Below are positions 1 to 64,000 of a stretch of DNA of 64,000 nucleotides, one piece after another. Source of the stretch: Candidatus Dojkabacteria bacterium (lineage in GTDB: Bacteria; Patescibacteriota; Dojkabacteria; J137); contig JAMQHH010000005.1 in the NCBI GenBank assembly GCA_025993875.1, positions 8,183 through 72,182 on the forward strand. Direction: 5' to 3'. The notes beneath the pieces were generated by a model, which had not been told where the DNA came from, did not search any database, and was given only the letters and a program-made list of their open reading frames with translations. The translations under genes and the position numbers were made by a program. Positions within the stretch are counted from its first letter, which is position 1, and each line of letters starts with the position of its first letter.

Positions 1-120
1 TCTTTTACACTATTGGCGTTGATAAACCATACATAAATTCATTAGTACCTACTTTTGGTTATTTGTTATCAACCATGACACTTGGCGTAATTAAAAATAT
101 TTGGATTAAAATACAAAGCG

Positions 121-327
121 ATGGAAGAAAATAAATTCTACACAATCGAACAGGTAGCTGAAATGTTACAAGTTGTTTATCTGACGGTTTATCGCTGGAT
201 TCAAGATGATAAATTAAAGGCCGTTAAGGCAGGTAAACAGTATCGAATTAGGCAATCTGACTTAGATAAGTTTTTAGAAGCAAAAGATAAGTCATTTGCA
301 AAGGGTGTTGAAAATGGAGGTAAGTAA
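121..327 (+). CDS. Excisionase/AlpA-family helix-turn-helix DNA-binding protein (putative recombination directionality factor)
   Basis: 68-aa ORF. The segment YTIEQVAEMLQVVYLTVYRWIQDDKLKAVKAGKQYRIRQSDLDKFL has the look of small excisionase-family HTH proteins. It is the first gene of a recombinase-bearing module. Confidence 0.55.
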   Translation: MEENKFYTIEQVAEMLQVVYLTVYRWIQDDKLKAVKAGKQYRIRQSDLDKFLEAKDKSFAKGVENGGK

Positions 328-418
328 AAGCCAAAAACCTTTACAGGGCTTATTTGTTTAGGAATCGTCCATTTGCAAGACGCCTTGAAAATGAGTAATA
401 GTTATTACAAATAAAATT

Positions 419-943
419 ATGATTCATATAGTAATGGGTATTTCTGGAAGTGGTAAGACAACTGCTTCGAAGTATCTTGCAGAAAAGTTAGATGCTGAAA
501 TAATAAATACTGATGTACTGCATTCGCTTTTATTCCCAAATGGTGAAAGAACCGAAACAGGTGATTTTACGCCAGAACAATTAGCAGAAATATATAGGTG
601 TTTAAGACCGCTTGCTTATTATCTGTCAAAGACAAGTCCTACAAAACATATAATCTTCGAAGGTAATTTTAGATTCAAATCACAGCGAGATTTTATTACC
701 GAAATGATGAAGGCAGAAAATTTATCTTACAAAATTTTGTTTATTCAAATAGGCAACGATGCAATAGCAGAAAAGCGCATTACTAATAGGCACTTGAATG
801 AAGGTGCTCCTGATACTTACGAAGATTATTTGAAAATAAAGCAGGTATATGAAAAGCCTGATGACGCCTATATTATCGATAATTCAGACGATGTTGGTTC
901 TTTTGAAACCAAATTAGATGACTATATAAAATCTATTTCTTAA
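419..943 (+). CDS. P-loop kinase-like protein (AAA_33 / zeta-toxin-like fold)
   Basis: Walker A GISGSGKTT near the N-terminus and a lid-like RITNRH segment; 174 aa. An EEP gene follows immediately. Confidence 0.55.
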   Translation: MIHIVMGISGSGKTTASKYLAEKLDAEIINTDVLHSLLFPNGERTETGDFTPEQLAEIYRCLRPLAYYLSKTSPTKHIIFEGNFRFKSQRDFITEMMKAENLSYKILFIQIGNDAIAEKRITNRHLNEGAPDTYEDYLKIKQVYEKPDDAYIIDNSDDVGSFETKLDDYIKSIS

Positions 944-953
944 TTACAGTGTT

Positions 954-1745
954 ATGAAACTTCTAAACATAAATGTGGGCATAAAGATTAACAATACTCT
1001 GGAAGTCGGCAATTACATTAAAGAGCAAAATGCAGATTTTGTTGCAATTCAGGAAATTGTCAGGCATCTTGAAGATAGTGTCTACGATGAATTTCGTTCA
1101 AAAGCAGGTGTTGAAGAAATATTAGGTAAGTTGTACCCACACAACTTTTTTGGAGCACTTTGGGTCACCGATGCTTTTAGAAAAGGTGGTAAAGTACATC
1201 GTGACTTTGGCGGACACATCGAACAGGGTAACCAGATTTTATCGAAATATGAAATTGTAGAAGGAACTAATGAGCATTACTATAAAACATATTCTTATGC
1301 CAAAGATTGGACTAATTGGCGTGATGAAGACCACGGCAGGGCTGTTCTAATAAGTGAGTTTAATGTTAGTGGGAAAAGGTTACAAATATTAAATCTTCAC
1401 GGAATCTGGACACACGATAAACAAGGCGATAATAGAACTATTGCCGAATGTGAATATGTTCTAAAAGCTGCAAAGCGTAAAGATATACCAACAATTATTA
1501 CAGGTGACTTCAATTTATTACCAGAAACAGAATCTATAAGGATACTCAATAAGGAGTTTACTAATCTTATTTCCGAATATGGAATAACTTCAACACGTCC
1601 GCATTTTGATGATGGAACTGACAAAGGCAACCAAGTTGTTGATTATATTTTTGTGAATAACGGAATTAAGGTAAACAGCTTTGAAGTACCTGAAACGGAT
1701 GTATCTGACCATTTGCCGTTAATTTTGGATTTTGACATTAAATAA
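954..1745 (+). CDS. Endonuclease/exonuclease/phosphatase (EEP) family protein
   Basis: N-terminal ...DFVAIQEI (catalytic Glu region) and C-terminal SDHLPLILDF (EEP signature His motif). Tightly linked to the kinase-like gene upstream. Confidence 0.7.
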   Translation: MKLLNINVGIKINNTLEVGNYIKEQNADFVAIQEIVRHLEDSVYDEFRSKAGVEEILGKLYPHNFFGALWVTDAFRKGGKVHRDFGGHIEQGNQILSKYEIVEGTNEHYYKTYSYAKDWTNWRDEDHGRAVLISEFNVSGKRLQILNLHGIWTHDKQGDNRTIAECEYVLKAAKRKDIPTIITGDFNLLPETESIRILNKEFTNLISEYGITSTRPHFDDGTDKGNQVVDYIFVNNGIKVNSFEVPETDVSDHLPLILDFDIK

Positions 1746-3323
1746 ATGAAAAAAGCCATAATACTTGCCCGTGTATCAACTCCTGAACAGGAAAAGACAG
1801 GATTATCACTGGAAGACATTCAGTTACCGCAAATGCGTGAATATGCCCTTGAAAAAGGGTTTGTTGTTGATAGCGAGTATGTATTTCAAGAAACCGCCAG
1901 CCAGAAACTTAGAAAAAAGTTTGATGAAATGGTTGACTATGTCAAAAAGAGTAAAGATATACGAGCGATAATCGCATTTAGGGTTGATAGAATGACCAGA
2001 AACTACCGTGATGCTGTCGAAATGGATAATTTACGGATTGAATATCACAAAGAACTTCATTTCGTGAACGACAGATTGATGTTAGATGAAAATAGTGTCG
2101 GTCGGGATATTCAAGATTGGGACTTAAAAGTGTTTTTAGCAAAACAACATATAAACCGTTGCCAAGAAGATGCCCATAATACTCTTCAATCAAAGTTAAA
2201 GTCAGGTGGTACTTACGGTCGAGCACCTTATGGATATAGAAATATCAGTAAAGAAGAAGAAAGAAATAATCTAAATCTACCTCGTGTAGTTGTCGAGCCG
2301 TTCGAAGCAGGAATTGTTAAGAAAGTTTTTGATTGGTATACAACAGGCTCAGATTCTTATTTATCCATTGCAAATCGACTACACAAAGATTATCCAACAC
2401 AATTTCCAGTGCTAAAAACAGCCAGACGGAAAGTCGAGAATATTATAAAGAACCCTTACTATCACGGCGAACGTGAATACAAAGGTAAAATCTATCCGCA
2501 CAGATTCGAAACCATAATTCCAAAAGAAGTATTTGAATTGGCAACGGAAAAAAGAACTGGTCGAGCAAGAGTAAAGGATAAACAAAAGAAAGTCACAAAA
2601 TCAATCTATGGCGGTCTTATAAGATGTTCAGAATGTGGATGTGCATTTAGTCCAAGCCCAAATAGACATACTCGTTTAGGGCGTGAAGTTGAAAGCGATA
2701 CTTATTACTATTGCACTAATTCAAAACGACAACACGAACAAAAGCCGCCTGGAACTAATGATAAAGAATTAACTGAACAATTTGCCAAACTATTCAAATC
2801 AATAAAGATTCCACAAAAAGACTTAGACAAACTAACCAAAACACTTCGTGACTCACACGAAGGCAAGAAAGCATTTACGATTGCGGAAACACAAGAATGT
2901 CGAACACAAATAGATAAACTACAAAGACGAATTGAAAATGCTTATGAAGATAAACTTGACGGCAGTATTACTACCGAACAATATAACAAATTCCGTGAAA
3001 ACTGGACTAAGCAAAAAGAAGAATATGAAGGCAAACTGGCAAGAATTAGTAAGGCAGATAAAGAGTACTATATTACGGCATCTTACTTACTGGAATTGGC
3101 ATCTCGGAGTTATGAATTATTCTTAGGTTCTGAACCTGAACAAAAAAGGCAGATTATCACATTAACACTTCAAAACCTTACTTTGAAAGATGGAAACCTT
3201 TGCTATGATTGGGTTAAACCCTTCGACAGTATCTTCGTTTCGGCTAAAAGTCACAAATGGGGTAGATTATGGCGAGAAATACGAACTGCTCTAATGGCTC
3301 ATTATATTGATTTAGCAATATAA
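1746..3323 (+). CDS. Large serine recombinase (integrase)
   Basis: N-terminal resolvase catalytic region AIILARVSTPEQ with Ser nucleophile, a recombinase domain, the Cys-rich zinc ribbon CSECGCAF...YYYCTN and a C-terminal coiled coil; 525 aa. Its last ~12 codons overlap a degenerate copy of the tRNA-His 3' end (3255-3286). Confidence 0.9.
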   Translation: MKKAIILARVSTPEQEKTGLSLEDIQLPQMREYALEKGFVVDSEYVFQETASQKLRKKFDEMVDYVKKSKDIRAIIAFRVDRMTRNYRDAVEMDNLRIEYHKELHFVNDRLMLDENSVGRDIQDWDLKVFLAKQHINRCQEDAHNTLQSKLKSGGTYGRAPYGYRNISKEEERNNLNLPRVVVEPFEAGIVKKVFDWYTTGSDSYLSIANRLHKDYPTQFPVLKTARRKVENIIKNPYYHGEREYKGKIYPHRFETIIPKEVFELATEKRTGRARVKDKQKKVTKSIYGGLIRCSECGCAFSPSPNRHTRLGREVESDTYYYCTNSKRQHEQKPPGTNDKELTEQFAKLFKSIKIPQKDLDKLTKTLRDSHEGKKAFTIAETQECRTQIDKLQRRIENAYEDKLDGSITTEQYNKFRENWTKQKEEYEGKLARISKADKEYYITASYLLELASRSYELFLGSEPEQKRQIITLTLQNLTLKDGNLCYDWVKPFDSIFVSAKSHKWGRLWREIRTALMAHYIDLAI

Positions 3324-3336
3324 TCTACTCCATAAA

Positions 3337-3786
3337 TCAATGGGTTAATTCTTTATCAGGCCAGGGATAAGGCATAAGTTCTGATATTGGAACTTGTTTT
3401 ATCTTACCTTCTTCTTCAATAATTATAACCGTGTCAATTTTGGACCTTATGCTACTTTCCCAGACTAGTTGTTTGCAGTTATGACAATTTGGTCCAGTCA
3501 TAGCTACTATCCGAGTTTCTCCATGCTGGGCTGCTCTTGCCAAAGCTACTGCCTCACTGTGCATAGTAGTATTGTGAGTATCAGACTTGTAAGAAGCACC
3601 TGTTATTACTGTACCTTTGTCTGTAAGAAGTGCAACTGCAAAGCCACTATTATTTTCAGGGAAAGTGAACTGTAGAGCCTTATCACCTTCATTCAATAAT
3701 AATTTGCAGGTTTCTTCATCTAGCTCATAAACCAAGAAACCATCATCTTTTTGCTTTGGTTCAGTTAATTTTATTTGTTGAAACAT
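3337..3786 (-). CDS. Cytidine/deoxycytidine deaminase-like protein (CDA fold)
   Basis: Zinc-binding motifs HSEAVA (the H/C-A-E motif) and PNCHNC (the PCxxC motif). Layout matches homotetrameric Cdd: FAVALLTDKGTVITGASYK...HSE...PNCHNCKQ. Confidence 0.7.
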   Translation of the reverse strand: MFQQIKLTEPKQKDDGFLVYELDEETCKLLLNEGDKALQFTFPENNSGFAVALLTDKGTVITGASYKSDTHNTTMHSEAVALARAAQHGETRIVAMTGPNCHNCKQLVWESSIRSKIDTVIIIEEEGKIKQVPISELMPYPWPDKELTH

Positions 3787-3859
3787 GGTTTTTGCAATAA
3801 AAGCTATATAAATTTTACTCTTTTTTCCACTTTACTTACGACCATTATACGACTATAAT

Positions 3860-4891
3860 ATGAATATGTTCAAGCCTAAATATACAATAACAAATACTCT
3901 TGCTACCAACATGCGTAAAGTTGGCGAAATTGTGGGAGAGCTTAATAGTAAAGTGCTTTCAAGCACTGTTCTAATGAATATGGAGCGAGATGCTAGAGCA
4001 TTATCTGCTCATTCTTCGACTCAAATTGAAGGTAACCCTTTACCTTTAACTGATGTGAAGAAAATCATTAAATCCAGACCTGAACATATTCGGGATACTG
4101 AACGAGAAGTCCTAAATTACAACAAAGCAATGTTGATGCTTGATGAGCAAATTAGAGCTGGGAAAGTTAGTAAATTATCTAATGAATTTATCTGCAAAAT
4201 CCAAAGTATAGTTATCGATGGTCTAATAAGTGAGTCATACAAGGGTAAATATCGAACAGAGCCAGTGTTTGTAAATGACCCAGTAAAAAGAGAGACTGTA
4301 TATTTACCACCTGATGCCAAAGATGTAGAAACTTTAATGACTGAGTTAGTTGAATTTATAAATGAAAATAAAGGCAAAATTGACCCTTTGATAATTGCAG
4401 GACTTTTTCATAAACAAGCAGTTGTGATTCACCCATTCATTGATGGAAATGGTAGAACTACGAGGTTAGTAACAAAAACCTTACTTGCCGAGCTTGGTAT
4501 CAATACTTTTCCATTATTTAGCTTTGAAAACTATTACAACAATAATGTAACTAGATATTTCCAAAATGTAGGGGTATTTGGAAATTACTACGATATTGTA
4601 GAAAGCATAGATTTTACCCAGTGGTTAGAGTACTTCACCGATGGAATTATTGATGAATTAAATAGGGTTAAATCGCAGTTTCCACAATATCAAGAGAGAC
4701 TTGAACCGCATCACAAACAAATTCTTGAATACATCAAAGAACATGGCTCAATTACAATGAGAGAGTATGAAGAAATTACAGACAGAGCAAAAGCAACAAG
4801 GATACAGGACTTTAAGAAGTTGGTAGATTTAGGGCTGATTGTGCCTGTAGGGGCTGGCAAGGCTACTTATTATATTTTGAAAAGCGAATAG
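3860..4891 (+). CDS. Fic family AMPylase, class II (intramolecular inhibitory helix) with C-terminal winged HTH
   Basis: Fic motif HPFIDGNGRTTR. The N-terminal inhibitory motif STQIEGN fits [ST]xxxE[GN]. The C-terminal ILEYIKEHGSITMREYEEITDRAKATRIQDFKKLVDLGLI is wHTH-like. Confidence 0.85.
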   Translation: MNMFKPKYTITNTLATNMRKVGEIVGELNSKVLSSTVLMNMERDARALSAHSSTQIEGNPLPLTDVKKIIKSRPEHIRDTEREVLNYNKAMLMLDEQIRAGKVSKLSNEFICKIQSIVIDGLISESYKGKYRTEPVFVNDPVKRETVYLPPDAKDVETLMTELVEFINENKGKIDPLIIAGLFHKQAVVIHPFIDGNGRTTRLVTKTLLAELGINTFPLFSFENYYNNNVTRYFQNVGVFGNYYDIVESIDFTQWLEYFTDGIIDELNRVKSQFPQYQERLEPHHKQILEYIKEHGSITMREYEEITDRAKATRIQDFKKLVDLGLIVPVGAGKATYYILKSE

Positions 4892-4916
4892 TTAAATATT
4901 TTTTACTTTTACATTT

Positions 4917-5639
4917 ATGAATGATGAAATAGAAGCAAAATTTAGAAAAGTGGATAAAGATGAAGTTCGAACAAAGTTGCAGCAAGCGGGAGCTAGTCTG
5001 TTAAAACCTGAATTTTTGCAAAAAAGAGTTGTATTCAATCTACCCACCCTAGAATCGAATCTCCCTGAAATGCCAATAATAGAAACTATTGATGGTTCTG
5101 ACTTTGTAGTTTTTGAAAACGACAAAAAAGTTAAGGTCAGCAATGGAGCTAATGCCCAACAAATAATCGAAACAATATTTTCGACCGATATTAGGGCAAG
5201 AGCTAACAAGGGTTGGCTTCGAGTTAGAGACGAGGCAACTAGGATTACAATGACCTACAAAAGACAGGATAGTTCTTTGATTGATGGAATGAGAGAAATT
5301 GAAGTTACTGTAGATGATTTTAACTTAGCTTTTGAATTATTGACCTATCTAGGATGTAAATATAAAGCATATCAAGAAACTAGACGAGAGTTATGGGAGC
5401 TTAATGGTGTGGAAGTCACTATTGATGAGTGGCCTTATTTAGAACCTTTTGTCGAGGTTGAAGGACATTCAGAAGGAGAAGTTAAAGAAGTGTCTAATAC
5501 GCTTGGTTTTGAGTGGGAAACTGCTCACTTTGGTGCAGTTGATACTTTATATTCTGAGAAATATGGCGTTACAGAAAAGCACATAAACGAAGAGACACCT
5601 GAGATTCTATTTGATAAACCAAATCCTTTCACTAAATAA
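4917..5639 (+). CDS. CYTH / triphosphate tunnel metalloenzyme domain protein (CyaB/ThTPase-like)
   Basis: N-terminal EIEAKF (ExExK signature), then LRVRDE, TYKRQ, REIEVTVDD and ELWELNGVEVTIDEWPYLEPFVEVEG, the acidic tunnel residues typical of CYTH. It has a ~50-aa insertion after strand 2. Confidence 0.65.
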   Translation: MNDEIEAKFRKVDKDEVRTKLQQAGASLLKPEFLQKRVVFNLPTLESNLPEMPIIETIDGSDFVVFENDKKVKVSNGANAQQIIETIFSTDIRARANKGWLRVRDEATRITMTYKRQDSSLIDGMREIEVTVDDFNLAFELLTYLGCKYKAYQETRRELWELNGVEVTIDEWPYLEPFVEVEGHSEGEVKEVSNTLGFEWETAHFGAVDTLYSEKYGVTEKHINEETPEILFDKPNPFTK

Positions 5640-5760
5640 TTTAATTTTTATTCTATGAACACTAAAATGAACACCACAAACGAATACTATGATAATATTA
5701 TGGTTTATTCCAGACCGTCTAAACACTCACTTTGAAAATTAAATTATTAACTAAAAAATT

Positions 5761-6798
5761 ATGAGCAAAATACGCTACCAAAATGAGAAGATGAAGCGAA
5801 AGTATTTCGATTGGGCAAAGGGAGCTTTGGGTTACTCAGATAAAACCATGAAGGTTAAAGAAGCAGCTTTGTGGAAGTACGATGAATATACAAAGAATCA
5901 GGATTACAAAAAATTTAATGCTGACTCAGCAAAGGGTTTTAAGAAATGGCTTGAAGTAACTAAGAATAAAAATACTGGTAATACACTAGATAAGACTACC
6001 CAATACAGCGTATTGCGACATGTGAACCATTTCTTTAATTGGCTATCTATGCAGTCAGGCTACAAGTCGAAAGTAACGATGGATGATGTAGCTTATTTAA
6101 GACTAAGCAAAGCAGATACCAAGATTGCAACTAGTTCTAAAATGCCAAAGTATCCAAGTCTAGCTTACATTCAGAAAATGTGTAGTTTCCCTATTGAAAA
6201 TGAGATTGACCAACGAGACAGAGCCTTAATTGCTTTTACAGCTTTATCAGGGATGCGAGATTTAGCGATTATTAGTTTACCTATTGGCTGCTTTGCTCCT
6301 GAGAAATTACTTATTGAACAAGACCCAGCACAAGGTGTAAAAACAAAGTTCTCCAAAACCATATATACAACGCTTTTTAAGTTTGATGATACCCTTCTAA
6401 ATTATATTTTGGAGTGGCATCAATTTTTAAGAAAAGAGAAACTATTTGATAATAGTAACCCACTATTCCCAGCAACTAAGATTGAACTAGCGAGTGAAAC
6501 TCAACATTCATTTATTGCAGCAGGTGTAGATAAAGTTTACTGGGCTGACACTAATCCAATGCGAAAGATGTTTCGAGCAAGAGCCGAACAGATGGGTTTG
6601 GAATACTACTCACCTCACAAGTTCAGGCATTTTGCGATTAGTGAAGCTAACAAGTATGCAATTGGGGCAGAGCAAATGAAAGCAATTAGCCAGAATGTTG
6701 GGCATGAGAGGTTAACAACAACTTTTTATGGATATGGAGCAGTTGATAACTACCGAGTCTCTGACATTATTTCAAGTATGGAGTTTAAGGGTAAGTAA
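5761..6798 (+). CDS. Tyrosine recombinase / phage-type integrase
   Basis: C-terminal catalytic signature ...RALIAFTALSGMR..., HKFRHFAIS and GHERLTTTFYGY, i.e. the R...HxxR...Y pattern; 345 aa. Confidence 0.8.
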   Translation: MSKIRYQNEKMKRKYFDWAKGALGYSDKTMKVKEAALWKYDEYTKNQDYKKFNADSAKGFKKWLEVTKNKNTGNTLDKTTQYSVLRHVNHFFNWLSMQSGYKSKVTMDDVAYLRLSKADTKIATSSKMPKYPSLAYIQKMCSFPIENEIDQRDRALIAFTALSGMRDLAIISLPIGCFAPEKLLIEQDPAQGVKTKFSKTIYTTLFKFDDTLLNYILEWHQFLRKEKLFDNSNPLFPATKIELASETQHSFIAAGVDKVYWADTNPMRKMFRARAEQMGLEYYSPHKFRHFAISEANKYAIGAEQMKAISQNVGHERLTTTFYGYGAVDNYRVSDIISSMEFKGK

Positions 6799-6851
6799 AA
6801 TTGTCGTTTATTGTAAAAGGGATATAAAGTAAAATATTTTTAACTATAAGT

Positions 6852-8555
6852 ATGAGTAAATTTATTAAAGAACACAATTTTGCCAAGAACCGCTACTTTC
6901 TCTATGCCAGAAAGTCTAGTGAATCGGAAGACCGCCAAGTCGCTTCAATATCAGCACAAGTAGAAGTAATGACTGACGTTGCAAAAGAGCTTGGTTTGAA
7001 AATTGTCGATACTCTTAGTGAGTCTTCATCAGGATTCCATGTAGGCAGAAAAGTGTTTAATGAAATGCTGGAAAGAATAGCTAATGGTGAAGCGGATGGA
7101 ATTATTGTTTGGAAACTTTCCCGTTTGTCTCGTAACCCTGATGACGCTGGCAAAATAATGGGTATGCTTCAAAGAAAAGAAGTTAAACATATTCGTACAA
7201 TTGATAGAAACTGGCTTCCAGAAGACAATGTAATGATGATGTATGTCGAGTTTGGAGTAACCAATCAATTCAGTAGGGATTTGAGTGATGACACCACTAG
7301 AGGTTTAATCAAGAAAGCAGAAAGAGGTTGGAATCCAAAGGCTTCATTGCCACTCGGCTATATGCACTCACCCTTCAAAAAAGTTGGTGACCAAGAAATA
7401 ATGCCCGACCCAGAACGATTCGAGATAATCTCAAAAGCACTAAGAAAAGTTGCTACTGGTGAAATGCGCCCACTAATTGCTTTGAATTATGCAAATAATC
7501 TTGGTTTAAGGACTAAGAAAGGTGAGGAAGTGTCTGAAAGTGTATTCTACAGAATGCTTTCCAATCCTTTTTATTGCGGAAAATTTGAATATCCAGAAGC
7601 TAGTAGTAATTGGTATGACGGTAAGCATGAAAAAGCAATTTCAGAAGAAGAATTTGAACTAATACAAAAATACAGAGGACATAAAGATAGACCAAGACCT
7701 CAAAAGCACTTATTCCCGTATACAGGAATGATGAAATGTGGTGAATGTGGATGTTCAATTGTTGTAGACCCGAAAGTGAAGGTTCAGAAGAATGGTAATG
7801 TACACAAATATTTTTATTACCGTTGCACAAAATCCAAAGGTAATTGCAGTCAGAAGTACTTAGAAGTAACCCAACTAGAAAAGCAACTAGCTGAAATGCT
7901 TGAATCCATTGAAATACCTGATTCTTTCCATCAATGGGCATTAGATGAACTAGAGCTTGATGTTCAGAAAGACATTTCAGATAGAAATGAAATTATTGAG
8001 GCTGCGCAGAAAGGCTATGATGAAGCCCTAGAACAGATTCATAATTTGGTGAAGGGATATTCAAGTGGCAAAATTCCAGAAGAGGCTTACGATTCTAACC
8101 TTGCAGAATTTAATAAATCAAAAGCGAAATACAAAAAGATTTTAGACAATACCGACGAACGCATAGCAGAATGGACAGAACAAGCTAAAAAATCGTTCAA
8201 ATTTGCTCATGAAGCTAAACAGAAGTTTGAGGATGGAGATTTGACAGTTAAGAACGATATTTTTCTAAATTTAGGAGCCAATATTGTAATTAAAGATTTA
8301 CATCTTTCAGTTGATATAGATAAACCTTTGTTAATAATCAAGAAAGCAAAGTCAAAATTTGAGAAATTGGAGTCAACCTTCTCACCTGTCAATACCCTGA
8401 ACGGTGGGGAAAATATTGAGATTTTATCGTCTAAAAAAATCATGATGGGTGATCTGTTAGACATATTCAGAACAAAATTCCCACACTTTAATATTAGCTT
8501 GGAACAGTTTAAAATCTTCTTTCAAAACTTCGGGATTCAGCCTTTAGTTATTTAA
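6852..8555 (+). CDS. Large serine recombinase (second copy, distinct C-terminus)
   Basis: YFLYARKSSESEDRQVASISAQ (Ser nucleophile region), a recombinase domain, the zinc ribbon CGECGCSIVVDP...YYRCTKSKGNCS and a coiled-coil tail; 567 aa. Confidence 0.9.
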   Translation: MSKFIKEHNFAKNRYFLYARKSSESEDRQVASISAQVEVMTDVAKELGLKIVDTLSESSSGFHVGRKVFNEMLERIANGEADGIIVWKLSRLSRNPDDAGKIMGMLQRKEVKHIRTIDRNWLPEDNVMMMYVEFGVTNQFSRDLSDDTTRGLIKKAERGWNPKASLPLGYMHSPFKKVGDQEIMPDPERFEIISKALRKVATGEMRPLIALNYANNLGLRTKKGEEVSESVFYRMLSNPFYCGKFEYPEASSNWYDGKHEKAISEEEFELIQKYRGHKDRPRPQKHLFPYTGMMKCGECGCSIVVDPKVKVQKNGNVHKYFYYRCTKSKGNCSQKYLEVTQLEKQLAEMLESIEIPDSFHQWALDELELDVQKDISDRNEIIEAAQKGYDEALEQIHNLVKGYSSGKIPEEAYDSNLAEFNKSKAKYKKILDNTDERIAEWTEQAKKSFKFAHEAKQKFEDGDLTVKNDIFLNLGANIVIKDLHLSVDIDKPLLIIKKAKSKFEKLESTFSPVNTLNGGENIEILSSKKIMMGDLLDIFRTKFPHFNISLEQFKIFFQNFGIQPLVI

Positions 8556-9157
8556 AAACAGCTCCATTCAGTCATATTACTTGAATATCCGATAATGACT
8601 GGTATGGTTTCTGGTACTAAATCAGGATTCATTGCATAAACAGTAAGTCTTAAATGTCCTTCTAAAACTACTAATTTTTTGCCATCGCTTACCAATATTA
8701 GCTTATTAAACTTTTTACCTTTTTTAAAATCTTCACTTGCATTTAAGAATCCTTCATTACTCACTTCAAATACAGTTTTTCCTTCTTTAATTGACTTAAC
8801 AGCATCTTTTGGTAATCTACTCCCACTAGTTAATTCAGTCCAATAATCATAATCTATATAGAAAACTTGATTAAGTAATTCTTCTTTAGTTATATCAACT
8901 TCATGCCATTCGATATTGGTAGGAAAACCTTCAAATAATCCTACGTTATTATCGTAATCCCTGTATATATTAAAAAGTTTTTTCCTTGTTTGATTTTCTT
9001 CTTCATTTTTAAGGTCCGCATTAGTAATGATTTCAGTATTTGCATTTAACTTATTCAAACCTTCGGTTAGCTTATTCTTGAATCTACTGGAATCTAATTC
9101 TGCCTTTAAGAACTCTAAAATCATTATATTTTCAGTTATCTTCTTTCTGTTGTTCAT
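8552..9157 (-). CDS. Hypothetical protein (201 aa, no recognisable motif)
   Basis: Clean ORF divergent from the THUMP methyltransferase. Lys/Asp-rich and non-repetitive. No catalytic motif recognised. Confidence 0.4.
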   Translation of the reverse strand: MNNRKKITENIMILEFLKAELDSSRFKNKLTEGLNKLNANTEIITNADLKNEEENQTRKKLFNIYRDYDNNVGLFEGFPTNIEWHEVDITKEELLNQVFYIDYDYWTELTSGSRLPKDAVKSIKEGKTVFEVSNEGFLNASEDFKKGKKFNKLILVSDGKKLVVLEGHLRLTVYAMNPDLVPETIPVIIGYSSNMTEWSCF

Positions 9158-9180
9158 AGTTTTTTATATAATTCAGCTAT

Positions 9181-10212
9181 ATGAAGTATATTGCATTTGT
9201 AACAAAAGGTATAGAAGCTATTTGTGCTAAAGAACTTTCTTTGATTGAAGGGCTTACTGTTATATCTATACAGTCTAAACAGTCTAAATATGTAAGGTTT
9301 GAATATACTGATAATCCCTTAAATCTAAGCCAACTTAAAACTATTGATGATGTAGCCTTACTACTTGGTGATTTTTCATTGCAGGATATAATGGATTTAA
9401 AAATTGAGCTAAATGTTGTTCAACAGGATTTCATCCCCTTTATTTCCAAATTTAGAAGCATTTCAAATAATTTCTCGGTTACTTTAAGCAATTACAAATC
9501 CAATATTAACAAAGAAGAATTAAAACTTAGTTTACAGAAATACTTTTCTAACAGATTGAATTTATCTTATTCTGAATTGGACCATTCAAACTTAGACTTT
9601 AGAATAAACATAGAAGAAGACACTGCTTTCATTTCTTTAAAACTTTTCCCCGAAAGTCTTTATAAAAGAAGCTATAACCACACAACTACTTTAGGCAGTA
9701 TACGTTCAACTATTGCTTCAGCAATCATCTTAGAAATACTTAATAAATTAAATAAAAAGCCCAATTGTTTAAGTTTAGTTGATAACTTCTGTGGAAGTGG
9801 TACTTTTCTTTGCGAAGCTAGTTTAATGGGATTTAACGTATTTGGAGGTGATATAAAACCATCTAGTGTTACACTAACTAAGAAAAACTTAGTGAAAGCT
9901 GGTTTAAAGAATGTAGAAATTAAATTGCAAAATGCAGAACAAACAAAGTGGCAAAATAATTATTTTGATATTGCTGTTAGCAATTTCCCTTGGAACAAAC
10001 AAATTAGTGAAAGTAATTTATCAAAACTTTATGATAAATCTATTAAAGAATATGCTCGAATACTCAAAAAAGATAGTTCCTTTGGATTTATAGGAATGAA
10101 ACCTGATTTAATAAAGAAGTATATTAAAATCTACTTCCCAAATTATGAAGTTGAGGAATTTAAAATTGGATATTTAGGTCAGAATCCGACGATTTTAATT
10201 TGTTATTTATAA
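9181..10212 (+). CDS. THUMP-domain class I SAM-dependent RNA (m2G-type) methyltransferase, Trm14/RlmL-like
   Basis: PESLYKRSYNHTTTLGSIRSTIASAIILEIL...LVDNFCGSGTFLCEA matches the 'RGYR...DPFCGSGT' block of THUMP methylases. Motif IV reads NFPW instead of the canonical NPPY/F. Confidence 0.7.
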   Translation: MKYIAFVTKGIEAICAKELSLIEGLTVISIQSKQSKYVRFEYTDNPLNLSQLKTIDDVALLLGDFSLQDIMDLKIELNVVQQDFIPFISKFRSISNNFSVTLSNYKSNINKEELKLSLQKYFSNRLNLSYSELDHSNLDFRINIEEDTAFISLKLFPESLYKRSYNHTTTLGSIRSTIASAIILEILNKLNKKPNCLSLVDNFCGSGTFLCEASLMGFNVFGGDIKPSSVTLTKKNLVKAGLKNVEIKLQNAEQTKWQNNYFDIAVSNFPWNKQISESNLSKLYDKSIKEYARILKKDSSFGFIGMKPDLIKKYIKIYFPNYEVEEFKIGYLGQNPTILICYL

Positions 10213-10233
10213 TTGTAGAAATACAAAATTGTG

Positions 10234-10674
10234 TTATTTAGACGATTCTAACGCTCTGTACTTTGAATCATCAAAGTCTTTATATTTGAGCTTAAGTACT
10301 TTATCTACAATTAAATACAAATCATCTAGATACTTTTGCTTCTTGATTGCCAAAGCAGTTAAAAATAAAAGTTTTTCTAAAGAAATTATTTTATAGTCCT
10401 TCATTTCTATTGCACCATCTGAAAGGTAATCATAGTCAAATTGACAAATTGTTTTCCAAATCTCAAATTCATAAACTACAATTCCAAAATCTCCCCACAA
10501 ATCTTTTAGATTACTTGGATACATTTTAGATAAGGCTTCGTAATCTTCAGTCGAAACTATTAAGTCAGTGTCCTCACCAGATTTTCTAATTTCATAATAT
10601 TCTTTTGCTTTGCCTCCTACTAGTAAAGGCTTATTTTTGAAGCTGTAGTTTAGTTTTGATAAGTCAATATTCAT
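10234..10674 (-). CDS. Putative minimal nucleotidyltransferase (MNT/pol-beta fold)-like protein
   Basis: N-terminal LLVGGKAKEYYEIRKSGEDTDLIV fits the hG[GS]xA[KR]...[ST]DxDLxV NTase signature; 146 aa. Last gene of a three-gene minus-strand cluster. Confidence 0.35.
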   Translation of the reverse strand: MNIDLSKLNYSFKNKPLLVGGKAKEYYEIRKSGEDTDLIVSTEDYEALSKMYPSNLKDLWGDFGIVVYEFEIWKTICQFDYDYLSDGAIEMKDYKIISLEKLLFLTALAIKKQKYLDDLYLIVDKVLKLKYKDFDDSKYRALESSK

Positions 10675-10677
10675 AGA

Positions 10678-11157
10678 TTAGTTATTTAATATTTCAACTT
10701 TAAAATCTTTTATATCTTTAGACTTTAATGCATCCCTAAGCTTTTGTACTATCTTAAATACAAGTTCTTTGGGAGCAAGATTTTCATCGTTAAGAAACCG
10801 TATTGTTCCTTTGCCAATAAAACCTTCGTCCGTAAAAGTGTGTCCTTCAAAAACTCTTTCTGATAAATATCTAGGTTGTAAATGTATATGAATCCTTTTA
10901 ACGTTATTCCCTTGCTGACAGTAGTTAAACCAGTCAGGATTGAAACACTCTTTTAGTAAATCCTCAGCAATTTGTCCAATTTTCTTAAAGTCTAACATCT
11001 CCTTGTCAGTTAGATGTACCATTGAACCTTCAAATGCTCTTGGAGGAAATATTATTAGCCAACCTAAGACATGTTGGTTTCCTCCAACTCCTAATGTCCA
11101 GTCATCAAATTTAGCAATATGAAGTTTTGACCATTCTTCTTTAGGTATTATCGACAT
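10678..11157 (-). CDS. HIT (histidine triad) family nucleotide hydrolase/transferase, FHIT/Hint-like
   Basis: NQHVLGWLIIFPPRAFEGSMVHLTDKEM...GNNVKRIHIHLQPRY parallels FHIT GHVLVCPLRPVERFHDL...GQTVKHVHVHVLPRK. The triad is reduced to R-x-H-x-H. Confidence 0.65.
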   Translation of the reverse strand: MSIIPKEEWSKLHIAKFDDWTLGVGGNQHVLGWLIIFPPRAFEGSMVHLTDKEMLDFKKIGQIAEDLLKECFNPDWFNYCQQGNNVKRIHIHLQPRYLSERVFEGHTFTDEGFIGKGTIRFLNDENLAPKELVFKIVQKLRDALKSKDIKDFKVEILNN

Positions 11158-11164
11158 AAATTTT

Positions 11165-11590
11165 CTACTCTAAAAGTTTAAAAAGTTTCTTAATAAATTC
11201 AGATACATCCGAGCTGCTTCGATATATTTCTTTGGCTTTAGCAATGAAATCTTGATGGTCTGGATAACCACTATCTCCTTCAGTGCCTAAAATTTGAGTA
11301 AATTCTTGAGAAGAAAGTACAACACTGTTGAATACTTCTGCAACATCCCACCATAAACCATTATTAGTATCTAAATTTTTTGTTATTTCGGGAAATTTGT
11401 CTGCAGAATATCCATAAAATATAAAGTGCATTAGTTCGTGGCTTGTTACTCTTATGCTCGAATCACATTGATAAAATATTTGGAAAGTTTTATCTTCTAA
11501 AAACCTGGGATTGCAGTTAAAAGAAGATATGTAACCTATATACTTACCTTCAGGAAATTTACAGCAATTAAAGAGTATTACGAAGGATTT
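11165..11590 (-). pseudogene. ImmA/IrrE-like HExxH metallopeptidase, 5'-truncated
   Basis: The annotated ORF starts MHFIF. The frame stays open upstream (...IFYQCDSSIRVTSHELMHFIFY...) to a stop at ~11591-11593, giving HELMH plus a downstream E..A..F..L segment typical of DUF955/ImmA peptidases. The extension has no ATG and abuts the recombinase remnant. Confidence 0.5.
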
Positions 11591-11867
11591 TTATGAAGCA
11601 AAGTGGAAAGAATACAACGCAAGACAAAGTGAAATTACTGACCAATTATCTAAGCTAACCAAATCGGATGAATCTTATTATATTACGATGGGTTATGTCT
11701 TTCAGCTTGCTCATAGTGCTTATGATTTATTTTTGTGTTCTGAAATGGAAGAAAGAAGGCAAATTATCAATTTAGTATTTCAGAACGTCAAGATGAATGG
11801 TGAAAAACTAGAATACACAATGGATGAGGCCTTTGAATTACTACGAAATTTAGACGATTGTACTATA
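11556..11867 (+). pseudogene. Serine recombinase C-terminal remnant fused to the tRNA-His 3' end (att junction)
   Basis: Translation DFYEAKWKEYNARQSEITDQLSKLTKSDESYYITMGYVFQLAHSAYDLFLCSEMEERRQIINLVFQNVKMNGEKLEYTMDEAFELL aligns with residues ~400-500 of the 1746..3323 recombinase (QYNKFRENWTKQKEEYEGKLARISKADKEYYITASYLLELASRSYELFLGSEPEQKRQIITLTLQNL...). There is no N-terminal catalytic domain, and the frame runs directly into the tRNA. Confidence 0.7.
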
Positions 11868-11944
11868 TGGGGTGGTTGGCGGGGCTCGAACCCGCGACAA
11901 CCGCTTCCACAGAGCGGCGCTCTACCAACTGAGCTACAACCACC
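11868..11944 (-). tRNA. tRNA-His (anticodon GTG), with G-1 and genomically encoded CCA
   Basis: Hand-folded cloverleaf on the minus strand: G-1, acceptor GTGGTTG/CAACCAC, D-stem GCTC/GAGC, anticodon stem CCGCT/AGCGG with loop CTGTGGA, T-arm GCGGG-TTCGAGC-CCCGC, discriminator C, then CCA. Confidence 0.85.
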
Positions 11945-12042
11945 AACACAATATCAACGTCTTGTAACAATTCTACCTAATCATTAAATTTATGTTAAAT
12001 TATAGCATTAACAGCAGCTCGTAGGCATGTTAGTATACAAAA

Positions 12043-12615
12043 GTGGACAATATTCTAAAATTAAAATATATCTACGCATCTTCTTTTATATTTTGGCTGG
12101 CATCAAATCTTGTAAGCCCGTTTTTGGTTTTATTTGCTCTTACATATATAAATGGAATCAGCGCGCTCGAAATCGGCATTGCGTCTATGTGCTTTTTTCT
12201 ATCGTTCGGTGTAAGTGTAATTTTATTTGCTACAATTGCCGATAAAATTAAAGGTGTTAAAGACGATTTCCTTATTATTTTTTGCGGTTTTATATTTAGG
12301 GGTGTTATTTTTATCTTTATCAGTGTAGTAAATAGTATATGGGGGTTTTATGTTATTCACATACTTTTAGGTCTGAGTCGAGGTCTTACGGATTCTTCGC
12401 AGGAAAAAATTATTTCTAAAATATCATCTGAGGATTTTTTGGGAAGAACATTTGGCTTAAAAATAGGACTTGTAAATATAGCTGCAGCTGCCGGCGCAGC
12501 TTTGGGTGGTATCTTTATTGATCAATATGGCTTTAATTATGTGTTTATTGCTGTCGGCATTTTAACAATAATTGCCGGATTTCTTTTTTACTATAATCGA
12601 AAGGTTATAATATAA
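12043..12615 (+). CDS. Six-TM MFS-like membrane protein (possibly a truncated half of an MFS transporter)
   Basis: Six hydrophobic helices. The TM2-TM3 loop ADKIKGVKDD resembles the MFS D-R-x-G-R-[KR] loop. At 190 aa it is about half the length of a typical 12-TM MFS transporter. Confidence 0.45.
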   Translation: MDNILKLKYIYASSFIFWLASNLVSPFLVLFALTYINGISALEIGIASMCFFLSFGVSVILFATIADKIKGVKDDFLIIFCGFIFRGVIFIFISVVNSIWGFYVIHILLGLSRGLTDSSQEKIISKISSEDFLGRTFGLKIGLVNIAAAAGAALGGIFIDQYGFNYVFIAVGILTIIAGFLFYYNRKVII

Positions 12616-12623
12616 ATAATTTT

Positions 12624-13049
12624 TTAATTGCGGCTTTTTCCGCTAAACTTAATAATTGATACCAGCAGCCCAAAACTCGAAATTATTGGGGGAACGATTA
12701 TTAAAAATCTAAAGATTTTATCCCATGTTTCTTTATTACCAAAAACCTCGGTGCTAAAGGGAAACACAACCCAAAATATGTACGCCAACACAATAAAAAA
12801 TATGTTTTCTATTACGTCGGTAAATAACTTATAGACTTCGGTTTTTATAAAATATCTAAGAAAATTAAGTAAAATGCCAATAACCAGTACAGCATTGTAA
12901 AAAGGCTTTATACTGTCAAAATTATCCGATAAAAACGTAATTTTATAGTACAAAAGATTAAAAAGTATTAAAAATCCCGTAAAGAAGAATAATCCTATGG
13001 TATTTTCGATTAAATCTCCTACTCTATTCTTTTTCATACTAAAAACCAT
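12624..13049 (-). CDS. Small polytopic membrane protein, unknown function
   Basis: 141 aa with four hydrophobic segments. Overlaps the start of the pseudouridine synthase gene by ~10 nt. Confidence 0.4.
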   Translation of the reverse strand: MVFSMKKNRVGDLIENTIGLFFFTGFLILFNLLYYKITFLSDNFDSIKPFYNAVLVIGILLNFLRYFIKTEVYKLFTDVIENIFFIVLAYIFWVVFPFSTEVFGNKETWDKIFRFLIIVPPIISSFGLLVSIIKFSGKSRN

Positions 13050-13971
13050 TAATTAAATTATTGAATAACTCCGTAAATTCGACTGGAAGGTTAGCTTTTA
13101 TCTCTCTTATACTCCTATCCAAATTATTTACTCTTAGTTTATGAGAATGAAGCATAAGCCGGCTGTACTCTTTCCCGCCGTATAAAGTATCTCCAAGTAT
13201 GGGAAACCCTAATTCAGAAAGATGGACTCTAATTTGGTGAGTTCTCCCCGTCTTAGGAACAATTTTTACGGCAGATAAGCCATTTTCCAGTCTCCCCAAA
13301 TATTTAATTTCGGTTTCGGCTGGCTCAGAATTAAACACATTGGTGCTTTTGTACCTTAAATTGTTTGGAGATTTTGTTAAATTCGATCTTATTGTAAGCT
13401 GCGTAGAATTTTTAAACTTTTCTCCAATATCTCCTGCAACGATTGCAATATACTCTTTGTATATATTTCTTTTCTTAAACTGTACCGAAAAGTAGTTATG
13501 AGAATCGATATTTTTTGAAAACAAAACTATTCCGGAGGTGCCTTTATCCAGCCTATTTATTGCTCTTGGCTTACAAAATGGAGTTTTTGAATTATTAATA
13601 ACATAGTAGATAACTCCATTTAAAAGAGATTCGTTTTTGTGCTTATACGATGGATGTGTAACTATCCCCGAAGGTTTATTGATTGCCAAAAGATTATTAT
13701 CTTCAAACAATATATTGAGTTCCATTTTTACCGGTGTAATTATTGCCGACTCCTTCTCGGCAAGTATCTCTCGCATTCTCACCTCATCGATGGTTATTTC
13801 GTCGTTATTTTTTAGCTTATAGTTTGGTTTTTTAACTATATTTCCGTTTACTTTAACTGCTCCGTTTAGTACAAGCCTTTTGGAGGTACCTCTTTTAAGT
13901 TCTAAAATAAAAGAAAGTAATCCTAAATCCAGCCTGGTGTTTTTTAAATTTTCGGTGAAAATGTAGCTCAT
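13039..13971 (-). CDS. RluA-family pseudouridine synthase with N-terminal S4 domain (RluD-like)
   Basis: S4-like N-terminus (LVLNGAVKVNGNIVKKPNYKLKNNDEITID) and catalytic motif HRLDKGTSGIVLF (HRLDxxTSG); 310 aa. Confidence 0.85.
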   Translation of the reverse strand: MSYIFTENLKNTRLDLGLLSFILELKRGTSKRLVLNGAVKVNGNIVKKPNYKLKNNDEITIDEVRMREILAEKESAIITPVKMELNILFEDNNLLAINKPSGIVTHPSYKHKNESLLNGVIYYVINNSKTPFCKPRAINRLDKGTSGIVLFSKNIDSHNYFSVQFKKRNIYKEYIAIVAGDIGEKFKNSTQLTIRSNLTKSPNNLRYKSTNVFNSEPAETEIKYLGRLENGLSAVKIVPKTGRTHQIRVHLSELGFPILGDTLYGGKEYSRLMLHSHKLRVNNLDRSIREIKANLPVEFTELFNNLINGF

Positions 13972-13985
13972 ATATTACAATATTT

Positions 13986-14057
13986 TGGGTTTGGTGGGAT
14001 TCGAACCCACGACCAATCGCTTAAGAGGCGACTGCTCTACCACTGAGCTACAAACCC
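13986..14057 (-). tRNA. tRNA-Lys (anticodon CTT)
   Basis: Minus-strand cloverleaf: acceptor GGGTTTG/CAAACCC, D-arm GCTC..GAGC, anticodon stem GTCGC/GCGAT with loop CTCTTAA, T-arm GTGGG-TTCGAAT-CCCAC, discriminator A. Confidence 0.8.
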
Positions 14058-14074
14058 CATATTTAGGAAAGAGT

Positions 14075-14147
14075 TACACACGACTGGATTCGAACCAGTG
14101 ACCTACTGCTTAGAAGGCAGTTGCTCTATCCACTGAGCTACGTGTGT
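14075..14147 (-). tRNA. tRNA-Arg (anticodon TCT)
   Basis: Minus-strand cloverleaf: acceptor ACACACG/CGTGTGT, D-arm GCTC..GAGC, anticodon stem ACTGC/GCAGT with loop CTTCTAA, T-arm ACTGG-TTCGAAT-CCAGT, discriminator A. Confidence 0.8.
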
Positions 14148-14187
14148 GAGCTTTGAATTATACCACTACACAAGAATAAATTTAAGG

Positions 14188-14862
14188 TTATTCTACTTCT
14201 ACTCCTGCAAAAATAGCCGTCCCGTCGATGATAAGCTTTGGAAGTGTAGACACACTTTGTGATTTGCTTTTTCCCTCAAACCCGCCAAATATGCCAAGAC
14301 CTGCTACTTTTACCTCGCAATTTTCGGGTGTTATTATTTCGACACCTCCAAATATTGTAGTAATGTTTATTGTTGCCCCGTCATTACTTATTTTGCACTT
14401 GCTTAGATCGAGTTTTCCTCCACCAAAAATAGCTGTTACATTTCCACCTTTAAAATTTTCGGAGGTAATTTTTTTGTCAAATGCCCAAAAGAGTACCGTA
14501 GTATCGGTTCTATCGTCTTTTTCTTCCATTTTTGCCTGGCTAATAAAATTTCTGTTAAATATCATCGATACTCCAATAAATATAAGTATTAGTGGCCATA
14601 AGTCCCATATATTAAATCTTCCTCCTACAAGAACAGATATTTCCATTACAACACCAGCAAATAATATTGTGCCTCCAACAAGTAATTGCTTTGGACTTCT
14701 AATAATTACAACAAGTCCTAAAACTACTAAAATTAGGGGCCAGCTTTTAGAGAAGACTACTCCGAAGTTAACATTAAATAGTTGATCTAATAAAAATCCT
14801 ATTCCCAAGAGAATAATACCCCCCCCAATAACTAACCTGGTAAAAAAATCAGAGTTATTCAT
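14188..14862 (-). CDS. LiaF-like membrane protein (N-terminal TM helices + DUF2154-type beta-helical C-terminal domain)
   Basis: N-terminal hydrophobic helices. C-terminal repetitive TAIFGGGKLDLSKCKI / TTIFGGVEII / GLGIFGGFEG / TAIFAGVEVE strands. Confidence 0.5.
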   Translation of the reverse strand: MNNSDFFTRLVIGGGIILLGIGFLLDQLFNVNFGVVFSKSWPLILVVLGLVVIIRSPKQLLVGGTILFAGVVMEISVLVGGRFNIWDLWPLILIFIGVSMIFNRNFISQAKMEEKDDRTDTTVLFWAFDKKITSENFKGGNVTAIFGGGKLDLSKCKISNDGATINITTIFGGVEIITPENCEVKVAGLGIFGGFEGKSKSQSVSTLPKLIIDGTAIFAGVEVE

Positions 14863-14880
14863 AAAAAAGTGTAATAATAT

Positions 14881-15873
14881 TTAATTTACGGTTAAACTTC
14901 CTGCTGTTTGGTTAATATTTATAATAACTTTTTTTACCGAATCTTTGTTAAAAGTTTTAGTTTCATTGGCTTTTAACACCTCTCCAAAAATTGTTGTGGA
15001 TCCGGCAATTGAACTGTTACTTACTATTAATCCCGTATCGTCGGGGAGTTCTATTTTAACGCTTCCGGCAGTTAAAGAGATATCTAAAAGTAAGGGAAGA
15101 GATTTATTTGAAAATTCTAAATCTGCGCTGCCGGCAACCATATTTAAAGAGAGATTTTCAACTGCTTTTTCTTCAAATTCCAAGGTGGCACTACCTGCCG
15201 TTAAATTAAGTTCCATATTGAGGAGTTTTTCGGTATCCCCGATTTCCATATTGTAATTTAGATTGGCAGATAGTTTTAACAATCCCTGTTGAAAATACTG
15301 CTCAAAATCTACCTTTTGGATATTGTTATTGACAACTTCGGTTATTTTCGGCTCGCCGTAATTGTTGTAAAACGTCGATTCGATTTGCACACCCGCAATA
15401 TCCTCATCATCGGTTATGGCAAGCTCGCCGCTTTTTAAATTTATAGTTACCTCCTGAGAATTGTACTCGGTCTCTTTGGTAATAAATGTGCTATTTGTTT
15501 TTCCCTCCTGGGAAGAGAGATCAAGGTTTATTAACCAGCCGAATTGAGATCTTAGCTCTTTGGTAAAAGGAGTTTCCTGCGAGTAATTAACAATGCCGAT
15601 AAAAATACCTGCAGCAAAAATCAAAAACCATACAAAACTAAAAAACAGATGAGATAAAAAGCTTTTTCCCAATATAATTTGTAAACCTACTAAAATTAAA
15701 AAAACCGGCCAGATTTTTACAAAAAGAAGGGCAAAACCTCCCCAAACCGACCAGCTTACAACACCTGATGTGTTTAGTAAAAATACAATACCTAAAGAAA
15801 TTAAAAAAAGTGCCGAAAATACCCTGCCCGAGGTGTTTTCGAAAGAAAATCGCTTATTTTTGTCTACATCCAT
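14881..15873 (-). CDS. LiaG-like membrane-anchored putative adhesin (DUF4097-type beta-helix)
   Basis: N-terminal TM segments. C-terminal repeated TAGSxxLEF / VAGSADLEF / TAGSVKIELPDD beta-helical rungs. Confidence 0.5.
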   Translation of the reverse strand: MDVDKNKRFSFENTSGRVFSALFLISLGIVFLLNTSGVVSWSVWGGFALLFVKIWPVFLILVGLQIILGKSFLSHLFFSFVWFLIFAAGIFIGIVNYSQETPFTKELRSQFGWLINLDLSSQEGKTNSTFITKETEYNSQEVTINLKSGELAITDDEDIAGVQIESTFYNNYGEPKITEVVNNNIQKVDFEQYFQQGLLKLSANLNYNMEIGDTEKLLNMELNLTAGSATLEFEEKAVENLSLNMVAGSADLEFSNKSLPLLLDISLTAGSVKIELPDDTGLIVSNSSIAGSTTIFGEVLKANETKTFNKDSVKKVIININQTAGSLTVN

Positions 15874-15996
15874 TTTGTGGGGATATTAAAAATTACTGTA
15901 ACATTATCGCCCTAATAGTATTTAAAGTCCAGTTTAAGGTTCGGGGTTTGGAAAACTTATTTTATATTCACCGTTTACGAAAGTAATAATACCTTT

Positions 15997-16212
15997 TTAT
16001 ATATCACTGCCATATGAATTAAGCGAATTACCTTCTGCATTTGGATTGTTAGGATCTACGATTGTACAGCAATATACAGGGGTGTTAGCAGTATTTAAAA
16101 TATAGTTAACTTGAACACTTATTGTACCTATGGAAGAAGATAATGTAATAATTGCTCCGACTTCTATCTTTTCTGGAGTTGGAAAAGCGGGTAGCTCAGT
16201 ATTTTGTGACAT
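15997..16212 (-). CDS. Small hypothetical protein (71 aa)
   Basis: ORF only. Contains a CC pair and PNNPNAEG. No supporting motif. Confidence 0.25.
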   Translation of the reverse strand: MSQNTELPAFPTPEKIEVGAIITLSSSIGTISVQVNYILNTANTPVYCCTIVDPNNPNAEGNSLNSYGSDI

Positions 16213-16516
16213 ATTTGTAAAAATAATATATAAAGAGATTATAGCTTTATAATTGTAGTTTTTTAAAGTGTAAAAAAACCTTCTAATTTTGGATGTTTAT
16301 AATTTTAATTGGCTTTGGCATGAATTATCTCTTTAGCCTTTAAATTTTTTTTGGATTAGGTTAAAATGCTTATGCCTTAAAAGGCTTAATCGAATAGCAA
16401 TTACTGGTCAGAGAAAATTTAAGGTAGATAATTAACAGAAAGAAGTTTTGAAGGAAACCAAGTACTAAAAAAGTTGTAAATGTAGTTAATAAATTATGTT
16501 CAGGTTAAGTAACAAC

Positions 16517-16710
16517 GACCTGCTAGGCCTGTCGACAAGGAAGTAAAAGAGTTTTGTATAATTAGTTGTTGAACTTTAAAGTGTTTTGTTTATTTCAAAA
16601 CATGACCTACTAGTCATGTCGAAAAAGAAGTAAAAGTGTTTTGTATAATTAGTTGTTGAACTTTAAAGTGTTTTGTTTATTTCAAAACATGACCTACTAG
16701 TCATGTTTTG
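16517..16710 (+). repeat. Tandem direct repeat, 87-bp unit x 2.2 copies, immediately upstream of tRNA-Lys(TTT)
   Basis: Copy A is 16517-16603, copy B 16604-16690, and partial copy C 16691-16710 (gacctactagtcatg...). Each unit holds an extended -10-like TGTATAAT, a GTTTTG/CAAAAC hairpin and the inverted repeat CATGAC-N6-GTCATG. Confidence 0.8.
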
Positions 16711-16782
16711 GGGTCGATAGCTCAACGGTAGAGCAGCTGCCTTTTAAGCAGTTGGTTCCGAGTTCGAATCTCGGTCGACTCA
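16711..16782 (+). tRNA. tRNA-Lys (anticodon TTT)
   Basis: Cloverleaf: acceptor GGGTCGA/TCGACTC (one G-U pair), D-arm GCTC..GAGC, anticodon stem GCTGC/GCAGT with loop CTTTTAA, T-arm CCGAG-TTCGAAT-CTCGG, discriminator A. Confidence 0.8.
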
Positions 16783-16868
16783 AATTAAAGATACACCCCT
16801 TGTAGACATACTGCTCTCGACAAAGTCGAGTTGGTGGAGCTTGTCCGCCGAAGCAAAGCGAAGGAGGA

Positions 16869-16890
16869 AGTTCGAATCTCGGTCGACTCA
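16869..16890 (+). repeat. Direct repeat of the tRNA-Lys(TTT) 3' end (att-like scar)
   Basis: AGTTCGAATCTCGGTCGACTCA is identical to tRNA positions 16761-16782. The flanking bases cannot form a T-stem, so this is not a second tRNA. Confidence 0.7.
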
Positions 16891-17032
16891 AAAAATATCT
16901 GAATAAGCTGAGTAATTATCCAATTTTCCTGGTATTAACATTATGGCAATAATAAATATCTAGTGTATGGCTCGCTTTCTATCTTTTTTAAAATAGTATG
17001 CAAGTGGTTTTAACCATAAGAATGGTTACTTA

Positions 17033-17915
17033 TTTGTAAAATACTATGAACATGTTACAAATTTAATAAGCGATTAAAAGTTATAGCTGATAAGCAAAAT
17101 AGGAATGATGCTGAAATGACTGATCTCTTTCTAAATTTGTTGAAATCTATAGCTGAATAACTTTTTAACCATGCCACCACTTTTTCAATTAATCCTCTAG
17201 TGTATTTATGCTCATGTGTAAACTTAAATCGTGGTCCTAATTTTCTGTTATTGCTACAATTCTTCATCTCCATTCTTACCTGGCAATTTTGTTTTTTTAA
17301 TTCTTGTCTTCTTTGGTACCTCTCATATCCTTTATCCAAGAAAAGCTCATAAGGTAATTTTTTAATACCAATAAGCATTTTATCAAGTATCTCTGAATCT
17401 GGAGCGCTACCAACATCTACAGAGTAATATATCGGAACACAGTCTTCAGTTATTGCTATTGTTATCTTTATACAGTAATTATGATATTTTCCGGAATACG
17501 TTACTAAATTACATGTTCTGTACGATACCCGATCACTTGAATCTATTATTACTTTTCCTAATCTTCTTATTGTTAAGTTGGAAGTTATGAATTTGTGAAA
17601 TTTTTTTAATAATCCTCTTCTTTGAATTTCGTAAAGATATCTTCTACAAGTTGTTTGATGCTTAATTCCCCTCCATCCACAACTTGTTTTAAAAAGCCTT
17701 TGTAATTCAATTAGCATAACAATAGCACTTATTGGTTTGGGTCCTCTTTTCCCAGGTTTTCTTTCTGGTAGGAATTTACATAGATGCGCAAGAAACTTCT
17801 TTGTGTTATTATTCATTGGATGAGTATTTAATAGTTTGACACTATATTATGCCCATCCATTCATAACTTTTCAAGTTTTATTGAAATTTGTAACATCTTC
17901 TATGTAATTACTTAG
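17033..17915 (-). mobile_element. IS5-family insertion sequence (approximate ends)
   Basis: The single transposase ORF is flanked by imperfect terminal inverted repeats sharing the core ATGTTACAAATTT. The left is ...ctatgaacATGTTACAAATTTaataa at ~17045-17075. The right, as reverse complement, is ...catagaagATGTTACAAATTTcaataa at ~17880-17912. Confidence 0.6.
17055..17816 (-). CDS. IS5-family (IS427/IS1031-like) DDE transposase
   Basis: N-terminal KRGPKPISAIVMLIELQRLFKTSCGWRGI matches the 'RGRPR...ILYVLRTGCQWRxLP' block of IS5-group transposases; 253 aa. Confidence 0.7.
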   Translation of the reverse strand: MNNNTKKFLAHLCKFLPERKPGKRGPKPISAIVMLIELQRLFKTSCGWRGIKHQTTCRRYLYEIQRRGLLKKFHKFITSNLTIRRLGKVIIDSSDRVSYRTCNLVTYSGKYHNYCIKITIAITEDCVPIYYSVDVGSAPDSEILDKMLIGIKKLPYELFLDKGYERYQRRQELKKQNCQVRMEMKNCSNNRKLGPRFKFTHEHKYTRGLIEKVVAWLKSYSAIDFNKFRKRSVISASFLFCLSAITFNRLLNL

Positions 17916-17955
17916 CTACTTCGGGGCAGGTGCTCAATAAATTATCACAAGATTA

Positions 17956-18546
17956 CTAGGCAACAACTTTCTTATTAAAAAATTTATAGCTGTAAGTTTG
18001 AAACAATATTGATGCAACGAATAAAATTAATGTAAAAACTCTTATTGTTGGCTGGTTTGTGTTTAAATGTACTATCAACTTATCTATAGAATCAATGCTT
18101 AAATTTGATACAATAAGTAATCCTAATGTTGTAATTGTCGCTCCTAAAGATGCCGTAAGAATAACTAAAATAGCTTTTCTAAAAACTAGTGATAAAACAC
18201 CTCCAATAATAAAGGACAATAATGCAACTGCCCTAAGTGAATTTTCGTCTATTTGTAGTATTGACGAAATATTTAAAAGAACTATTGTTAACAAACCTCC
18301 CCCAGAAACAAAAATGGCAATTTCAAAGAAGAAAAATGATATAGCAACAAAAAACAAACTAACAATAAATGATGTAATAACTATTCCAATCGAATCAGAA
18401 CCGCTTAAGGTAGTTATTAAATAATTAAGACCTAAAAAACTTCCCAAAAAAATCGCCAATAAAAGTGCTCTTTTAAAGTATTTTTTCCCAAACCCCAATA
18501 AAAACATTCCTGTAATTATAAGTACAAGTGAGTATACTATAAACAT
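17956..18546 (-). CDS. Polytopic membrane protein, unknown function
   Basis: 196 aa with five or six hydrophobic helices. Confidence 0.4.
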   Translation of the reverse strand: MFIVYSLVLIITGMFLLGFGKKYFKRALLLAIFLGSFLGLNYLITTLSGSDSIGIVITSFIVSLFFVAISFFFFEIAIFVSGGGLLTIVLLNISSILQIDENSLRAVALLSFIIGGVLSLVFRKAILVILTASLGATITTLGLLIVSNLSIDSIDKLIVHLNTNQPTIRVFTLILFVASILFQTYSYKFFNKKVVA

Positions 18547-18730
18547 AAACTCAAAATAAGAAATAAACTAGATATATAAAATAATCTGCAACCCATTTTA
18601 ACAATATTTTAATTGTTTATTAAAATTATATTGAAAATTTTTTAATCTGTTAGAATCGAAATATTGAAAATCTCTACCCATCTTGTACAATAATACCATA
18701 GACTTTTAATTTATTTTTTAGAATGAACAT

Positions 18731-19552
18731 ATGAAGTTAAAAAATGTTCTTGCAGGTCTTATTCTCTTCGCACCTGCTGCTTTTCCAATCTCGGCATTGG
18801 CTCAAGAAAGTTGTAATAATTTTATGGAGGAATTCTCCACAACTCTTCCCTCTCAGTTAACAACAACAGTTTCGGAAGGTAATTTGGTGGAGACAAAAGA
18901 TGGTGTGCTTGTTAGTACAATATCTAAAGTTAATACTGCAAACAAACTTAATTTTTCCCAGAGGGTTGTAGGCGAAAATGCTGAAGTAAGGGTAGATTTA
19001 TCTGATTTTGTTGCGAATACTGCAGGAAACAGAATTGCAGATGCAGGATTAGATTTTGATAGCAGTTCAAGCTCTTTTAGATTAAGGATGGAAAAAAGCT
19101 CAACAGGACCTGCAAAATTTTACATGACTGCCTTCGGGAATTCAGCTGTAAACATTTTCCCTGGGGTTACTTATTTTGCTAATGATGAAAAAGTCGTTAC
19201 ATTTGTTATAACTAAAGTTGGTAGCTTAGTAACTGGGAGTGTAAAAGTAGGCGATACTTATACAGTTTTAGGTACTGCTTTTACAGATTCTAAGTCTTTT
19301 AAGGTTGCTCTTGCACATTACGTAGGTAATACAGAGGAACAAGTTTCTATCGCAACATTCGATAACTTTTCTGTAAAGTGCTCTGCAGAAACTGAAAGCG
19401 GATCTTTAGTTAACTCTTTGATAACAAATTATGATAAAACGCTAAAAACAACTCCGACTGTTCAAACAGAGGGAGTGGTATGGGCAGCTTTAATAGTAGC
19501 GTTAGCTTTGGGTACAACTGCTGTGTATCTTTCCTTAAAAAAGAGAGGTTAA
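18731..19552 (+). CDS. Secreted, C-terminally membrane-anchored protein of unknown function
   Basis: Signal peptide MKLKNVLAGLILFAPAAFPISALAQE and a C-terminal hydrophobic anchor VVWAALIVALALGTTAVYLSLKKRG. Confidence 0.5.
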   Translation: MKLKNVLAGLILFAPAAFPISALAQESCNNFMEEFSTTLPSQLTTTVSEGNLVETKDGVLVSTISKVNTANKLNFSQRVVGENAEVRVDLSDFVANTAGNRIADAGLDFDSSSSSFRLRMEKSSTGPAKFYMTAFGNSAVNIFPGVTYFANDEKVVTFVITKVGSLVTGSVKVGDTYTVLGTAFTDSKSFKVALAHYVGNTEEQVSIATFDNFSVKCSAETESGSLVNSLITNYDKTLKTTPTVQTEGVVWAALIVALALGTTAVYLSLKKRG

Positions 19553-19576
19553 GCTAATTAGCTTAGAAGAAATTGA

Positions 19577-19608
19577 ATCGGAGCCAAATAGGCTCCGATT
19601 TCTTTTCT
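19577..19608. terminator. Rho-independent terminator (likely bidirectional) between convergent genes
   Basis: A 9-bp perfect stem ATCGGAGCC / GGCTCCGAT with loop AAATA, followed by TTCTTTTCT. Confidence 0.6.
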
Positions 19609-19684
19609 AAGTAATTTTGTGGTAAAAATAAAAAGATATAGCTATTGTCAAATACTTCTAGACAAAGTTTTAAATAAAGCTTCT

Positions 19685-20179
19685 TTATCCCTCTTCTACA
19701 GCCTCGGGCGGATTATCCTCTAGCAGCAGAGTAGTTACTTTATCTAAAACTTCTTGTGGCAACTTTAAAAGCCCTATAAAGGAATAATCCGGACTTTCAA
19801 TTGATATTGATAGTGCCAAACATTTGAGATATTCTTTTTTAAATTCAGTAGTGGGAATATCTCCATTTACCAACATTTCACCTGCGGTTTTAATCCTTTC
19901 TTGAATAAAACTGTATTGTTGCAGTATATCTAAGCTCAAAAATCTCGATAGAAGTGCAGTATCGGTTGATAAAAGACTCTCCGCACTCTTTTGTAGATCT
20001 CGAAGTTCATCTTTAGACATATTTGCATTACCATCTTTTTCCCCTGTCAAAAGCAAGTTGTGTAAACTGCTAACAGAAGAAAAAAAAGTTTTATATTGCT
20101 CGGGAGTTAAGTCCGGCCTAATAGAATCCCTTTTGTATGGGAGAGTAATAAAAGCAGAAGGAATTTTTAACTTACCCAT
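19685..20179 (-). CDS. Hypothetical protein (164 aa)
   Basis: ORF only. Confidence 0.4.
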   Translation of the reverse strand: MGKLKIPSAFITLPYKRDSIRPDLTPEQYKTFFSSVSSLHNLLLTGEKDGNANMSKDELRDLQKSAESLLSTDTALLSRFLSLDILQQYSFIQERIKTAGEMLVNGDIPTTEFKKEYLKCLALSISIESPDYSFIGLLKLPQEVLDKVTTLLLEDNPPEAVEEG

Positions 20180-20259
20180 ATGTTGTGTTTTGTAAAAAAA
20201 TAGATTCGGTGATTTTATAGGCTTTTATCGGCTTTTGTCAACTTTTTGCCTAAATTGAT

Positions 20260-20934
20260 TCATTTTCTGTATTCTAAAATGCTTCCCAACCCCATATTTT
20301 TACCAAAAGTGTCTATTTCGTTAACAAAATATTTAATTTTAGAACCCCAATTTTCGCACCCGGGCTCACTACCGCAAAAGGTGGTTTGCATTAAAGTTGG
20401 ATCGATAATATATCTGTGTCCATACTGGTTTACTAAAACATCCGTTATTGTAAAAATGGCTTCTTTAAAATTTTCAAAACTTCTTCTATAAATTCCTCCA
20501 CCCCCAAATCCCCAGCAGTTTTTCATTTCAAAAGAATTATAGTAGTTGCAAAGATCTGTTTCGTTTTTGGCTATTGCTGCAATAATGGTGCAATCTTTCG
20601 GAGCATTAAATTTTTCACACCCTTCGACAATATTACTGCCTTGTAAATACAATGGGGATTGATTCTTTAAAAAATATTGATCTAGTATATATGCCCTTTT
20701 ATCCTGATAATTTATCTGCGAATATTGTTGAGAATTATCTGCCTCTCCTAAAATTGCGGACCCGGACTTTTTGAAAAGATCCTGTCCTAAAATATCGATA
20801 TTAAATGATGAGCTAAACCCATTCACTCCGGCCGAAAAAAAACTGATTGAAAAAACAATCCAGCTTGTAATTAAAATTATATTAAAAAAATGTCTTCTAC
20901 TTTGCATATACAACAAATACTTTGTTTTGATCAC
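20260..20934 (-). CDS. Putative peptidoglycan hydrolase (glucosaminidase/lysozyme-like), membrane-anchored
   Basis: N-terminal TM helix. IAAIAKNETDLCNYYNSFEMKNCWGFGGGG has a Glu-containing catalytic-like block and a glycine-rich loop reminiscent of GH73/FlgJ-type glucosaminidases. This is weak. Confidence 0.35.
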   Translation of the reverse strand: MIKTKYLLYMQSRRHFFNIILITSWIVFSISFFSAGVNGFSSSFNIDILGQDLFKKSGSAILGEADNSQQYSQINYQDKRAYILDQYFLKNQSPLYLQGSNIVEGCEKFNAPKDCTIIAAIAKNETDLCNYYNSFEMKNCWGFGGGGIYRRSFENFKEAIFTITDVLVNQYGHRYIIDPTLMQTTFCGSEPGCENWGSKIKYFVNEIDTFGKNMGLGSILEYRK

Positions 20935-21622
20935 GGTCTAGGGTTATCATTTTTATCTGGATTTCTTCGCTTTCTTCTACAACGCTTTCTAAATTGGGAC
21001 TAAAACTCCCCTTCCCTTTAACAGCAAAAATTTCTTGCTCTATATATATTTCATCTCCGCTTTGAAGTCTGTCAATAAAACTACAAGTAGCAGCCGTTCT
21101 TAAACAAAAAAGATATCTACCACTTGTGTCTTTGAACCCGCTAAATTTACCTTGAATATTATTAGAAATTTCCGAGCTTACATTTAATCTCGGTATAGAA
21201 ATATTGCCTTGTGTTAACTGCTCAAAACCCGCTTCCTTAAATTTTTCATATAATTCAGTTAACGTATTTTTTGCCTCTTTGGAAAAAGTTACGGGGAGAA
21301 TTTGCGTATTAGTATCAATACTAAAATTATAATTAAGGGCTTTTACAAGTGCTGTTGTTTCGGTTGGCGAAATGACAGCTTCGGTTGTTGGTGTGGGAGT
21401 ATTTTCGGGAGTAAGTGTTAGTTCGGGTGTAATACTAGGTACTATAAAATTATAGTTTCGTCTAACCGGTATAAATTTTTGAATTTCGGCAATAACATTC
21501 TCTAACGGAGCTTTTATAATTAGCCAGAATGAGTTAATAACAGCAACTACACCAATTATACAGACAATCAAAATTGCAAAGATCATAATAAATGTGTTTT
21601 GATCGTCTCGATTAATTGCCAT
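20897..21622 (-). CDS. Membrane-anchored protein, unknown function
   Basis: N-terminal TM helix; 241 aa; Thr/Pro-rich linker TPELTLTPENTPTPTTEAV. Confidence 0.4.
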   Translation of the reverse strand: MAINRDDQNTFIMIFAILIVCIIGVVAVINSFWLIIKAPLENVIAEIQKFIPVRRNYNFIVPSITPELTLTPENTPTPTTEAVISPTETTALVKALNYNFSIDTNTQILPVTFSKEAKNTLTELYEKFKEAGFEQLTQGNISIPRLNVSSEISNNIQGKFSGFKDTSGRYLFCLRTAATCSFIDRLQSGDEIYIEQEIFAVKGKGSFSPNLESVVEESEEIQIKMITLDRDQNKVFVVYAK

Positions 21623-23585
21623 TTACATCCATTTTATTAAAAAGTTTTATATTTTCCTCCGAAGGCGTTTGTGAGATTATAACCTTATTTACCTCGTGTT
21701 TTAAAAGTGTTAGGGGTTCTTGGTTATTAATAGATTCAAGCCTTAAAATTATTTTTAGGTCTTTCTTTTTTAAATTTGTAATAACTTCTGAAATTATTGC
21801 CGTAAGCTTTTTTAGCTCAAGCGCGGTAAATGTTTCTTTGTAAAAAAAGATCTTCCCAAAATTTTCAAAATTAATAACTACTCCATCCGTAATTTTGCTA
21901 TTCAGCTGGCTTAAATCCATTAGAAGTGAAGGAATTTCCAGCTCGACCCAAAAATGGGATTTAGAATTAATCTTTAAAAAATTAAAAGCAAAAAGCTCTC
22001 TTTTAATTTCGGTAATTTCGTCGGCAGATCTACAAGAAGGAATTATCCAATTTATTTTACTTCTTTTAAAATTATCGGGAAGCCCTTTAAAAATACCCTG
22101 AGATTGAATTGCCAATAAATTTTTTAGTTCGGATTGAGTTGTTTTCTGATAATTTGTTACCAGCCTTAAAAAAATCTCTTTTTCTTCGAAAAGTTTTGCT
22201 AAAATTTTGGAATTTAAAGATAAGTTGTTAAGCATTCTTGTAGCGTTTTTAGATGAGTCATTTTTTTCGGCACCAGGATTTATTGTTAGTGAATATTGCG
22301 GACTAATATCAAAAAAAACTCCGTTAAATCTTTTAGCATCATCCAGCTTTTTAGTTTGCATCTCGGTTACATCGAGTAGGATTGGAGTTTTAGTTTTAAT
22401 ATCTCTGTTTAGTTTATTTTTTGATGCTAAATCGCGGACTTGTTTTATTTCTAGATCATTAAGATTAAATTCGATTTTTGCGACATTCTCTATTTTTTCT
22501 AAACTCGTATTTATCTCGTGCTGCTTTATTTTCTCTTGTATGGTTGTAGACTTGATAGAATTTAAATCTAATCTTTTTATAGCGATCTTGTTTTTAGGTT
22601 CAGATTTTAAAAAAGAAAGTGAAGAAATTTCTTCGATCGAAACAATACCTTCGCTTATATTCCAGCTTATCTCGAGAGGAACGCCATGTGATTTAGATTC
22701 AATTTTTTTTCCTATTTTGGCAATTTCAATTATTTTTTCGGCACTTAGTTTGGGTCTGTTGCGCCAGTTTTTAGAGATTTCGACCTCTGTTTTTTCGTTT
22801 GATGGGTCTGCGCTTTTTTTGCTTGTTACTATTTTCATTATTTTTTGCTCTGTGAGTCTTTTTTCTACTATCTCTCCGTTTCTCTTGGAAACTTTGTAAA
22901 CATCGCTGTTAGAATCCAAATAGCTTTGAAAGTCGCTTAAACCGTATACTGCTCTAATTTCCAGCAGATCTTTTTCCTGCGTTGCCGGAGGTATTGTAAA
23001 GATCTTCCCCGAAATTTCGGGAATATTCATTATCTGAATAATTAAACCAAGAGAAATCTCTTTTTTGTAATTATTTAGACCTCTAAGTTCTATTGCTTCG
23101 GTAGAAAATAAAGATGCCCACGAATTAATAATTGCCCACTCCAGAGCTTTTTCACCGTTTACATATTTTACCGAGTATCTCTCTCGTTGAGGTATTACAT
23201 TTTCGGGGATAAAATGTGATTGTTTTACCAAAACAGTCGGATTTTCGGATTTAGTTAGATTATGGTATGCAAACATTAAAGGCTTTTTTATTGTTTCTCC
23301 AAGGCGGGCGTTAAAAATCTCTTTTAGTATTTGCTGAGAACATCGTTGTGCTGATCCCGAGATTAGCGGATTATATTCCTTAAGAATATCCGCGATTTTT
23401 TTTGTAAGACGTGAAGACTCTAAAAAATGTTCAAATGCGTGATTAGAAATACAAAAAAAGGGCGAAAAAGGAATTTTTTCTTTATAAAGATCTAAATATA
23501 TTTTGGCATCGTTACCTAGATATCCAGCTTCTTTTTTCCCGATATTTTTGGGATTGTAAACCATCAAGGGTAATCTTCCAAACAC
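21612..23585 (-). CDS. PPDK_N (PEP synthase/pyruvate-phosphate dikinase N-terminal ATP-grasp-like) domain protein with unknown C-terminal half
   Basis: ALEWAIINSWASLFSTEAIELRG matches the PpsA/PPDK_N block 'vWaSlf..RAi.YR'. No swivel-His (GGxxSHAAI) or PEP-utilizer C domain was seen; 657 aa. Confidence 0.5.
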   Translation of the reverse strand: MFGRLPLMVYNPKNIGKKEAGYLGNDAKIYLDLYKEKIPFSPFFCISNHAFEHFLESSRLTKKIADILKEYNPLISGSAQRCSQQILKEIFNARLGETIKKPLMFAYHNLTKSENPTVLVKQSHFIPENVIPQRERYSVKYVNGEKALEWAIINSWASLFSTEAIELRGLNNYKKEISLGLIIQIMNIPEISGKIFTIPPATQEKDLLEIRAVYGLSDFQSYLDSNSDVYKVSKRNGEIVEKRLTEQKIMKIVTSKKSADPSNEKTEVEISKNWRNRPKLSAEKIIEIAKIGKKIESKSHGVPLEISWNISEGIVSIEEISSLSFLKSEPKNKIAIKRLDLNSIKSTTIQEKIKQHEINTSLEKIENVAKIEFNLNDLEIKQVRDLASKNKLNRDIKTKTPILLDVTEMQTKKLDDAKRFNGVFFDISPQYSLTINPGAEKNDSSKNATRMLNNLSLNSKILAKLFEEKEIFLRLVTNYQKTTQSELKNLLAIQSQGIFKGLPDNFKRSKINWIIPSCRSADEITEIKRELFAFNFLKINSKSHFWVELEIPSLLMDLSQLNSKITDGVVINFENFGKIFFYKETFTALELKKLTAIISEVITNLKKKDLKIILRLESINNQEPLTLLKHEVNKVIISQTPSEENIKLFNKMDVNGN

Positions 23586-23658
23586 TTCTTTTATTTAATA
23601 TTTAAACTGATGTTTTAAATATTATGCGTATAAAAGTTTTTAGTGTCAAATTATAACC

Positions 23659-26154
23659 TTAATTATTATTCTTTTTCTCTAACTTTTTTACTAAAAAGTT
23701 CTCTTTTTGATAATCTACCATAATACTGTCTCCAGATTTTATTTCGCCAAGAAGTAACTTATTAGATAAAAGATTATCTATCTCCCTTTGGACTGTTCTT
23801 TTTACAGGTCTTGCACCAAATTGTGGCTCTATACTTGTAAGCGCTATCTGCTCAATTGCTCCTTTAGTAAACTCTACAGTAATGTTTTGATCTTTTAAAA
23901 GTTTAGCTGTGTTTTTTAAAACCAATTCTGTAATACTTCTTATCTCTTTTTGAGTTAATGCCTTAAACATTATTACTTCGTCCAATCGGTTTATAAATTC
24001 CGGTCTGAAAAATTTTTTTAACAACTCAAAAACATCTTTTTTAAGTTCTTCCCATTTGGGAATAATTTCGGTTGTGGATTTTAGCTTAACTAAACTTTCA
24101 CCGCTTGTTTTGGGCTTTATCTTATCGACCATCTTTGCCATTTCTTGCGCCCCGATCGTTGCTAAAATAAGTTCGGATCCTATATTGGATGTCGCGATTA
24201 TTACTGTATTTTTAAAGTCCACCGTTCGACCTTTCCCGTCGGTAAGCTTGCCGTCGTCTAAAACCTGCAAAAGAATATTAAAAACATCGGGATGCGCCTT
24301 TTCTATTTCGTCTAGAAGTATCACTGAATAAGGCTTTCGTCTAACTCTTTCTGTTAATTGACCCCCTTCATCGTAGCCCACATAGCCCGGAGGAGCCCCA
24401 ATAAGTCTGGAAACTGAAAATTTTTCCATATACTCGCTCATATCGAGTCTTATCATCGAATTTTCGTCTCCAAACATAATTTCTGCAAGACTTTTGGCAA
24501 GTTCCGTTTTTCCAACTCCAGTTGGACCCAAAAATAAAAATGAAGCTATTGGCCTTTTGGGATCTTTTAATCCTGTTCGCCCCCTTTTTATTGCTTCCGC
24601 TACTGCTTTTACTGCTTCTTCCTGCCCTATAACTCTTTCGTGCAGTTTTTGTTCAAGATTGATTAGACTCTCTCTCTCCTCCTTATTTAATTCTGTTAGA
24701 GGTACTCCGGTCATTCGAGAAATTACTTCAAAGATATCCTGCGTTGTGAGTTCGGGAGTACCACTTCCCTTAACGGTTTGCCACTCTGCCTCCAATGGTT
24801 TTAATTCATCTTTTTGTTGTTCTATCTGTACTTTTAATTCTGCTGCCTCTTTAAGCTGTCCTCCCCTTGTTAAAGCCTCCCTTTCACCTTCGAGCTTTTT
24901 TATTTGGGCTTTTAACTGTGCCAGTTTTGGAGGTTCTGTAGTAAATTTTAATCTTACTCTGCTTGCTGCTTCGTCTAACACGTCAATTGCTTTATCGGGT
25001 AGGAACCTGTTTTTAATGTATCTGGCCGAGAGCTTGGCTGCTTGTATAACTGCATTTTCCGCTATTTTTAATTTATGGTGCGACTCGTATTTGGGTTTTA
25101 TTCCTTCCAGAATCTTTATCGTATCATCTATACTTGGCTCTTCGATAATCACCGGCTGGAACCTTCTTTCTAAAGCTGCGTCTTTTTCAATATATTTTTG
25201 ATATTCATTTAAAGTAGTTGCACCAATTACCTGTAACTCTCCTCTGGCAAGGGCCGGCTTAATAATATTAGAGAAATCAAGTTCTCCCTGCTGGGCACCC
25301 GATCCTACAATAGTATGCAATTCATCGATAAACAAGATAATGTTTCTTTCAGCTTTTTCGATCTCATCTACCAGTTTTTTTGCCCTTTCCTCAAATTCCC
25401 CTCTAAATTTAGAGCCTGCAACAAGAGAGGCCAAATCCAGTGCCTTAACTTTTTTATTTAACAATATTTCGGGAACTGAGTTTGTAACTATTCTTTGTGC
25501 AAGCCCTTCGGCAATTGCTGTTTTTCCTACACCAGGCTCGCCAATTAAAACCGGATTATTTTTTTTACGTCTCGATAAAATTTCGATTACTCTTGTAATT
25601 TCGTTATCTCTTCCTATTACAGGGTCAATTTTATCCTGTTTTGCAAGTTCAGTAAGATCTTTTGTAAACTGATCTAAAACAGGAGTTTCGGTTTTGTTTT
25701 TTTGTTTATCACCTTCTTTATCGCCTTCCCCCACAACTTTTATTACAGCCTGCCTTGCTTTGATATGTGTTACCCCGAATTTTTTTAAAACCTGAGCAGC
25801 TAGTCCTTCCTCCTCTTTTACTATACCCAGTAAAAGATGCTCTGTACCGATGTAGTTATGGTTTAATTCCAAAGATTCCTGGTAAGCTAATTCGATAGCC
25901 TGATTTGCTCTTGGTGTAAAAGAGGGTTGTGCATTGGATGTTCCTACAGCCATAATTTTTTCCAGTTCGGAATTTAATGTCGAACTGTTTACACCAAGCT
26001 CTTTAAATATCTTATTAATAACGATTGTGTCTTGTGCTATTCCAAATAAAACATGCTCTGTATCAATAGACCTCTGCCCTTTTTCCTGTGCCTTTAAAAA
26101 AGCCTCCTGTAAAGCTTGATGTGTTCTTTTAGAAAATAATTCGGCAATATTCAT
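23659..26154 (-). CDS. Clp/Hsp100 AAA+ chaperone, ClpB/ClpC family
   Basis: Two Clp_N repeats (GTEHVLFGI / GTEHLLLGI), two AAA+ modules ([15 protein letters not shown]; [15 protein letters not shown]) and a ~100-aa coiled-coil middle domain. No obvious ClpP-docking [IV]GF loop was seen; 831 aa. Confidence 0.9.
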
Positions 26155-26224
26155 ATTAATATTATTAAAATATTATATATAACCAGTTTAAAAAATTTGT
26201 TGAGTTAATTCAAACAGTAAAATT

Positions 26225-26251
26225 TTAGCACAACAGTGCTGTGGCTGCTAA
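26225..26251. promoter_or_regulatory. CIRCE-like inverted repeat (candidate HrcA-type operator) upstream of the Clp chaperone gene
   Basis: TTAGCACAA-N9-GGCTGCTAA against the CIRCE consensus TTAGCACTC-N9-GAGTGCTAA. The outer TTAGCA / TGCTAA arms are perfect. It lies ~70 nt upstream of the Clp start codon. Confidence 0.4.
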
Positions 26252-26401
26252 TTTTTCTCTCATTTGGCGACTTCGGTTTTCTGCTTTTTAAGCGGGGAGA
26301 CATTAACAAGAGGAGATTTGCTTTTGTTTTAATAAAATTTTTGGCAATTAACTTGTTATCAAATTCTTGTTTAATCTGTTTATATACTTTAGAATAGATC
26401 C

Positions 26402-29400
26402 ATGAAGCAATTTTCTAAAATTCCTCTTTCTACAAGAGTGCTTTTTGGTGCAATTTGCACCCTTTCGCTTTTAACAGTGGTTAGAGATTTATCTTCCCGA
26501 AATTTTGAAGCTTTTGGTAATTTGCAATCGGTAACAGCACAGGAAAGCTCTTCCGAAACAATTACAAAAGCCAAAACTCCATCGTTTCCCGAAACTTATA
26601 ATGGTGAGTATAAAATTATTGATTCCTTCGGACGGGCTTTGGTAATAAATCCGGGTAATAAAGCGGATCCAATTAAAACTGTTGCAGAAGTAGACGGAAA
26701 AATCTGGGGAATGGAATTAAACAGCAAAAGCGGGGTAAATATGGGAACTTATTCCGGTGACCTTCGTCCTATTGATTTTATAAGTGGCAAAGGTACCGTA
26801 GAAGATCTAGGCATGAGTTTTGTGGTTATAAGTACAACTAATGATGGTAATGTTGATAGTCTTGTTAAAGCAATAAATGAAGCTGTGGATAACGGGAAAA
26901 TGCCGGTTATCAGGTTGTGTATTGGCCCATGTAATTTTATAATAAAAGGGTCTGCACAAACCGTTGGTGAATCTATGGCCAAATTTTATCTTCAGGTTGC
27001 GCAAGCTTTGGAAGGCTCCGACGCACAGTTTGTAGCAAGTTTGGGCCCAAACGAACCCGGCACGGGTAATGAGATGGCGGATTTTTTATTAACCTCGGAT
27101 GTTAATTACGGATATTCAATTTTACCCGAAGCCGCAAATATTGCAGCAAGGCTTTTACAGGGATACAGAGGCGACACGATGTATTTAGCCCCGGGGATTT
27201 TTAACATAACGAATACAAAAAATGATGATTTTTTAGCATATTCAAAAGTTCTAGATCCTTCTTTATTTGATTATCTTCTTGGAAATACCTATGTATTTTC
27301 GGATCTTTCGGCGCATGCTTTTTACACCGATAAAATTGGGAGTAGGACTTCTTCCGTTAAGGAGTATGTAGAATCAAACAATTTAGGATTTATAGTAACT
27401 GAGTTTGGTTCTTTTGTAACAAACGATTCTCCATCAACAGGAGATGGCGGGGAACTTTCTGTTTCTGCATTGGATTTAGTTAAATCTTCTTACAGCGAAT
27501 TATGTAGAGACCAGTCTATCGATGGAATAAACTTTTTTAGACCTTTTACAGAGGAAGAGTATGGAACCACTATCCCTATCCCCAAACAGGGTATCCCATC
27601 AGATCAGGTACTAGAGATAACATCAGTTTGTTCTGAGATTCCGCAAAAAGCAACAAAATCTAACAGGTGGCTAAATGCTAATTTCGATTCGTGTGTTGCT
27701 TTAGAAGATAATGAAAATAGTGTACTTGGTGTTTCGGATACAGCAAAGCAATACTGTAGTGTAATAAGAGGAAAAACTAGCTGGCTCTCGTTTGGAGATA
27801 GTCTTGCAGGAAACGGTGAAAGTATGGCAGGGGTAACAGGTGCAGAAGTTCTTTCTTTTGAAGGTCAGGGTGCATTAGATTTTTTAGAGGGACATCCTTT
27901 TTATACCCAGAGCTATGTCGATTCACTTAACGCAAAACTGAATGAAGAAAAAATTGCAGCAGTAAGAATTATCTTAGGTACAAATGACTGCCGTTCGGGC
28001 ATAGATCAACTTGATAATTTTAAGAAAGCTATAACATTTATAACACAAACTATTAAACAAAAAGCAGCACCAATACTGGTAACTATTATGGGAAATCCTT
28101 CGTGCACAGGAGGGGCTGAACTTTGGAATGCAAAAATTAGAGAGGTTGCAAGTTCCGAAGGAGCAGTTTTAATAGATACAACTTCGTATTATTCTAATTC
28201 TGATTTAAAAGATGATAGGCATTTAAAAAATTATGATAAATTAAATTCCGAAACAACTGCCGTTTTATCGAGTATTTCTTCAAGCTGCAAAATTTCAATT
28301 AATACAGGAAATTTGCCAACGGGTGATGATAGTTCTAATTTAGAGACAGGTGTTTCGGAAAGTATATATGTTAATTATGACGGGACATATGGGCTTGGAA
28401 GAGATACAAAACTTAAATCCTGCCAGGTTATAGAGAGTAAATCTGATTCTAAGACCTCGGCACTGGTTGTTCCATCGGGTAATGGATTTGGCATTACTCT
28501 TGTTACTTATATGGATGTAAGTCTGCCTGTTTTATCGGTGGCAAGCGCCAATCCTGCAAATAGCTCTGCAGTTATAAGTTCCACACCGTTAACTAATTAT
28601 ATTTCCGCACAAATTGGAACGCCAAAGCAGGGGGAAAATTTTTACGATTCCTTAAACCAGTTTGCCGAAGGGTTAGATTTGGGTGAGATGGGCAGTTATC
28701 CAGTTCCATGGTTAGGAAGTTTAAACTCCTCCGCAAGTTCTTTAATATACTCACTAAAGGATTATAATTTTGCAGGAAATGTGCCTATAAATTACAACAG
28801 TAATGCTCTTTATCAAAATTCTATTTCGGAAATTCAAAACGATATCGAAAACAAATTAGCGGTAGCTTCTACTTACGAAACATCGGGGGTTTACTATAAA
28901 GACGGTAAAATTCCCGACGAGCGTGCAGTTTGCTTTGCAAAAAGATCAAATATTTCCGAAATTGTTGCATGCTTTGATAACAAAGAGTTTACATCTATAA
29001 GACAAAGCAGGTACTCCGATATCGGTTCAGCCAAGTACATTTTAAAAGAGGAGGAGGTATCTTCCTGCCCGGGGATTCAAATTGCGTCAACAAACCGAAA
29101 AAATCTTTTGCCTGGACCAAAAGTTGAGGTTAAAAGGGTATCCGAACAGTTTTCGGGTTCCGAAATCTGCTGGAATTACGGTGTTAGAAAGATAAATTCT
29201 GATATCTCCGAAAACTGGAGCTTTAAATACGATAAAGTGTTTTTAGAGGAAGATAAAGCAAAGTCAAATTTAAAATGTTCTGTGGATCCTAATGCAGTGG
29301 TTTACAGGTACAACAGGTTAAATGTTTTAGTGCCGGTAAAATGTACCAATTTGATTCCACTTTGCGATTTTTCAAGCGGAAGATGTAGTTTCCCTGGGGA

Positions 29401-32400
29401 AGCCGATGTAAAAAACAGCTGTTTTGTTTACGAACATAAATCTGAAGACGAAATTTACAAAAAATCTTCTCAGGACCCTTATGCCGAATGGCCCAAATCT
29501 GCATCTATTAACTTAAACACAGCACTCTATAACCTAGTTTCGTATATTGATATTTACTTAAAGCCAAAAGGGTTGGATTTAAAAATTCCCGAAAGTGAAA
29601 ACTTCGGGTGGCAGGGGTTAATAAGACAAAGTGTGCACGATGAAGGTAAAAAAAACAATTCCAAATATATTCCTGCCGAGGTTTTTAATATGCCTTATTA
29701 TTATAACGGGGAATCTAACGAGCAGTGTGTTAACGATAAATCGAAGTTTTTCGATAACTCTATGCCTGTTGCATCTTCCAGACAGTCGGATGTATATTTC
29801 CCGCTGGCGGGTTGGATACAGATTTTAACTGAATTTGCCACAGGATATGTTGCCAATACTACTCTGCCCGATGTAAAAATTGCTCCACGACAGGAATTAG
29901 TGGCTAGTGTACAAAATGGAAATAGCAGCTTAAATCTTTCCAGCGTGCTTGGAATTGATACCAAAGCAAACGAACAATATATAGAATCTAACTTTGTTCA
30001 GTCAGGTTATGCTTCTAGAGCTCTCTCGTTCCCGCTTTATTCGTGTAACGAAATTGATGAATGCAAAAAAGATTCCAATTCGCCTCTTTGTCCCGATCCG
30101 CTAAAAGGTATAGAGATACCCAAGGATAAAGAATTTACCTGCATTAAGTTAAGGGATGGACAGAGTGAAAATTTTATAAAAAATTATCTTTGTCAAAAGG
30201 GATTTGTTTTTGAAGATGTATGCGGAAAAGATCCTTTACTTTATTGCAGTGTTCCTCAAACCGGAAATGACAGCTCAAAATCCGCCGATACGCCGGTTAA
30301 GATTGCAAGTGGGGGTTATTACGCTGTTGCCAATACTTCCGACTCCCTATTTTTTGCTACTGAAAGTTATAAAATTAAGTCAGAAAATATAACCGAATTT
30401 TCAAAAAGGCATCAGTTAGACTTTGCGATAAACGGAAACTTTTATACAGGAACCGGTTCTCCTTTAGGAATGGTCGGCCAATCACCAAACATTATATTTG
30501 ATAACATTAATGATGCTAGCAGAGCGGGCGCAGAGTTTGCATTAGTGTGGCACGATGGTAAATTAAAAACCGGAAAATCGGAAAACGATAAGTTTATAAT
30601 TTTTTACACAGATAAAATTGCAATACTGGATACTCGAAGTAAATCAATTATGGGAGAAAATGCTGATGTATTTTCACAAAAACAATTTGATGCTTTTAGA
30701 CCTCACATTAAATCTGCAGTAAGCGGGATTGCTCTTTTAGGCAGCCAGAGTAAATTACGTTATTCAGAGTCCGATTATACTACAATTAGACAAGAGGTAA
30801 GAGCGGCTACAATTATAGGGATTAAAGATAAAGGACAAAATGTAGTTTTATCGGTTTTAGATGCGGCAAATTTTTTTGGTATAGAAAATTATGTAAAAGA
30901 AAACAATTTAGAATATGCAATTATTTTGGATGCAGGAGGTTCTTCTCAAATTTATTCTAAAGCCGGTTTTCCTGATTCTGTTGATATTTATAACAATGGA
31001 ACAGTATATTCTCCGGAGGCAGAGCCAAGAGGTGTAAGTGTGTATTTCGGATTTAAAATAAGTAACAGTAGCGTTTTGGTGGGAACGAGTGATTATTGCA
31101 GTTGCATAAATAATATTAATTCGAAAGATTTTGTTCTTAACTATCCAGTTAAAAACGTTATATATGGAGGAGAAACACAAAAAATTTCTCAGGAAAATCT
31201 TGCAGCAGATTATGGGAGAGAAAGAACTATTGACGGATGGAGCGATTATCACACCGGACTAGATTGGCTTGCTACCGCAGGTGAACCTGTTTTGGCAGCC
31301 GGAGCTGGAAGTGTTTATTTTGTAGGCACAGATACCGATTCCAGTGGAAACGTTTCGGGGTACGGAAATTATGTAAAAATAAAACATTCCAACGGAATGG
31401 TAACCTTATATGCGCATTTAAGTGAATTTTTGGTTGCAGCGGGAGATAATGTTAAAGCAGGAGATGCTATAGGAAAAGTAGGCAATACCGGCAGAAGCAC
31501 CGGATCTCATATTCATTTTGAACTACGTAAAAACGATACTTGCGGGTGGGATGGAAGTTTAATTGCAGATAATTTTGGAAGCTGCAGCATAGATCCCAAA
31601 CAGTATTTTTCGGAGCTTTTTGATGAATCTGCTGCAATTCAGTGTAAAAACACTAAGTCCAACAACTATAGTACCATAATGGATTTAGCTCAAAAAGTTG
31701 AAAGTATTACAAAGGTCCCTGCCGAATTTTTGCTTTCGATTCTTACGCTCGAGAGTAGAACCGATATGGAGTTAACGCTTGGAGATTTTATAAAAAATAA
31801 TAACCCTGTTTATTCGGGAGATCCATACGATAGAAAATCTCAAGAAGGGGAAAATCCGTACAAAGCGGCCGGCCCGTATCAGTTTGTTGGGTGCTACTGG
31901 ATACCATACGGTATTCCGAGAAATATTGATCCCGATAAACTAAGGGAATTGTATCCCGGTTGTGCAGATTCTAATTACAGTACGGCAGGCCGAAATTATG
32001 ATGAAGTTTTAAACTGTGTAAAGGAGATAGGAATGGAGGCGGAATACGGTGAAGTTTTGGATAGAGAGTTTGTGGGACATTCGATGTGTGCAATGGCATC
32101 TAAATCTAAAGGATTTTTTGCTAATTTAACATCTTCTCTTTTTGATACTTTTTCGGTCGAAGATAGATCATCTTTTGCTGAGACCAATCCTATTTGGAAT
32201 GCTGCCAGATATCATTATTGCGGGAATGTTTCGCTCGGGAATGCCGAAGGACAATGTTCTTACGGATATTGGTATTCCGATGCAGCATGGGGAAGAGCAA
32301 ATGTTTTTAATAAGTTTATGGATAAGTTAAAATCCGGAGATATAAGTTTTGACCAGGTGTTTTATTATTCGGATACTTTGGAAATTGAGTGTGTAAATAG

Positions 32401-32431
32401 ATCTTATAACCAAGTAGATGACTGCCGTTAA
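26402..32431 (+). CDS. Giant secreted multi-domain cell-wall hydrolase (GH5-like + SGNH/GDSL + phosphodiester-glycosidase-like + M23 peptidase + lytic-transglycosylase-like)
   Basis: Signal peptide, then GPNEPG and TEFGSF (GH5-type acid/nucleophile blocks). FGDSLAG and LGTNDC (SGNH blocks I and III). AINGNFYTG and AIILDAGGSSQ (NAGPA/phosphodiester-glycosidase hallmark). HTGLDW...GYGNYVKIKHSNGMVTLYAHLS...SHIHFE (M23 LytM motifs). FLLSILTLESRTD (SLT-like ES motif); 2009 aa. Confidence 0.8.
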   Translation: MKQFSKIPLSTRVLFGAICTLSLLTVVRDLSSRNFEAFGNLQSVTAQESSSETITKAKTPSFPETYNGEYKIIDSFGRALVINPGNKADPIKTVAEVDGKIWGMELNSKSGVNMGTYSGDLRPIDFISGKGTVEDLGMSFVVISTTNDGNVDSLVKAINEAVDNGKMPVIRLCIGPCNFIIKGSAQTVGESMAKFYLQVAQALEGSDAQFVASLGPNEPGTGNEMADFLLTSDVNYGYSILPEAANIAARLLQGYRGDTMYLAPGIFNITNTKNDDFLAYSKVLDPSLFDYLLGNTYVFSDLSAHAFYTDKIGSRTSSVKEYVESNNLGFIVTEFGSFVTNDSPSTGDGGELSVSALDLVKSSYSELCRDQSIDGINFFRPFTEEEYGTTIPIPKQGIPSDQVLEITSVCSEIPQKATKSNRWLNANFDSCVALEDNENSVLGVSDTAKQYCSVIRGKTSWLSFGDSLAGNGESMAGVTGAEVLSFEGQGALDFLEGHPFYTQSYVDSLNAKLNEEKIAAVRIILGTNDCRSGIDQLDNFKKAITFITQTIKQKAAPILVTIMGNPSCTGGAELWNAKIREVASSEGAVLIDTTSYYSNSDLKDDRHLKNYDKLNSETTAVLSSISSSCKISINTGNLPTGDDSSNLETGVSESIYVNYDGTYGLGRDTKLKSCQVIESKSDSKTSALVVPSGNGFGITLVTYMDVSLPVLSVASANPANSSAVISSTPLTNYISAQIGTPKQGENFYDSLNQFAEGLDLGEMGSYPVPWLGSLNSSASSLIYSLKDYNFAGNVPINYNSNALYQNSISEIQNDIENKLAVASTYETSGVYYKDGKIPDERAVCFAKRSNISEIVACFDNKEFTSIRQSRYSDIGSAKYILKEEEVSSCPGIQIASTNRKNLLPGPKVEVKRVSEQFSGSEICWNYGVRKINSDISENWSFKYDKVFLEEDKAKSNLKCSVDPNAVVYRYNRLNVLVPVKCTNLIPLCDFSSGRCSFPGEADVKNSCFVYEHKSEDEIYKKSSQDPYAEWPKSASINLNTALYNLVSYIDIYLKPKGLDLKIPESENFGWQGLIRQSVHDEGKKNNSKYIPAEVFNMPYYYNGESNEQCVNDKSKFFDNSMPVASSRQSDVYFPLAGWIQILTEFATGYVANTTLPDVKIAPRQELVASVQNGNSSLNLSSVLGIDTKANEQYIESNFVQSGYASRALSFPLYSCNEIDECKKDSNSPLCPDPLKGIEIPKDKEFTCIKLRDGQSENFIKNYLCQKGFVFEDVCGKDPLLYCSVPQTGNDSSKSADTPVKIASGGYYAVANTSDSLFFATESYKIKSENITEFSKRHQLDFAINGNFYTGTGSPLGMVGQSPNIIFDNINDASRAGAEFALVWHDGKLKTGKSENDKFIIFYTDKIAILDTRSKSIMGENADVFSQKQFDAFRPHIKSAVSGIALLGSQSKLRYSESDYTTIRQEVRAATIIGIKDKGQNVVLSVLDAANFFGIENYVKENNLEYAIILDAGGSSQIYSKAGFPDSVDIYNNGTVYSPEAEPRGVSVYFGFKISNSSVLVGTSDYCSCINNINSKDFVLNYPVKNVIYGGETQKISQENLAADYGRERTIDGWSDYHTGLDWLATAGEPVLAAGAGSVYFVGTDTDSSGNVSGYGNYVKIKHSNGMVTLYAHLSEFLVAAGDNVKAGDAIGKVGNTGRSTGSHIHFELRKNDTCGWDGSLIADNFGSCSIDPKQYFSELFDESAAIQCKNTKSNNYSTIMDLAQKVESITKVPAEFLLSILTLESRTDMELTLGDFIKNNNPVYSGDPYDRKSQEGENPYKAAGPYQFVGCYWIPYGIPRNIDPDKLRELYPGCADSNYSTAGRNYDEVLNCVKEIGMEAEYGEVLDREFVGHSMCAMASKSKGFFANLTSSLFDTFSVEDRSSFAETNPIWNAARYHYCGNVSLGNAEGQCSYGYWYSDAAWGRANVFNKFMDKLKSGDISFDQVFYYSDTLEIECVNRSYNQVDDCR

Positions 32432-32828
32432 TAAAAAAACGAGAAAACTTAATAATTTTTCCACTTTTATCACTGTTTTATCGGTGGTTTTTGCACTGCT
32501 TGTAGTGTTAGTTATCGGATTATCTATACAAAGGGCATTAGAAATAAGAGCAATCGAATCTCAATTTGTAAAGCATACTGAAAATTATTATACTTCAAAA
32601 GATTATGATCTTATTGTCGACAAAACTAAAGTAAAAATTGTTTTTTACAATCAAAAACCCCAAGATTCTTTAGTAGAGATAATAAAAAAATACCTTGGTG
32701 TAAACGATTTTGAACTTATCGATAACAGTTACTCCCAAAAAAATTGGCTTAATTCTTCTACAGGCAGCGACCTTCCTATAGATACGTTTCCTCTGGAGAT
32801 TTACAAAGACGATGACAAGTTAGAATAA
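32418..32828 (+). CDS. Small single-pass membrane protein
   Basis: N-terminal TM helix VLSVVFALLVVLVIGL; 136 aa. Confidence 0.35.
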   Translation: MTAVNKKTRKLNNFSTFITVLSVVFALLVVLVIGLSIQRALEIRAIESQFVKHTENYYTSKDYDLIVDKTKVKIVFYNQKPQDSLVEIIKKYLGVNDFELIDNSYSQKNWLNSSTGSDLPIDTFPLEIYKDDDKLE

Positions 32829-32872
32829 TTTTTCTGCTATAATCATCTTCGTAAATATTATTATAAAGTTTC

Positions 32873-35866
32873 ATGCTAAAAAGATTAAAATCCGTTTTTA
32901 ACTTAACAAACGCTCAGCTTAAAAAGACCGATAAGCCATTGATGGAAATTAAAACCTTTATGCAATCTGTTGCAAACCTAACAGATGAAAAAATAAAAGA
33001 ACGTGTTTTTGAGATAAAAAACGAAATAAGAAAGATTGTAGAAAAAATTCCCGATGAAGATAGATTGTCTTTAAAAAAAATTGATCGAAGAGTCGCTCTT
33101 CCTCCTTTGGAAAAAGAGATTCAAACAGCTCTTTTTAAGGTAATGCCCGAGTTTTACGCAATGGTTGCCGAAACTTATAAACGAAAAGTTGGTTTTACCT
33201 ATCACGATGTCCAGCTAAGAGCAGGAATTATTTTGGCCGAAGGACAGAGGCTTGTCGAATTGGCAACCGGTGAAGGTAAAACCATGACATTTCAGTTGCC
33301 TTTACTATTATATGCCTTGGCGGGAAGAGGAGCCCATCTTGTTACAGTAAACGATTATCTTTCCAAAAGAGACGGTGAATATGCAGGGCATATTGCTGCA
33401 GCTTTAGGTTTAACCGTAGGTATTGTTACCTCGGCTGCAAATTATAAATTTATAACAGATTCCGAAATTAAAACATATAAAGGCGAGGAAGGGGAAGCAA
33501 AACGAAAAGAACTGGTAATCGATATTTCCAAAATGGATTCTTTAAATTTAATAGAATGCGCTAAAAAAGATGCATATGGTTGTGATATAACATACGGAAC
33601 AAATAACGAATTCGGATTTGATTACTTACGGGATAACATGGCATGGGATACAAAGTCTCTTTCTCAAAGAGAGTTGTATTTTTGTGTAATAGACGAAGCC
33701 GATTCAATTTTAATTGATGAAGCAAGAACACCTTTAATAATTTCTGGTATGCCAAGTGATTCCGACACTGAAAAATACAAAAATTTTGCTGGTGCTGTGT
33801 CTAATCTGGAAGAAGGGAAAGATTTTGAAATTGACCACAAAACACGTGCAGTTTCTTTAACGGAGGTCGGAATTGAAAAGGTGGAATCGAATCTTGGAGT
33901 TTCCAATTTATGGAAAGATTACTCCTCTGCTTACCATATCGAAAACGCTCTAAAAGCTAAAACATTATTTAAAAAGGATGATGAATATTTAGTACGTAAT
34001 GGAGAGGTTTTAATAGTTGACGAATTTACAGGTAGAGTTTTACCGGGTCGAAGATATTCCGAAGGATTACATCAGGCAATCGAGGCAAAGGAAGGAGTAG
34101 ATATAAAGCAGGAAAGCAAAACATATGCCACAATTACATTTCAAAATTATTTTAGGCTTTACAAAGTTCTTGGCGGTGGTTCGGGAACAATAATGACCGA
34201 AGCTGAGGAGTTTTACAAAATTTATGGCTTGGAGTCTATACCTGTTCCCACAAATAAACCTATTATCCGAAAGGATAATCCCGATGTTATCTATAAAACT
34301 CAAAATGCAAAATTTAATGCAGTAATTAAGGATGTAATAGAAAGACATAATATTGGCCAGCCTGTACTAATTGGTACAACCTCGGTAGAAAAGTCGGAGA
34401 TAGTTTCTCAATTGTTAGATAAAGCCGGAATTACACATAGCGTTCTAAATGCAAAATTCCACGAGCAGGAAGCAAAAATTATAGAAAAAGCAGGAAGCCG
34501 TGGTGCTGTAACAGTTGCAACAAACATGGCGGGAAGAGGAGCCGATATTGTAATTGGAGGTGGAAGAAGGGGCGACGAAGCCTACAAAGAAGTTTTAGAA
34601 CTTGGAGGTTTACATGTAATAGGTACGGAACGTCACGAGGCAAGAAGAATCGATAACCAGTTAAGAGGAAGAACAGGGCGTCAGGGAGAACCGGGGAGTT
34701 CCAGATTCTATGTTTCGTTGGAAGATCAGCTAATGAAGATTTTAGGAGGCGAAATTATGCAACGAATTTTAAGTTTTGTCGGCTTAAAAGAAGATATGCC
34801 AATAGAAGCAGGACTTATTTCGAGGCAGATCGAAACCGCGCAAAAACGAATTGAAGGGATGAACTTTGATAACCGAAAAAGAATTGTCGAGTACGATGAT
34901 GTAATGAACCAGCACAGAGAGATTTTTTATTCCCGTAGACGCAGACTTTTAACACTTTCGGATAATTCCATGGGCGTTTTTTCGATAGATTCTAATAACG
35001 AAGATACAAAGAGCAAAATCGAAAAAGCAAAATCCGAATTAAAGGAGCTTATTATATCTTTTATAAGTAAAGAGGTAGAAGGTATTTTGGAACCCGGTTT
35101 TAACAATTCAAAAATATTTAATAAAAATGAGTTTACCCACTTATTTAAAGAGTTGCAGGAAGTTCTGCCCTTGGGAATATTAGCCCAAATACTAAATACC
35201 GGTACAACAGAAAGTGAAAATGTTGTGTTCGAAAAAATTGTCAGTAAAAAGGAGTGGAATGCAATACTGGAATACACTAAAGATTTAAGCACTAAAGTTA
35301 CAGAAAAGAAATTTGAAACTTTTGGGAACGAATTATACTATGTGGCAAAGGTGTTAATACTTCAATCTTTCGATAATTTGTGGATTGATCATCTGGAATT
35401 AATGAAAGATATTAGGGAGGGTATAGGATTGCAGGCATACGCTCAAAAAGATCCATTAGTAGAATATAAAAACGAAGCTTTTGTTATTTTCAGTTCATTT
35501 ATTAGAAAGGTTAATACAGAGGTTGCAAGAAAGATTTTAAGAATCGAAAAACAGCAAAGAGTTACAGCACCTGCACAACGGGAAATAGTTACAAATACAC
35601 AAGATATCGATGATATAAGTACCGGCGACAGAGAATTTTTGCCCGGCGAAAGTGAAGTTATCACAGAAGGGGGTTCTCAAAATTCTAAAAAACTTGTAGA
35701 AAAACTTTTAGCTCAGAGAAAAAAACAGGAATCTACTTTATCAGAATCCGGAGGCAAAAGCAGCAAAACGCTGTTAACCGATAAGTTTAAAGATGTTGGT
35801 CGAAACGATTTATGCCCGTGCGGAAGCGGAAAAAAATTTAAAAAATGCCATGGGGCTGTAGTTTAG
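32873..35866 (+). CDS. secA: Preprotein translocase ATPase SecA
   Basis: DEAD-like motor motifs (ATGEGKTM; DEADSILIDEARTPLIISG), helical scaffold, and the C-terminal zinc-binding tail CPCGSGKKFKKCHG; 997 aa. Confidence 0.95.
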   Translation: MLKRLKSVFNLTNAQLKKTDKPLMEIKTFMQSVANLTDEKIKERVFEIKNEIRKIVEKIPDEDRLSLKKIDRRVALPPLEKEIQTALFKVMPEFYAMVAETYKRKVGFTYHDVQLRAGIILAEGQRLVELATGEGKTMTFQLPLLLYALAGRGAHLVTVNDYLSKRDGEYAGHIAAALGLTVGIVTSAANYKFITDSEIKTYKGEEGEAKRKELVIDISKMDSLNLIECAKKDAYGCDITYGTNNEFGFDYLRDNMAWDTKSLSQRELYFCVIDEADSILIDEARTPLIISGMPSDSDTEKYKNFAGAVSNLEEGKDFEIDHKTRAVSLTEVGIEKVESNLGVSNLWKDYSSAYHIENALKAKTLFKKDDEYLVRNGEVLIVDEFTGRVLPGRRYSEGLHQAIEAKEGVDIKQESKTYATITFQNYFRLYKVLGGGSGTIMTEAEEFYKIYGLESIPVPTNKPIIRKDNPDVIYKTQNAKFNAVIKDVIERHNIGQPVLIGTTSVEKSEIVSQLLDKAGITHSVLNAKFHEQEAKIIEKAGSRGAVTVATNMAGRGADIVIGGGRRGDEAYKEVLELGGLHVIGTERHEARRIDNQLRGRTGRQGEPGSSRFYVSLEDQLMKILGGEIMQRILSFVGLKEDMPIEAGLISRQIETAQKRIEGMNFDNRKRIVEYDDVMNQHREIFYSRRRRLLTLSDNSMGVFSIDSNNEDTKSKIEKAKSELKELIISFISKEVEGILEPGFNNSKIFNKNEFTHLFKELQEVLPLGILAQILNTGTTESENVVFEKIVSKKEWNAILEYTKDLSTKVTEKKFETFGNELYYVAKVLILQSFDNLWIDHLELMKDIREGIGLQAYAQKDPLVEYKNEAFVIFSSFIRKVNTEVARKILRIEKQQRVTAPAQREIVTNTQDIDDISTGDREFLPGESEVITEGGSQNSKKLVEKLLAQRKKQESTLSESGGKSSKTLLTDKFKDVGRNDLCPCGSGKKFKKCHGAVV

Positions 35867-36270
35867 TTGTAAAAAGCGAAAAGCTGAAAAGGCCACTTAC
35901 CTTCTGGGGTTTTTGTGGTAACTTTTTTGGTAAGATTATCTGCGCCGGTTCTTATATATCGGGGTAAAACATAGTCATTACTTAGAATAAGTAAAAAAAT
36001 TATCCCTCCATTTGCAAGGTAACTTTTTTGCAAAGCTCTTACAAAATCTACTAAATTATCGGGTTTTGATGCATCTTCTTTACTTAACACTAAAATAATT
36101 CTGGAATACTGTTTTTTTATTGTATCTAAACTAAACAGCTTAATTTGATCAATCTGGTTATCGGCTGTTTTAAAAATATCAAAATTTGAACCCGAATATA
36201 AAACTGCACCTTTGTTTGTGTATTCGGAAATTAAATCCAATGCTTTTTTTAATTCTGTGATACTTTCCAA
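35863..36270 (-). CDS. Hypothetical protein (135 aa)
   Basis: ORF only. Overlaps the secA stop by 4 nt on the opposite strand. Confidence 0.35.
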   Translation of the reverse strand: MESITELKKALDLISEYTNKGAVLYSGSNFDIFKTADNQIDQIKLFSLDTIKKQYSRIILVLSKEDASKPDNLVDFVRALQKSYLANGGIIFLLILSNDYVLPRYIRTGADNLTKKVTTKTPEGKWPFQLFAFYN

Positions 36271-36319
36271 TTAATAGTTTTAAGAATATAATGTCCTTAA
36301 AATTATAACCTAAAGCAAT

Positions 36320-37060
36320 ATGAAATACACAGAACTTAGAACAAGAGTTAGAGGAATGATTTTAATAACAGCAGGTCTAATCTCGTTTTTTATTATACTA
36401 GAAATTTTTTTTGATCTGTTTAAGGTAAGTAAAACTCATTTTCTGATTAACATTTTATCTTCGATTTCAGCAATTTTTGTTGGTCCTTTTAGAGGGATTG
36501 CAGCTACAAATGCCAATACATTTGTTAATGTAGATGCTGCAATTGCCCTTACCTCCTACGTACTTGGTGCTATAGTTTTATCGGAAATTATTACCGCATT
36601 TTTAAGAGAGAGCGCATACGAAATTTTTCAAAATTTTATTGATGCGATATTTAAGATAGTAGAATTCTTAATTTTTATTAGAATAATTGTTGTCGCGTTT
36701 TCTACTGCCGCATTAAACATTCCTTTAGCTGCAACAATAGTCAATCTCACAAACTGGACGCAGGGCGTAGTTACCAGTTTCCCTTTGGGCGGCGGGTTTT
36801 TGGATTTATCGGCAATAGTTGTACTTGGTGCAATTATTTTTCTGGATTTACTTTCGGAGAGGATAATTGAAACGATAGCAGAGAGGATAAAACTTCCCAA
36901 AATTAGAATAATACGAAAAACTAAAATCTCTGCACCTCCTGCTCCTAATAAGGAAGCTCCTCCAATAAACCAAAATATTACAATTAATATTCCTGTCCCA
37001 AAAGAAATCCCACCGCAAAAGCAGGTAATTGTTGTTAATCAAAATAAAAAGGAGAGTTAA
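36320..37060 (+). CDS. Polytopic membrane protein with proline-rich C-terminal tail
   Basis: Several hydrophobic helices. C-terminal SAPPAPNKEAPPINQNITINIPVPKEIPPQKQ. Confidence 0.4.
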   Translation: MKYTELRTRVRGMILITAGLISFFIILEIFFDLFKVSKTHFLINILSSISAIFVGPFRGIAATNANTFVNVDAAIALTSYVLGAIVLSEIITAFLRESAYEIFQNFIDAIFKIVEFLIFIRIIVVAFSTAALNIPLAATIVNLTNWTQGVVTSFPLGGGFLDLSAIVVLGAIIFLDLLSERIIETIAERIKLPKIRIIRKTKISAPPAPNKEAPPINQNITINIPVPKEIPPQKQVIVVNQNKKES

Positions 37061-37131
37061 CCCTTCTGCGTTTATAGTTCTCTGAGAACCACCTCTTTAA
37101 GCTCCAGACAGAATCGATTTTGTGTAAGTGT

Positions 37132-38628
37132 TTAGGAAGCTTGTAACTTTTGGCTTAACATACCTTTAGATCTTAATTTACGATGATAAGTTATTCCAAA
37201 TCGATGAGTTTCGTCGCGTAATCTCTGAACTAAAAATAAGGCTTCCGAGCCTCTTGGTAAATAAATTCGCTTAAACATCCCTTTCGATAAATCCTCCCAA
37301 GTCTCGCTTGTAAACTGTAAATTAAGTTTAAAGATCTCCTCTTCTCTCTTTGCTAACCCGACTATCGGTATTTTATTCCCCAGTTCCAGCTGTCTTAGAA
37401 TTTTATACGCAGCACTAAGTTGACCTTTACCGCCATCTATAATAATTAAATCCGGGAACACACTAAAAGACTTGTCGGTGGACTTATCCATGTGGCTAAA
37501 TCTTCTCGAAAGTACTTCTTTTAACATACCAAAGTCGTCGGGCGAATCTTTTGATCTTATTCTAAATTTTCGATATAAATCCGGTCTGACTATACCATCT
37601 ACCATTACAGTCATTGCTCCTACAGAAAATTTTCCTTGAATATTACTTATGTCGTAACATTCAAATTTGAGACCTTTTTTAATGTTTAGATTTTCGGCAG
37701 GAAACCCAAGTTCTTTAACTAGCTCTTTAAGCCCATTATCCCTTTGCTGCTCTTTAATCTGATTTATATTTATATCATCAACAGAATTATCGAGTTTAAT
37801 ATTTTGTGTTATATATTTAATTTCGTTTATTCTATCTCTAATAGTTGCTGCCTGCTCAAAGTTTTTTACTTTAGAATATTTTTGCATCTCCTTTTGCAAC
37901 TTTACTACAATATTGTTTTTAAAGCCCATAAAAAACTTCTTTATATTATTAATATTTTCCATGTATGATTTTTTTGATTGCAAACTGGCACAAGGAGCAT
38001 TACATAAACCTAGATGAAAATATAGGCAGGGAATAGGATTATTTGTTTTAACTTGCAGTGGGCTTGCGCTTTTTTCTATAAGAATTCTATTACAAGAAAC
38101 GTAGGGAAAAACTTTCCGTAAGTTCTTTAAAATGTTTTTAAGAGGAACAGTATCTAAATATGGTCCGAAGTAAACTGCGTTTTTATCACCTTTTTCGGTA
38201 TCCCTAACAATTTTAATTCTTGGAAAATCTCGTTTACCCTTTAACTGCTTTTCAAATTTAACCCAGCTGTAGGTTTTATCGTCCCTCATTAAAATATTGT
38301 ATTTGGGATGATATTTTTTTATTAAGTTTGTTTCTAAAATTAATGCTTCTACCTCCGAATCTACTTCTAAAAATTCAACACTATCGATATTTGTAACAAG
38401 AGCTTGTGTTTTTAAATCCGATAGGCTGAAATTGGCAAAATAGCTTTTTACCCTGTTTTTAATATTTTTAGCCTTTCCGACATAAATAATTTTTCCCGAC
38501 TTATCTTTATAGATGTAGCATCCCGGGGATTTTGGGGCATTTTCAATTTTTTTTAATAATATGCTTTTCTGTTCGGGCGCTTTTTTTTTCATACTAAAGC
38601 AATTATCGCACAAGCAAAACAAAAACAC
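37132..38628 (-). CDS. uvrC: Excinuclease ABC subunit C (UvrC), short form without obvious C-terminal (HhH)2 domain
   Basis: N-terminal GIY-YIG (GCYIYKDKSGKIIYVGKAKNIKNRV), a central Cys-containing region and an RNase H-like endonuclease region (ETHRFGITYHR). The true start is probably the internal MKKKAPEQ. Confidence 0.85.
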   Translation of the reverse strand: MFLFCLCDNCFSMKKKAPEQKSILLKKIENAPKSPGCYIYKDKSGKIIYVGKAKNIKNRVKSYFANFSLSDLKTQALVTNIDSVEFLEVDSEVEALILETNLIKKYHPKYNILMRDDKTYSWVKFEKQLKGKRDFPRIKIVRDTEKGDKNAVYFGPYLDTVPLKNILKNLRKVFPYVSCNRILIEKSASPLQVKTNNPIPCLYFHLGLCNAPCASLQSKKSYMENINNIKKFFMGFKNNIVVKLQKEMQKYSKVKNFEQAATIRDRINEIKYITQNIKLDNSVDDININQIKEQQRDNGLKELVKELGFPAENLNIKKGLKFECYDISNIQGKFSVGAMTVMVDGIVRPDLYRKFRIRSKDSPDDFGMLKEVLSRRFSHMDKSTDKSFSVFPDLIIIDGGKGQLSAAYKILRQLELGNKIPIVGLAKREEEIFKLNLQFTSETWEDLSKGMFKRIYLPRGSEALFLVQRLRDETHRFGITYHRKLRSKGMLSQKLQAS

Positions 38629-38641
38629 ATGGTATAATTAT

Positions 38642-39625
38642 CCAATGGACTATTCACTTGTTGAGCAAGGCAGAAATATATCCGATCGAATTGGTAATTT
38701 CGAAGGTACCCTAAACAGAGCTTCGCCCGAAATTTCTAAACAGCTAAATTCCCTAAATTTTTGGAGTAATTTGATCGATGCCGGTGTTAGCATCTCTGCC
38801 AACATAATGCCATCGGCCATTGGAGGTTATTACGATGCAGCTAAAAAAGCTATTGTAATTAATTCTATTGCGTTGTTAAGATCCTCTCCCGAAATGATTT
38901 TACACATTTTAATACACGAAGGGCTGCATGCAGGAGTTATCAGTTTTCCTTTGGAGGAAGGTAAAATTACAACTCCCCAGGTAGAAGATGAAGCAGCAAC
39001 AGATTCCCTTACGCTTTTAATATTAGAAAAGTTTTTTAACATTACAAAAACCTCTTCCGGATATGCTCAACTTGTACATGATCTAAAAAGGCTCTTACCC
39101 GAAAATAAAGCAGATCCGCTTATAACAATTTATAACAGAGATTTTGCAGGAGAACTCGATTCTAGTGCTGCACCGGATGCGGTTATAAAAGTTATCGAAA
39201 TACTTGTGGTGGATCCGTTTTACGAACAAAATAAAATAAATCCCTTAAAAATGGTAGATCTTATGGAATTTTTTATCTTTCGGCTTAATGATTTAGCAAA
39301 ACTTTTCCCAAGGCTTTTTAATTTGGCTTTTAACAAAAATGCGGATGTTCACGATAGCTGTAGGGTTTCCAAAAAAGAATTTGAAGAAAGATTTAGTGAT
39401 GACATGTTTAAACATTTGGCAAAGAGAATTTTACAAGATGGTTTATTACTGGAGCAAATCTTCGATACTTTAATTTCTAAGGAAACTCGCAGCTCGTACA
39501 CCCAAAAACATCTTGTGAGCTTGCTAAAAGCCGAGGGGTTTGCATTTTTAGCAGATTTTGGAGAAGAGTTACTCTTATCTCATCTTAAAAAATATGTTAA
39601 TACAAAGAGAGTTTTTGCAGAATAA
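38642..39625 (+). CDS. Hypothetical protein with HExxH zinc-metallopeptidase-like motif
   Basis: ILHILIHEGLHAG contains HEGLH. Start chosen at the internal MDYSLVEQ to avoid overlap with the uvrC start. No second defining motif seen. Confidence 0.4.
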   Translation, partial: PMDYSLVEQGRNISDRIGNFEGTLNRASPEISKQLNSLNFWSNLIDAGVSISANIMPSAIGGYYDAAKKAIVINSIALLRSSPEMILHILIHEGLHAGVISFPLEEGKITTPQVEDEAATDSLTLLILEKFFNITKTSSGYAQLVHDLKRLLPENKADPLITIYNRDFAGELDSSAAPDAVIKVIEILVVDPFYEQNKINPLKMVDLMEFFIFRLNDLAKLFPRLFNLAFNKNADVHDSCRVSKKEFEERFSDDMFKHLAKRILQDGLLLEQIFDTLISKETRSSYTQKHLVSLLKAEGFAFLADFGEELLLSHLKKYVNTKRVFAE

Positions 39626-39672
39626 ATTATTCCAAATCGTTTTATAGTTCGGATGTTTCGCTGTGGCAGAAC

Positions 39673-40221
39673 TTGAACTTTACACGTTGTTGGAGTAAAA
39701 TTTGCACATTAATTTTAGTGCTATTAAAAATGAGTAACATACCAGAGACCGGCATTAAAACAAAGTCCCCGGTTAATCAGATTGTAGACCTAGTATTCAA
39801 TCCTAATGCTACCGCAGATTATGTAGTTAATGCGATTGAAAATATGGTTAATCAAGAAAATGATTTGCAGGAAATTTTTAACAATGTTAAATCTAAGGTA
39901 CAAAACTTACAATCTGAGCCAGAGCTTAACCAAGTGCAGAGAGACATTGTAAATGCTTTTATAAAAACGGCAATGTATGCTTTATGTATGGCTTATCCTA
40001 CAGCTGTTTCCATTGACCATAAAAATCCCGCATACTTTGTACTAGCATTAGTTTTTTTGATAGTAATGGAAGTGGTAGCAAAAAAAGTTAAAACAAAAGA
40101 AGATAGAAATTTGAGTCAAAAACTCAACGATATTTACCAGAAACTATTAAAAATGTATCCAGATCTAAATCCAGATAAACAAGATGCCGAGGGGGGTACT
40201 CTCAGCCAATTAGAATTATAA
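39673..40221 (+). CDS. Hypothetical protein (182 aa) with one central hydrophobic helix
   Basis: ORF only. Confidence 0.3.
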   Translation: MNFTRCWSKICTLILVLLKMSNIPETGIKTKSPVNQIVDLVFNPNATADYVVNAIENMVNQENDLQEIFNNVKSKVQNLQSEPELNQVQRDIVNAFIKTAMYALCMAYPTAVSIDHKNPAYFVLALVFLIVMEVVAKKVKTKEDRNLSQKLNDIYQKLLKMYPDLNPDKQDAEGGTLSQLEL

Positions 40222-40340
40222 GGAATTAATAAATATTCTAATTTGTAGCAAAACTGCTGCTATTAGTAGACAACACTAAGATTCTCTTGAGATTTTTAAT
40301 CAAGCTAATTAAAATGTTAAATATTTTATAATTTTGATAA

Positions 40341-40790
40341 ATGACACTAGGACAAATCTCCGGGTTATCAGATGCAGATTTACAACTAAGTTTATCTAAG
40401 AGAATTGAAGTACAGATAGGGAGTCTTTCCAAACGATATAAAGAACTCAGAAATTTATTTATGCAACCTACCGAAAAAGGCGGTGGAGTGCAAATTCAAA
40501 ACCATACTGCTTTTATTAACGATCTTATAGAGCTTTTTAGTGCAATTGAAGTTTTTTTTAACAATTCAGGGTCTTTACAACAAATAAAGCAACAGGTTCT
40601 TGCAGCTTTTAAATCTCCAGATAGCGAGTTAATTAACTTTTTACAAGCATTGAGTAAGTCAGTTAATATCCAAAAAAAAGGTCAAGAGGAAGGGTCTGCT
40701 TTATATCAATTAAGCTCCAAATGTGATGATGCAATAGATAAGTTTCGCAGTCTTTTAAACAGATTTTTTGAAAGACAACGGGAAAGCTGA
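40341..40790 (+). CDS. Hypothetical protein (149 aa)
   Basis: ORF only. Confidence 0.3.
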   Translation: MTLGQISGLSDADLQLSLSKRIEVQIGSLSKRYKELRNLFMQPTEKGGGVQIQNHTAFINDLIELFSAIEVFFNNSGSLQQIKQQVLAAFKSPDSELINFLQALSKSVNIQKKGQEEGSALYQLSSKCDDAIDKFRSLLNRFFERQRES

Positions 40791-40917
40791 TAAACATGAA
40801 TATTTTGATTCGGTGAATATTTCTGCATTCTTTTTTTAGGTTTTTTTTCAAATTTGCTTTACCAATAGAATTTTATTTAAAATGTAGTAAAATTTAGATA
40901 TATTTATAATAAAGTTT

Positions 40918-42048
40918 ATGGATCTTAAATCGGCTGTGGGTGTAGTTATCTCTTCCGCAATTTTTGCGTTTTTAATTGCTTTCCCAATTATTTGGTTATT
41001 ATACAAATTTAACATTACAAGAAGGATGAATATTGATTTTTCGAGCCTTATAGAAAAACGAAATTTAAAGATAGGGGTTCCAATTATGGGAGGGTTGATT
41101 ATTGTTGTAACAGTTTTTATCTTTAATATACTTTTCAACCCTGCCCGAGGTAATCTGGGTCTTTATTTGTTACTTCTTTTATTTGTTCTTTCTGCAGCTC
41201 TTGGCGGACTCGATGATCTTTTAAATATATATGGAGTCGAAAGATCAAAACCCAGGCCATTTGGTAGAATACTAAAACTTATAAAGGTTCATAAGAATTT
41301 TAGAAAAAGAGTTCAGCTCTTTTTACTTTTGCCTTGGAGCGCGTACAAAAGTTTTTTTTATATGCTTGGTTCTAATCCTGGAAAAGGGATTCAAGCTCAC
41401 GAAAAAATAATTGTCCAATCCATTATTGGACTTTCGCTTGGAATAGCTTTATATTTTTTTACGCCCTCATCTTTTCCCGAAATTGTACATATCCCATTAT
41501 TAAATGCTTATATAAATATAGGCTGGCTTTTAATTCCCTTTGCATGGATAGCAGTTGTTTTAATGTCTAACGCGGTAAATCTGGCCGATGGCATGGATGC
41601 ACTGGCTGCTTCGGAATTACTACTTGCCTTTTTTGCTTTTTTTGTAATATCTTTTATAGAAACCGATTCTAGATTTATTTTCTTAAATGCTTCTGTAATA
41701 GGTTCCCTTATTGCATATATATATTTTAATATTCCTCCTGCTAGGTTTCAGATGGGCGATGTAGGATCTTTGGCAATGGGTACACTGCTTACCGTTACAG
41801 CTTTTATGTTACAGCAGCCATTCCTATTACTCATTGTAGGGTTCCCGTTTGTTATTACCTTACTTTCTACAATTATTCAGGGTATTGGAAGAAGAATTTT
41901 GGGAATACGTATTTTTAGAATGGCGCCCATTCATTATCATTTTCAAATGGCAAAAGAATGGAGTGAAGAAAAAGTTGTTATGAGATTTATTTTGTTTAGT
42001 CTTGTTTGTTCCATTATCGGAATATTTGTATATCTTTTAAAACTTTAG
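40918..42048 (+). CDS. mraY: Phospho-N-acetylmuramoyl-pentapeptide transferase MraY (GT4 polyprenyl-phosphate sugar-phosphate transferase)
   Basis: KIGVPIMGGLIIV (the GTPTMGG block), NAVNLADGMDALAA (the N-x-x-N-x-x-D-G-x-D-G-L block), and a ten-helix hydropathy pattern. Confidence 0.8.
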   Translation: MDLKSAVGVVISSAIFAFLIAFPIIWLLYKFNITRRMNIDFSSLIEKRNLKIGVPIMGGLIIVVTVFIFNILFNPARGNLGLYLLLLLFVLSAALGGLDDLLNIYGVERSKPRPFGRILKLIKVHKNFRKRVQLFLLLPWSAYKSFFYMLGSNPGKGIQAHEKIIVQSIIGLSLGIALYFFTPSSFPEIVHIPLLNAYINIGWLLIPFAWIAVVLMSNAVNLADGMDALAASELLLAFFAFFVISFIETDSRFIFLNASVIGSLIAYIYFNIPPARFQMGDVGSLAMGTLLTVTAFMLQQPFLLLIVGFPFVITLLSTIIQGIGRRILGIRIFRMAPIHYHFQMAKEWSEEKVVMRFILFSLVCSIIGIFVYLLKL

Positions 42049-42049
42049 T

Positions 42050-43159
42050 ATGAAAAGCACTCCAATAGTAATTACTCCCAAATCGTTTTTATATGGTTTT
42101 GCTGCAGTTGCAGGAATATGGCTTGCATGGGAACTGCGAAGTGTTATTTTAATATTTTTTATTGCTTTTATTTTAAATGCTGCTTTGAGGCCGGTTATTG
42201 AGTTTGTTGAAAAAAGATTAAGGGTAAGTAGGGGTGTAGCTATATCATTAACTTATGTAATTCTTCTCTCTTGTATTCTTTTTCTTGGTTTTGTGGTTGT
42301 AGAATCTTTAGTTGCTCAAATAAGAATTTTTGCTTTAAACACTCTGCCAGAACTTCCTAAAATATTAAACCAGGTAGCTAAAGACTTTCCCTTTCTTAAG
42401 AGCTTTTTAGATTTAACAAGTATTTCTACGGATCTTAATGCAATAGATAACCTCTCAAAAGTTAATTCCGGTGAAATTGTAAGTATGCTTTTTCAGGCTG
42501 TAAGCACAATAGGAAGCCAGGGACTTGCACTGGTATGGAAAAGTATTGGAGGAGTATTTACAATTTTTATTATTGTAGTTGTATCTATTTATATGGTAAA
42601 GGGAAGGCACAATTTTCATGAGGGGATTTGGGAATTATTACCAAAAAAGTTTGCAGTGATAATAAGAACTTTACTTGGAAGAATCGAAAAAAGCTTAGGC
42701 TCGTGGTTACTTGGACAACTAACTCTTATGCTTATTATTGGGGCAGCTTCTTATCTTATTGTTTTACTGCCTGGTATTTTTGATCCAAATTACAGGCTGG
42801 ACGATTTTGCTTTAATAATCGGAATTATTGCTGGGCTTTTGGAGGGTTTACCCAATCTAGGCCCTACTATAACACTGGTTTTAGCATTAATTATAGCGTT
42901 ACTTAGTGGTGGTGGGGTAATGCCGGTTTTCTATATTCTTTTTTCGTTTACTATTCTTCAACAGCTGGAAGGACTTTTTATTGTTCCTCAGGTAATGCAA
43001 AAGGCAGTAGATTTGCACCCTATTATAAGTATCCTAGCTGTCCTGGCCGGATTTAACCTTGGTGGCCCTATGGGTGCTCTTTTGGCTGTGCCTGTAGTAG
43101 GCGCATTACAAATTATTGTATTAGAGTTTCTTAAACACTGGAAAGAGACATTGGATTAA
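42050..43159 (+). CDS. AI-2E family transporter (PerM/YhhT-like)
   Basis: Eight-helix topology with the typical long central loop; 369 aa. Family resemblance only. Confidence 0.65.
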   Translation: MKSTPIVITPKSFLYGFAAVAGIWLAWELRSVILIFFIAFILNAALRPVIEFVEKRLRVSRGVAISLTYVILLSCILFLGFVVVESLVAQIRIFALNTLPELPKILNQVAKDFPFLKSFLDLTSISTDLNAIDNLSKVNSGEIVSMLFQAVSTIGSQGLALVWKSIGGVFTIFIIVVVSIYMVKGRHNFHEGIWELLPKKFAVIIRTLLGRIEKSLGSWLLGQLTLMLIIGAASYLIVLLPGIFDPNYRLDDFALIIGIIAGLLEGLPNLGPTITLVLALIIALLSGGGVMPVFYILFSFTILQQLEGLFIVPQVMQKAVDLHPIISILAVLAGFNLGGPMGALLAVPVVGALQIIVLEFLKHWKETLD

Positions 43160-43388
43160 GGATAATGGTATAAATTAAGAATTCCAGGTGCTTATTCCCT
43201 TTTAGTTGGGTAACACATTTGTAGCTAAATGTAGCTCTTTAAATTCTCTCAGAGGCATATCTCTCTGGTAAAGTGTCGGGAAAGACAGTCGTATCACCAC
43301 AAAAAGTGTTGTCTTGAGCTCCGAGCTTTGCGAGGAGCCGAATGGCACCCTTCTCCTAATAAACTCTGAGCTTAGAGTTTATGCTTTC

Positions 43389-46300
43389 CTAACTGCATCC
43401 TGTTGTTGTACCACAATCCATGCAAACTGCACAGCTTCCACTTTTTTTAACGTTCATACTGCCACAGCTTGAGCAAATATCCCCTGTATATCCCATCGAT
43501 TTTGCTTTAGAGATTTTATCGGAAAGAGTTTCCTCTTCCATCGAAAAATCATTTTGTGTAATAACTTCTTCCAGCTTAAGTTGGCTTGGCTCAACGTTGA
43601 TATTTTGAGACGCTGTTTCTAAATTTTGATTACTTTTTGGGGTATAATAATTTCCTTTAATCTCTGTGTAGCCTTTACCATTTATGTAAGGGATTAGTAA
43701 ACGAGATTTTGTACCTTCTCTATAGGATCTCTCTACTAGTTCCTCGTTATGATATTGTTTTGCTGTTTCTATATCTAAAAATTTTAGAGCAAGCCACCTG
43801 GATATGTAATCAATTATAGATTTAACCATAGGAATTTCCCTGTTTGATGTTAACCCGCTCGGCTCGAATTTTAAATTTACGAATTTTTTAATTAAAGCTT
43901 CTAACGGTACACCATATTGCATGTTAAGTGAAAGAGAGATGGCAAAAGCATTCATTATCCCCGATAAAAAGCTTCCCGCATTACTCATTGTTATAAATAT
44001 TTCGCCGGGGTTTCCATCTTCGTATAACCCTACTGTTAAAAATCCCTCATGACCTGCCACTGCAAATTTATGGGTAATACTATGTCTTTCATCCCCTAAT
44101 TTTCTTCTTTTAGGCCTGTTTTCAAGTTCTTTATTGATAACCTCCTGAAGTTTAATTGTATCGATAGTAATTTGCTCTCCTTCTTCCTCCGAAAAATTAA
44201 ATAGTTTAGAATAGCTGCTATCCGAACCTCCTGTGGTTAAAGGTTGAGACAACTTTGACCCGTCTCTGTAAAGAGCATTAGCCTTTAACATAAGTTTCCA
44301 TCCATCCAAATAAGTTTCGGAGATCTCTTTTAAGCTTGCTTCTTCGGGGAGATTTACAGTCTTACTTATTGCACCCGATAAAAAAGCCTGAGCTGCCGAC
44401 ATTATTTTTAAATGACCCGTTGTACCAATATATCGCTGACCTTTTTTCCCGCACTTGTTTGCACAGTCAAAAACAGCGTAGTGCTCTATTTTTAAAAAAG
44501 GTGCACCTTCTATTGTCATGGTACCGCACACATACTCTTCCGCTTTTTCTATTTGAGACTCGGTAAAACCAATAGCTTTTAATAAATCGAATTTTGGGTT
44601 TGCCAAGTTTTCAGCGGAAATTTTTAATGTGTTTTTTATAAAATCTTCTCCTAAAATCCACTTACTAAAAACACTACGCAAATCAAAAGCTGTTTGCAGC
44701 CTTCCTTCAATTAAAAATAAAATTTCATCAGTAAACCCTTTATCTTTAAGGGTTAAATTATTTATAAATGGTGCACCATTTAATGTAGCATGCCCAACAA
44801 TATATTTTTCTATTCCGTCAATTTCGGCTGCAGTGTATCCAAATTGTTTTAATGCTGGTTTGACAGATTGATTAACCATCTTAAAGTATCCTCCCCCAAC
44901 AAGTTTTTTAAATTTAACAAGAGCAAAATCGGGTTCTACCCCTGTTGTATCAAAATCCATTAATAAACCAATCGTTCCGGTTGGAGCAATAACAGTTGTT
45001 TGTGCATTTCTGTATCCATACTTCTCACCAAGTCCTAAGGCAAAATCCCAGGATTCCGCTGCAATTTTTGCAAGTTCAAAATCGGGAATATTCGAAAGGT
45101 TAATTCCCATAGGTTTGATTGTAAGTCCTTCGTATTCGTTTCCCGATACATTGTATGCAGCTCGGCGGTGGTTTCTTATTACCTTAAGCATTGGATCTTT
45201 ATTATTCGAATACTTTGCAAAAGGTCCTTTAATTTTGGCCATTTCGGCGGAAGTTGCATAAGATTCCCCCCCCATAATGGCGGTAATTGCACCGGTTACA
45301 GCATAGGCTTTGTCGCTTTCGTAAGCAATCCCCTGCTGCATTAAAAGTGCCCCCAAATTTCCATACCCCAGGCCCAGTGTTCTAAAAAGATACGTTCTTT
45401 CGGCCACAGTTTTAGTAGGCAAATGTGCCATTAAAACAGAAATTTCTAAAACTATTGTCCACAACCTTGTTGCGTGCACAAATTTTTCTGTATCAAATTT
45501 TCCTGTGGCTGAGTTAAAAAATTTTAGTAAATTTAATGAAGCAAGGTTACAAGCTGTATCGTCTAAAAACATGTACTCGGAGCATGGATTACTGGCATTA
45601 ATTCGCCCATCGTTAGGGCATGTGTGCCACTCGTTTATTGTAGTATCGTATTGTATTCCGGGATCGGCCGACTCCCACGCCGATCTAACCACTTTATCCC
45701 ATAAATCACTTGCCTGTAACTTTTTAATAACTTTCCCGTTTGTCCTGGCGGTAAGTACCCACTCTTTATTCTCTTCCAGAGATTTAAAAAATTCATTTGT
45801 TACTCTAATAGAGTTATTTGAATTTTGACCACTTACTGTGCTGTATGCCTCGGATCTAAAATCTGTATCGTATTTTTCGAAGGTAAATTCATCTTCTTTT
45901 ATGCCGTTTTCTACAAGCATTAAAATTCTTTTTATATAATTTAGCGGGATGTGGGCATTTTTAGCATTTTTAATTGCTTTTTTTAGTTCGGGGTTTGATT
46001 CCGGATCAATACCATTTTCTATTGCCAGTTTAAGTATGGACTTTAAGTGTTCATAATTGGTATTTGATCCTGTTACAATTGCGGCAACTTTTCTCTCCTC
46101 TTTTGCTTTCCACTCAATAAAACTCTCGATTTCGGGGTGATCTATATCTAATGTAACCATTTTGGCTGCTCTTCTTGTTGTTCCTCCCGATTTAATTGCA
46201 CCGGCACCTGTATCGAAAATTTTTAGAAAGCTCATCAATCCAGAAGACTTGCCACCACCCGATAATGTTTCGCCTTCTCCCCTAAGAGCGGAAAAATTTG

Positions 46301-47015
46301 TTCCTGTTCCCGAACCATATTTAAAAATTCTTGCTTCTGTAGTTAATGTATCAAAAATTCCTCCTTCGTTTACTAAATCGTCTTTTATGGAAAGAATAAA
46401 GCATGCGTGTGCTTGCGTTCGGGTATATGCATCCGGCGAAAGCTTTAGCTCGCCGGTTTCGGGGTCGGCGTACCAATGTCCCTGAGGAGTACCGGTAATT
46501 CCATAAGCCCATTGCAACCCGGTATTAAACCACTGAGGACTATTAGGAGCTGCGATCTGAGTTATTAGCATGTAGGCAATTTCGTCCTCGAATGCATCGG
46601 CATCTTGTACCGAATCAAAATATCCGTATTTTTCTCCCCACCACCTCCATGCACCTGCAAGTCTGTTTACTGTTTGTTTTACAGATGTTTCCCCTCCATA
46701 TACCTGTTGCCCTTTTTCATCTTTTATTGGGTTACCTTCTGCGTCTTTTAAGGGAATTCCGGTTCTCCTAAAATATTTTTGAGCCAAAATATCTATTGCC
46801 ACCTGGCTCCATAATGCAGGAACTTCAATATCTTTCATTTCGAAAACAACAGAACCATCGGGGTTCGAAATTTTGGAAGTTGTTTTTACAAAAGTAATAC
46901 CATCAAATCTATCCTTCCCTTCTTTTGTAAAAACTCTTTTTATTTTTAATCCTGCTGTACCAATATTATTTTTTTCTCTCTCTTCTATCTTTTCTTTGCT
47001 TATTAAAGTCTGCAT
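43389..47015 (-). CDS. nrdJ: Adenosylcobalamin-dependent (class II) ribonucleotide reductase NrdJ, long form with C-terminal Cys-rich zinc ribbon
   Basis: Active-site block SNPCSEYMFLDDTACNLASLNL (the NPCGE...CNLGSINL pattern), a thiyl-radical Cys region, and the C-terminal CSSCGSMNVKKSGSCAVCMDCGTTTGC; 1208 aa. Confidence 0.85.
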   Translation of the reverse strand: MQTLISKEKIEEREKNNIGTAGLKIKRVFTKEGKDRFDGITFVKTTSKISNPDGSVVFEMKDIEVPALWSQVAIDILAQKYFRRTGIPLKDAEGNPIKDEKGQQVYGGETSVKQTVNRLAGAWRWWGEKYGYFDSVQDADAFEDEIAYMLITQIAAPNSPQWFNTGLQWAYGITGTPQGHWYADPETGELKLSPDAYTRTQAHACFILSIKDDLVNEGGIFDTLTTEARIFKYGSGTGTNFSALRGEGETLSGGGKSSGLMSFLKIFDTGAGAIKSGGTTRRAAKMVTLDIDHPEIESFIEWKAKEERKVAAIVTGSNTNYEHLKSILKLAIENGIDPESNPELKKAIKNAKNAHIPLNYIKRILMLVENGIKEDEFTFEKYDTDFRSEAYSTVSGQNSNNSIRVTNEFFKSLEENKEWVLTARTNGKVIKKLQASDLWDKVVRSAWESADPGIQYDTTINEWHTCPNDGRINASNPCSEYMFLDDTACNLASLNLLKFFNSATGKFDTEKFVHATRLWTIVLEISVLMAHLPTKTVAERTYLFRTLGLGYGNLGALLMQQGIAYESDKAYAVTGAITAIMGGESYATSAEMAKIKGPFAKYSNNKDPMLKVIRNHRRAAYNVSGNEYEGLTIKPMGINLSNIPDFELAKIAAESWDFALGLGEKYGYRNAQTTVIAPTGTIGLLMDFDTTGVEPDFALVKFKKLVGGGYFKMVNQSVKPALKQFGYTAAEIDGIEKYIVGHATLNGAPFINNLTLKDKGFTDEILFLIEGRLQTAFDLRSVFSKWILGEDFIKNTLKISAENLANPKFDLLKAIGFTESQIEKAEEYVCGTMTIEGAPFLKIEHYAVFDCANKCGKKGQRYIGTTGHLKIMSAAQAFLSGAISKTVNLPEEASLKEISETYLDGWKLMLKANALYRDGSKLSQPLTTGGSDSSYSKLFNFSEEEGEQITIDTIKLQEVINKELENRPKRRKLGDERHSITHKFAVAGHEGFLTVGLYEDGNPGEIFITMSNAGSFLSGIMNAFAISLSLNMQYGVPLEALIKKFVNLKFEPSGLTSNREIPMVKSIIDYISRWLALKFLDIETAKQYHNEELVERSYREGTKSRLLIPYINGKGYTEIKGNYYTPKSNQNLETASQNINVEPSQLKLEEVITQNDFSMEEETLSDKISKAKSMGYTGDICSSCGSMNVKKSGSCAVCMDCGTTTGCS

Positions 47016-47054
47016 AGTTAATAATTTAACATACTAGAATAAATTAAATTTTTG

Positions 47055-47528
47055 TTATACATTTTTCTTTTTTTTATTTTGAACCTGCTCCAGCCTCTTT
47101 AATTCTTTATGAATATCTTCCAAACACGAAAAATCTTTATAAACTGCCGCAAACAGCAATCCAGCCAGCTTATCGATTCGAGTTAATTTTGTTAAAACCT
47201 GGTCTCCTATTTCTTTTGTGCTAATTATTTGCTCCTCGGAACTTATAAGGTTTTGCTCAATTTCGTTGATTAACTGGTTAATTGATTCTTCGGAAATCTT
47301 TCTTTTTTTTACGGCTTTTAATATTCCAAGCCTTATTTTTTCTCTATTAAATTCTTCTACTCTTCCATCTCTTTTTTTTACGTTTAGCAAAACCTTTTCT
47401 ATTCTTTCGTAGGTAGTAAAGCGTTTATGACATTTCTCACACTCTCTTCGTCTTCTAGTACTGGTTTCGCTATTGTCTCGAGTTTCGGTAACGCGCAGAA
47501 TACTATGTTTACAAAATGGACAGATCAT
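47055..47528 (-). CDS. nrdR: Transcriptional repressor NrdR
   Basis: N-terminal zinc ribbon MICPFCKHSILRVTETR...CEKCHKRFTTYERIE followed by an ATP-cone; 157 aa; directly upstream of nrdJ. Confidence 0.9.
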   Translation of the reverse strand: MICPFCKHSILRVTETRDNSETSTRRRRECEKCHKRFTTYERIEKVLLNVKKRDGRVEEFNREKIRLGILKAVKKRKISEESINQLINEIEQNLISSEEQIISTKEIGDQVLTKLTRIDKLAGLLFAAVYKDFSCLEDIHKELKRLEQVQNKKKKNV

Positions 47529-47787
47529 ATTTATATTACACTACTTGTTGCGTATAGCATTCAGTCTACATACTATGGATAGCGTAGTCAACCGCATTTT
47601 CTTTCTTTTAGGCATAATGTATTCTGGTAAAAGTTCCACGAACCGGAAATTTATTATGGGATACGTATGCGCTTATAAATTTTAATTTAAAAACCATCTC
47701 TCAATAGCCGGTCTTTATAATAATCTAGTATCAAATATTTTATTTACTTAAATACTTAGTTATAATTATGGTAATTATAAATTTTTT

Positions 47788-49278
47788 ATGAAATGGTTTC
47801 ATGCTATAGGTATTTGCGGAAAGGCAACCTCCAACATTGCTTTAATGTTTAAAAGAGCCGGATGGTTTGTAACCGGTTCCGATTTGCAATTTTTCCCTCC
47901 TGCCTCGGATTTTTTAAGTAACAATAATATTCCGGTTGTCGAAGGGTATAATTACGCGCATTTAAACAAAGACTTTTGGCAAACTAATGCAATTATTAAT
48001 CAATTTTATAAAGAAGAGTTTGCCCAGCTCCCAGAACATCCCGATCTTTGTTTAATAGTCGAATCTGCATCTAGCCAAAATAAAGAATATCTGTATGCTA
48101 AAAAACTGGGAGTACGGGTATCTCCATTTGCCGAAATTTTAAAAGACTATTTTATAAAACCTAATTCTATTGTTGTTACAGGCACAGCCGGAAAAACAAC
48201 TGTAACCGCATTAATTACTTTAATCTTAAAAAATCTGGATATAAACCCAAGCTATATGGTTGGTGCCGAAGTAATTGATATGCCGGATTCGATTCAAAAC
48301 ACCACTTCCTCTTGGTCTGTAACTGAGGGAGATGAATTTTTTAGTAGAGAGTTATCGACCGGAGCAAAATTTTTAAAGTTCAATCCAAAATATTTAGTAA
48401 TAACAAGTTTGGGCTGGGAACATCAGGACGTTTACCCTACAAAAGAACTTTACCTAGATGAATTTAAGAAAGCTGTGCAGATGGTACCAATAGATGGAGT
48501 GGTTTTAGCTCCCGATAATGTTTCGGAGATCGATTATGTGCTATCGGGTTTCACTGATAAGAAAATAGTAAGATACAAATATTCAGACACAAAAAAAACA
48601 GGAGTGTGGAGCATTTTTAAAGAAAATGATAGTCTGAATGTATGTGACCTTGCAGGGAAAAGTTACATTACTCTTACTGCCAGCCTGCTTGGTAAATATA
48701 ACGTGGAAAATATTTGTGGAGTTGTGGCTTTGATCGATTTTTTGGCAGTCGATCTTATAAAAACTAACAGCAATTTAACACTCCCAAAAATTAAAGAAGT
48801 TGTGGCTGCAACCATTAAAGATTTTAAAGGACCCAAAAAAAGAATTGAGATACTAAAAAAAACTCAAAATACAATGGTAATTGACGATTTTGCGGTAGCT
48901 CCCGATAGAATAAAAAATACCCTGCAAACTCTTGCAGAGAATTTTCCCGAATATAAAATTGTAACTGTATTTGAACCAAATTCTGGAAGCCGGCCTAAAG
49001 ATGTTTCTACTCTTAAAAACTTATATCAAAACTCATTTTTTCAATCTGAACTTGTAATTTTACCGGAACTTTCAACTTTAAACCAAAATCTTGCTACAGA
49101 ATTTGAAATAGTAAAAAGTTTAAAGGAAATGAATATAAATGCCATTAATATCCCTGCAAAGGAGATTGAGCAGTTTTTACTAAAACACAGAAAAGGCAGT
49201 TTAGATAAGAATATTTACCTGTTTTGCAGCTCTTACAGGCTAACCTCAATAGCTAACAAATTTGCACTTACAATATGA
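47788..49278 (+). CDS. Mur ligase family protein (MurC / Mpl-like UDP-N-acetylmuramate ligase)
   Basis: N-terminal HAIGICGKATSNIALMFKRAGWFVTGSD (the HFxGIGGxGMSxLA...GSD block) and the ATP-binding VTGTAGKTTVTALI; 496 aa. Confidence 0.75.
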   Translation: MKWFHAIGICGKATSNIALMFKRAGWFVTGSDLQFFPPASDFLSNNNIPVVEGYNYAHLNKDFWQTNAIINQFYKEEFAQLPEHPDLCLIVESASSQNKEYLYAKKLGVRVSPFAEILKDYFIKPNSIVVTGTAGKTTVTALITLILKNLDINPSYMVGAEVIDMPDSIQNTTSSWSVTEGDEFFSRELSTGAKFLKFNPKYLVITSLGWEHQDVYPTKELYLDEFKKAVQMVPIDGVVLAPDNVSEIDYVLSGFTDKKIVRYKYSDTKKTGVWSIFKENDSLNVCDLAGKSYITLTASLLGKYNVENICGVVALIDFLAVDLIKTNSNLTLPKIKEVVAATIKDFKGPKKRIEILKKTQNTMVIDDFAVAPDRIKNTLQTLAENFPEYKIVTVFEPNSGSRPKDVSTLKNLYQNSFFQSELVILPELSTLNQNLATEFEIVKSLKEMNINAINIPAKEIEQFLLKHRKGSLDKNIYLFCSSYRLTSIANKFALTI

Positions 49279-50177
49279 ACTTTATAACAGCAAAAGAGCT
49301 TTTGGCCGAAAGCACCTCTTTATCTAAAACTAAAACCAGGCATCCTAAAAACGAGTTTCAGGCTTATGCTTATAAGCTTGCTATGGATCTTAATGACCTG
49401 GTTAATTTAAAGATTTATATGAGGCTGGCTAAAAATATTGAGAGAAATTTAATGGAGCAGGCTTTTAGATTTGTAGCAGATTCCAATAGTTCCGATAAGG
49501 GCAGATTATTTTTATGGAAACTTAAAGCAATAAGGACAGAAATTGAACATAAAAGAGCTCTGCAAAATTTTGATTACGATTTTGTTAGAAAAAAGACAGG
49601 GGAATTTAGAAATATTTTCTATTCTGATATATTTAAAGTAACAGATAAAGATTTTGACGATAACAAAAAGCATATAATAACAACAAATTGCAATGGATCT
49701 TTGCTAATTATTGGAGGGGCAACAGAAAAAATCTTAAAATCTCTTCTTCCCTATTTTTCTATAACAGTTTGGGAAAATTCTTCTAAAATTGCTTTAGAGC
49801 TAAAAAAAGTTTTTTTAGGCCAGAAAAGGATAAAAATAGTTAATAAGGATCTATTAAAAAAGGGCGACGCGAAAAAGAAATTTAGTTTGATATGGGCAAA
49901 TAATTTATGGCAAAATACTCCACTTTTAAGTGAGATAACTGTTTTAAAAAAATTAAAATCCCTTTTAGAGCTTGATGGAAAACTGTTTATTCCGGTAAAG
50001 CATTCTTTTAGCAATAAAGAGGAGTGGAAAGTATATAAAATTGATAAAGAGGTTTATTACTATTTTTTAAAAATCACCACTAAATCCAATTTTATTGCAA
50101 ATGCAAAAAAATTTAATTTTAAGGTGCAGGAATTGTGGGACAAAGATAATATCGCCTATTTTTTACTTTCTATGTAA
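49275..50177 (+). CDS. Hypothetical protein (300 aa), possibly Rossmann-fold
   Basis: ORF only. LLIIGGATEKIL could be a nucleotide-binding loop. Weak. Confidence 0.35.
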   Translation: MNFITAKELLAESTSLSKTKTRHPKNEFQAYAYKLAMDLNDLVNLKIYMRLAKNIERNLMEQAFRFVADSNSSDKGRLFLWKLKAIRTEIEHKRALQNFDYDFVRKKTGEFRNIFYSDIFKVTDKDFDDNKKHIITTNCNGSLLIIGGATEKILKSLLPYFSITVWENSSKIALELKKVFLGQKRIKIVNKDLLKKGDAKKKFSLIWANNLWQNTPLLSEITVLKKLKSLLELDGKLFIPVKHSFSNKEEWKVYKIDKEVYYYFLKITTKSNFIANAKKFNFKVQELWDKDNIAYFLLSM

Positions 50178-50839
50178 TGGAGGTAAAGATTGATGGTTCT
50201 TGGAAAGAGGTTTTAAGTAGTGAATTTAATAAAGAATATTTTAAATCTCTTACCGATTTTGTAAAAAACGAATATTCTACTAAAACCGTTTTCCCGCCGG
50301 GCAAGAATATCTTTGAAGCCTTTAATTTATGTTCGTTTAGCAATACAAAAATTGTTATTTTAGGTCAGGACCCATACCATACTCCGGGAGTTGCGAATGG
50401 CCTTGCCTTTTCCTCTAATTCTGGACAGCGAATTCCTCCATCGTTGTTAAATATCTTTAAAGAGTTGAAAAGCGATCTCGGAAAAGAGATTCCCGATTCG
50501 CCCGATTTAACTGCATGGGCAAAAGAAGGAGTGCTACTTTTAAATGCAACTCTTACTGTAGAAAAGGGGAAAGCAGGCTCTCATCAAGGAAGGGGATGGG
50601 AAGAATTTACCGATAATGTAATAAAAATGATTTCGGCTAAAAAAGACAATATTGTGTTTATTTTGTGGGGAGCATATGCACAGGCAAAAGAGAGCTTGGT
50701 TGATACATCGAAACATTTTATAATAAAAAGCGCACATCCCTCTCCTTTTTCGGCTCAAAGGGGATTTTTTGGAAGCAGGCCTTTTAGTAGAGCCAATAAG
50801 TATTTAGAAGAACACGGAATTATTCCGGTTAAGTGGTAA
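50177..50839 (+). CDS. ung: Uracil-DNA glycosylase, family 1
   Basis: Water-activating loop ILGQDPYH, LLLNATLTV, and the HPSPFSA leucine-loop region; 220 aa. Confidence 0.9.
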   Translation: MEVKIDGSWKEVLSSEFNKEYFKSLTDFVKNEYSTKTVFPPGKNIFEAFNLCSFSNTKIVILGQDPYHTPGVANGLAFSSNSGQRIPPSLLNIFKELKSDLGKEIPDSPDLTAWAKEGVLLLNATLTVEKGKAGSHQGRGWEEFTDNVIKMISAKKDNIVFILWGAYAQAKESLVDTSKHFIIKSAHPSPFSAQRGFFGSRPFSRANKYLEEHGIIPVKW

Positions 50840-50841
50840 AA

Positions 50842-53700
50842 TTAAGACTCTCTGTCTCGATCGGCACTCGCTTCAAGATATGTTTTTGCTACAGCTTTTG
50901 CTCTTTCGTAATTTGCGGTATCGTGATTAGTATTATTTCCTGAACTTTTTGTGTAGATCAATCCGCAAATTAATACAGTTTTCCCTCTGCTTGTGTTTTG
51001 GATAAAAACAATTCTAAATTGATGTCCCCCATTACATAAAGTGTAAACACCTTTATCTGTATCATTCTTTGGAACCAAATCACGAGGTTGATCATGCGAT
51101 TCAAAGTACGCTCGTAATGCTTTTATTATACTAGGATAATACCTGGTAAAGTTGTCAAGGGAGCTTTCTTGAAATGCTTGTAAAGCATTTACTATGCTCT
51201 GCCGATCTAAATCAAACCCGGTATGTACCTTTTTGGGAAGGGAAAAAATATCTTTCGTTATATTTATTGAACTACTTGAATTTTCTTCTTCACCCTCATT
51301 TTTGGGAATTAAATTTGTAAGTTGCCCATACTTATCTATTGCAAGCCAGATAAATAATTTTACAATATCAGTTAAACCGGCAAATTCTTGTGTTTCGGTA
51401 TAATTTCTCAGTTGGGTTGGGGTATATGTGTTTAGAAATGTTTGTAATACGCTCCAATCAAAGGAGCCATCTACCTGCTCAGCAACTGGAGTGGAATTTA
51501 CTTCTAATCGTTTAGATTTAAGATATGAACTAATGCTACTACCATTAAAGATTTGTTGCATGGTTTCCCATACACTTTTGCCGTTAACACTTTGAGCAAA
51601 AAAGGCTTGAACATATTCCTGTGTAATTTTGTTATCTAGCACAAATTCTACCTCGTCCGGCATCTTCTCAAGCAACTCATTATCTGGTTCTGTAGGCTGT
51701 TCACTATCACTACTAGGCTCGGCTTCGAAATCTTCGGGTGATATTTCACTAGGTTCTTGAGGTATGTTATTTAAACTTGCAAGTTCTTCAAGAAATTCCG
51801 GAGTAATTTTTTGTTTATTCTCCCCAAGTGCTTGAGCAATTTGAGGATACTTGTTTCTAAATTCACTAATTAAACTGTTTAAGGAATCTTCTGTATTTTT
51901 ATATTCTAAAACATCCCCCAAAAAAAGCCACCATGCAATAGCCTGATCTTCGGTAAGGCGATCGGTATTTGTAAAAACATTTTCCGCCGATTCGCTAAGC
52001 CTTTCTATGGCATACGGGTTTTCTTGAAAAAAATCAAAGCCAGTAGCAGATTCATCTATTATTGTATCTTCAAAATATGAAGTAAGATGCTCAATATATT
52101 TTGCATAATCAAAAAGATATCTATTTTCTCTAATAAGTTCGGGTAGGAATAGATATCGGTTGCTTTCACCACGTTTGTTTGCATTTTTCTTAGCAAGAAA
52201 GCTCCCCAAAGTACTTGTAGAAGGATGCATGGATTTTCCTTCTGCTGTTCTTGAATAAAATAAAGAAGATAAGCTTGTATATGTAGAAAATGGAGCATTT
52301 GCCAAAATACTGGGGTTTTTTACCCCGGCATCTTGTAAACTTTTAACTACTTCTTCTAAAAATCTTTTAAGTAAGTTCGCATTATCATTACTTTTATCTG
52401 CTTGAGTTGCATCTATATATGTTTCTTCTCGGAGATCTCTTTTACTTTTTTGAGAAGGGTTTAGAGAGCTTCTATAAACGTCTGTATTTTCTTGTTTTTT
52501 GGTAAAACCACTTGCTAAATCAGTTAACGCTTTTTTTAACCGCTCCTTTTTAGTATAATCTAAGTTGCTTAACTCCTCCTTAACAGAATTTTGGGCTCTC
52601 CTTTTTCTAAATTCGCTGTTTAATACATTAGATACACCTGTATCCCAAGGAATTTGCATAATTGTTAGAATTTTTCTTAAAAGCCCTTTTATTTGATTAG
52701 ATAGATTTTGGGGATTATATGTACGGTCGGTTCTTATTTTTTCAATTATATCAGTAAAGCTAGATAAGTTTTTTAACATTCTGTTGACTGCAGTGATAGT
52801 ATTGCTTTCATTTAAAGGTGTATCGGATGTAACAATTCGAAACTGTATTAAGGCAGCTCTTATCTTTTTAAATTTTTCACCTTTATTTTGTTCACCAATT
52901 GCATTTTGGAAATCAATAAGAAAGCCCGAGTGCTGTAAAAAGTACACATAAACTTCTGGAGTAATTATTCCATTGCTTTTTGCAGCTTCGGATTCAACTG
53001 TTTGTTGTGATTGTTCTACTGTTGTTGTAATAAATGCCGAAGGTCTAATAGACGGGAAAAACCCCAGCCTTTCAAGACCAATAAGCCCATCGGAAAACTC
53101 TTTCCAAGAATTTTTTAAACTATCAAACTGATTAAAATTGGTATAGATCTTATTTGCATATTCTGGAGTAATCTCTTGGCTTTCAACTTTATCAATAATT
53201 ATGTCCCAAAATTCCCTTGGGGTAATCTCTGTTTGCATAGCTGTAATAATCCGTTTTTCTATTAACAGATTAAAAAATTCTGAGTATTTTTCGTTTAAAG
53301 CGATTGCAAAATATCCAATTAACTCTCTTTCAGTTAAGGGCTGTTCTAATTTTGTAGCAAAATCTTCTGCCATTTTTCTTTGCACAGATTCCGAAAAAAT
53401 GCCTACTCCTATTTCTACAAGTTGGGCTAAAACATCTTGCAAAAGCTCCTTTAACTTTTTAACTGTGTTTAACTCATTCTGACTCTCGGTAATGGACTGT
53501 TCTAACTCCTTTACCTTTTGTGCTAAATTAGCAATTTCTCTAAGGCGTGTAAAAACCTCTCCAACACTTGGCAGGTTCGCTTTTTTAGTGCTCAGCTCGG
53601 CCTTAACACTTCCCAGTTGAGCATTTAGTGAATCGATTACAGAAGAAATCGAGTCTTGTTTATCACTTTGCTCCAAAGCAGCCCTAAATACAAATGCCAT
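50842..53700 (-). CDS. Large coiled-coil protein with C-terminal RelE/ParE-like domain
   Basis: The N-terminal ~150 aa are heptad-rich. The C-terminal ~90 aa (SIIKALRAYFESHDQPRDLVPKNDTDKGVYTLCNGGHQFRIVFIQNTSRGKTVLICGLIYTKSS) follow the RelE/ParE pattern '...NP..G..L.g....YRiRvGdYRiiY.v.d....V.ilrighRk'; 952 aa. Confidence 0.5.
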   Translation of the reverse strand: MAFVFRAALEQSDKQDSISSVIDSLNAQLGSVKAELSTKKANLPSVGEVFTRLREIANLAQKVKELEQSITESQNELNTVKKLKELLQDVLAQLVEIGVGIFSESVQRKMAEDFATKLEQPLTERELIGYFAIALNEKYSEFFNLLIEKRIITAMQTEITPREFWDIIIDKVESQEITPEYANKIYTNFNQFDSLKNSWKEFSDGLIGLERLGFFPSIRPSAFITTTVEQSQQTVESEAAKSNGIITPEVYVYFLQHSGFLIDFQNAIGEQNKGEKFKKIRAALIQFRIVTSDTPLNESNTITAVNRMLKNLSSFTDIIEKIRTDRTYNPQNLSNQIKGLLRKILTIMQIPWDTGVSNVLNSEFRKRRAQNSVKEELSNLDYTKKERLKKALTDLASGFTKKQENTDVYRSSLNPSQKSKRDLREETYIDATQADKSNDNANLLKRFLEEVVKSLQDAGVKNPSILANAPFSTYTSLSSLFYSRTAEGKSMHPSTSTLGSFLAKKNANKRGESNRYLFLPELIRENRYLFDYAKYIEHLTSYFEDTIIDESATGFDFFQENPYAIERLSESAENVFTNTDRLTEDQAIAWWLFLGDVLEYKNTEDSLNSLISEFRNKYPQIAQALGENKQKITPEFLEELASLNNIPQEPSEISPEDFEAEPSSDSEQPTEPDNELLEKMPDEVEFVLDNKITQEYVQAFFAQSVNGKSVWETMQQIFNGSSISSYLKSKRLEVNSTPVAEQVDGSFDWSVLQTFLNTYTPTQLRNYTETQEFAGLTDIVKLFIWLAIDKYGQLTNLIPKNEGEEENSSSSINITKDIFSLPKKVHTGFDLDRQSIVNALQAFQESSLDNFTRYYPSIIKALRAYFESHDQPRDLVPKNDTDKGVYTLCNGGHQFRIVFIQNTSRGKTVLICGLIYTKSSGNNTNHDTANYERAKAVAKTYLEASADRDRES

Positions 53701-53761
53701 AGTTTTTATTTAATTTATATAAAAAAGCCTTTACAGGTAGACCAATTATAACTGTTTCCTG

Positions 53762-53777
53762 TATTTGACGTCAAATA
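53762..53777. promoter_or_regulatory. Perfect 16-bp palindrome TATTTGACGTCAAATA in a divergent promoter region (candidate operator)
   Basis: Its reverse complement is identical. It lies between the divergently transcribed 952-aa gene and the HTH-Nudix gene. Confidence 0.4.
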
Positions 53778-53874
53778 TACTAATTTTGCCTCTTTATATT
53801 TGTTATCTATTTGTTTTTAGTGGGGTACAGTTTTTGGCTACATAAACTATTAATTAAAGTGGTAAAATTAACCT

Positions 53875-54570
53875 ATGAATTCCTTTATACAAAACCAAAT
53901 TCTTTCTAAGGCTTTAATGGGGAATGCGTTAAGATACAAAGATTTAGTGCCTAAAGGGCTTGACCGTGATCTATTTAACTATCACTTAAAGTTTTTGCTT
54001 TCAAAAAAACTTTTGGTAAAAGAAAATAACCTGTATTCATTAACTTTAGAGGGTCGAAGAACTGTAACTAATTTAACAATTGATGGAAAAGAACAGCAAG
54101 CATTTAAAGTTTCGGTTTTAATTTTAGCCGTTAACTCCAGTGAAAATAAAATACTTTTTCAAAAACGGTTAAGACACCCATTTTTTGCCGATACAATGAT
54201 AGGGATAAGTGGAAAGGTTAACCTGGGTGAAGATTATATAACTGCGTGCAGCCGAAAACTTTTAGAAGAAACAGGATTAAGCGGAAAGTTTAAGCTACTG
54301 GGAATGTCTAGAATTCTAAAAGTCGATAAAAATAATAAACTTGTAGAAGATAACCTCTACCACATCGTTTTAGCAACTGCTTTAAAAGGTAAGATGCAAA
54401 AATTAAATGATTTTGGATTAAATTTTTGGGAAAAAATTGAAAAGTCAGAAACAATTACAGCCGATAATAAATCAAAATCGGCTTTCGACAAATTTATTGT
54501 AAAACTTTTAAATAAACCTTCGATAAAATTCTTTTACAACAACTTTACCCTCCAGGTGGAAGGGCTGTAG
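53875..54570 (+). CDS. Winged-HTH + Nudix hydrolase domain protein (NrtR-like regulator/hydrolase)
   Basis: N-terminal wHTH-like region. Nudix box GKVNLGEDYITACSRKLLEETGL fits Gx5Ex7REUxEExGU with E to K at one position. Confidence 0.65.
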   Translation: MNSFIQNQILSKALMGNALRYKDLVPKGLDRDLFNYHLKFLLSKKLLVKENNLYSLTLEGRRTVTNLTIDGKEQQAFKVSVLILAVNSSENKILFQKRLRHPFFADTMIGISGKVNLGEDYITACSRKLLEETGLSGKFKLLGMSRILKVDKNNKLVEDNLYHIVLATALKGKMQKLNDFGLNFWEKIEKSETITADNKSKSAFDKFIVKLLNKPSIKFFYNNFTLQVEGL

Positions 54571-54624
54571 TTAGGTTAGTATATACTCACTAAAAGAGTT
54601 TTTCCAGTAACTGTAAAATTCCGG

Positions 54625-55074
54625 ATGCAAACTTTTAACCGGATAAAAAAACAACTTGAGTTTTTTAAAAATGTTAGACGAATCGAGATAATGCAGGAAC
54701 TAAAAGAAGCCTCTGAACTTGGAGATTTGTATAGAGAAAATCACCCTTTCGATATCGCAGTTTCTAAACAAAGAATTAACGAGAGAAGAATACTGGAACT
54801 GGAAGAACTTTTAAAATTAAGTACTAAAAAAAATAATTCTAATACGGTGCAGATAGGTTCGAGTGTGTACGTAAAATTTACTTCTCCGTTTAAAAAAGAT
54901 TTTAAAATTACACTTGTGTCGGTCGAACAAAAAGAATTAGATAAAGACCAAAATCTTGTATCGATAGAATCTCCCTTGGGAAAGGCTATTTGTGGAAAAA
55001 AGGAAGATGATGGTTTTGAATATTTCACGCCATTAGGTGAAAAGATTTCTGGAAGTATTATCCTAATTCACTAA
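54625..55074 (+). CDS. greA: Transcription elongation factor GreA
   Basis: N-terminal coiled coil with GDLYRENHPFDIAVSKQRINERRILELEELL (the GDLsENAEYdaAK..Q...e.RI.eLE block) and a C-terminal FKBP-like domain ...SPLGKAICGKKEDDGF.... Confidence 0.8.
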   Translation: MQTFNRIKKQLEFFKNVRRIEIMQELKEASELGDLYRENHPFDIAVSKQRINERRILELEELLKLSTKKNNSNTVQIGSSVYVKFTSPFKKDFKITLVSVEQKELDKDQNLVSIESPLGKAICGKKEDDGFEYFTPLGEKISGSIILIH

Positions 55075-55155
55075 AAATTTTTATAGGATATTGCCATTAA
55101 TTTAAATTTAAAATAAGATTCTCCAAATATTGGCAATACTTTTTAACTTAAGTAA

Positions 55156-55968
55156 ATGAACTGCCCCGGACAAGCAGTAAACCCATTATTTAACCCTTCC
55201 CCGTTAACTTTGCCAGAACAACAAAATACGCCTTCCAATATTTTGTACGAGATTAAATCTAATTTCCCTGCACTTATAGAATTATATCTAAAACAAATAA
55301 AAACTCCCGGGGTTCCCGAACAAACTGGCTTTTTCCATTGTCTTTTGCATTATGCTTTGGTTAATGTAATTCGTGGAATCTGGAAACTTCCAAAACCACT
55401 GGTTAACGTAGAACCGACACAAAAAATTTCATTACATACCCCTGAACGGGTTCAAACAGATATACACCACATTGTGCCTAAAAGGAAATGGAACGGGAGC
55501 ACTGGAGAACTTGTAGAACGTCTACCTGCTCCGCTAAGTGATTTGTATGCCGAATCTGTAGAAATTTATGGTCAACTTTTAGGCCCAGGCAATTGCCTTG
55601 TTAATCTAATACTTTTGCCATATAACGCTCATCATCAAAATGTTGAGTGCATAGGGGCCAATGCAGCAAAATATATTAACCCCGCAGATCACGAAAATAC
55701 ACTATCGTTAACCGAGATTCTCTTTGCAATAGCACTAAAAGCAATTTTTGACGAACAAGAAAATATTAAAAAAATGTGCCATCAATTAAAGGGCTCATAT
55801 CGAGATAGAATTTCTTTGGGGGTGTTAGAACGTATCGAAGGGGAAACTGAAATGGTTGGTGAACGTTATGCTATTCTAGTACAAAGCTATCCATGGATAC
55901 AAGAAGTTAACTTACACTTAACAAATGGGGGTTACTTTTTACCTGTAAACTTATCGGTAGAGCACTAA
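55156..55968 (+). CDS. Hypothetical protein with weak HNH-like His motifs
   Basis: DIHHIVPKRKWNGSTGELVERL and NLILLPYNAHHQN loosely recall HNH 'HHIxP...N...NL..L...H' but lack the Zn-binding cysteines. Confidence 0.3.
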   Translation: MNCPGQAVNPLFNPSPLTLPEQQNTPSNILYEIKSNFPALIELYLKQIKTPGVPEQTGFFHCLLHYALVNVIRGIWKLPKPLVNVEPTQKISLHTPERVQTDIHHIVPKRKWNGSTGELVERLPAPLSDLYAESVEIYGQLLGPGNCLVNLILLPYNAHHQNVECIGANAAKYINPADHENTLSLTEILFAIALKAIFDEQENIKKMCHQLKGSYRDRISLGVLERIEGETEMVGERYAILVQSYPWIQEVNLHLTNGGYFLPVNLSVEH

Positions 55969-55974
55969 CAATTG

Positions 55975-56292
55975 TTAGGATTTAACATAAGCCCACCGGC
56001 ACTTTTTTAAATCTACAATTTTTTCACTTATAAAACTTGTGCCATCCTCTAATAGTCTAAGTTTTTGCTCTTTCCAACCACCCAGCGAAAACTTTTCGGC
56101 AAGGCTGCCATCTTTTGCAACAACTCTATGGCAAGGAATATTTTTATCCTGGTTCCCATAAACCGCCCAACCTACTTTTCGGGCATCGGTTATCCCTACA
56201 ATTTTAGCCACATCTCCATATGTTAAAACATTTCCTTTCGGAATTTGTTTTACAACTTCTCGTATTTGTTTAAACAGACTAATTTTATCCAT
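55975..56292 (-). CDS. MGMT-family protein (O6-alkylguanine-DNA alkyltransferase C-terminal domain only)
   Basis: NVLTYGDVAKIVGITDARKVGWAVYGNQDKNIPCHRVVAKDGSLAEKFSLGG contains the PCHRVV active-site motif with the Cys present. At 105 aa the N-terminal domain is absent. Confidence 0.8.
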   Translation of the reverse strand: MDKISLFKQIREVVKQIPKGNVLTYGDVAKIVGITDARKVGWAVYGNQDKNIPCHRVVAKDGSLAEKFSLGGWKEQKLRLLEDGTSFISEKIVDLKKCRWAYVKS

Positions 56293-56324
56293 AGTAATTT
56301 ATTACAATCAATCGTTACGAAGCT

Positions 56325-57281
56325 CTACTTTGTACTTTCTATTCTAACCCAGGTTTTTACAAAGTCTTTTTTTAATATTTTTCTTTCCCAGTATATTTTT
56401 AACCATAGCCATAATCTTATTGGGTATAATAAGATTGACCAGCTAAGCTGTGTTAAGTTTTTGGCATAGCTTAATGGAAACCAAAAATATTCCAGCTCCC
56501 TCCAAAACGATCTGGTTTTGGTTTCGGGTTTTACAACTTTGTATTCCCATAATTGCACGTAGCCGCCGGTAGATCTCTTTTTTTGCTTAAAATAGTCAGA
56601 TAATCCCGTTGGGTATTTTACATAAGCAATCGCTTTAGATGCATACCCTATTTTTAGTCCTTTGTTAAACATGTCGTAGGAGATATATGCATCGTCCACT
56701 AAACAATCCTCAGGGAAAATAATGTTGTTTCTTTTCATTGCATAAATGTAGCCCGAAACAGGAAAAAACGCCCTCTTTTTTACAAATTTTAAACTTTTAC
56801 CAACAGGGTGCTTTGTTAGGTCAACTGTTCGCTTATGGTGTGCGGCATCGGCAAGCAAATTGCCAAAATATCCCATCATTGTGTTTTTGCTATCGGCAGA
56901 TTTGGGTCTTCCCGAAACAAGATCGTATCCCTTATTTAATTTAAAACATAGCTTTTTTACAGCATCTGTTCCAAACCAAACATCCCCGTCTGTAAAAACA
57001 AAAAAATCTCCTCTGGCTTCTTTTATTAACATGTTTAATGCGAATGGTTTGCCCTTGCCCGGGTCTTGAATATATCGAAACTTATTGGAAATTCCGAGAG
57101 ATTCGACTGCTTTAAAAGCTTCTTCGTAAGTCTCTTTATCCGGAGCTGCGAGTAGAATTTCGAATGAATCATCAATACCAGAATATTTTTGATTTCCTAT
57201 ACATTTTATACATTTGGCAATCGTTTCTTTTTCTTTCCATGCAGTTATGAGCACAGAAATTTTGACCTTCTCTTTGTCCAT
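56325..57281 (-). CDS. Family 2 glycosyltransferase
   Basis: VLITAWKEKETIAKCIKCIGNQ with an early acidic pair, and FTDGDVWF (DxD-type motif). C-terminal amphipathic/TM segment; 318 aa. Confidence 0.7.
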   Translation of the reverse strand: MDKEKVKISVLITAWKEKETIAKCIKCIGNQKYSGIDDSFEILLAAPDKETYEEAFKAVESLGISNKFRYIQDPGKGKPFALNMLIKEARGDFFVFTDGDVWFGTDAVKKLCFKLNKGYDLVSGRPKSADSKNTMMGYFGNLLADAAHHKRTVDLTKHPVGKSLKFVKKRAFFPVSGYIYAMKRNNIIFPEDCLVDDAYISYDMFNKGLKIGYASKAIAYVKYPTGLSDYFKQKKRSTGGYVQLWEYKVVKPETKTRSFWRELEYFWFPLSYAKNLTQLSWSILLYPIRLWLWLKIYWERKILKKDFVKTWVRIESTK

Positions 57282-57326
57282 ACAAACGTAAGGTAATTGT
57301 TAAATATCAGCTAATTATAACAACAT

Positions 57327-58505
57327 TTACAAGGTTGGGGCAGCCTCTAACACATCTTTGATTTTTTTATTTCTTTTATTGTTAACAAATTTAATAAAAA
57401 AGATTAGTACAATAGCAGCAAAGGTAATTAAAGATAAGACTAAAATAATTATTAAAACCGTATTTGAACTGTTATCGGTATTTTCGGCCGAAACCGGGAT
57501 AGAAATCGGCTCCGTTATAATAATTTCGCCTGTTTGTGTATTTCCTGCTTTATCAAAAGCTGTAATGTAAACTTTATACACACTTTTATCTACCTCAAGC
57601 CCGGTTGTTACTGTTACCGGATCCTTATCATCTAATTTTGCAGTAAAGTGTGAAACACCAGAAAGAGTATCGTTTGTTGCAAAATACAAAATGATTTTTT
57701 CTTCGTTTTCCTTTTCTATCTTTGCTATACCAAAAGGATCCGGCGAGGTTTTATCGTAGTTTATCGCGTAATGGGTTACCGGTCCAAAACCTACACTGTT
57801 TTTTGCTTTTATATGAAAATAACTTCGTCCTTCGGTTAGCGATTCGTTTGTAAATGTAACTTCACTCCCGTCAATCTGATCGTCCGGATTGGTATCGCCG
57901 GACATATCCAATGCATAACTAAAGCCCTCAACTCCATCCTGCTTGTTCCAGTTTAAAGTTACGCCAGAAAGATTATACCAGCTATCCTGTGACGGATGAG
58001 TGGTAGAAGAAAGATTTACGGCATTAGGCGCGGGAGGCGGCGGTGGTGGAGGATCTATCACGGTGTAAGTTACAGTATTGCCTCCTCCGTCTACCGGTGT
58101 ACCTGTTCCGTCTGCCAAAGCGATTGTCCCATAACTATTTATGGTTCCGGTACTTGGATAGTTTAAAGCTCTAAATGTTAGGTTTAAAACATTTTTTCCT
58201 CCAACTGCGCTACTTCCTAAAAGTGCTCCGCTAAACACTACTGTATTTCCCGATAAATACGGGCCGGAAATCCCCGTCCAGCCACCAGCAGGGGATACTC
58301 CAACAAACACAAGGTTGGAAAAATTTACATTAACTGTAACAGCATTGTAAGAATCCGATCCGTTTACATCTACACTAACGTTAAATTGGGTCCCGGAGTA
58401 AATTGTGCCGCCTCCTGTAGTTGAAAATCCTGCACTTGCTGCCTGTACTTTTGGGCTAAAAGCAATTGAGGATATTAGTATTAACAGTATAATAATTTTT
58501 TTCAT
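57327..58505 (-). CDS. Cell-surface protein with N-terminal cohesin-like beta-sandwich module, poly-Pro linker, FN3/Ig-like modules and C-terminal TM anchor
   Basis: Signal peptide. GTQFNVSVDVNGSDSYNAVTVNVNFSNLVFVGVSPAGGW resembles the cohesin strand pattern. PPPPPPPAPNAV linker. C-terminal VLIIILVLSLITFAAIVLIFFI anchor. Confidence 0.5.
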   Translation of the reverse strand: MKKIIILLILISSIAFSPKVQAASAGFSTTGGGTIYSGTQFNVSVDVNGSDSYNAVTVNVNFSNLVFVGVSPAGGWTGISGPYLSGNTVVFSGALLGSSAVGGKNVLNLTFRALNYPSTGTINSYGTIALADGTGTPVDGGGNTVTYTVIDPPPPPPPAPNAVNLSSTTHPSQDSWYNLSGVTLNWNKQDGVEGFSYALDMSGDTNPDDQIDGSEVTFTNESLTEGRSYFHIKAKNSVGFGPVTHYAINYDKTSPDPFGIAKIEKENEEKIILYFATNDTLSGVSHFTAKLDDKDPVTVTTGLEVDKSVYKVYITAFDKAGNTQTGEIIITEPISIPVSAENTDNSSNTVLIIILVLSLITFAAIVLIFFIKFVNNKRNKKIKDVLEAAPTL

Positions 58506-58514
58506 ATTTTTATT

Positions 58515-61283
58515 TTACACATTTTGAAGCCAGTTTTGTGCAACTATACTTAAATCTGAAATATTTACTTTGTTATCGCCGTTGGCATCGGCATTTGTTA
58601 CATTTTGATTCCAAAAAGCTGCTAAAATGCTGAGATCTTGCAAATTTACATAACCGTCGTTATTAAAGTCGCCTTTTAATTTTCTTTGTGCTGCAACGGT
58701 TGTAACTTTAAAAGTATTGATGTTTATTGTGTTGCTTTGGTTAGAATGGTCGTCTGTTAAAAAAAGAGTGCAGCCCGAATATGTGCCGGGCGAAAGTGTA
58801 TTTAAGGAAATTGTGTTGTTACCTAAAACAGCAGTTGAAGAAGAAGATGAGCACACTCCGCCGAAAGTTATTGTTCCTGCTTTATTGGAATTAAAGGTAA
58901 AGGGAGGCGTTGTGTCCACAGTAAGAGATGGAACAGGTGTTATCAAACTGATAACTGGCGGTTCAATGAATGGCTGAAAATAAACCATAATCTTGCCCCT
59001 ATTAGTATCGTAAACAAACAAGTTATCGTTAGAATCGAAAGTTAGTGCAAAAGGCCAACCGTAAAAGTCGTTTAGAGAGCCATTGTGAATAGCAAACTGA
59101 CTGTCGGAAGGGTTACTCGAATTATACGAAGTAGGATTATTAAAATATCGTAAGAATCTTTGCTGACTGTATGGGTTAAAGCCAATTACCATTCTGTTGG
59201 TGCTGTCGAATGCCGGTTCGAATGATGCAAAGCTATATAGATCCCAGGGGAATTCTTTGGTAGCCGAAAGATCAAAAAGAACAGTAGAAGGGCTGGCAGG
59301 AAGAATTTCCGCACTAAACATTAAAATTCGGTAATTGCCGCTTAGCTCAAAAAAATGATCGGAAATATATAAATTGTTATATTTATCCAGTTTAACAGCC
59401 CCGGGATTACAAAGAGTATCTATAGGGGCAGTAGTAGGAAAAGTTAAACCTCTATTACATTCGTTACCTATAATATCTTCTTGCCCAATAACTATATCTA
59501 CAAGAGGTGAAGTTAGCGGATTTCTAATTCTTATGGCTCTGTTGTTAAAACCATCTGTAAGCCAAAGATGTGTACTATCCGAATTAACAGCCATTCCATT
59601 AAAATTAGGAAAGGCAATGGTGCCTCCGCCTGCCAGATTTAATGTTCCGGCTATTGTCTGTATTGGTGTCGAAGATAGAGATAGCGGTCCCTGGAAAACT
59701 TCGATCTCACCGTCGGAATTTTTTACAAATATTCTATCGCTTTCATCGGCAGCAAGAATGTTAAAACCGGGCGTTATATCTATCGCCGACGATCCTCCTA
59801 CGTACCCATCTGGAGCTGCACCGCTGGAAAGATTAATTGCATTATTCCAAAAAAGCATTCGGTTATCAGTAACAACCAGTTGTCCGTTACTTAAAACCAC
59901 CATTCCTGCCCAACCACCCTGCTCCAGCCTATCGGCCGAAGTGGCATTGTAACCCCAAGGTGTAGGGAATAAATCTCTTTCAATTACAAAGGTGTTAGTG
60001 TCAATATCAAAATCATGCTTTATTATTCCGTTCCCATAAACATAAGAACTTGTTAGCACACTACCATTTGTATCAATACCAATTGACCCTCCTCCAGGAT
60101 TCCAGTAAGAAAATTCTTGGACAATTGCGTTACCATTTAAGTCTCTTTTGTTAAAAAAATTAGTGGAAAACGAAAGTTCGGATGTAAAAAATCCGTTTCC
60201 GTCAGGAGTCATTTGAATTGCCAAAAGGTTATCGTGAAAATCAGCGCCATCCATTACCACTGTCCCTGACATCCCGTTAGTAAAAGGAGGAGTAAATTTT
60301 AAAATTCTATTGTTTCCCTGATCGGCAACGTAAATATTTCCCATGCTATCTACTCCAATAGAAGAAGGAGAGGCAAATTGGTTTAAACTATCTCCGTAAG
60401 AATAATCTCCTCCTGTTGTAAAATTTGGTTGCCCCAATACAAGATCGGCATTTTGAGAAATATTTCCTCCACTCTTGGAAAACCTTAAAACTCTATTATT
60501 CCCTCCGTCTGCTACCCACAAGTTTCCGGTTAAATCAATTGTAACTCCACTACCACTACCTCCAATAGATGAAAAGCAAAGCGAACTATTATCTGGAGAT
60601 GGAGCCGCCTGCAGATACCCTCCGGTTTTATTGCAAGAATTTCCTGTAAAATCGGTTTGCCCCCATACCTGATCAGCTACTGTATCTGTAGTAAATGGAG
60701 AGATGAATTTTAAAACTCTATGGTTTAGACTATCTGCAACATACAAATTGCCGTCAGAGTCTGTTGCCATACTGGTAAAAGATTTATCTTCCAGTGTTGT
60801 GTGTGTCCATTCCCCAATTCCACATAAAGATGTAGCGCTTGCAGGTTTTCGATTTGGATAATCGGAAAAACTTGCATCCTGGTTACACGCACCATAATCA
60901 GTACCCGATGGCTGCCCGATAATAATATCTGCTATGCAGCTTTCGGTAATTTCTGTTGCATAGCAAGTAGATAAATCGACCCCTACAATTCTACTGTTTC
61001 CTGCATCCCATACATATGCTCTGCCTGGGCTTACACTTCTATCTACAATTACGCCTCCGGGAGTATGCAGTTTATATGGAACAACTTTTCTGGGTGAATT
61101 TTCGCCGAAATCACGTTTCCCAAAAACTTTATCGGCCCATAAATCGAATTTTTCACCTCTTACTGCAGCAGCAGATAATTTATTTCGATATGGTAGAATA
61201 AGAAGACCGGTTATAGCTATCAAAACAATAACAAAAACTGTTTTTAAGTATTTTTTTAATTTAGTAGTATTATTATTTTCCAT
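58515..61283 (-). CDS. NHL-repeat beta-propeller protein with C-terminal type I dockerin
   Basis: Repeated NHL blades (LYVADSLNHRVLKF; LWVADGGNNRVLRF; IYVADQGNNRILKF; LWLTDGFNNRAIRI). The C-terminal duplicated Ca-binding loops DFNNDGYVNLQD...DANGDNKVNISD are a canonical dockerin pair. N-terminal signal/TM; 922 aa. Confidence 0.75.
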   Translation of the reverse strand: MENNNTTKLKKYLKTVFVIVLIAITGLLILPYRNKLSAAAVRGEKFDLWADKVFGKRDFGENSPRKVVPYKLHTPGGVIVDRSVSPGRAYVWDAGNSRIVGVDLSTCYATEITESCIADIIIGQPSGTDYGACNQDASFSDYPNRKPASATSLCGIGEWTHTTLEDKSFTSMATDSDGNLYVADSLNHRVLKFISPFTTDTVADQVWGQTDFTGNSCNKTGGYLQAAPSPDNSSLCFSSIGGSGSGVTIDLTGNLWVADGGNNRVLRFSKSGGNISQNADLVLGQPNFTTGGDYSYGDSLNQFASPSSIGVDSMGNIYVADQGNNRILKFTPPFTNGMSGTVVMDGADFHDNLLAIQMTPDGNGFFTSELSFSTNFFNKRDLNGNAIVQEFSYWNPGGGSIGIDTNGSVLTSSYVYGNGIIKHDFDIDTNTFVIERDLFPTPWGYNATSADRLEQGGWAGMVVLSNGQLVVTDNRMLFWNNAINLSSGAAPDGYVGGSSAIDITPGFNILAADESDRIFVKNSDGEIEVFQGPLSLSSTPIQTIAGTLNLAGGGTIAFPNFNGMAVNSDSTHLWLTDGFNNRAIRIRNPLTSPLVDIVIGQEDIIGNECNRGLTFPTTAPIDTLCNPGAVKLDKYNNLYISDHFFELSGNYRILMFSAEILPASPSTVLFDLSATKEFPWDLYSFASFEPAFDSTNRMVIGFNPYSQQRFLRYFNNPTSYNSSNPSDSQFAIHNGSLNDFYGWPFALTFDSNDNLFVYDTNRGKIMVYFQPFIEPPVISLITPVPSLTVDTTPPFTFNSNKAGTITFGGVCSSSSSTAVLGNNTISLNTLSPGTYSGCTLFLTDDHSNQSNTININTFKVTTVAAQRKLKGDFNNDGYVNLQDLSILAAFWNQNVTNADANGDNKVNISDLSIVAQNWLQNV

Positions 61284-61330
61284 AAGCTAATAGTACATTT
61301 TATAGATTCTTTAAACACTAATCAAACTTT

Positions 61331-62236
61331 ATGGCTATGGTTCAAATTCAAAATATAAACTGGAAAAAAGACACAGATTTTTATGTCTATATTTCGCTTT
61401 TTAATATAGAAACTAAAGAGAGATCTATTTTAAAAGTTAATGATATTAAGTTTAATTTTGCTTTGTCAAAACACCGCTTCTGTACGGGCTTCTTTAAAGA
61501 TAAAAAACACTTTCCGTGCCGGAATTTAGGTATGCCTACTATTTTAACTTCAATTTCCTCTCAGTGCTATTTATGTGAAAAGGAGGAGGGATTTAGGGAT
61601 GCTTTTTTATTTGGGAAAGAGCCCAACGAAAATGCAAAAAAGTATTTGGCCCAGGAACACTATGTTTATCTGGCATATTTTTCGCCTAATATAATAAAAG
61701 TCGGAACATCCTCTTTAGAGCGAAAGGAGATTAGACCGATAGAACAAGACGCTTTGATTTATGCATATATTGCAAAATCTGACGGATTTAATATTCAAAA
61801 ACTTGAACACGAAATTTCTAAAAGATTTAATATTACAGAATCTGTATCTTCCAGGCATAAGGTTAAATATCTTTTCCAAAAACCGATAATAGAAAATGCT
61901 AAATTTAAGATTACAAATTTATTTAACAAGATTACGGATTATTACAAAGATACCGAATACAAAACCTGGTTTTTAAAAGAACTTAATATAATAAACCATT
62001 CCGATAAACCTTACATTAAATATCCCGAAACGTTAGACGACTTTATTTACTCTGCCGAATTTTTGTGCGGAAAGTTTGTGGGTTTAAGAGGAAAAATTTT
62101 AATCGTCGAAAATTATGGTAATATTATTGGAATTTACAAAGATAATATTATAGGCCATTTTATTGAAGGAGATAGTAACGAAAAATATTTACCAGTAAAG
62201 GAGCAAAATAATTTACAACAACCATTATTCAAGTAA
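61331..62236 (+). CDS. Hypothetical protein (301 aa)
   Basis: ORF only. Confidence 0.35.
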   Translation: MAMVQIQNINWKKDTDFYVYISLFNIETKERSILKVNDIKFNFALSKHRFCTGFFKDKKHFPCRNLGMPTILTSISSQCYLCEKEEGFRDAFLFGKEPNENAKKYLAQEHYVYLAYFSPNIIKVGTSSLERKEIRPIEQDALIYAYIAKSDGFNIQKLEHEISKRFNITESVSSRHKVKYLFQKPIIENAKFKITNLFNKITDYYKDTEYKTWFLKELNIINHSDKPYIKYPETLDDFIYSAEFLCGKFVGLRGKILIVENYGNIIGIYKDNIIGHFIEGDSNEKYLPVKEQNNLQQPLFK

Positions 62237-62242
62237 CGTTTT

Positions 62243-62956
62243 ATGAATGCAGTAACATTTACTTCAAGTCTGTTATCTAAAACACACTTTTCAAATAACA
62301 CTTTTGAACTTAGATATCGATGCCCAAAAGAATTTAGCTTTATTCCCGGCCAGTTTGTTACAATGACCTTTGAAGGAAATATGGTTAGAGCTTATTCTAT
62401 TGTAGCAAAAGAAGAAGATGTTTTGGTTTTACTGGTTAATACAAATCCCGGTGGGGTTGCTTCAAAGTATTTCGATAAAGTTCAGGTCGGATCTGAGATT
62501 AATATAAAGGGACCCTACGGTATATTTACTTTAAGACAAACTTTGCTTAAAAAAGTTTTTGTAGCAACTTCGACTGGAGTTGCCCCGTTTATTCCAATGG
62601 CGAATTCGCTGGCAAGTTCAAAACAAGAGCTATCATTCTCTTTATACTTTGGAGAAAGATATCTAAGTGACGATTATGTATCTAGTGTGTATTTAAAACC
62701 CGTACTAAACGATCCTCGATTTAAATATTTTCGCTGCATAACAAGAGAAACTCCGGAAAATTTAAAACCATTTTTAAAAAGTGGGCAAAACCCGTTAACT
62801 CGGGAAGGCAGGGTGACCAAAGTGGTTTTCGAAGAAGAAAGTAACTTTACCGATACTGAATTTTATTTATGCGGTTCCAAAGATATGATAATAGACGTAA
62901 AAACAAAACTTTTACAAAAAGGTGCAACAAAAATTTTTATTGAGAAATACGGATAA
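62243..62956 (+). CDS. Ferredoxin-NADP(+) reductase-like FAD/NAD(P)-binding oxidoreductase
   Basis: FAD-binding RAYSIV (RxYS) and GPYG, NAD(P) loop VATSTGVAPFIPM, and C-terminal YLCGSKDMI; 237 aa. Confidence 0.7.
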   Translation: MNAVTFTSSLLSKTHFSNNTFELRYRCPKEFSFIPGQFVTMTFEGNMVRAYSIVAKEEDVLVLLVNTNPGGVASKYFDKVQVGSEINIKGPYGIFTLRQTLLKKVFVATSTGVAPFIPMANSLASSKQELSFSLYFGERYLSDDYVSSVYLKPVLNDPRFKYFRCITRETPENLKPFLKSGQNPLTREGRVTKVVFEEESNFTDTEFYLCGSKDMIIDVKTKLLQKGATKIFIEKYG

Positions 62957-63137
62957 TATATCGATTATTTAAAAATTAAATTTTTCAACTATTGAAAAAA
63001 ATGTTATGAGTGCTAAAATTCGTAAACACGTAAATTATTCTAGTTTCTATTGCACATATTTTTCGATTACAGTTTTCAAAATTTCGATTTTACGGATTAT
63101 AAAATATTAAAAAATAGATAAAACAACTATTACAATA

Positions 63138-63452
63138 ATGGAAAATACCCCAAATCTGCCACAAGCTGAGTATTATTTCACGCATAATGGTTTCCAATTT
63201 AAGGTGGAAACTAAAATGGCTTTATTATTTATTGTTGTACAGGAAAGAAATTTGTTGAATAAAAACCTGGAAAATGCATCACAAGTTTCTTTTAATTTTA
63301 CTGTGAAAGATTATATAAAACAAAACTTAGATCAGTTTAAGCAAATTTTTAACGAGTACAAAAGCAAACATAATAAAAATGAAGATGCCCCTTCACAAAC
63401 TAAGGAAGAATTAGATAAAATTAAAAATTTGCTTGAAACTTTATCACAATAA
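63138..63452 (+). CDS. Hypothetical protein (104 aa)
   Basis: ORF only. Confidence 0.3.
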   Translation: MENTPNLPQAEYYFTHNGFQFKVETKMALLFIVVQERNLLNKNLENASQVSFNFTVKDYIKQNLDQFKQIFNEYKSKHNKNEDAPSQTKEELDKIKNLLETLSQ

Positions 63453-63562
63453 CTTTTATTTCTTACAAAATTCTAGCTTTGCCACCTCAAATTGAAACAA
63501 AACCTAAGCCCCCTGAAGAACTAGAAGGGCTGGAAAATCTTAAAAAACTTTTGTTAGAATTT

Positions 63563-64000
63563 ATGGCTCGGAAACAAAGTATCGAAATTATAGGCCTTAA
63601 CACAGACTATGGTGTACTTTTAAATTCCTCTGAACCGAATAAATTACGAGACTTATTTAACGCCCTTTTAAGTATCGATACAAAAATTTTAGTAGATTTC
63701 CTAAGGCGAATCTTTAAAGAGCAGGATTTTAGAGAGCTTCCTTTTAAACTTTTAACAGTTTCTTCTTCGCTTATAGACTTTGCAAACCCACAAGGAAGTG
63801 ATTATTTACAAAAAGCCCAAAAAGTTATAAGCCTTGTTATTTCTGAAACGGCAAGTGCAACTGAGCCGGTACGCCCGGCTAATTTTGCTCAGGAAAGTGT
63901 CGAACCATTAAAAGAGGAAGGCAAAATTGAGGCTGCAGTAAAAAAGTGTAATGATTTAATAAATAACATTAACCCAAATAAAGAAAATGTTTTTGATGTA
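63563..64000 (+). CDS. Partial ORF running off the window end (hypothetical protein; possible upstream TTG start at 63479)
   Basis: The reading frame from ATG 63563 stays open to position 64000. Not in the supplied ORF list, presumably because there is no stop within the window. Confidence 0.35.
   Translation, partial: MARKQSIEIIGLNTDYGVLLNSSEPNKLRDLFNALLSIDTKILVDFLRRIFKEQDFRELPFKLLTVSSSLIDFANPQGSDYLQKAQKVISLVISETASATEPVRPANFAQESVEPLKEEGKIEAAVKKCNDLINNINPNKENVFDV

What the first reader, a model, noticed from the sequence alone, without database searches (positions are those of the whole stretch)
1..11944. Decaying tandem array of integrative elements at the tRNA-His 3' end, with three recombinases plus a recombinase remnant
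The first ~11.9 kb contains an excisionase-like HTH (121-327), two intact large serine recombinases (1746-3323 and 6852-8555), a tyrosine integrase (5761-6798), and a serine-recombinase C-terminal fragment (11556-11867). The fragment's reading frame runs straight into the tRNA-His 3' end (11868). Its translation aligns residue-by-residue with the C-terminal ~100 aa of the 1746-3323 recombinase. Several recombinases with different C-termini, a recombinase pseudogene abutting the tRNA, and dense non-housekeeping cargo are the classic signature of repeated integration at one tRNA hotspot followed by internal deletion. The left boundary lies beyond the window start.
Basis: partly seen in the sequence, partly recalled or inferred. 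Interest (0 to 1): 0.7.

Follow-up and report, generated by a model that had tools for sequence, protein, structure and literature searches.

The report
Three-element serine-integrase array at tRNA-His
Three small mobile elements sit head-to-tail at the end of a tRNA-His gene, and each was inserted by a serine integrase whose recombination site lies inside the end of its own gene, so every insertion swaps the enzyme's last 20-40 amino acids, an arrangement I did not find described for bacterial or serine integrases.

Summary
All listed genes are real, and the 104-codon fragment is a true serine-integrase C-terminus (E 4e-17) reading into the tRNA-His 3' end.

The interpretation, a decaying tandem array, is supported but works differently from the classic tRNA island.

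- **Size and make-up.** The array is 15.8 kb and starts 3,968 nt left of the window. It holds three large-serine-recombinase (LSR) elements: E1 (to 3263), E2 (3264-8450) and E0 (8451-11867).
- **Junctions.** The four junctions share only a 5-6 nt core, TGGGGT or TGGGT. This is the CCA, discriminator and acceptor end of tRNA-His, and it sits in codons W505-G506 of the LSR genes.
- **Tail swapping.** Integration therefore splits the LSR reading frame. The native tail stays at the left junction. The integrase then reads antisense into the tRNA or, inside an array, into its neighbour's tail.
- **Evidence from other assemblies.** I found an empty site, E1 alone at the same tRNA-His, a circular 6.6 kb relative and two independent arrays.
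- **Family pattern.** In 54 of 70 family loci, from Patescibacteria, Chloroflexota and other MAGs, the LSR gene overlaps an antisense tRNA.
- **Tyrosine recombinase.** It is a conserved partner of LSR2, not a separate element's integrase.

Papers found in my searches state that LSR use of tRNA genes was previously unreported, and that integrases with the site inside their own gene are exclusively archaeal.

The parts
1..3263 (+). Right-hand 3.3 kb of element E1. The full element is about 7.2 kb and its left junction attL lies 3,968 nt left of the window.
   Evidence: L007 is 100% identical to window 1-11766 and extends it leftwards by 6,993 nt. The same module is found in other contexts in L001, L106 and L108.
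121..327 (+). HTH_17 (excisionase/MerR-like) backbone gene of E1. It is a candidate directionality factor or regulator.
   Evidence: Pfam HTH_17, E 3.5e-16. Homologues occur upstream of the LSR in 29 of 80 family loci.
419..1745 (+). E1 cargo: an AAA_33 kinase-like gene (419-943) and an endonuclease/exonuclease/phosphatase gene (954-1745).
   Evidence: Pfam. Neither has a homologue in other family loci, so they are cargo rather than backbone.
1746..3323 (+). LSR1, an intact large serine recombinase. Residues 1-504 belong to E1. Residues 505-525 are encoded by the junction core and by the left end of E2.
   Evidence: Three LSR domains. I read invariant S11 as the active-site serine. Relatives that are at least 90% identical carry several different tails after W505. 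The AlphaFold model has pLDDT below 50 at residues 502-505.
3258..3263 (+). Junction J2 core, TGGGGT. It joins the LSR1 P arm to the E2 left arm (P'2).
   Evidence: Similarity to L001, L106 and L108 stops exactly here.
3264..3323 (+). P'2: the left end of E2. It encodes the native-type tail (WG)RLWREIRTALMAHYIDLAI* now used by LSR1.
   Evidence: The same tail sits at the same LSR1-like / E2-like junction in two independent arrays: L014/L110 (WGRLWKEIRTAMMSYYLNMGI*) and L113 (WGSLWRDIRNAFMNYYLQLNF*). Seven codon changes between the window and L014 are synonymous.
3264..8450 (+). Element E2 (5.2 kb), of the LSR2 type.
   Evidence: It is bounded by J2 and J3. LSR2-type elements read into tRNA-His in L109 and into a tRNA-His-like 3' end in L110.
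3337..5639 (.). E2 cargo: a cytidine deaminase-like gene (3337-3786, minus strand), a SoFic-type Fic gene (3860-4891) and a CYTH-domain gene (4917-5639).
   Evidence: Pfam. PADLOC SoFic, E 9.6e-50.
5761..6798 (+). Tyrosine recombinase, a conserved partner gene immediately upstream of LSR2-type integrases.
   Evidence: Six invariant residues that I read as the catalytic set. It has the same position in L109 and L110. At least 24 homologue pairs have the same 'longest contig' length as an LSR2 homologue.
6852..8555 (+). LSR2, an intact large serine recombinase of a second family. Its last 35 codons are encoded by the left end of E0.
   Evidence: Three LSR domains. Homologues match only about 92-95% of its length and then diverge. 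41 of the 120 listed carry antisense-tRNA-like tails.
8446..8450 (+). Junction J3 core, TGGGT. It joins the LSR2 P arm to the E0 left arm (P'0).
   Evidence: Sequence read. One of only two hits to the native-tail motif in the whole window starts at 8445; 0.26 hits are expected by chance.
8451..11867 (+). Element E0 (3.4 kb), decayed. It holds the P'0 tail (8451-8555), a 201-aa gene (minus strand), a methyltransferase (9181-10212) and three small minus-strand genes. It has no backbone genes and only the last 104 codons of its integrase.
   Evidence: Pfam, PHROGs and PADLOC results. None of the family backbone genes is present.
11556..11867 (+). The LSR0 remnant: the C-terminal 104 codons of an LSR1-family integrase (the P0 arm).
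   Evidence: E 4e-17 against LSR1 residues 407-494. The best family matches are 44-45% identical.
11868..11943 (-). tRNA-His (GTG), intact. Its 3' end (TGGGGT on the plus strand, 11868-11873) is junction J4 and the B' arm of attB.
   Evidence: ARAGORN and Rfam, 69 bits. The first 46 bases, read directly, are the same in the empty-site contig L100, and the aligned region is 99.8% identical overall.

Best explanation
The first 11.9 kb of the window is the right-hand three quarters of a 15.8 kb array. The array holds three integrative elements (E1, E2, E0) inserted at the 3' end of tRNA-His by large serine recombinases of two related families.

**How integration works.** In these families the attP crossover core lies inside the integrase gene, at codons W505-G506. 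The core is TGGGGT, the complement of the tRNA's CCA, discriminator and first acceptor bases. Comparing attL and attR of a copy at a secondary site narrows the exchange to GGT, so the crossover dinucleotide is GG or GT (inferred).

Integration has three consequences:
- The tRNA stays intact, because the element supplies identical terminal bases.
- The native 20-35-codon tail of the integrase is left behind at attL.
- The integrase frame is fused to the antisense tRNA.

**How arrays form.** A further element recombines with a hybrid junction of a resident one. Each internal junction then has the form P arm, core, neighbour's P' arm, and each integrase carries its neighbour's tail.

**The three elements.**
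- E1 is intact and recently mobile.
- E2 keeps its integrase and its partner tyrosine recombinase but lacks the usual small backbone genes.
- E0 has lost about 400 codons of its integrase and all backbone genes.

**What is shown and what is inferred.** The junction anatomy, the empty site, the alternative contexts and the circular relative are shown. The order of insertions, the exact crossover dinucleotide, current activity, and any function of the tail swap are inferred or unknown.
For: 1. **Empty site.** L100 starts with the B arm joined directly to tRNA-His. L002, from the same sample, starts with the same 30-mer and then runs into the element.
2. **E1 alone at the tRNA.** An E1 integrase about 95% identical is fused directly to this tRNA-His in L106 (right flank 99.5% identical to the window) and in L108.
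3. **E1 at a second site.** In L001 a 93-97% identical copy sits at a site with no tRNA. Similarity ends exactly after TGGGGT.
4. **The orphan tail.** It is found at attL in L007, L001, L002 and L012 (and a similar one in L013). The same type of tail is the C-terminus of family integrases that are not next to a tRNA.
5. **Circular form.** L112 is a 6.6 kb contig with a 30-nt terminal overlap. Its gene order is circularly permuted, and the integrase reads across attP into that tail type.
6. **Family pattern.** 54 of 70 evaluable LSR1-family loci have an antisense tRNA overlapping the end of the integrase gene, usually so that the W505 codon TGG is the tRNA's CCA. The tRNAs are Asn 29, Gln 13, Trp 6, His 3, Arg 2, Ser 1.
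7. **Second family.** LSR2 homologues behave the same way.
8. **Independent arrays.** L110 and the L113/L109 contig have the same kind of hybrid junction.
9. **Swapped tails.** Near-identical integrases carry at least six different tails.
10. **Structure.** The breakpoint falls in a low-confidence linker, residues 502-505, ahead of a separate terminal helix.
Against: - No recombination has been observed. All states come from metagenome assemblies.
- The empty-site evidence rests on the first 24 nt of one contig, although those k-mers span the junction.
- A circular-looking contig could also come from a tandem repeat.
- The att sites show no significant ungapped dyad symmetry.
- Serine integrases are not expected to recombine attP with attL or attR, so the way arrays grow is unexplained.
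- A 76% identical LSR2 homologue (P0123) has a tail like the one I assign to E0. That is also compatible with this tail being LSR2's own.
Confidence: 0.82

Rival explanations
1. There are two elements, not three. E2 and E0 form one composite element that integrated through the now-truncated LSR0. LSR2 sits inside it with its own attP intact, so the tail MGDLLDIFRTKF... is LSR2's native tail.
For: LSR2's current tail is of the native type. A 76% identical homologue, P0123, carries a related tail ending FNIQPLLY.
Against: In two independent arrays the WGRLW-type tail marks the left end of an element whose right-end integrase is LSR2-like. That integrase reads into tRNA-His (L113/L109) or into a tRNA-His-like 3' end (L110). 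This pairs that tail with LSR2 and leaves the MGDLL tail for E0. Other LSR2 homologues carry yet other neighbour-type tails, for example P0129 with an E1-type tail.
Confidence: 0.08
2. This is a classic tRNA genomic-island array made by tyrosine integrases. Each island would be bounded by a direct repeat of the tRNA 3' end, and the serine recombinases would be cargo.
For: A catalytically complete tyrosine recombinase is present. Tyrosine integrases dominate tRNA sites in general (PMC7192596).
Against: There is no repeat of the tRNA-His 3' end beyond 6 nt. The tyrosine recombinase lies 5 kb from the tRNA, not at an element edge, and always sits next to an LSR2-type gene. Every junction falls inside a serine-integrase reading frame.
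Confidence: 0.02
3. The array was assembled by homologous recombination between related elements, or by duplication and deletion, rather than by successive site-specific insertions.
For: E1 copies are mosaic: L002 matches the window at 100% over window 1-9316 but matches L007 at only 99.0% overall, so the differences lie in E1's left part. Cargo differs between copies at fixed backbone boundaries. Serine integrases normally refuse attP x attL or attR reactions (established knowledge of the family).
Against: All four junctions fall on the same 5-6 nt core. The three integrases are only 23-36% identical where they can be compared, so there is little DNA homology for recombination.
Confidence: 0.1

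Closest known systems
Large serine recombinases / serine integrases of phages and integrative elements (phiC31, Bxb1, A118, TP901-1 and similar)
   Same: Same three-domain enzyme with a long coiled-coil insert. Recombination happens at a very short shared core, and no long direct repeats are left.
   Different: Here the target is the 3' end of a tRNA gene. A 2020 survey stated that serine-integrase use of t(m)RNA genes had not been reported previously and saw it in only 14 of 297 elements (PMC7192596). From memory, attP lies in intergenic DNA beside int in the model systems I know; here it lies inside the integrase reading frame.
SSV1/pTN3/pT26-2-type 'suicidal' tyrosine integrases of archaea
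   Same: The att site is inside the integrase gene, the target is a tRNA gene, and integration splits the gene (PMC8371274).
   Different: Those are tyrosine recombinases and are described as exclusively archaeal (PMC8371274). Their split yields two inactive halves. Here the enzyme is a bacterial serine recombinase, and only a terminal 20-35-residue tail beyond the last folded domain is exchanged. The integrated gene probably still encodes a working enzyme (inferred).
Tandem genomic islands at tRNA genes (Islander/TIGER-type islands, tycheposon arrays)
   Same: Several elements lie in one orientation at one tRNA 3' end. They show mixed states of decay and presence/absence polymorphism between strains.
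   Different: Those islands are delimited by displaced tRNA fragments and use tyrosine integrases (PMC4383910). In tycheposons and related cryptic elements, 910 of 937 carry a tyrosine recombinase (10.1101/2020.12.28.424599). Here the only repeat is a 5-6 nt core, and each internal junction is a chimeric integrase gene.

Membership tests
Large serine recombinase (serine integrase) | N-terminal resolvase catalytic domain with the nucleophilic serine | tested here: met
   PF00239 in LSR1 (42.9 bits) and LSR2 (73.9 bits). R9, V10, S11, T12 are invariant across 32 family members.
Large serine recombinase (serine integrase) | Recombinase domain plus zinc-ribbon domain with a coiled-coil insert | tested here: met
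   PF07508 and PF13408 are above cut-off in both genes. The AlphaFold model shows long helices at 357-461, followed by a beta-hairpin.
Large serine recombinase (serine integrase) | attP x attB recombination at a short central core, giving attL and attR with no long repeats | tested here: met
   This is comparative evidence only. attB comes from L100, attL from L007, attR from L106 and L108, and an attP state from L112. All share TGGGGT. No biochemical test was possible.
Large serine recombinase (serine integrase) | Imperfect dyad symmetry of the att sites | tested here: inconclusive
   Ungapped dyad scores for four attP sites and for attB do not exceed shuffled controls. Gapped symmetry was not tested.
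Classical tRNA genomic island (tyrosine-integrase type) | Tyrosine integrase gene at the island edge next to the tRNA | tested here: not met
   The tyrosine recombinase is at 5761-6798, 5 kb from the tRNA and internal to E2.
Classical tRNA genomic island (tyrosine-integrase type) | Displaced tRNA 3' fragment (about 15-45 nt direct repeat) at the distal end | tested here: not met
   The 25-nt tRNA-His 3' end occurs once in the window even with 3 mismatches allowed. Rfam finds no tRNA fragments at E <= 1. Only the 5-6 nt core repeats.
'Suicidal' (SSV-type) integrases | att site located within the integrase gene, so that integration splits it | tested here: met
   The core lies at codons 505-506. 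The orphan tail is found at attL.
'Suicidal' (SSV-type) integrases | Tyrosine recombinase of the SSV/pTN3/pT26-2 lineage, whose split yields inactive N- and C-terminal halves | tested here: not met
   The enzyme is a serine recombinase. All folded domains stay on one side of the breakpoint.
Tandem array of integrative elements | Two or more elements in the same orientation sharing the same att core, each also found separately elsewhere | tested here: met
   E1 is found alone in L001, L106 and L108. The E2 type is found at tRNA-His in L109.

The most novel reading that the evidence does not exclude
A widespread family of bacterial serine integrases, mainly in Patescibacteria/CPR and Chloroflexota, carries its attP core inside its own reading frame and targets the CCA end of tRNA genes. 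The enzyme therefore exists in at least three forms: with its native tail, with an antisense-tRNA tail, or with a neighbour's tail. The most novel reading is that this tail exchange is functional. It would let the enzyme sense whether the element is free or integrated and so bias integration against excision. It might also permit recombination at hybrid junctions, which would explain how arrays grow.
Probability: 0.25. Interest if true: 0.85.

Novelty: new variant of a known kind. Interest (0 to 1): 0.7.

Why it matters
- **Two general statements need qualifying.** One is that serine integrases do not use tRNA genes (PMC7192596). The other is that integrases carrying the att site in their own gene exist only in archaea (PMC8371274).
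- **Mobile DNA in CPR bacteria.** These elements are a common, compact (6-10 kb) type of mobile DNA in the poorly understood CPR bacteria. Their cargo includes restriction-modification genes and a SoFic-type gene.
- **A possible control on direction.** The tail exchange is a built-in, testable candidate for controlling the direction of recombination.
- **A possible tool.** Serine integrases are widely used for genome engineering. A family that recognises the conserved end of tRNA genes could be useful.

Tried and rejected
1. **3264-3336 as a decayed tRNA-His or a random pseudo-site.** Rejected. The 21-codon tail is conserved at protein level, with seven synonymous codon changes, in a 55% identical integrase (L014). 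P0016 carries a related tail. Rfam sees no tRNA there.
2. **E1 left end at L007:4057.** This came from L001/L002/L007 similarity. Rejected. That point is only a cargo-swap boundary. The true attL is at L007:3025, where the orphan tail lies.
3. **A 5-bp longer spacing in P' arms than in the tRNA arm.** This would fit the attP versus attB model for serine integrases. Rejected. The E1-type P' arm matches the tRNA in the same register.
4. **Ungapped dyad symmetry of the att sites.** Not significant.
5. **Using decay state to order the insertions.** Rejected. In the L113 array the decayed integrase is the one farthest from the tRNA.
6. **Searches that found nothing.**
   - Exact-pattern scans for the empty site in JGI metagenomes and for the E1 attP in viral contigs: no hits.
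   - Megablast of 1-12100 against phage records: no match.
   - PHROGs on ten island proteins: no hits.
   - Sequence search of the tyrosine recombinase against solved structures: no hits.
7. **Structure prediction of the conserved 382-aa backbone protein.** Not attempted.
Full report
**What is in the window**

- 121-327 is an HTH_17 protein.
- 1746-3323 (LSR1) and 6852-8555 (LSR2) are large serine recombinases with Resolvase, Recombinase and zinc-ribbon domains.
- 5761-6798 is a tyrosine recombinase.
- tRNA-His (GTG) lies on the minus strand at 11868-11943, with its 3' end at 11868.

The translation of 11556-11867 aligns without gaps to LSR1 residues 407-494 (36% identity, E 4e-17). Its frame runs straight into the tRNA. 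The two intact integrases are only 23% identical. The 25-nt 3' end of the tRNA occurs only once in the window, even allowing three mismatches, and no long direct repeats exist.

**Extending the locus**

Exact-protein look-ups found many metagenome contigs that are 100% identical to the window. L007 extends the window leftwards by 6,993 nt. Other contigs carry parts of the region in different contexts, and these define the junctions.
- **L001.** A 93-97% identical copy of the LSR1 module has different DNA on both sides. Similarity to the window stops at 3263, directly after ...CACAAATGGGGT. That is 60 nt before the LSR1 stop codon.
- **L106 and L108.** L106 has a right flank 99.5% identical to the window. 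In both contigs a roughly 95% identical LSR1 is fused at the same TGGGGT to this very tRNA-His.
- **The fragment.** The fragment/tRNA junction in the window has the same form, ...ACTATATGGGGT|GGTTGG.

**The split reading frame**

A 78-codon ORF in L007 (2896-3132) ends in ...FIWGQLLDSFLNVSIDFKFNINNIHSLLNTGNLDLGV*. The same tail occurs at the left end of the element in L001, in L002, and in the Peregrinibacteria MAG locus L012. In L012 it lies 7 kb upstream of an integrase that is 68% identical to LSR1 and reads into tRNA-His. L013 has a related tail upstream of its integrase.

This tail type is also the normal C-terminus of family members that are not next to a tRNA. One of those, L112, is a 6.6 kb contig with a 30-nt terminal overlap. 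An ORF continues in frame across its ends, and the integrase is followed by the backbone genes. That is the gene order expected for the excised circle.

So attP lies inside the integrase gene, at codons W505-G506. Integration leaves the native tail at attL and joins the integrase body to whatever lies to the right.

The AlphaFold model of LSR1 (mean pLDDT 77.9) puts the breakpoint in a low-confidence linker, residues 502-505. The linker lies between the last beta-hairpin and helix of the folded protein and a separate terminal helix.

**The empty site**

L100 begins GTTTTAGAAGAACAAAGTTTCATT TGGGGT GGTTGGCGGGGCTCGAACC. That is the flank seen left of attL in L007, joined directly to tRNA-His. L002, from the same sample, begins with the same 30-mer and continues into the orphan tail. 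Occupied and empty alleles therefore coexist. The insertion is exactly L007:3025 to window 11873, about 15.8 kb. The first 46 bases of the tRNA, read directly, are the same in both states.

In L001 the two ends share only GGT with attP. This places the crossover at GG or GT, in the discriminator and acceptor positions (inference).

**Three elements, four junctions**

A motif for the native tail hits the 64 kb window, in six frames, only twice: at 3258 and at 8445. By chance 0.26 hits are expected. The first hit is the present tail of LSR1 and the second is that of LSR2.

The LSR1 tail, WGRLWREIRTALMAHYIDLAI*, recurs in two independent arrays. In both it follows an LSR1-like gene and precedes an element that ends in a tyrosine recombinase plus an LSR2-like integrase.
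- **L014/L110.** The tail is WGRLWKEIRTAMMSYYLNMGI*, with seven synonymous codon changes relative to the window. The LSR2-like integrase reads into a tRNA-His-like 3' end that ARAGORN does not call.
- **L113/L109.** The tail is WGSLWRDIRNAFMNYYLQLNF*. The LSR2-like integrase reads into tRNA-His.

I therefore assign this tail to the left end of E2 (3264-8450). The LSR2 tail, MGDLLDIFRTKF...*, then belongs to the left end of E0 (8451-11867), whose own integrase survives only as the fragment.

E1 has the conserved backbone: a SpoVG-like gene, a 382-aa protein and HTH_17, found in 48, 55 and 29 of 80 family loci respectively. E2 lacks the DUF5659, 64-aa and HTH_17 genes seen in L109 and L110. E0 has no backbone genes at all.

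**The families**

A scan of species-representative genomes with an LSR1 alignment returned 80 loci.
- In 54 of the 70 loci with enough sequence to the right, a minus-strand tRNA overlaps the end of the integrase gene. The tRNAs are Asn 29, Gln 13, Trp 6, His 3, Arg 2 and Ser 1. In most of them the match ends at W505, whose TGG codon is the tRNA's CCA.
- Five more loci have tRNA-like tails, and the rest have native-type tails.

LSR2 homologues behave the same way, mostly with tails that I read as antisense tRNA-His. Within the cluster at 90% identity or more, plus the L001 and L108 copies, LSR1 carries at least six different tails.

Hosts named in the records are mainly Patescibacteria/CPR (Peregrinibacteria, Saccharibacteria and others) and Chloroflexota. 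Several MAGs are labelled Gammaproteobacteria. The window's own organism was not identified. A CPR origin is inferred only from the closest relatives of the mobile genes.

**The tyrosine recombinase**

Its family keeps R166, K196, H286, R289, H315 and Y325 invariant, which I read as the catalytic set. In L109 and L110 it sits immediately upstream of the LSR2-like gene. At least 24 of its homologues have the same 'longest contig' length as an LSR2 homologue.

It is a conserved accessory of LSR2-type elements. I suggest that it resolves multimers of the circular form. That is inference only.

**What remains open**

- **Order of insertions.** It cannot be read from the structure. Insertion into a resident attL and insertion into a resident attR give the same junctions. 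Decay does not help either, because in L113 the decayed integrase is the one farthest from the tRNA.
- **How arrays grow.** Serine integrases are not known to recombine attP with attL or attR, so this step is unexplained.
- **Symmetry.** The att sites show no significant ungapped dyad symmetry.
- **Nature of the evidence.** All of it is comparative. Nothing has been shown biochemically.

**Comparison with the literature**

[quoted passage not shown] It saw this in only 14 of 297 elements (PMC7192596).
- Four searches for serine recombinases in CPR bacteria, at tRNA genes, or with attP inside the integrase gene found no description of this family.

I classify it as a new variant of a known kind. 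The enzymes are ordinary serine integrases and tRNA-linked arrays are familiar. The position of attP inside the reading frame, the tRNA-end target and the chimeric junction genes are not.

Noticed in passing
window 13986-14147; L100 2215-10772: In the strain whose tRNA-His site is empty (L100), similarity to the window ends at 14078, about 20 nt past tRNA-Lys(ctt). Where the window has tRNA-Arg(tct), L100 has at least 8.5 kb of other DNA carrying HTH_3, RadC, two copper-type P-ATPases and a CsoR-like repressor. This looks like a second variable site, at the 3' end of the neighbouring tRNA.
   Followed up: partly
window 3860-4891: The Fic-domain gene in E2 matches the PADLOC SoFic anti-phage model almost end to end (E 9.6e-50). 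The methyltransferase at 9181-10212 partly matches the MADS mad2 model (E 1.6e-20). Cargo of related elements includes EcoRI, MmeI-like and type III restriction-modification genes.
   Followed up: partly
window 12043-12615: The MFS-like gene next to the tRNA-His 5' side is only 190 aa and matches just the first half of the MFS_1 profile (positions 2-172 of 347). It may be a truncated or split transporter gene.
   Followed up: no
window about 11766-11798: Contigs from several samples stop at window 11766 (L007 and L010; L098 appears to end at the same point). A contig from the same sample as L007 (L105) starts at 11798. This recurrent assembly break inside the integrase remnant is not explained by the variants I found, which branch at 11865.
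   Followed up: no
L007 3134-4036; L002 3-2904; L001 4420-6725: Copies of E1 differ in the cargo between the orphan tail and the backbone. L007 has a methyltransferase. L002 has a 300-aa gene, a peptidase S51, a second deaminase (80% identical to 3337-3786) and an aldo-keto reductase. L001 has a 248-aa gene, a peptidase S51 and an extra 285-aa gene. The exchanges happen at fixed boundaries.
   Followed up: partly
L007 5674-6822 (outside the window): The most conserved backbone gene besides the integrase is a 382-aa protein, found in 55 of 80 loci. It has no Pfam or PHROGs match and no Walker motif. It is a candidate replication protein of the circular form.
   Followed up: partly
L113 428-1255: An independent array at another tRNA-His has a frameshifted integrase C-terminal remnant at its far end. 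The remnant is followed by TGGGGT and an E1-type tail, so that array holds at least three elements.
   Followed up: yes
L110 11560-11680: The LSR2-like integrase of MAG contig JBDRHZ010000043.1 reads into TGGGGTGGCTGATGGGACTTGAACCCGCAAAG..., which looks like a tRNA-His 3' half. ARAGORN calls no tRNA there. It may be a tRNA remnant or an interrupted tRNA gene.
   Followed up: no

Follow-up and report, generated by a model that had tools for sequence, protein, structure and literature searches.

SSV-type tyrosine integrases, which are found in archaeal viruses and plasmids, have attP inside the int gene and tRNA genes as targets, and their integration alters the integrase gene by splitting it into two inactive parts. 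Phage-type large serine integrases (phiC31, Bxb1, A118/LI, TP901-1 and SPbeta) combine a resolvase domain, a recombinase domain and a zinc ribbon with a long coiled coil, and act on short att sites in protein-coding or intergenic DNA. In the published model, the motif bound by the zinc-ribbon domain lies at bp 16-24 in attP and at bp 11-19 in attB (PMC3783163). The ssrA islands of Dehalococcoides use a serine recombinase, DsiB, and stack in tandem beside a tRNA-like gene (McMurdie et al. 2011, PMC3146451). They target the T-loop of the tmRNA with a 20-bp direct repeat and have a small partner recombinase, DsiA; overlap of an open reading frame (ORF) with the att site is not described for them (PMC3146451). 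Tycheposons are overwhelmingly based on tyrosine recombinases and are flanked by partial-tRNA repeats, with a minority that have large serine recombinases; neither an ORF-att overlap nor the att anatomy of serine recombinases is given for them (Hackl et al., bioRxiv 10.1101/2020.12.28.424599).

The locus described here lies in a 64-kb stretch of DNA from a Candidatus Dojkabacteria bacterium, referred to as the window. The last codons of its first large serine recombinase gene, rec1, very probably hold a recombination junction between two mobile elements stacked beside tRNA-His. The rec1 family has the domains of phage-type integrases and, it seems, their short att sites, and the relation between its P' and B' arms fits their 5-bp shift of the zinc-ribbon-domain motif (PMC3783163). 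Unlike phage-type integrases, it targets the acceptor/CCA end of a tRNA, has recognizable motifs in the right arms only and has attP inside the integrase ORF, so that integration swaps the C-terminal tail of the enzyme. An attP inside the integrase ORF is shared with SSV-type integrases (in rec1 the core overlaps W505 and P' encodes the tail), but rec1 and rec2 are serine recombinases, unrelated to the tyrosine recombinases of the SSV type, and only the last 20-35 codons, outside the conserved fold, are exchanged while the enzyme body stays intact. As in DsiB islands, compared by description, the recombinase gene lies at the edge of each element, and rec1 relatives are present in Dehalococcoidia; however, the target is the tRNA acceptor end and not a T-loop, and no gene like DsiA was seen beside rec1 or rec2. 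As with tycheposons, elements, decayed remnants, fragmented integrases and cargo pile up beside one tRNA.

Organization of the Array

As can be seen in Table 1, the first 11.9 kb of the window is made up of three mobile units in the order E1, E2, E3, followed by tRNA-His. The tail of each intact recombinase comes from the P' arm of the element on its right: the rec1 body up to W505 belongs to E1 (P arm) and its last 20 codons to E2, and rec2 carries the tail of E3. The first-pass annotation had drawn everything between about 3290 and the tRNA as a single right-hand element; it is two units, which meet at another internal junction, located in the 3' end of rec2.

Table 1. Features of the element array and the adjoining tRNA-His gene in the window.
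Feature	Position	Strand	Basis and remarks
E1, right-hand 3.26 kb	1..3263	+	Whole element 7,232 bp, left end 3,969 bp left of window start
HTH_17 (excisionase/MerR-like) gene of E1	121..327	+	Pfam PF12728, E 3.5e-16
AAA_33/AAA_17 kinase-like protein, E1 cargo	419-943	+	Pfam
Endonuclease/exonuclease/phosphatase-family protein, E1 cargo	954-1745	+	Pfam
rec1, intact large serine recombinase, 525 aa	1746..3323	+	Pfam Resolvase, Recombinase, Zn_ribbon_recom
Probable recombination core ATGGGGT	3257..3263	+	Common to tRNA-His junction 11867-11873 and L001, L023, L024, L025, L108 junctions
P' arm of E2 (by sequence), read as rec1 tail G-RLWREIRTALMAHYIDLAI	3264..3323	+	Same tail type after P0016 in L023
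E2, reduced unit	3264..8450	+	Pfam matches of genes; tyrosine recombinase and rec2
Deaminase-like gene (E2)	3337-3786	-	Pfam
Fic (E2)	3860-4891		Pfam
CYTH (E2)	4917-5639		Pfam
Tyrosine recombinase (E2)	5761-6798		Pfam
rec2, large serine recombinase, 567 aa	6852..8555	+	Pfam; body from E2, tail from 8451 from E3
Second internal junction core ATGGGT	8445..8450	+	GT at 8449-8450; M532 in place of Trp
E3, element remnant	8451..11873	+	ORFs, Pfam
P' tail of E3	8451-8555
UPF0020-type methyltransferase (E3)	9181-10212
201-aa ORF (E3)		-
Three small ORFs (E3)		-
C-terminal remnant of rec1-like recombinase (residues about 407-505; E3)	11574..11867	+	Reads straight into tRNA
tRNA-His (gtg), encoded CCA	11868..11943	-	ARAGORN; proposed B' arm and target of array

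The limits of E1 were established by comparison with sister elements. Window positions 133-3263 match the E1-type element in L024 at 87-89% nucleotide identity and the match ends exactly at 3263. The flanks of the two elements are unlike on both sides. The element boundary claimed in the first-pass annotation is thus borne out, with the junction at 3262-3263/3264 and not at about 3290. In the contig L108, whose position 6994 corresponds to window position 1, similarity to the E1-type elements of L024/L025 starts exactly at 3025 (TGGGGT followed by the tail WGQLLDSFLNVSIDF) and ends exactly at 10256, which is window position 3263. E1 is therefore bounded by TGGGGT at both ends, and its own P' tail (WGQLLDSFLNVSIDF), of another type than the tail joined to rec1, is found at its left end. 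To the left of the window the array continues with the left end of E1 and another remnant (E0). The layout is that of tRNA-targeting islands, in which the tRNA gene flanks one side, the att core recurs at the other and the integrase gene is at an end: the single elements described below have both attL and attR, and within the window itself the internal junctions and attR are the parts visible.

The gene content read earlier for the left element (HTH_17, kinase-like AAA protein, EEP protein and rec1) was recovered, and L024 and L108 share its gene order. The order of the E1 cargo genes is identical in L024-L026. The HTH_17 gene is conserved in the same position in the L023, L024 and L108 elements, and its product may be a directionality factor or a regulator. 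In E2, the tyrosine recombinase and the rec2-like recombinase form a pair that recurs in L024 and L113 (82% protein identity in the case of the tyrosine recombinase). The array in L024 holds homologues of the 201-aa protein and the methyltransferase of E3. Tandem arrays were also found elsewhere (L064, L023 and L024/L025).

Several independent contigs show the region contiguous with the tRNA and housekeeping genes. An empty site or an array without E1 and E2 was sought via the remnant ORF, and the context was the same in all 8 places shown; no excised circle or circular free form was seen. Integration order and current activity we infer, and a simple order of newest next to the tRNA fits poorly with the E3 recombinase, which is nearest the tRNA and the most decayed.

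The Recombinases and the Core

Both intact recombinases match PF00239 (E 6.6e-11 for rec1 and 1.9e-20 for rec2), and matches to PF07508 and PF13408 supply the recombinase and zinc-ribbon domains that mark large serine recombinases. The two proteins are 23% identical (BLASTP). In rec1, S11 and W505 are invariant in alignment A1 and the motif A-R-V-S11-T is invariant in 29 sequences; Cys294, Cys297 and Cys323 are invariant and Cys299 is nearly invariant in the family alignment. By sequence, only the N-terminal domain matches a solved structure (TP901-1 integrase, 3bvp, E 4.6e-5). The AF2 model has two long helices (357-405 and 410-461). Its confident fold ends at about residue 498, and residues 499-525 have pLDDT values under 50. 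The exchanged tail of rec1 lies outside the confident fold of this model.

The E3 recombinase remnant is recognized by BLASTP (35% identity, E 5e-16), and tblastn matches span 11574-11882 with up to 44% identity to P0021/P0024. A 99-codon ORF at 11688-11987 consists of the recombinase remnant followed by antisense tRNA. No further recombinase fragments besides rec1, rec2 and the remnant were found in the window by tblastn, and ORFs, Pfam and tblastn gave no second small resolvase ORF adjoining rec1 or rec2.

On the plus strand of the 64 kb, ATGGGGT occurs in two places only, 3257 and 11867. In both, it lies exactly 58 nt downstream of a 143-nt stretch in which the recombinase sequences are homologous (3056-3199 against 11666-11809), and the equal spacing places the two copies in register. 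The W505 codon of rec1 is the TGG at 3258-3260, equivalent to the tRNA CCA, and in the remnant the CCA of tRNA-His (TGG at 11868-11870 on the plus strand) occupies the position of the Trp codon. The crossover dinucleotide is likely the GT at 3262-3263. The rec2 junction has only GGGT in common with the rec1 core.

Fusion to tRNA Genes Across the Family

Tryptophan is found at the W505 column in 113 of 116 rec1 homologues, and homology ends there (matches to rec1 stop at residues 505-509). Among these homologues, the tail is antisense tRNA in 60, and the reading frame closes within 5 aa in 40. In the rec2 family (n = 117), 38 have tRNA-like tails and 52 stop within 5 aa; methionine is the commonest residue at the core column (53/117). 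The TGG equivalent to W505 is where a tRNA gene on the minus strand starts at 19-20 of the 22 loci from genomes. When metagenomes are added to genomes, the tRNA starts exactly at the T of TGG in 51 of 76 distinct junctions, and therefore the tRNA CCA is the Trp codon. The tRNAs at these junctions are His, Asn, Arg, Gln or Trp. Elsewhere, P0243, a recombinase of at least 90% identity, is fused directly to a tRNA-His. It had been suggested beforehand that the att core sits inside the 3' coding end of the recombinase and that tRNA sequence should be sought at the 3' ends of homologous genes; the genes of relatives abut tRNA 3' ends at the Trp codon, and such sequence was found overwhelmingly.

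Single integrated elements with both attL and attR were identified as well (L001, 8,452 bp; L003, L007, L011 and L097). Their attL sites consist of a non-coding left flank, the core and then a conserved native tail. Native tails follow the pattern W-G-x-L-L-D-x-F-R/L-N/T...I-D-F-x-F, and their conservation extends well beyond a 25-bp half-site. Apparently, this is a widespread and undescribed integrase family whose gene crosses its own attachment site and in which the tRNA CCA end is a Trp codon. The literature, as far as it was covered, gave no description of the family or of a large serine recombinase ORF overlapping attP at a tRNA, which is absence of evidence. Viral contigs gave one distant relative only, which lends no support to a phage origin. 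The relatives found point to a host among Patescibacteria/Peregrinibacteria-like bacteria.

Ownership of the rec1 Tail

Judged from its sequence, the tail at 3264-3323 is not a decayed tRNA copy but the conserved P' arm of E2. The tail type of rec1 resembles native tails of the rec2 family, e.g. P0160, and a further element with tyrosine recombinase and rec2-like genes (L023/L113) has it at its left end. Since the same tail follows P0016, a rec2-like recombinase was predicted in the right-hand neighbor of P0016. The same contig indeed carries a tyrosine recombinase (82% identity) and the rec2-like P0124 fused to tRNA-His. Cognacy of the tail with rec1 had been considered because P0016 shares it, and was rejected after comparison with rec2-family tails and the L113 context.

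In one alternative, which takes further the degenerate copy named in the first-pass annotation, 3255-3286 would be a mutated copy of the tRNA-His 3' end, left by an old integration in the manner of tyrosine-integrase islands and placed by chance in the last codons of rec1. A gapped alignment of this stretch with the tRNA 3' end is possible, and direct repeats of tRNA ends border many genomic islands, among them the ssrA islands that Dehalococcoides forms with a serine recombinase (PMC3146451). Yet the coding tail is conserved in elements that are independent of each other, as in P0016 and the native tails of the rec2 family; a tail of this kind also follows directly on an exact core in the attL sites of single elements, and ARAGORN calls no tRNA at 3255-3286. 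Likewise, an Rfam scan of 3150-3450 with E up to 10 gave no tRNA-like match. When the window was searched for longer copies with a 24-mer of the tRNA-His 3' end, allowing up to 3 mismatches, the tRNA itself was the only match, and no long exact direct repeat of the tRNA 3' part (about 15-50 bp), as in tRNA-targeting islands, was found. Identity between junctions is only 7-11 bp, e.g. ATGGGGT or TGGCTCCCC(C), and the distal arm beyond is a mimic and not a copy. The distance from the core to the T-loop-like ACGAAC at 3281-3286 exceeds that in the tRNA by 5 bp (CGAAC at offset 24-28 in the rec1 tail and 19-23 in the tRNA). In the rec2 tail MGDLLDIFRTKF, AGAAC occupies offset 24-28, as is also the case in other P' arms. 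The difference in length between the rec1 and tRNA stretches is 5 nt in total, and not the 2-3 nt indel assumed earlier; it is a fixed register across the family and not a set of scattered indels. A degenerate relic is thus very unlikely.

It could also be supposed that rec1 and its tail form the uninterrupted attP of E1 itself, in a free or differently integrated element with its boundary elsewhere. The intact rec1 ORF and the likeness of its tail to native, attP-type tails would agree with this. The P' tail that belongs to E1 is nevertheless found at its left end, similarity to sister E1 elements stops at 3263 with wholly different tails beyond, the tail type of rec1 goes with rec2-type elements, and several independent contigs are continuous into the tRNA and housekeeping genes. 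An intact attP is therefore extremely improbable, and the tail is best read as that of E2.

The two sequences quoted in the first-pass annotation (the 3' end of the recombinase and that of tRNA-His) read exactly as given. In the local alignment proposed there (3230-3300 against 11840-11910), ATGGGGT alone was recovered, with a score of 14 against 12.8 +/- 2.1 for dinucleotide shuffles; 1646 of 5000 shuffles scored as well, which is not significant. In global alignment, the exact 30-mer 3257-3286 and 25-mer 11867-11891 scored better than all 5000 shuffles, and the arms without the 7-mer gave p ~0.001-0.002; these values are optimistic because the segment was picked post hoc. Although the unbiased local alignment of the 70-mers would suit a chance 7-mer match in AT-rich noise, the probability of this is negligible, as the match keeps its register relative to the upstream homology, is the only plus-strand ATGGGGT pair in 64 kb and coincides with an exact homology breakpoint, and the family-wide comparison already refutes chance.

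Arms of the Attachment Sites

For position weight matrices, 50 B' arms and 23 P' arms were used. The best fit is at shift 0 for the proximal block and at +5 for the T-arm block, the latter in each of the His and non-His subsets. When columns were permuted, the +5 shift gave p = 0.001 (His), 0.03 (non-His) and 0.004 (all), values that overstate independence because the P' arms are related by descent. The second-best fit of the T-arm block is shift 0 (0.41 vs 0.485). The right arms fit the published 5-bp shift between P-type and B-type sites, and this analogy suggests that the shift reflects protein-DNA contacts.

In the left arms, no clear mirror-image motif was found. A dyad search of the P arm against the P' arm gave a weak maximum at offset +4.5, and five B arms had no motif in common, so that symmetry could not fix the crossover. 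The sites thus seem to lack symmetry, and the evidence for where the crossover falls is indirect.

Proposed Mechanism

Positions 3257-3263 are in all probability the crossover core of a hybrid attachment junction in a tandem array of small integrative elements. These elements, about 5-14 kb in size, would be driven by large serine recombinases and sited at the 3' end of tRNA-His. In the proposed arrangement, the recombinase ORF crosses the attP of its own element. The P arm would be the last 45 nt or so of conserved coding sequence, up to the Trp codon, the core would overlap TGG, the reverse complement of the tRNA CCA, and the P' arm would encode a C-terminal tail of 20-35 residues. Integration would recombine attP with the tRNA acceptor end, with the crossover in tRNA-His presumably at GT, tRNA nucleotides 71-72. 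The recombinase body would then be fused to the antisense tRNA (attR), the last 5-6 nt of the tRNA would come from the element, and the native tail would move to the far end of the element (attL). In a tandem array, a recombinase body would accordingly read into the P' tail of its right-hand neighbor, and the E3 remnant into tRNA-His. The tail would be tRNA-like because the same protein must bind P' and B', with its first 10-14 bp in register with the tRNA and the T-loop-like TTCGAAC 5 bp further out.

Specific junctions can be predicted from this scheme. The candidate attP of E1 is the rec1 P arm followed by ATGGGGT and CAGTTGTTGGACTCGTTCTTAAAC. The junction left by excision of E1 would read E0 remnant / TGGGGT / AGATTATGGCG, and the junction of the E1 circle would read rec1 body / TGGGGT / CAGTTGTTGGAC. 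To our knowledge, canonical large serine recombinases do not recombine attP with attL or attR, and the entry of a second element into an occupied site runs counter to this rule.

A further idea, which is rather unlikely, is that the overlap of ORF and attP serves as a built-in isoform switch. From the excised element, the recombinase would be made with the conserved native tail; from the integrated element, it would be made with a tail that is an antisense-tRNA peptide, is cut after 2-3 residues or belongs to the neighbor. Recombination would then set the directionality state of the enzyme, provided that the native tail favors integration or prevents excision. These enzymes would also take the tRNA acceptor and T-arm as a B-type half-site and tolerate almost any left arm. 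If true, this would account both for the repeated use of occupied sites and for hosts as diverse as Patescibacteria, Chloroflexota and Cyanobacteria.

Implications

The family offers hundreds of natural sets of large serine recombinase, attP and attB in which attB is a universally conserved tRNA end. Such sets can serve as a comparative test of how attP and attB are discriminated via the 5-bp register, and integrases whose landing sites are predictable and conserved might be drawn from them. For these small genomes, the limits of islands can now be mapped with single-base precision. Many proteins from the candidate phyla radiation and Chloroflexota that are annotated as 'recombinase family protein' end in ...WGGRWDSNPRP or ...WLPRVDSNHEP, and these endings are antisense tRNA.

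Recombinase Genes and the tRNA-His Gene

Both sequence strings quoted in the first-pass annotation are present in the window, letter for letter. By domain content, rec1 and rec2 are large serine integrases, and a tyrosine recombinase gene lies directly upstream of the rec2-type gene in three independent elements. The 3' CCA of tRNA-His reads as TGG on the + strand (11868-11870). Immediately left of this gene is a C-terminal recombinase remnant corresponding to rec1 residues ~407-505 (35% identity, E 5e-16), and its reading frame runs directly into tRNA-His. A 99-codon ORF at 11688-11987, annotated as a gene on public contigs, is this remnant running on antisense through tRNA-His and is therefore an annotation artefact; antisense-tRNA peptide endings such as ...DSNPRP are common among database "recombinase family proteins".

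Location of the recombinase and tRNA-His genes
Feature	Coordinates	Strand	Remarks
rec1 (525 aa)	1746-3323	+	Resolvase, Recombinase and zinc-ribbon domains
Tyrosine recombinase	5761-6798	+	Between rec1 and tRNA-His
rec2, second large serine recombinase	6852-8555	+	23% identity to rec1; between rec1 and tRNA-His
tRNA-His (gtg)	11868-11943	minus	ARAGORN
Tyrosine recombinase + rec2-type pair	window 5761-8555; contig L113 8912-11737; contig L024 16309-18559		

Element Boundaries

The first-pass annotation placed an att core and an element boundary within the 3' coding end of rec1. The finding is real and its interpretation stands with four refinements; the boundary itself lies at 3257-3263 (ATGGGGT). 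A sister of the left element (E1) occurs on contigs L024-L027, and its recombinase P0001 is 92% identical to rec1. Nucleotide identity between window 133-3263 and the sister is 87-89% and breaks off precisely at the final T of ATGGGGT (3263), to the right of which the two are unrelated. Contigs L108-L112 carry the window's own array extended leftwards (L108 position 6994 is window position 1), and the array thus runs on past the left edge of the window. There the left end of E1, at L108 3025, reads TGGGGT followed by the tail WGQLLDSFLNVSIDF, and to its left a rec2-like recombinase (E0) survives as a C-terminal remnant. Similarity between the two E1 copies starts exactly at this TGGGGT. Since the breakpoints fall at the core on both sides, E1 is a discrete 7,232-bp unit found in two different contexts. 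A recombinase of at least 90% identity, P0243, is directly fused to tRNA-His in another place.

Small enzyme and toxin-like cargo genes, namely cytidine-deaminase-like, Fic, CYTH, AAA kinase-like, EEP nuclease/phosphatase and methyltransferase genes, occur in E1 (419-1745), at window 3337-5639, and at L108 3134-4036 and L110 910-2904. Even E1 copies that are otherwise 99% identical differ in cargo, L108 having a methyltransferase at the place taken in L110 by an S51 peptidase, a deaminase and an aldo-keto reductase. Rec1-type elements share a conserved backbone (L108 4129-7127, left of the window; L023, L024) encoding proteins of 357, 66, 382 and 90 aa, a SpoVG-like protein of 98 aa and HTH_17. 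The 382-aa protein had no Pfam match, and nothing in the backbone was recognisable as serving replication or transfer.

The Junction Codon and the attP Layout

The best 120 rec1 homologues, from Patescibacteria-type bacteria and Chloroflexota, align to rec1 only up to residue ~505. Of 116 sequences in a MAFFT alignment, 113 carry Trp at this junction column. Beyond it, 60 continue as antisense-tRNA peptides (e.g. WGGRWDSNPRP, WLPRVDSNHEP), 40 end no more than 5 residues later and 16 bear tails of other kinds. A minus-strand tRNA lies where the match ends in 20 of 22 genome loci (His for the closest relatives; Asn, Arg-acg or Gln for others), and in 19 of these the Trp codon is the TGG of the tRNA's CCA. 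Once 80 metagenome loci are included, there are 76 distinct junctions, and in 51 of them the tRNA starts exactly at the T of TGG; the others are native tails, contig ends or tRNA fragments. The same tRNA fusion is seen in the rec2 family, where the junction residue is M in 53 sequences, W in 31 and L in 27; M corresponds to ATGGGT.

In five single elements (L001, L003, L007, L011, L097), the tRNA end's initial 7-10 nt recur 8.4-10.5 kb upstream, preceded by non-coding flank and followed by a conserved "native tail" reading frame, e.g. WGDLLDLFLNLKIDF and WLPLVDLFRNYKLEIQF. A far end made of core and native tail is the attL expected were attP inside the recombinase ORF. Such an attP would consist of the coding sequence up to Trp (P arm), the tRNA end (core) and the tail (P' arm).

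Tail Ownership in the Tandem Array

The rec1 tail WGRLWREIRTALMAHY recurs after recombinase P0016 in L023 and is similar to tails native to the rec2 family (P0160, GGRLREFVRTLMFDY), which predicts a rec2-like recombinase in the right-hand neighbour of P0016. The same contig (L113) carries a tyrosine recombinase 82% identical to that of the window, followed by the rec2-like P0124 fused to tRNA-His, as predicted. Conversely, rec2 bears a tail (MGDLLDIFRTKF...) of a type that belongs to rec1-like elements, and the recombinase remnant in E3 is itself rec1-like. Each recombinase of the array therefore bears the P' arm of its right-hand neighbour, in the order E0, E1, E2, E3, tRNA-His. Two units thus lie to the right of the junction where the first-pass annotation saw one, and the tRNA-like stretch it called degenerate is a conserved P' arm instead of a relic. 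Similar tandem arrangements occur in L064, L023 and L024/L025. At L023 1232-1260, a truncated rec2-like recombinase enters the TGGGGT core in another frame (...INGVSC*), and the DNA past the core still codes, in the Trp frame, for the canonical tail. It is thus the right-hand element that determines the tail, and not the gene upstream.

An AlphaFold2 model from the rec1-family alignment is confident to about residue 498, with pLDDT <50 for 499-525. The exchanged part thus falls outside the folded zinc-ribbon/coiled-coil module, although heterogeneous tails would depress confidence there anyway. Native tails are conserved over ~17 residues (...IDF.F), beyond a 25-bp half-site, so the tail peptide could have a function, at present a speculative idea.

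Resemblance to the tRNA and the Probable Crossover Point

Local alignment of 3230-3300 with 11840-11910, the check proposed in the first-pass annotation, was not significant, as 1646 of 5000 shuffles equalled it and only ATGGGGT was recovered. Global alignment of the exact 30-mer and 25-mer, segments picked post hoc, exceeded 5000 of 5000 shuffles; their arms without the 7-mer, likewise post hoc, gave p ~0.001-0.002. ATGGGGT occurs on the + strand of the 64-kb window only at 3257 and 11867, and the copies are in register, since a homologous stretch of 143 nt ends exactly 58 nt before each.

Position weight matrices of 50 distinct tRNA (B') arms and 23 P' arms match best at shift 0 over the first 14 positions (0.50; other shifts <=0.34). 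For the T-arm block (offsets 14-24) the best shift is +5 (0.485), with shift 0 a close second (0.41) and others <=0.34. The best T-loop-like 9-mer lies at +5 in 13 of 23 P' arms and at +6 in 4. The +5 optimum holds separately for His and non-His arms (column-permutation p = 0.001 and 0.03; 0.004 for all), values to be read with the shared descent of the P' arms. In the window, counted from the T of TGG, CGAAC occupies 24-28 in the rec1 tail, AGAAC 24-28 in the rec2 tail and CGAAC 19-23 in the tRNA. The same relation is published for serine integrases, whose zinc-ribbon-domain motif lies at bp 16-24 of attP half-sites versus 11-19 of attB half-sites (PMC3783163). A weak dyad maximum lies at +4.5, and no clear mirror motif was found in the left arms. 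From the half-site numbering, the breakpoint after 3263, the rec2 junction sharing GGGT only and the dyad maximum, we infer that crossover would occur at about offset +4/+5, at GT 3262-3263.

Relation to Known Systems

SSV-type archaeal integrases also have attP within the integrase gene, but they are tyrosine recombinases and their gene is split. Dehalococcoides ssrA islands with DsiB resemble the array in being tandem serine-recombinase islands but differ in their target (the tmRNA T-loop), 20-bp repeat and small partner recombinase (PMC3146451). Tycheposons likewise build islands next to tRNA genes, a few with large serine recombinases (bioRxiv 10.1101/2020.12.28.424599). Within the incomplete literature covered, no serine-integrase family was described with an ORF spanning attP and a Trp codon formed by the tRNA CCA.

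Variant Junctions

L007 has TTG in attL (1935) versus TGG in attR (11456); before integration, its host tRNA-Asn gene apparently ended ...CAA with no CCA encoded, and the integrated element now supplies one. Most rec2-family junctions are ATGGGT, corresponding to tRNA-His genes without encoded CCA, and the window's tRNA-His may similarly owe its encoded CCA to an element. Recombinase genes fused to tRNA-Asn fragments (L060 7041, L086 1949, L091 8375; L048 1859), which end at the anticodon loop (GGTTA|C...) or past the T-arm, suggest either that rearrangement went further or that the anticodon loop is the insertion site of a second kind of element. A few Asn-type recombinases (L004 11450; P0079, P0077) have TGGCTCCCCGA in common with the tRNA, followed by long, unrelated ORF extensions (549-561 aa). 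These may reflect secondary sites outside tRNA genes at which the elements integrated or with which they recombined.

Follow-up and report, generated by a model that had tools for sequence, protein, structure and literature searches.

A deaminase, a SoFic-type Fic protein and a CYTH protein in a recombinase-rich island of a Dojkabacteria genome are probably independent genes

We analysed a window of 64,000 nucleotides from a Candidatus Dojkabacteria bacterium (contig JAMQHH010000005.1, positions 8,183 to 72,182), in which genes for a deaminase, a Fic protein and a CYTH protein sit in a recombinase-rich island of this CPR host genome (Table 1). The open reading frames and motifs of all three were verified, and the identifications proposed in an earlier sequence-only reading of this DNA, namely a minus-strand deaminase with HSE...PNCHNC, a Fic protein with its own inhibitory STQIEGN motif and a CYTH protein with EIEAKF and an insertion of ~50 aa, held throughout. 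That reading had also placed the trio directly after a recombinase, and indeed the deaminase stop codon lies 13 nt beyond the end of the large serine recombinase 1 gene. The deaminase and Fic genes are transcribed divergently across an intergenic region of 73 nt; Fic and CYTH lie on the same strand with a gap of 25 nt and are probably, judging from this layout, read as one transcript. By exact-protein look-ups, the trio was present in 23 of the 23 contigs of the host population and is fixed there.

Table 1. Features of the island, in coordinates of the window.
Feature	Coordinates	Strand	Basis
525-aa large serine recombinase 1, at the right-hand end of the upstream element	1746..3323	+	Pfam Resolvase, Recombinase, Zn_ribbon_recom
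attP-like junction, TGGGGT core and 65-nt arm	3258..3324		Homology to L074
CDA-fold zinc deaminase, paralogue "deamB", CPR/DPANN-restricted family, 149 aa	3337..3786	-	Pfam PF00383, homologues, fold search
Promoter-like site TTTACT-17-TATAAT (3831-3859)	3828..3859	+	Promoter scan; left edge of conserved Fic cassette
Predicted SoFic-type Fic AMPylase of class II, putative C-terminal HTH, 343 aa	3860..4891	+	Pfam, PADLOC, motifs
CYTH/triphosphate-tunnel protein, 240 aa, divergent within its ~192-aa CPR family	4917..5639	+	Pfam, fold search
48-aa CYTH insertion (about aa 45-92), lineage-specific, predicted three strands and a helix	5049..5192	+	Alignment, model
Tyrosine recombinase, 345 aa	5761..6798	+	Pfam Phage_integrase E 1.7e-5, below cutoff; NCBIfam XerA/XerC-like
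Large serine recombinase 2, 567 aa	6852..8555	+	Pfam Resolvase 1.9e-20, Recombinase, Zn_ribbon_recom
Recombinase-1-type gene, 3' fragment only, reads into tRNA-His, attR-like	11688..11867	+	phmmer E 3e-15 to recombinase 1
tRNA-His (GTG), probable integration target	11868..11943	-	ARAGORN; Rfam tRNA 69 bits

The deaminase matched Pfam dCMP_cyt_deam_1 (PF00383; E 8e-7, 29.3 bits for a cutoff of 25), and 25 family members all share its motifs H76-S-E78 and P99-N-C101-H-N-C104. The family counts 114 homologues at 50-89% identity with an invariant MHSE...GPNCHxCKQ signature and a mean column identity of 63%, and among the homologues found it is confined to CPR and DPANN-type MAGs. A second copy with 86% amino-acid identity is encoded 7.1 kb upstream, outside the window. 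The nearest PDB sequence match was B. subtilis Cdd (1ux1, E 3e-11), and the AlphaFold model (pLDDT 91) matched tetrameric cytidine and blasticidin-S deaminases at TM 0.6-0.7, the best Foldseek matches being CDAs (E 1e-7, TM 0.70). The window deaminase equals B. subtilis Cdd (PDB 1JTK/1UX1) and blasticidin-S deaminase (PDB 2Z3G) in fold and size, with H76, E78, C101 and C104 corresponding to the zinc ligands and catalytic Glu of Cdd. Yet these best matches in sequence and structure share ~20-26% identity with it, its signature is GPNCHxCKQ where the Cdd type has PCGxCRQ, and it falls below all NCBIfam cdd equivalog cutoffs (TIGR01354, 31.0 versus 113.65 bits; NF005314, 29.9 versus 131; NF004064, 21.5 versus 74). 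In the 1ux1 profile alignment, GCNIENAAY faces GASYKSDTA in the deaminase, so that Asn42 and Glu44 of B. subtilis Cdd, which we take to be ribose-binding residues, would be replaced by Ser and by Lys or a variable residue inside a family-specific SYxSDT motif. Because these residues differ from canonical Cdd, the substrate assignment is uncertain; a pyrimidine-salvage or detoxifying enzyme is most likely. No PADLOC defence family matched the deaminase at E <= 0.01. The window deaminase is one of two paralogues from a branch of the cytidine/blasticidin-S deaminase fold that is conserved in CPR/DPANN.

The Fic protein matched Pfam Fic at E 1e-17, and 6532 homologues were found. Its core motif HPFIDGNGRTTR (H191PFIDGNGRTTR202) fits HxFx(D/E)GNGRxxR, and 23 relatives all share H191, F193, D195, N197, G198, R199 and R202. 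Since the inhibitory motif S53TQIEGN59, of which S53, I56, E57, G58 and N59 are invariant in aligned relatives, stands N-terminal to the core in the same chain, the protein falls into class II. With a start at the ATG at 3866, Fic would have 341 aa. The C-terminal HTH scored below the Pfam threshold (HVO_A0114, 21.2 bits versus 27.6; HTH_DeoR, E 6e-3); this region is spanned by the PADLOC SoFic profile (aa 10-339) and by the alignment to PDB 7xux (to aa 329). The match to PADLOC SoFic (PDLC03963; E 9.6e-50, 168 bits, profile positions 25-350 of 361) is to a broad model, the tested SoFic proteins being only weakly similar to the window Fic (3eqx, E 2e-10; 9vjc, E 3e-6; core region only), and the score against the NCBIfam SoFic equivalog NF046030 was far under its cutoff (63.5 versus 550 bits). 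The protein also matched phrog_5978 (E 7.6e-52). SoFic, a known single-gene defence type, is listed as a single-gene anti-phage system by Millman et al. (2022), as cited in PMC12249575, and by its match to the PADLOC model the window Fic is predicted to be a defence-type gene.

SoFic of Shewanella oneidensis (SO_4266, PDB 3EQX/3ZCN) is a class II Fic AMPylase with an E. coli homologue, EcSofic (PDB 9VJC). The window Fic has in common with it the N-terminal inhibitory (S/T)xxxE(G/N) helix, the HxFx(D/E)GNGRxxR core and, putatively, a C-terminal domain of DNA-binding type, and resembles it further in its near-full-length profile match, single-gene travel and variable neighbours. It differs in belonging to a CPR bacterium and in having CYTH downstream in place of the small AS1-like gene of some SoFic loci. 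By analogy with SoFic, it would be a self-contained class II AMPylase kept inactive by the N-terminal inhibitory Glu57 and, once released, might AMPylate cellular targets so that phage infection is aborted or growth arrested.

The promoter-like site in front of Fic, within the 73-nt intergenic region, came from a promoter/terminator scan that overall gave no enrichment relative to shuffled sequence. Four metagenomic Fic loci whose flanks are unrelated share nucleotide homology with the window from 3828-3836 onwards, and the homologous stretch runs from this site to within 10 nt past the Fic stop codon. Fic relatives at 90% (L073) and 85% (L074) identity have wholly different neighbours. Fic, as these comparisons have it, apparently travels with its own promoter-like site as a self-contained cassette.

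The CYTH protein matched Pfam CYTH (E 9e-15, 55.3 bits versus a cutoff of 23.2) and scored under the cyaB equivalog cutoff (TIGR00318, 46.2 versus 57.95 bits). It has more than 1241 homologues and is divergent within its family, with a mean identity of 56.6% to the other members versus 63.5% within the family, whose mean column identity is 52%. In the N-terminal ExExK motif, E4-I-E6-A-K8, neither E4 nor E6 varies among 120 relatives, 112 of which have Thr in place of Lys8; the alignment shows all catalytic residues retained. The model (pLDDT 92.4) matched 2dc4, 1yem and 7nsa with a Foldseek probability of 1.0, and also 2fjt. Compared with archaeal TTMs (PH1012, 2DC4; Pfu, 1YEM; Sulfolobus SaTTM, 7NS8-7NSF) and with a class IV adenylate cyclase (Yersinia, 2FJT), at TM 0.75-0.78 normalised to target, the window protein shares ExExK and conserves the acidic and basic tunnel residues; it departs from them in its 48-aa insertion, in a Lys8 unlike the Thr of most of its relatives and in its sub-cutoff cyaB score. 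It is a divergent copy of the CPR triphosphate-tunnel enzyme and most likely a triphosphatase. There was no PADLOC match for CYTH, and a literature search on CYTH in anti-phage systems returned nothing directly relevant.

The insertion is missing from 120 of the 120 best CYTH homologues among the more than 1241, and its prediction as a folded unit is confident (pLDDT about 93). A search with the insertion by itself against 1.84 billion representatives yielded two matches and no credible homologue; the better one (P0355) was discarded as a chance resemblance to a repetitive ORF. According to the model, CYTH carries an orphan 48-aa insertion at its surface.

Homology of the 3' recombinase fragment to recombinase 1 stops at a TGGGGT core at 11868. 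The same core is common to three junctions: at 3258, between recombinase 1 and the 65-nt arm; at 11868, between the fragment and tRNA-His; and in L074, where an arm 80% identical to that of the window (L074 5761-5825) has unrelated DNA before it and element genes after it. These correspond to attP-like, attR-like and attL-like configurations, an assignment drawn from the three sequences only. Strain-variable contig starts coincide with the left junction, about 1.75 kb ahead of the first position of the window. Among the contigs found by exact-protein look-ups with CYTH and the flanking pseudouridine synthase, the arrangement was uniform, with no island-free allele, empty site or excised form, and direct and inverted repeat searches (1-13000) and self-BLAST of the extended locus yielded no att repeats, only the deaminase duplication. 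The 65-nt arm was also considered as a decayed tRNA copy and dropped, having no Rfam tRNA match and aligning poorly with tRNA-His beyond ACCCCA. Likewise, the island methyltransferase proved not to be orthologous to a core UPF0020 gene that a relative carries between rplU and rpmA.

The junctions suggest two serine-recombinase elements integrated in tandem at the tRNA-His 3' end, of which the older, decayed one (about 3264-11867) would hold the trio. It is because of these TGGGGT-core junctions that island cargo is a plausible description of the three genes, and they lend support to the earlier placement of the trio on a mobile element. Like tRNA-targeting elements of large serine recombinases, the island has a recombinase gene abutting a putative junction and a short candidate core at the tRNA 3' end, and its HTH_17 excisionase-like gene, tandem layout and internal attP-like junction recall tandem accretion islands. 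Unlike in such elements, most of the recombinase gene is gone from the inner element, which carries two other recombinases, a tyrosine and a serine one. A literature search on Saccharibacteria serine-recombinase elements returned nothing directly relevant.

We compared the neighbours of the three families at other loci. At 80 metagenomic loci of Fic relatives (55-90% identity, 719 kb of flank), 66 of them informative upstream, with 600 nt or more, and 60 informative downstream, with 800 nt or more, neither the deaminase nor CYTH was found. Among 62 deaminase genome loci, 3 had Fic, 3 had CYTH within 10 kb and 5 had a serine recombinase, and all three genes occurred together at none of them, nor at 7 further deaminase loci or 4 CYTH loci. 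Altogether, about 160 other loci were examined and none had the full trio, which was seen in one strain-level population only. Deaminase relatives were mostly in non-mobile settings (near rplU/rpmA, rpsO/ftsA, tgt, Peptidase_S51 or NUDIX) and CYTH relatives were placed among core genes. Viral-contig scans for the three families gave 0, 0 and 1 matches, with none enriched. Unannotated genes of ~340 aa beside two CYTH relatives were considered as cryptic Fic genes and ruled out, as they are not Fic. Each of the three proteins is a member of a large or well-conserved CPR family with freely varying neighbours.

The sequence-only reading had taken the three genes for an unclassified conflict module, that is, a cooperating anti-phage or toxin-antitoxin system carried by a mobile element, and had stated that a deaminase conserved at non-mobile loci, with freely varying Fic and CYTH neighbours, would speak against it. 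This is what we found, and the module is therefore unsupported by its own preset test. The tight clustering within a recombinase island, the match of Fic to a defence-family model and the probable co-transcription of Fic and CYTH are in its favour; with a combination limited to one strain-level population, two families that are conserved and usually near core genes, and no enrichment on viral contigs, we hold it to be extremely improbable. The link to defence that had been drawn for all three is backed for Fic by the PADLOC SoFic match; the deaminase and CYTH have no PADLOC match. The other possibility raised at the time was ordinary nucleoside-salvage cargo. Taken as nucleoside or nucleotide salvage, with the deaminase and CYTH adding to a CPR episymbiont's reduced metabolism and Fic as incidental, it fits with the wide spread of both enzyme families among CPR genomes, where they often lie near housekeeping genes, and with NUDIX and Peptidase_S51 among the recurrent deaminase neighbours. 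It agrees poorly with a deaminase that fails the cdd equivalog cutoffs (31 versus 114 bits) and seems to lack the canonical ribose-binding Asn/Glu. We know of no established salvage role for CYTH, and the two genes are not near each other beyond chance, CYTH lying within 10 kb of the deaminase at 3 of the 62 loci where about 1 was expected by estimate. Salvage would apply to the deaminase at best and does not extend to Fic, and as an account of the trio it is quite improbable.

Pairwise partnerships have to be weighed as well. In the closest sequenced relative (L012), a divergent deaminase-Fic pair is kept between SDR dehydrogenase, NUDIX and VOC genes, with 81% nucleotide identity to window positions 3351-4890, intergenic region included, and 89% amino-acid identity in Fic; that locus has no recombinase and no CYTH. 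The divergent layout is repeated in a distant MAG (L069, deaminase 39% identical), and an Aenigmatarchaeota MAG (L024) has a convergent pair. Deaminase flanks totalling 879 kb contained 3 Fic genes, each of which directly adjoins the deaminase, with crude placement odds of about 0.01 for two independent cases. Deaminase and Fic could then be a true two-gene unit, one partner modulating or being the target of the other, or both drawing on a common nucleotide pool, with CYTH as a later passenger. We judge this unlikely: Fic is adjacent at only 3 of about 69 deaminase loci and the deaminase at 0 of the 66 informative Fic loci, the L073 Fic has no deaminase within 9.6 kb upstream, the L024 Fic differs in architecture (312 aa, HMM match in the core only, no C-terminal HTH recognisable by eye), and the other deaminase paralogue partners with Peptidase_S51 instead of Fic. 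A recurrent functional pair captured by the island, to which CYTH was added and in which Fic would AMPylate or be regulated via the deaminase, or both would manipulate the pyrimidine pool during infection, is distinctly unlikely. As for Fic and CYTH, their spacing and probable co-transcription could reflect coupling in this lineage, with CYTH modulating a Fic toxin via ATP/triphosphate or through binding by the inserted mini-domain. A downstream antitoxin gene was reported for E. coli Sofic (PMC12249575), and CYTH occupies the AS1 antitoxin position of some SoFic loci; a conserved 71-aa ORF lies directly downstream of Fic in 5 of the 80 Fic relatives, and the CYTH insertion is unique and, in the model, confidently folded. 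Yet CYTH was downstream at 0 of the 60 informative Fic loci, its catalytic residues are intact as in the housekeeping family, and since the homology of the Fic cassette ends within 10 nt of the stop codon, CYTH arrived separately from Fic. A lineage-specific toxin-regulator pair is very improbable.

Because relatives elsewhere almost never share neighbours, the trio is best seen as an ordinary juxtaposition, and because the arrangement does not recur, its co-location above chance is not established. We consider it probable that the three genes function independently and that island turnover assembled them, the trio lying in the older decayed element. The deaminase would then act in pyrimidine salvage or detoxification independently of Fic, and CYTH would act as a triphosphatase independently of both.

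The result is mainly a clean negative, indicating that nucleotide-acting enzymes beside recombinases need not form one system. Neighbourhood recurrence settles the question of system or no system quickly; as a discovery, the outcome carries small weight. Genetic tools for the host lineage are scarce. Three side products may be of use: a defined branch of the cytidine-deaminase fold, strongly conserved in CPR/DPANN, whose substrate pocket is predicted to be altered; a candidate att core (TGGGGT, at the tRNA-His 3' end) for a family of small serine-recombinase elements in the host lineage; and evidence that SoFic-type Fic genes may move as promoter-plus-gene cassettes in CPR bacteria.

The genes of the deaminase, Fic and CYTH proteins were annotated accurately in the sequence-only reading, with all three ORFs in place, the Pfam matches obtained, the HSE...PNCHNC motifs of the deaminase and the motifs of Fic and CYTH present, and Fic belonging to class II. 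The same reading proposed that the trio forms a three-gene conflict module and gave its recurrence elsewhere as the test; the three genes were not found together elsewhere. Among 62 genome loci of the deaminase (879 kb), Fic was present in 3, CYTH within 10 kb in 3 and a serine recombinase in 5, and none of the 62 had the deaminase, Fic and CYTH together. Seven further deaminase loci obtained by look-ups contained no Fic, CYTH or serine recombinase gene, their neighbours being rplU/rpmA, rpsO/ftsA, polyprenyl synthase, an acetyltransferase and similar genes. Deaminase and CYTH were both absent from 80 metagenomic Fic loci (55-90% identity, 719 kb of flank), which extended at least 600 nt upstream in 66 cases and at least 800 nt downstream in 60. 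The closest CYTH relatives adjoin RuvX/YceG, malic enzyme and UvrA/B/C, and viral contigs gave 0, 0 and 1 relatives for the three families. The identical CYTH protein occurs on 23 assembled contigs, among which gene order does not vary; since all matches at 100% identity represent one population, they carry no information on conservation. These results show that the three genes are not conserved as a unit, and the module hypothesis is not supported.

Features of the trio, its surroundings and the rest of the window
Feature	Position	Strand	Description
Fic	3860-4891		343 aa; Pfam Fic, E 1e-17
Deaminase	3337-3786	-	149 aa; Pfam dCMP_cyt_deam_1 above threshold, E 8e-7
CYTH	4917-5639		240 aa; Pfam CYTH, E 9e-15; starts E-I-E-A-K
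Second deaminase paralogue	L003:824-1273 (retrieved contig)		~4.2 kb before window position 1; also L011:10001-10441
UPF0020/RlmKL-type methyltransferase	9181-10212	+	partial PADLOC mad2 match, E 1.6e-20, methyltransferase domain only
3' fragment of recombinase 1-like gene	11688-11867		directly before tRNA-His core
DDE transposase gene	17055-17816	-	ORF list and Pfam
2009-aa ORF	26402-32431	+	ORF list

A smaller linkage, of the deaminase and Fic as a two-gene pair, is a minor alternative. All three Fic genes in the 879 kb of deaminase flanks are immediate neighbours of the deaminase: at L012, the locus in the closest sequenced relative; at L069, where the layout is divergent as in the window and the deaminase 39% identical; and at L024, an archaeal MAG in which the two genes are convergent and the Fic architecture is different. 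At L012, a related uncultured Candidatus Saccharibacteria MAG, the source of the deaminase's closest genomic relatives, keeps the divergent pair and its intergenic region at 81% nucleotide identity (window 3351-4890), with a Fic of 89% amino acid identity. Its locus lacks both recombinase and CYTH, the pair being flanked by short-chain dehydrogenases, a NUDIX hydrolase and glyoxalase-type genes, and homology is lost 12 nt short of the deaminase 3' end on one side and at the stop codon of Fic on the other. Fic loci at 90%, 85%, 83% and 75% identity, for their part, have only window 3828/3836 to 4881/4900 in common, a span running from a promoter-like site (TTTACT-17-TATAAT) to just beyond the stop codon between unrelated flanks. 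Fic is separable from the deaminase, and the conserved span looks like a single-gene cassette.

Fic carries the core motif H191PFIDGNGRTTR202 and, on its N-terminal side, the inhibitory motif S53TQIEGN59, which places it in class II. Its C-terminal helix-turn-helix scores below Pfam thresholds, and this region falls within the nearly full-length PADLOC SoFic profile match (E 9.6e-50) and within an alignment with PDB 7xux. Relatives at E <= 1e-10 number 6532, many of them CPR proteins at 55-90% identity, and the family alignment has a mean column identity of 71%. The tested SoFic proteins are distant (3eqx, E 2e-10; 9vjc, E 3e-6), and the window protein falls far under the NCBIfam SoFic equivalog cutoff. 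In E. coli, Sofic is followed by a small antitoxin gene, AS1 (PMC12249575). A conserved ORF of ~71 aa directly 3' of Fic on the same strand, found in 5 of the 80 loci (e.g. L109:11037-11252), resembles this arrangement.

The deaminase, with motifs H76-S-E78 and P99-N-C101-H-N-C104, is a CDA-fold enzyme. Its AlphaFold model (pLDDT 91) superposes on cytidine and blasticidin-S deaminases, and the family profile best matches the tetrameric cytidine deaminase of B. subtilis (E 3e-11). In the profile alignment, the ribose-binding positions Asn42 and Glu44 of the B. subtilis enzyme are replaced by Ser and Lys; the protein is below every NCBIfam cdd equivalog cutoff (31 bits vs 114) and has no match in PADLOC. 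The family is small (114 clusters) and markedly conserved (50-89% identity), has members across CPR bacteria and in a few DPANN-type archaeal MAGs, and keeps the stretches SYxSDT...TMHSE...GPNCHxCKQ...PIS.LMPYPWP invariant or nearly so. A second copy, 86% identical in amino acids, is located 7.1 kb upstream, a little beyond the window edge, adjoining Peptidase_S51 and an aldo-keto reductase, and its locus is syntenic in the related MAG (88% nucleotide identity). Two paralogues are retained in both species, and the partner genes of one are not those of the other.

CYTH has more than 1241 relatives, nearly all of ~192 aa and from CPR genomes. It retains all invariant tunnel residues and is rather divergent (56.6% identity to the family vs 63.5% within it), with Lys8 at a position occupied by Thr in 112 of 120 relatives. 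After 'NLP' it carries a 48-aa insertion (window 5049-5192) that occurs in none of the 120 best relatives and, searched alone, had no credible homologue among 1.84 billion representatives. The model (pLDDT 92.4) matches archaeal TTMs and class IV adenylate cyclase, and the insertion is predicted with high confidence as three strands and a helix. Its pLDDT is ~93 from an alignment where no other sequence carries it, which is unusual for a lineage-specific insert.

As for the mobile-element context, the deaminase stop codon lies 13 nt from the end (3323) of recombinase 1, a large serine recombinase. A TGGGGT core (3258-3263) lies within the last 22 codons of that gene, followed by a 65-nt arm to 3324. 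The arm recurs at 80% identity in the metagenomic Fic locus L074 (5761-5825), with unrelated DNA before it and element genes including an HTH_17 protein after it, an arrangement resembling attL. The core is also the 3' end of tRNA-His (11868, antisense strand), which together with the preceding recombinase fragment resembles attR (11688-11873). From these two layouts we infer that recombinase 1, core and arm are attP-like, as expected between two elements integrated in tandem. Since the recombinase ORF spans the core, its C-terminal tail differs with the flank and at tRNA-His reads into the antisense tRNA. In other samples, three contigs begin at a point ~1.75 kb ahead of window position 1 and 14 nt ahead of a TGGGGT; on the upstream side of this point they differ from the L003 strain. 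L001:1-60 is also among the sites sharing this core. Three independent metagenome contigs end exactly at 11766 and another begins at 11798, within the recombinase fragment, suggesting that strains are heterogeneous or that the assembly branches there. With tandem integration, the trio would open the older, decayed element (~3264-11867), in which several small unknown genes accompany a tyrosine recombinase, a second large serine recombinase and a methyltransferase. Calling the trio island cargo is reasonable given the att-like junctions, although the analysis yielded neither an excision product nor an empty site; looking up the flanking pseudouridine synthase turned up no allele that lacks the island.

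Window 121-3323 is a compact element backbone in the order HTH_17 excisionase-like gene, AAA_33 kinase (weak Zeta_toxin and polynucleotide-kinase matches), EEP nuclease/phosphatase and recombinase, the EEP stop codon abutting the start of recombinase 1. At L055, an EEP homologue is convergent with a deaminase-family gene beside tgt, without a recombinase. The island methyltransferase is not orthologous to the UPF0020 gene lying between rplU and rpmA in a relative. Two adjacent small ORFs (10234-11157, minus strand) had no significant Pfam match: one of 146 aa resembles by eye a minimal nucleotidyltransferase (GG...DTD), and in the other, of 159 aa, the motif HIHLQP is like a histidine triad (Pfam HIT, E 0.065).

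The three genes are new members of known families, and their juxtaposition is an ordinary one. Judging from comparative genomics, the three proteins would act independently of one another; family membership suggests their activities and the defence role. Fic would be an autoinhibited SoFic-type AMPylase, probably a stand-alone abortive-infection or growth-arrest gene, and CYTH a triphosphate-tunnel hydrolase carrying a lineage-specific surface module. The deaminase, from a CPR-specific branch, would serve in salvage or detoxification. Its family's commonest neighbour, a ~326-aa protein, matches an HhH-GPD glycosylase weakly (E 1e-3; 10 of 62 loci, e.g. L049:10352-11332), and Peptidase_S51, SDR and NUDIX genes are also among the most frequent; the 326-aa protein, Peptidase_S51 and NUDIX may hint at the deaminase's true pathway.
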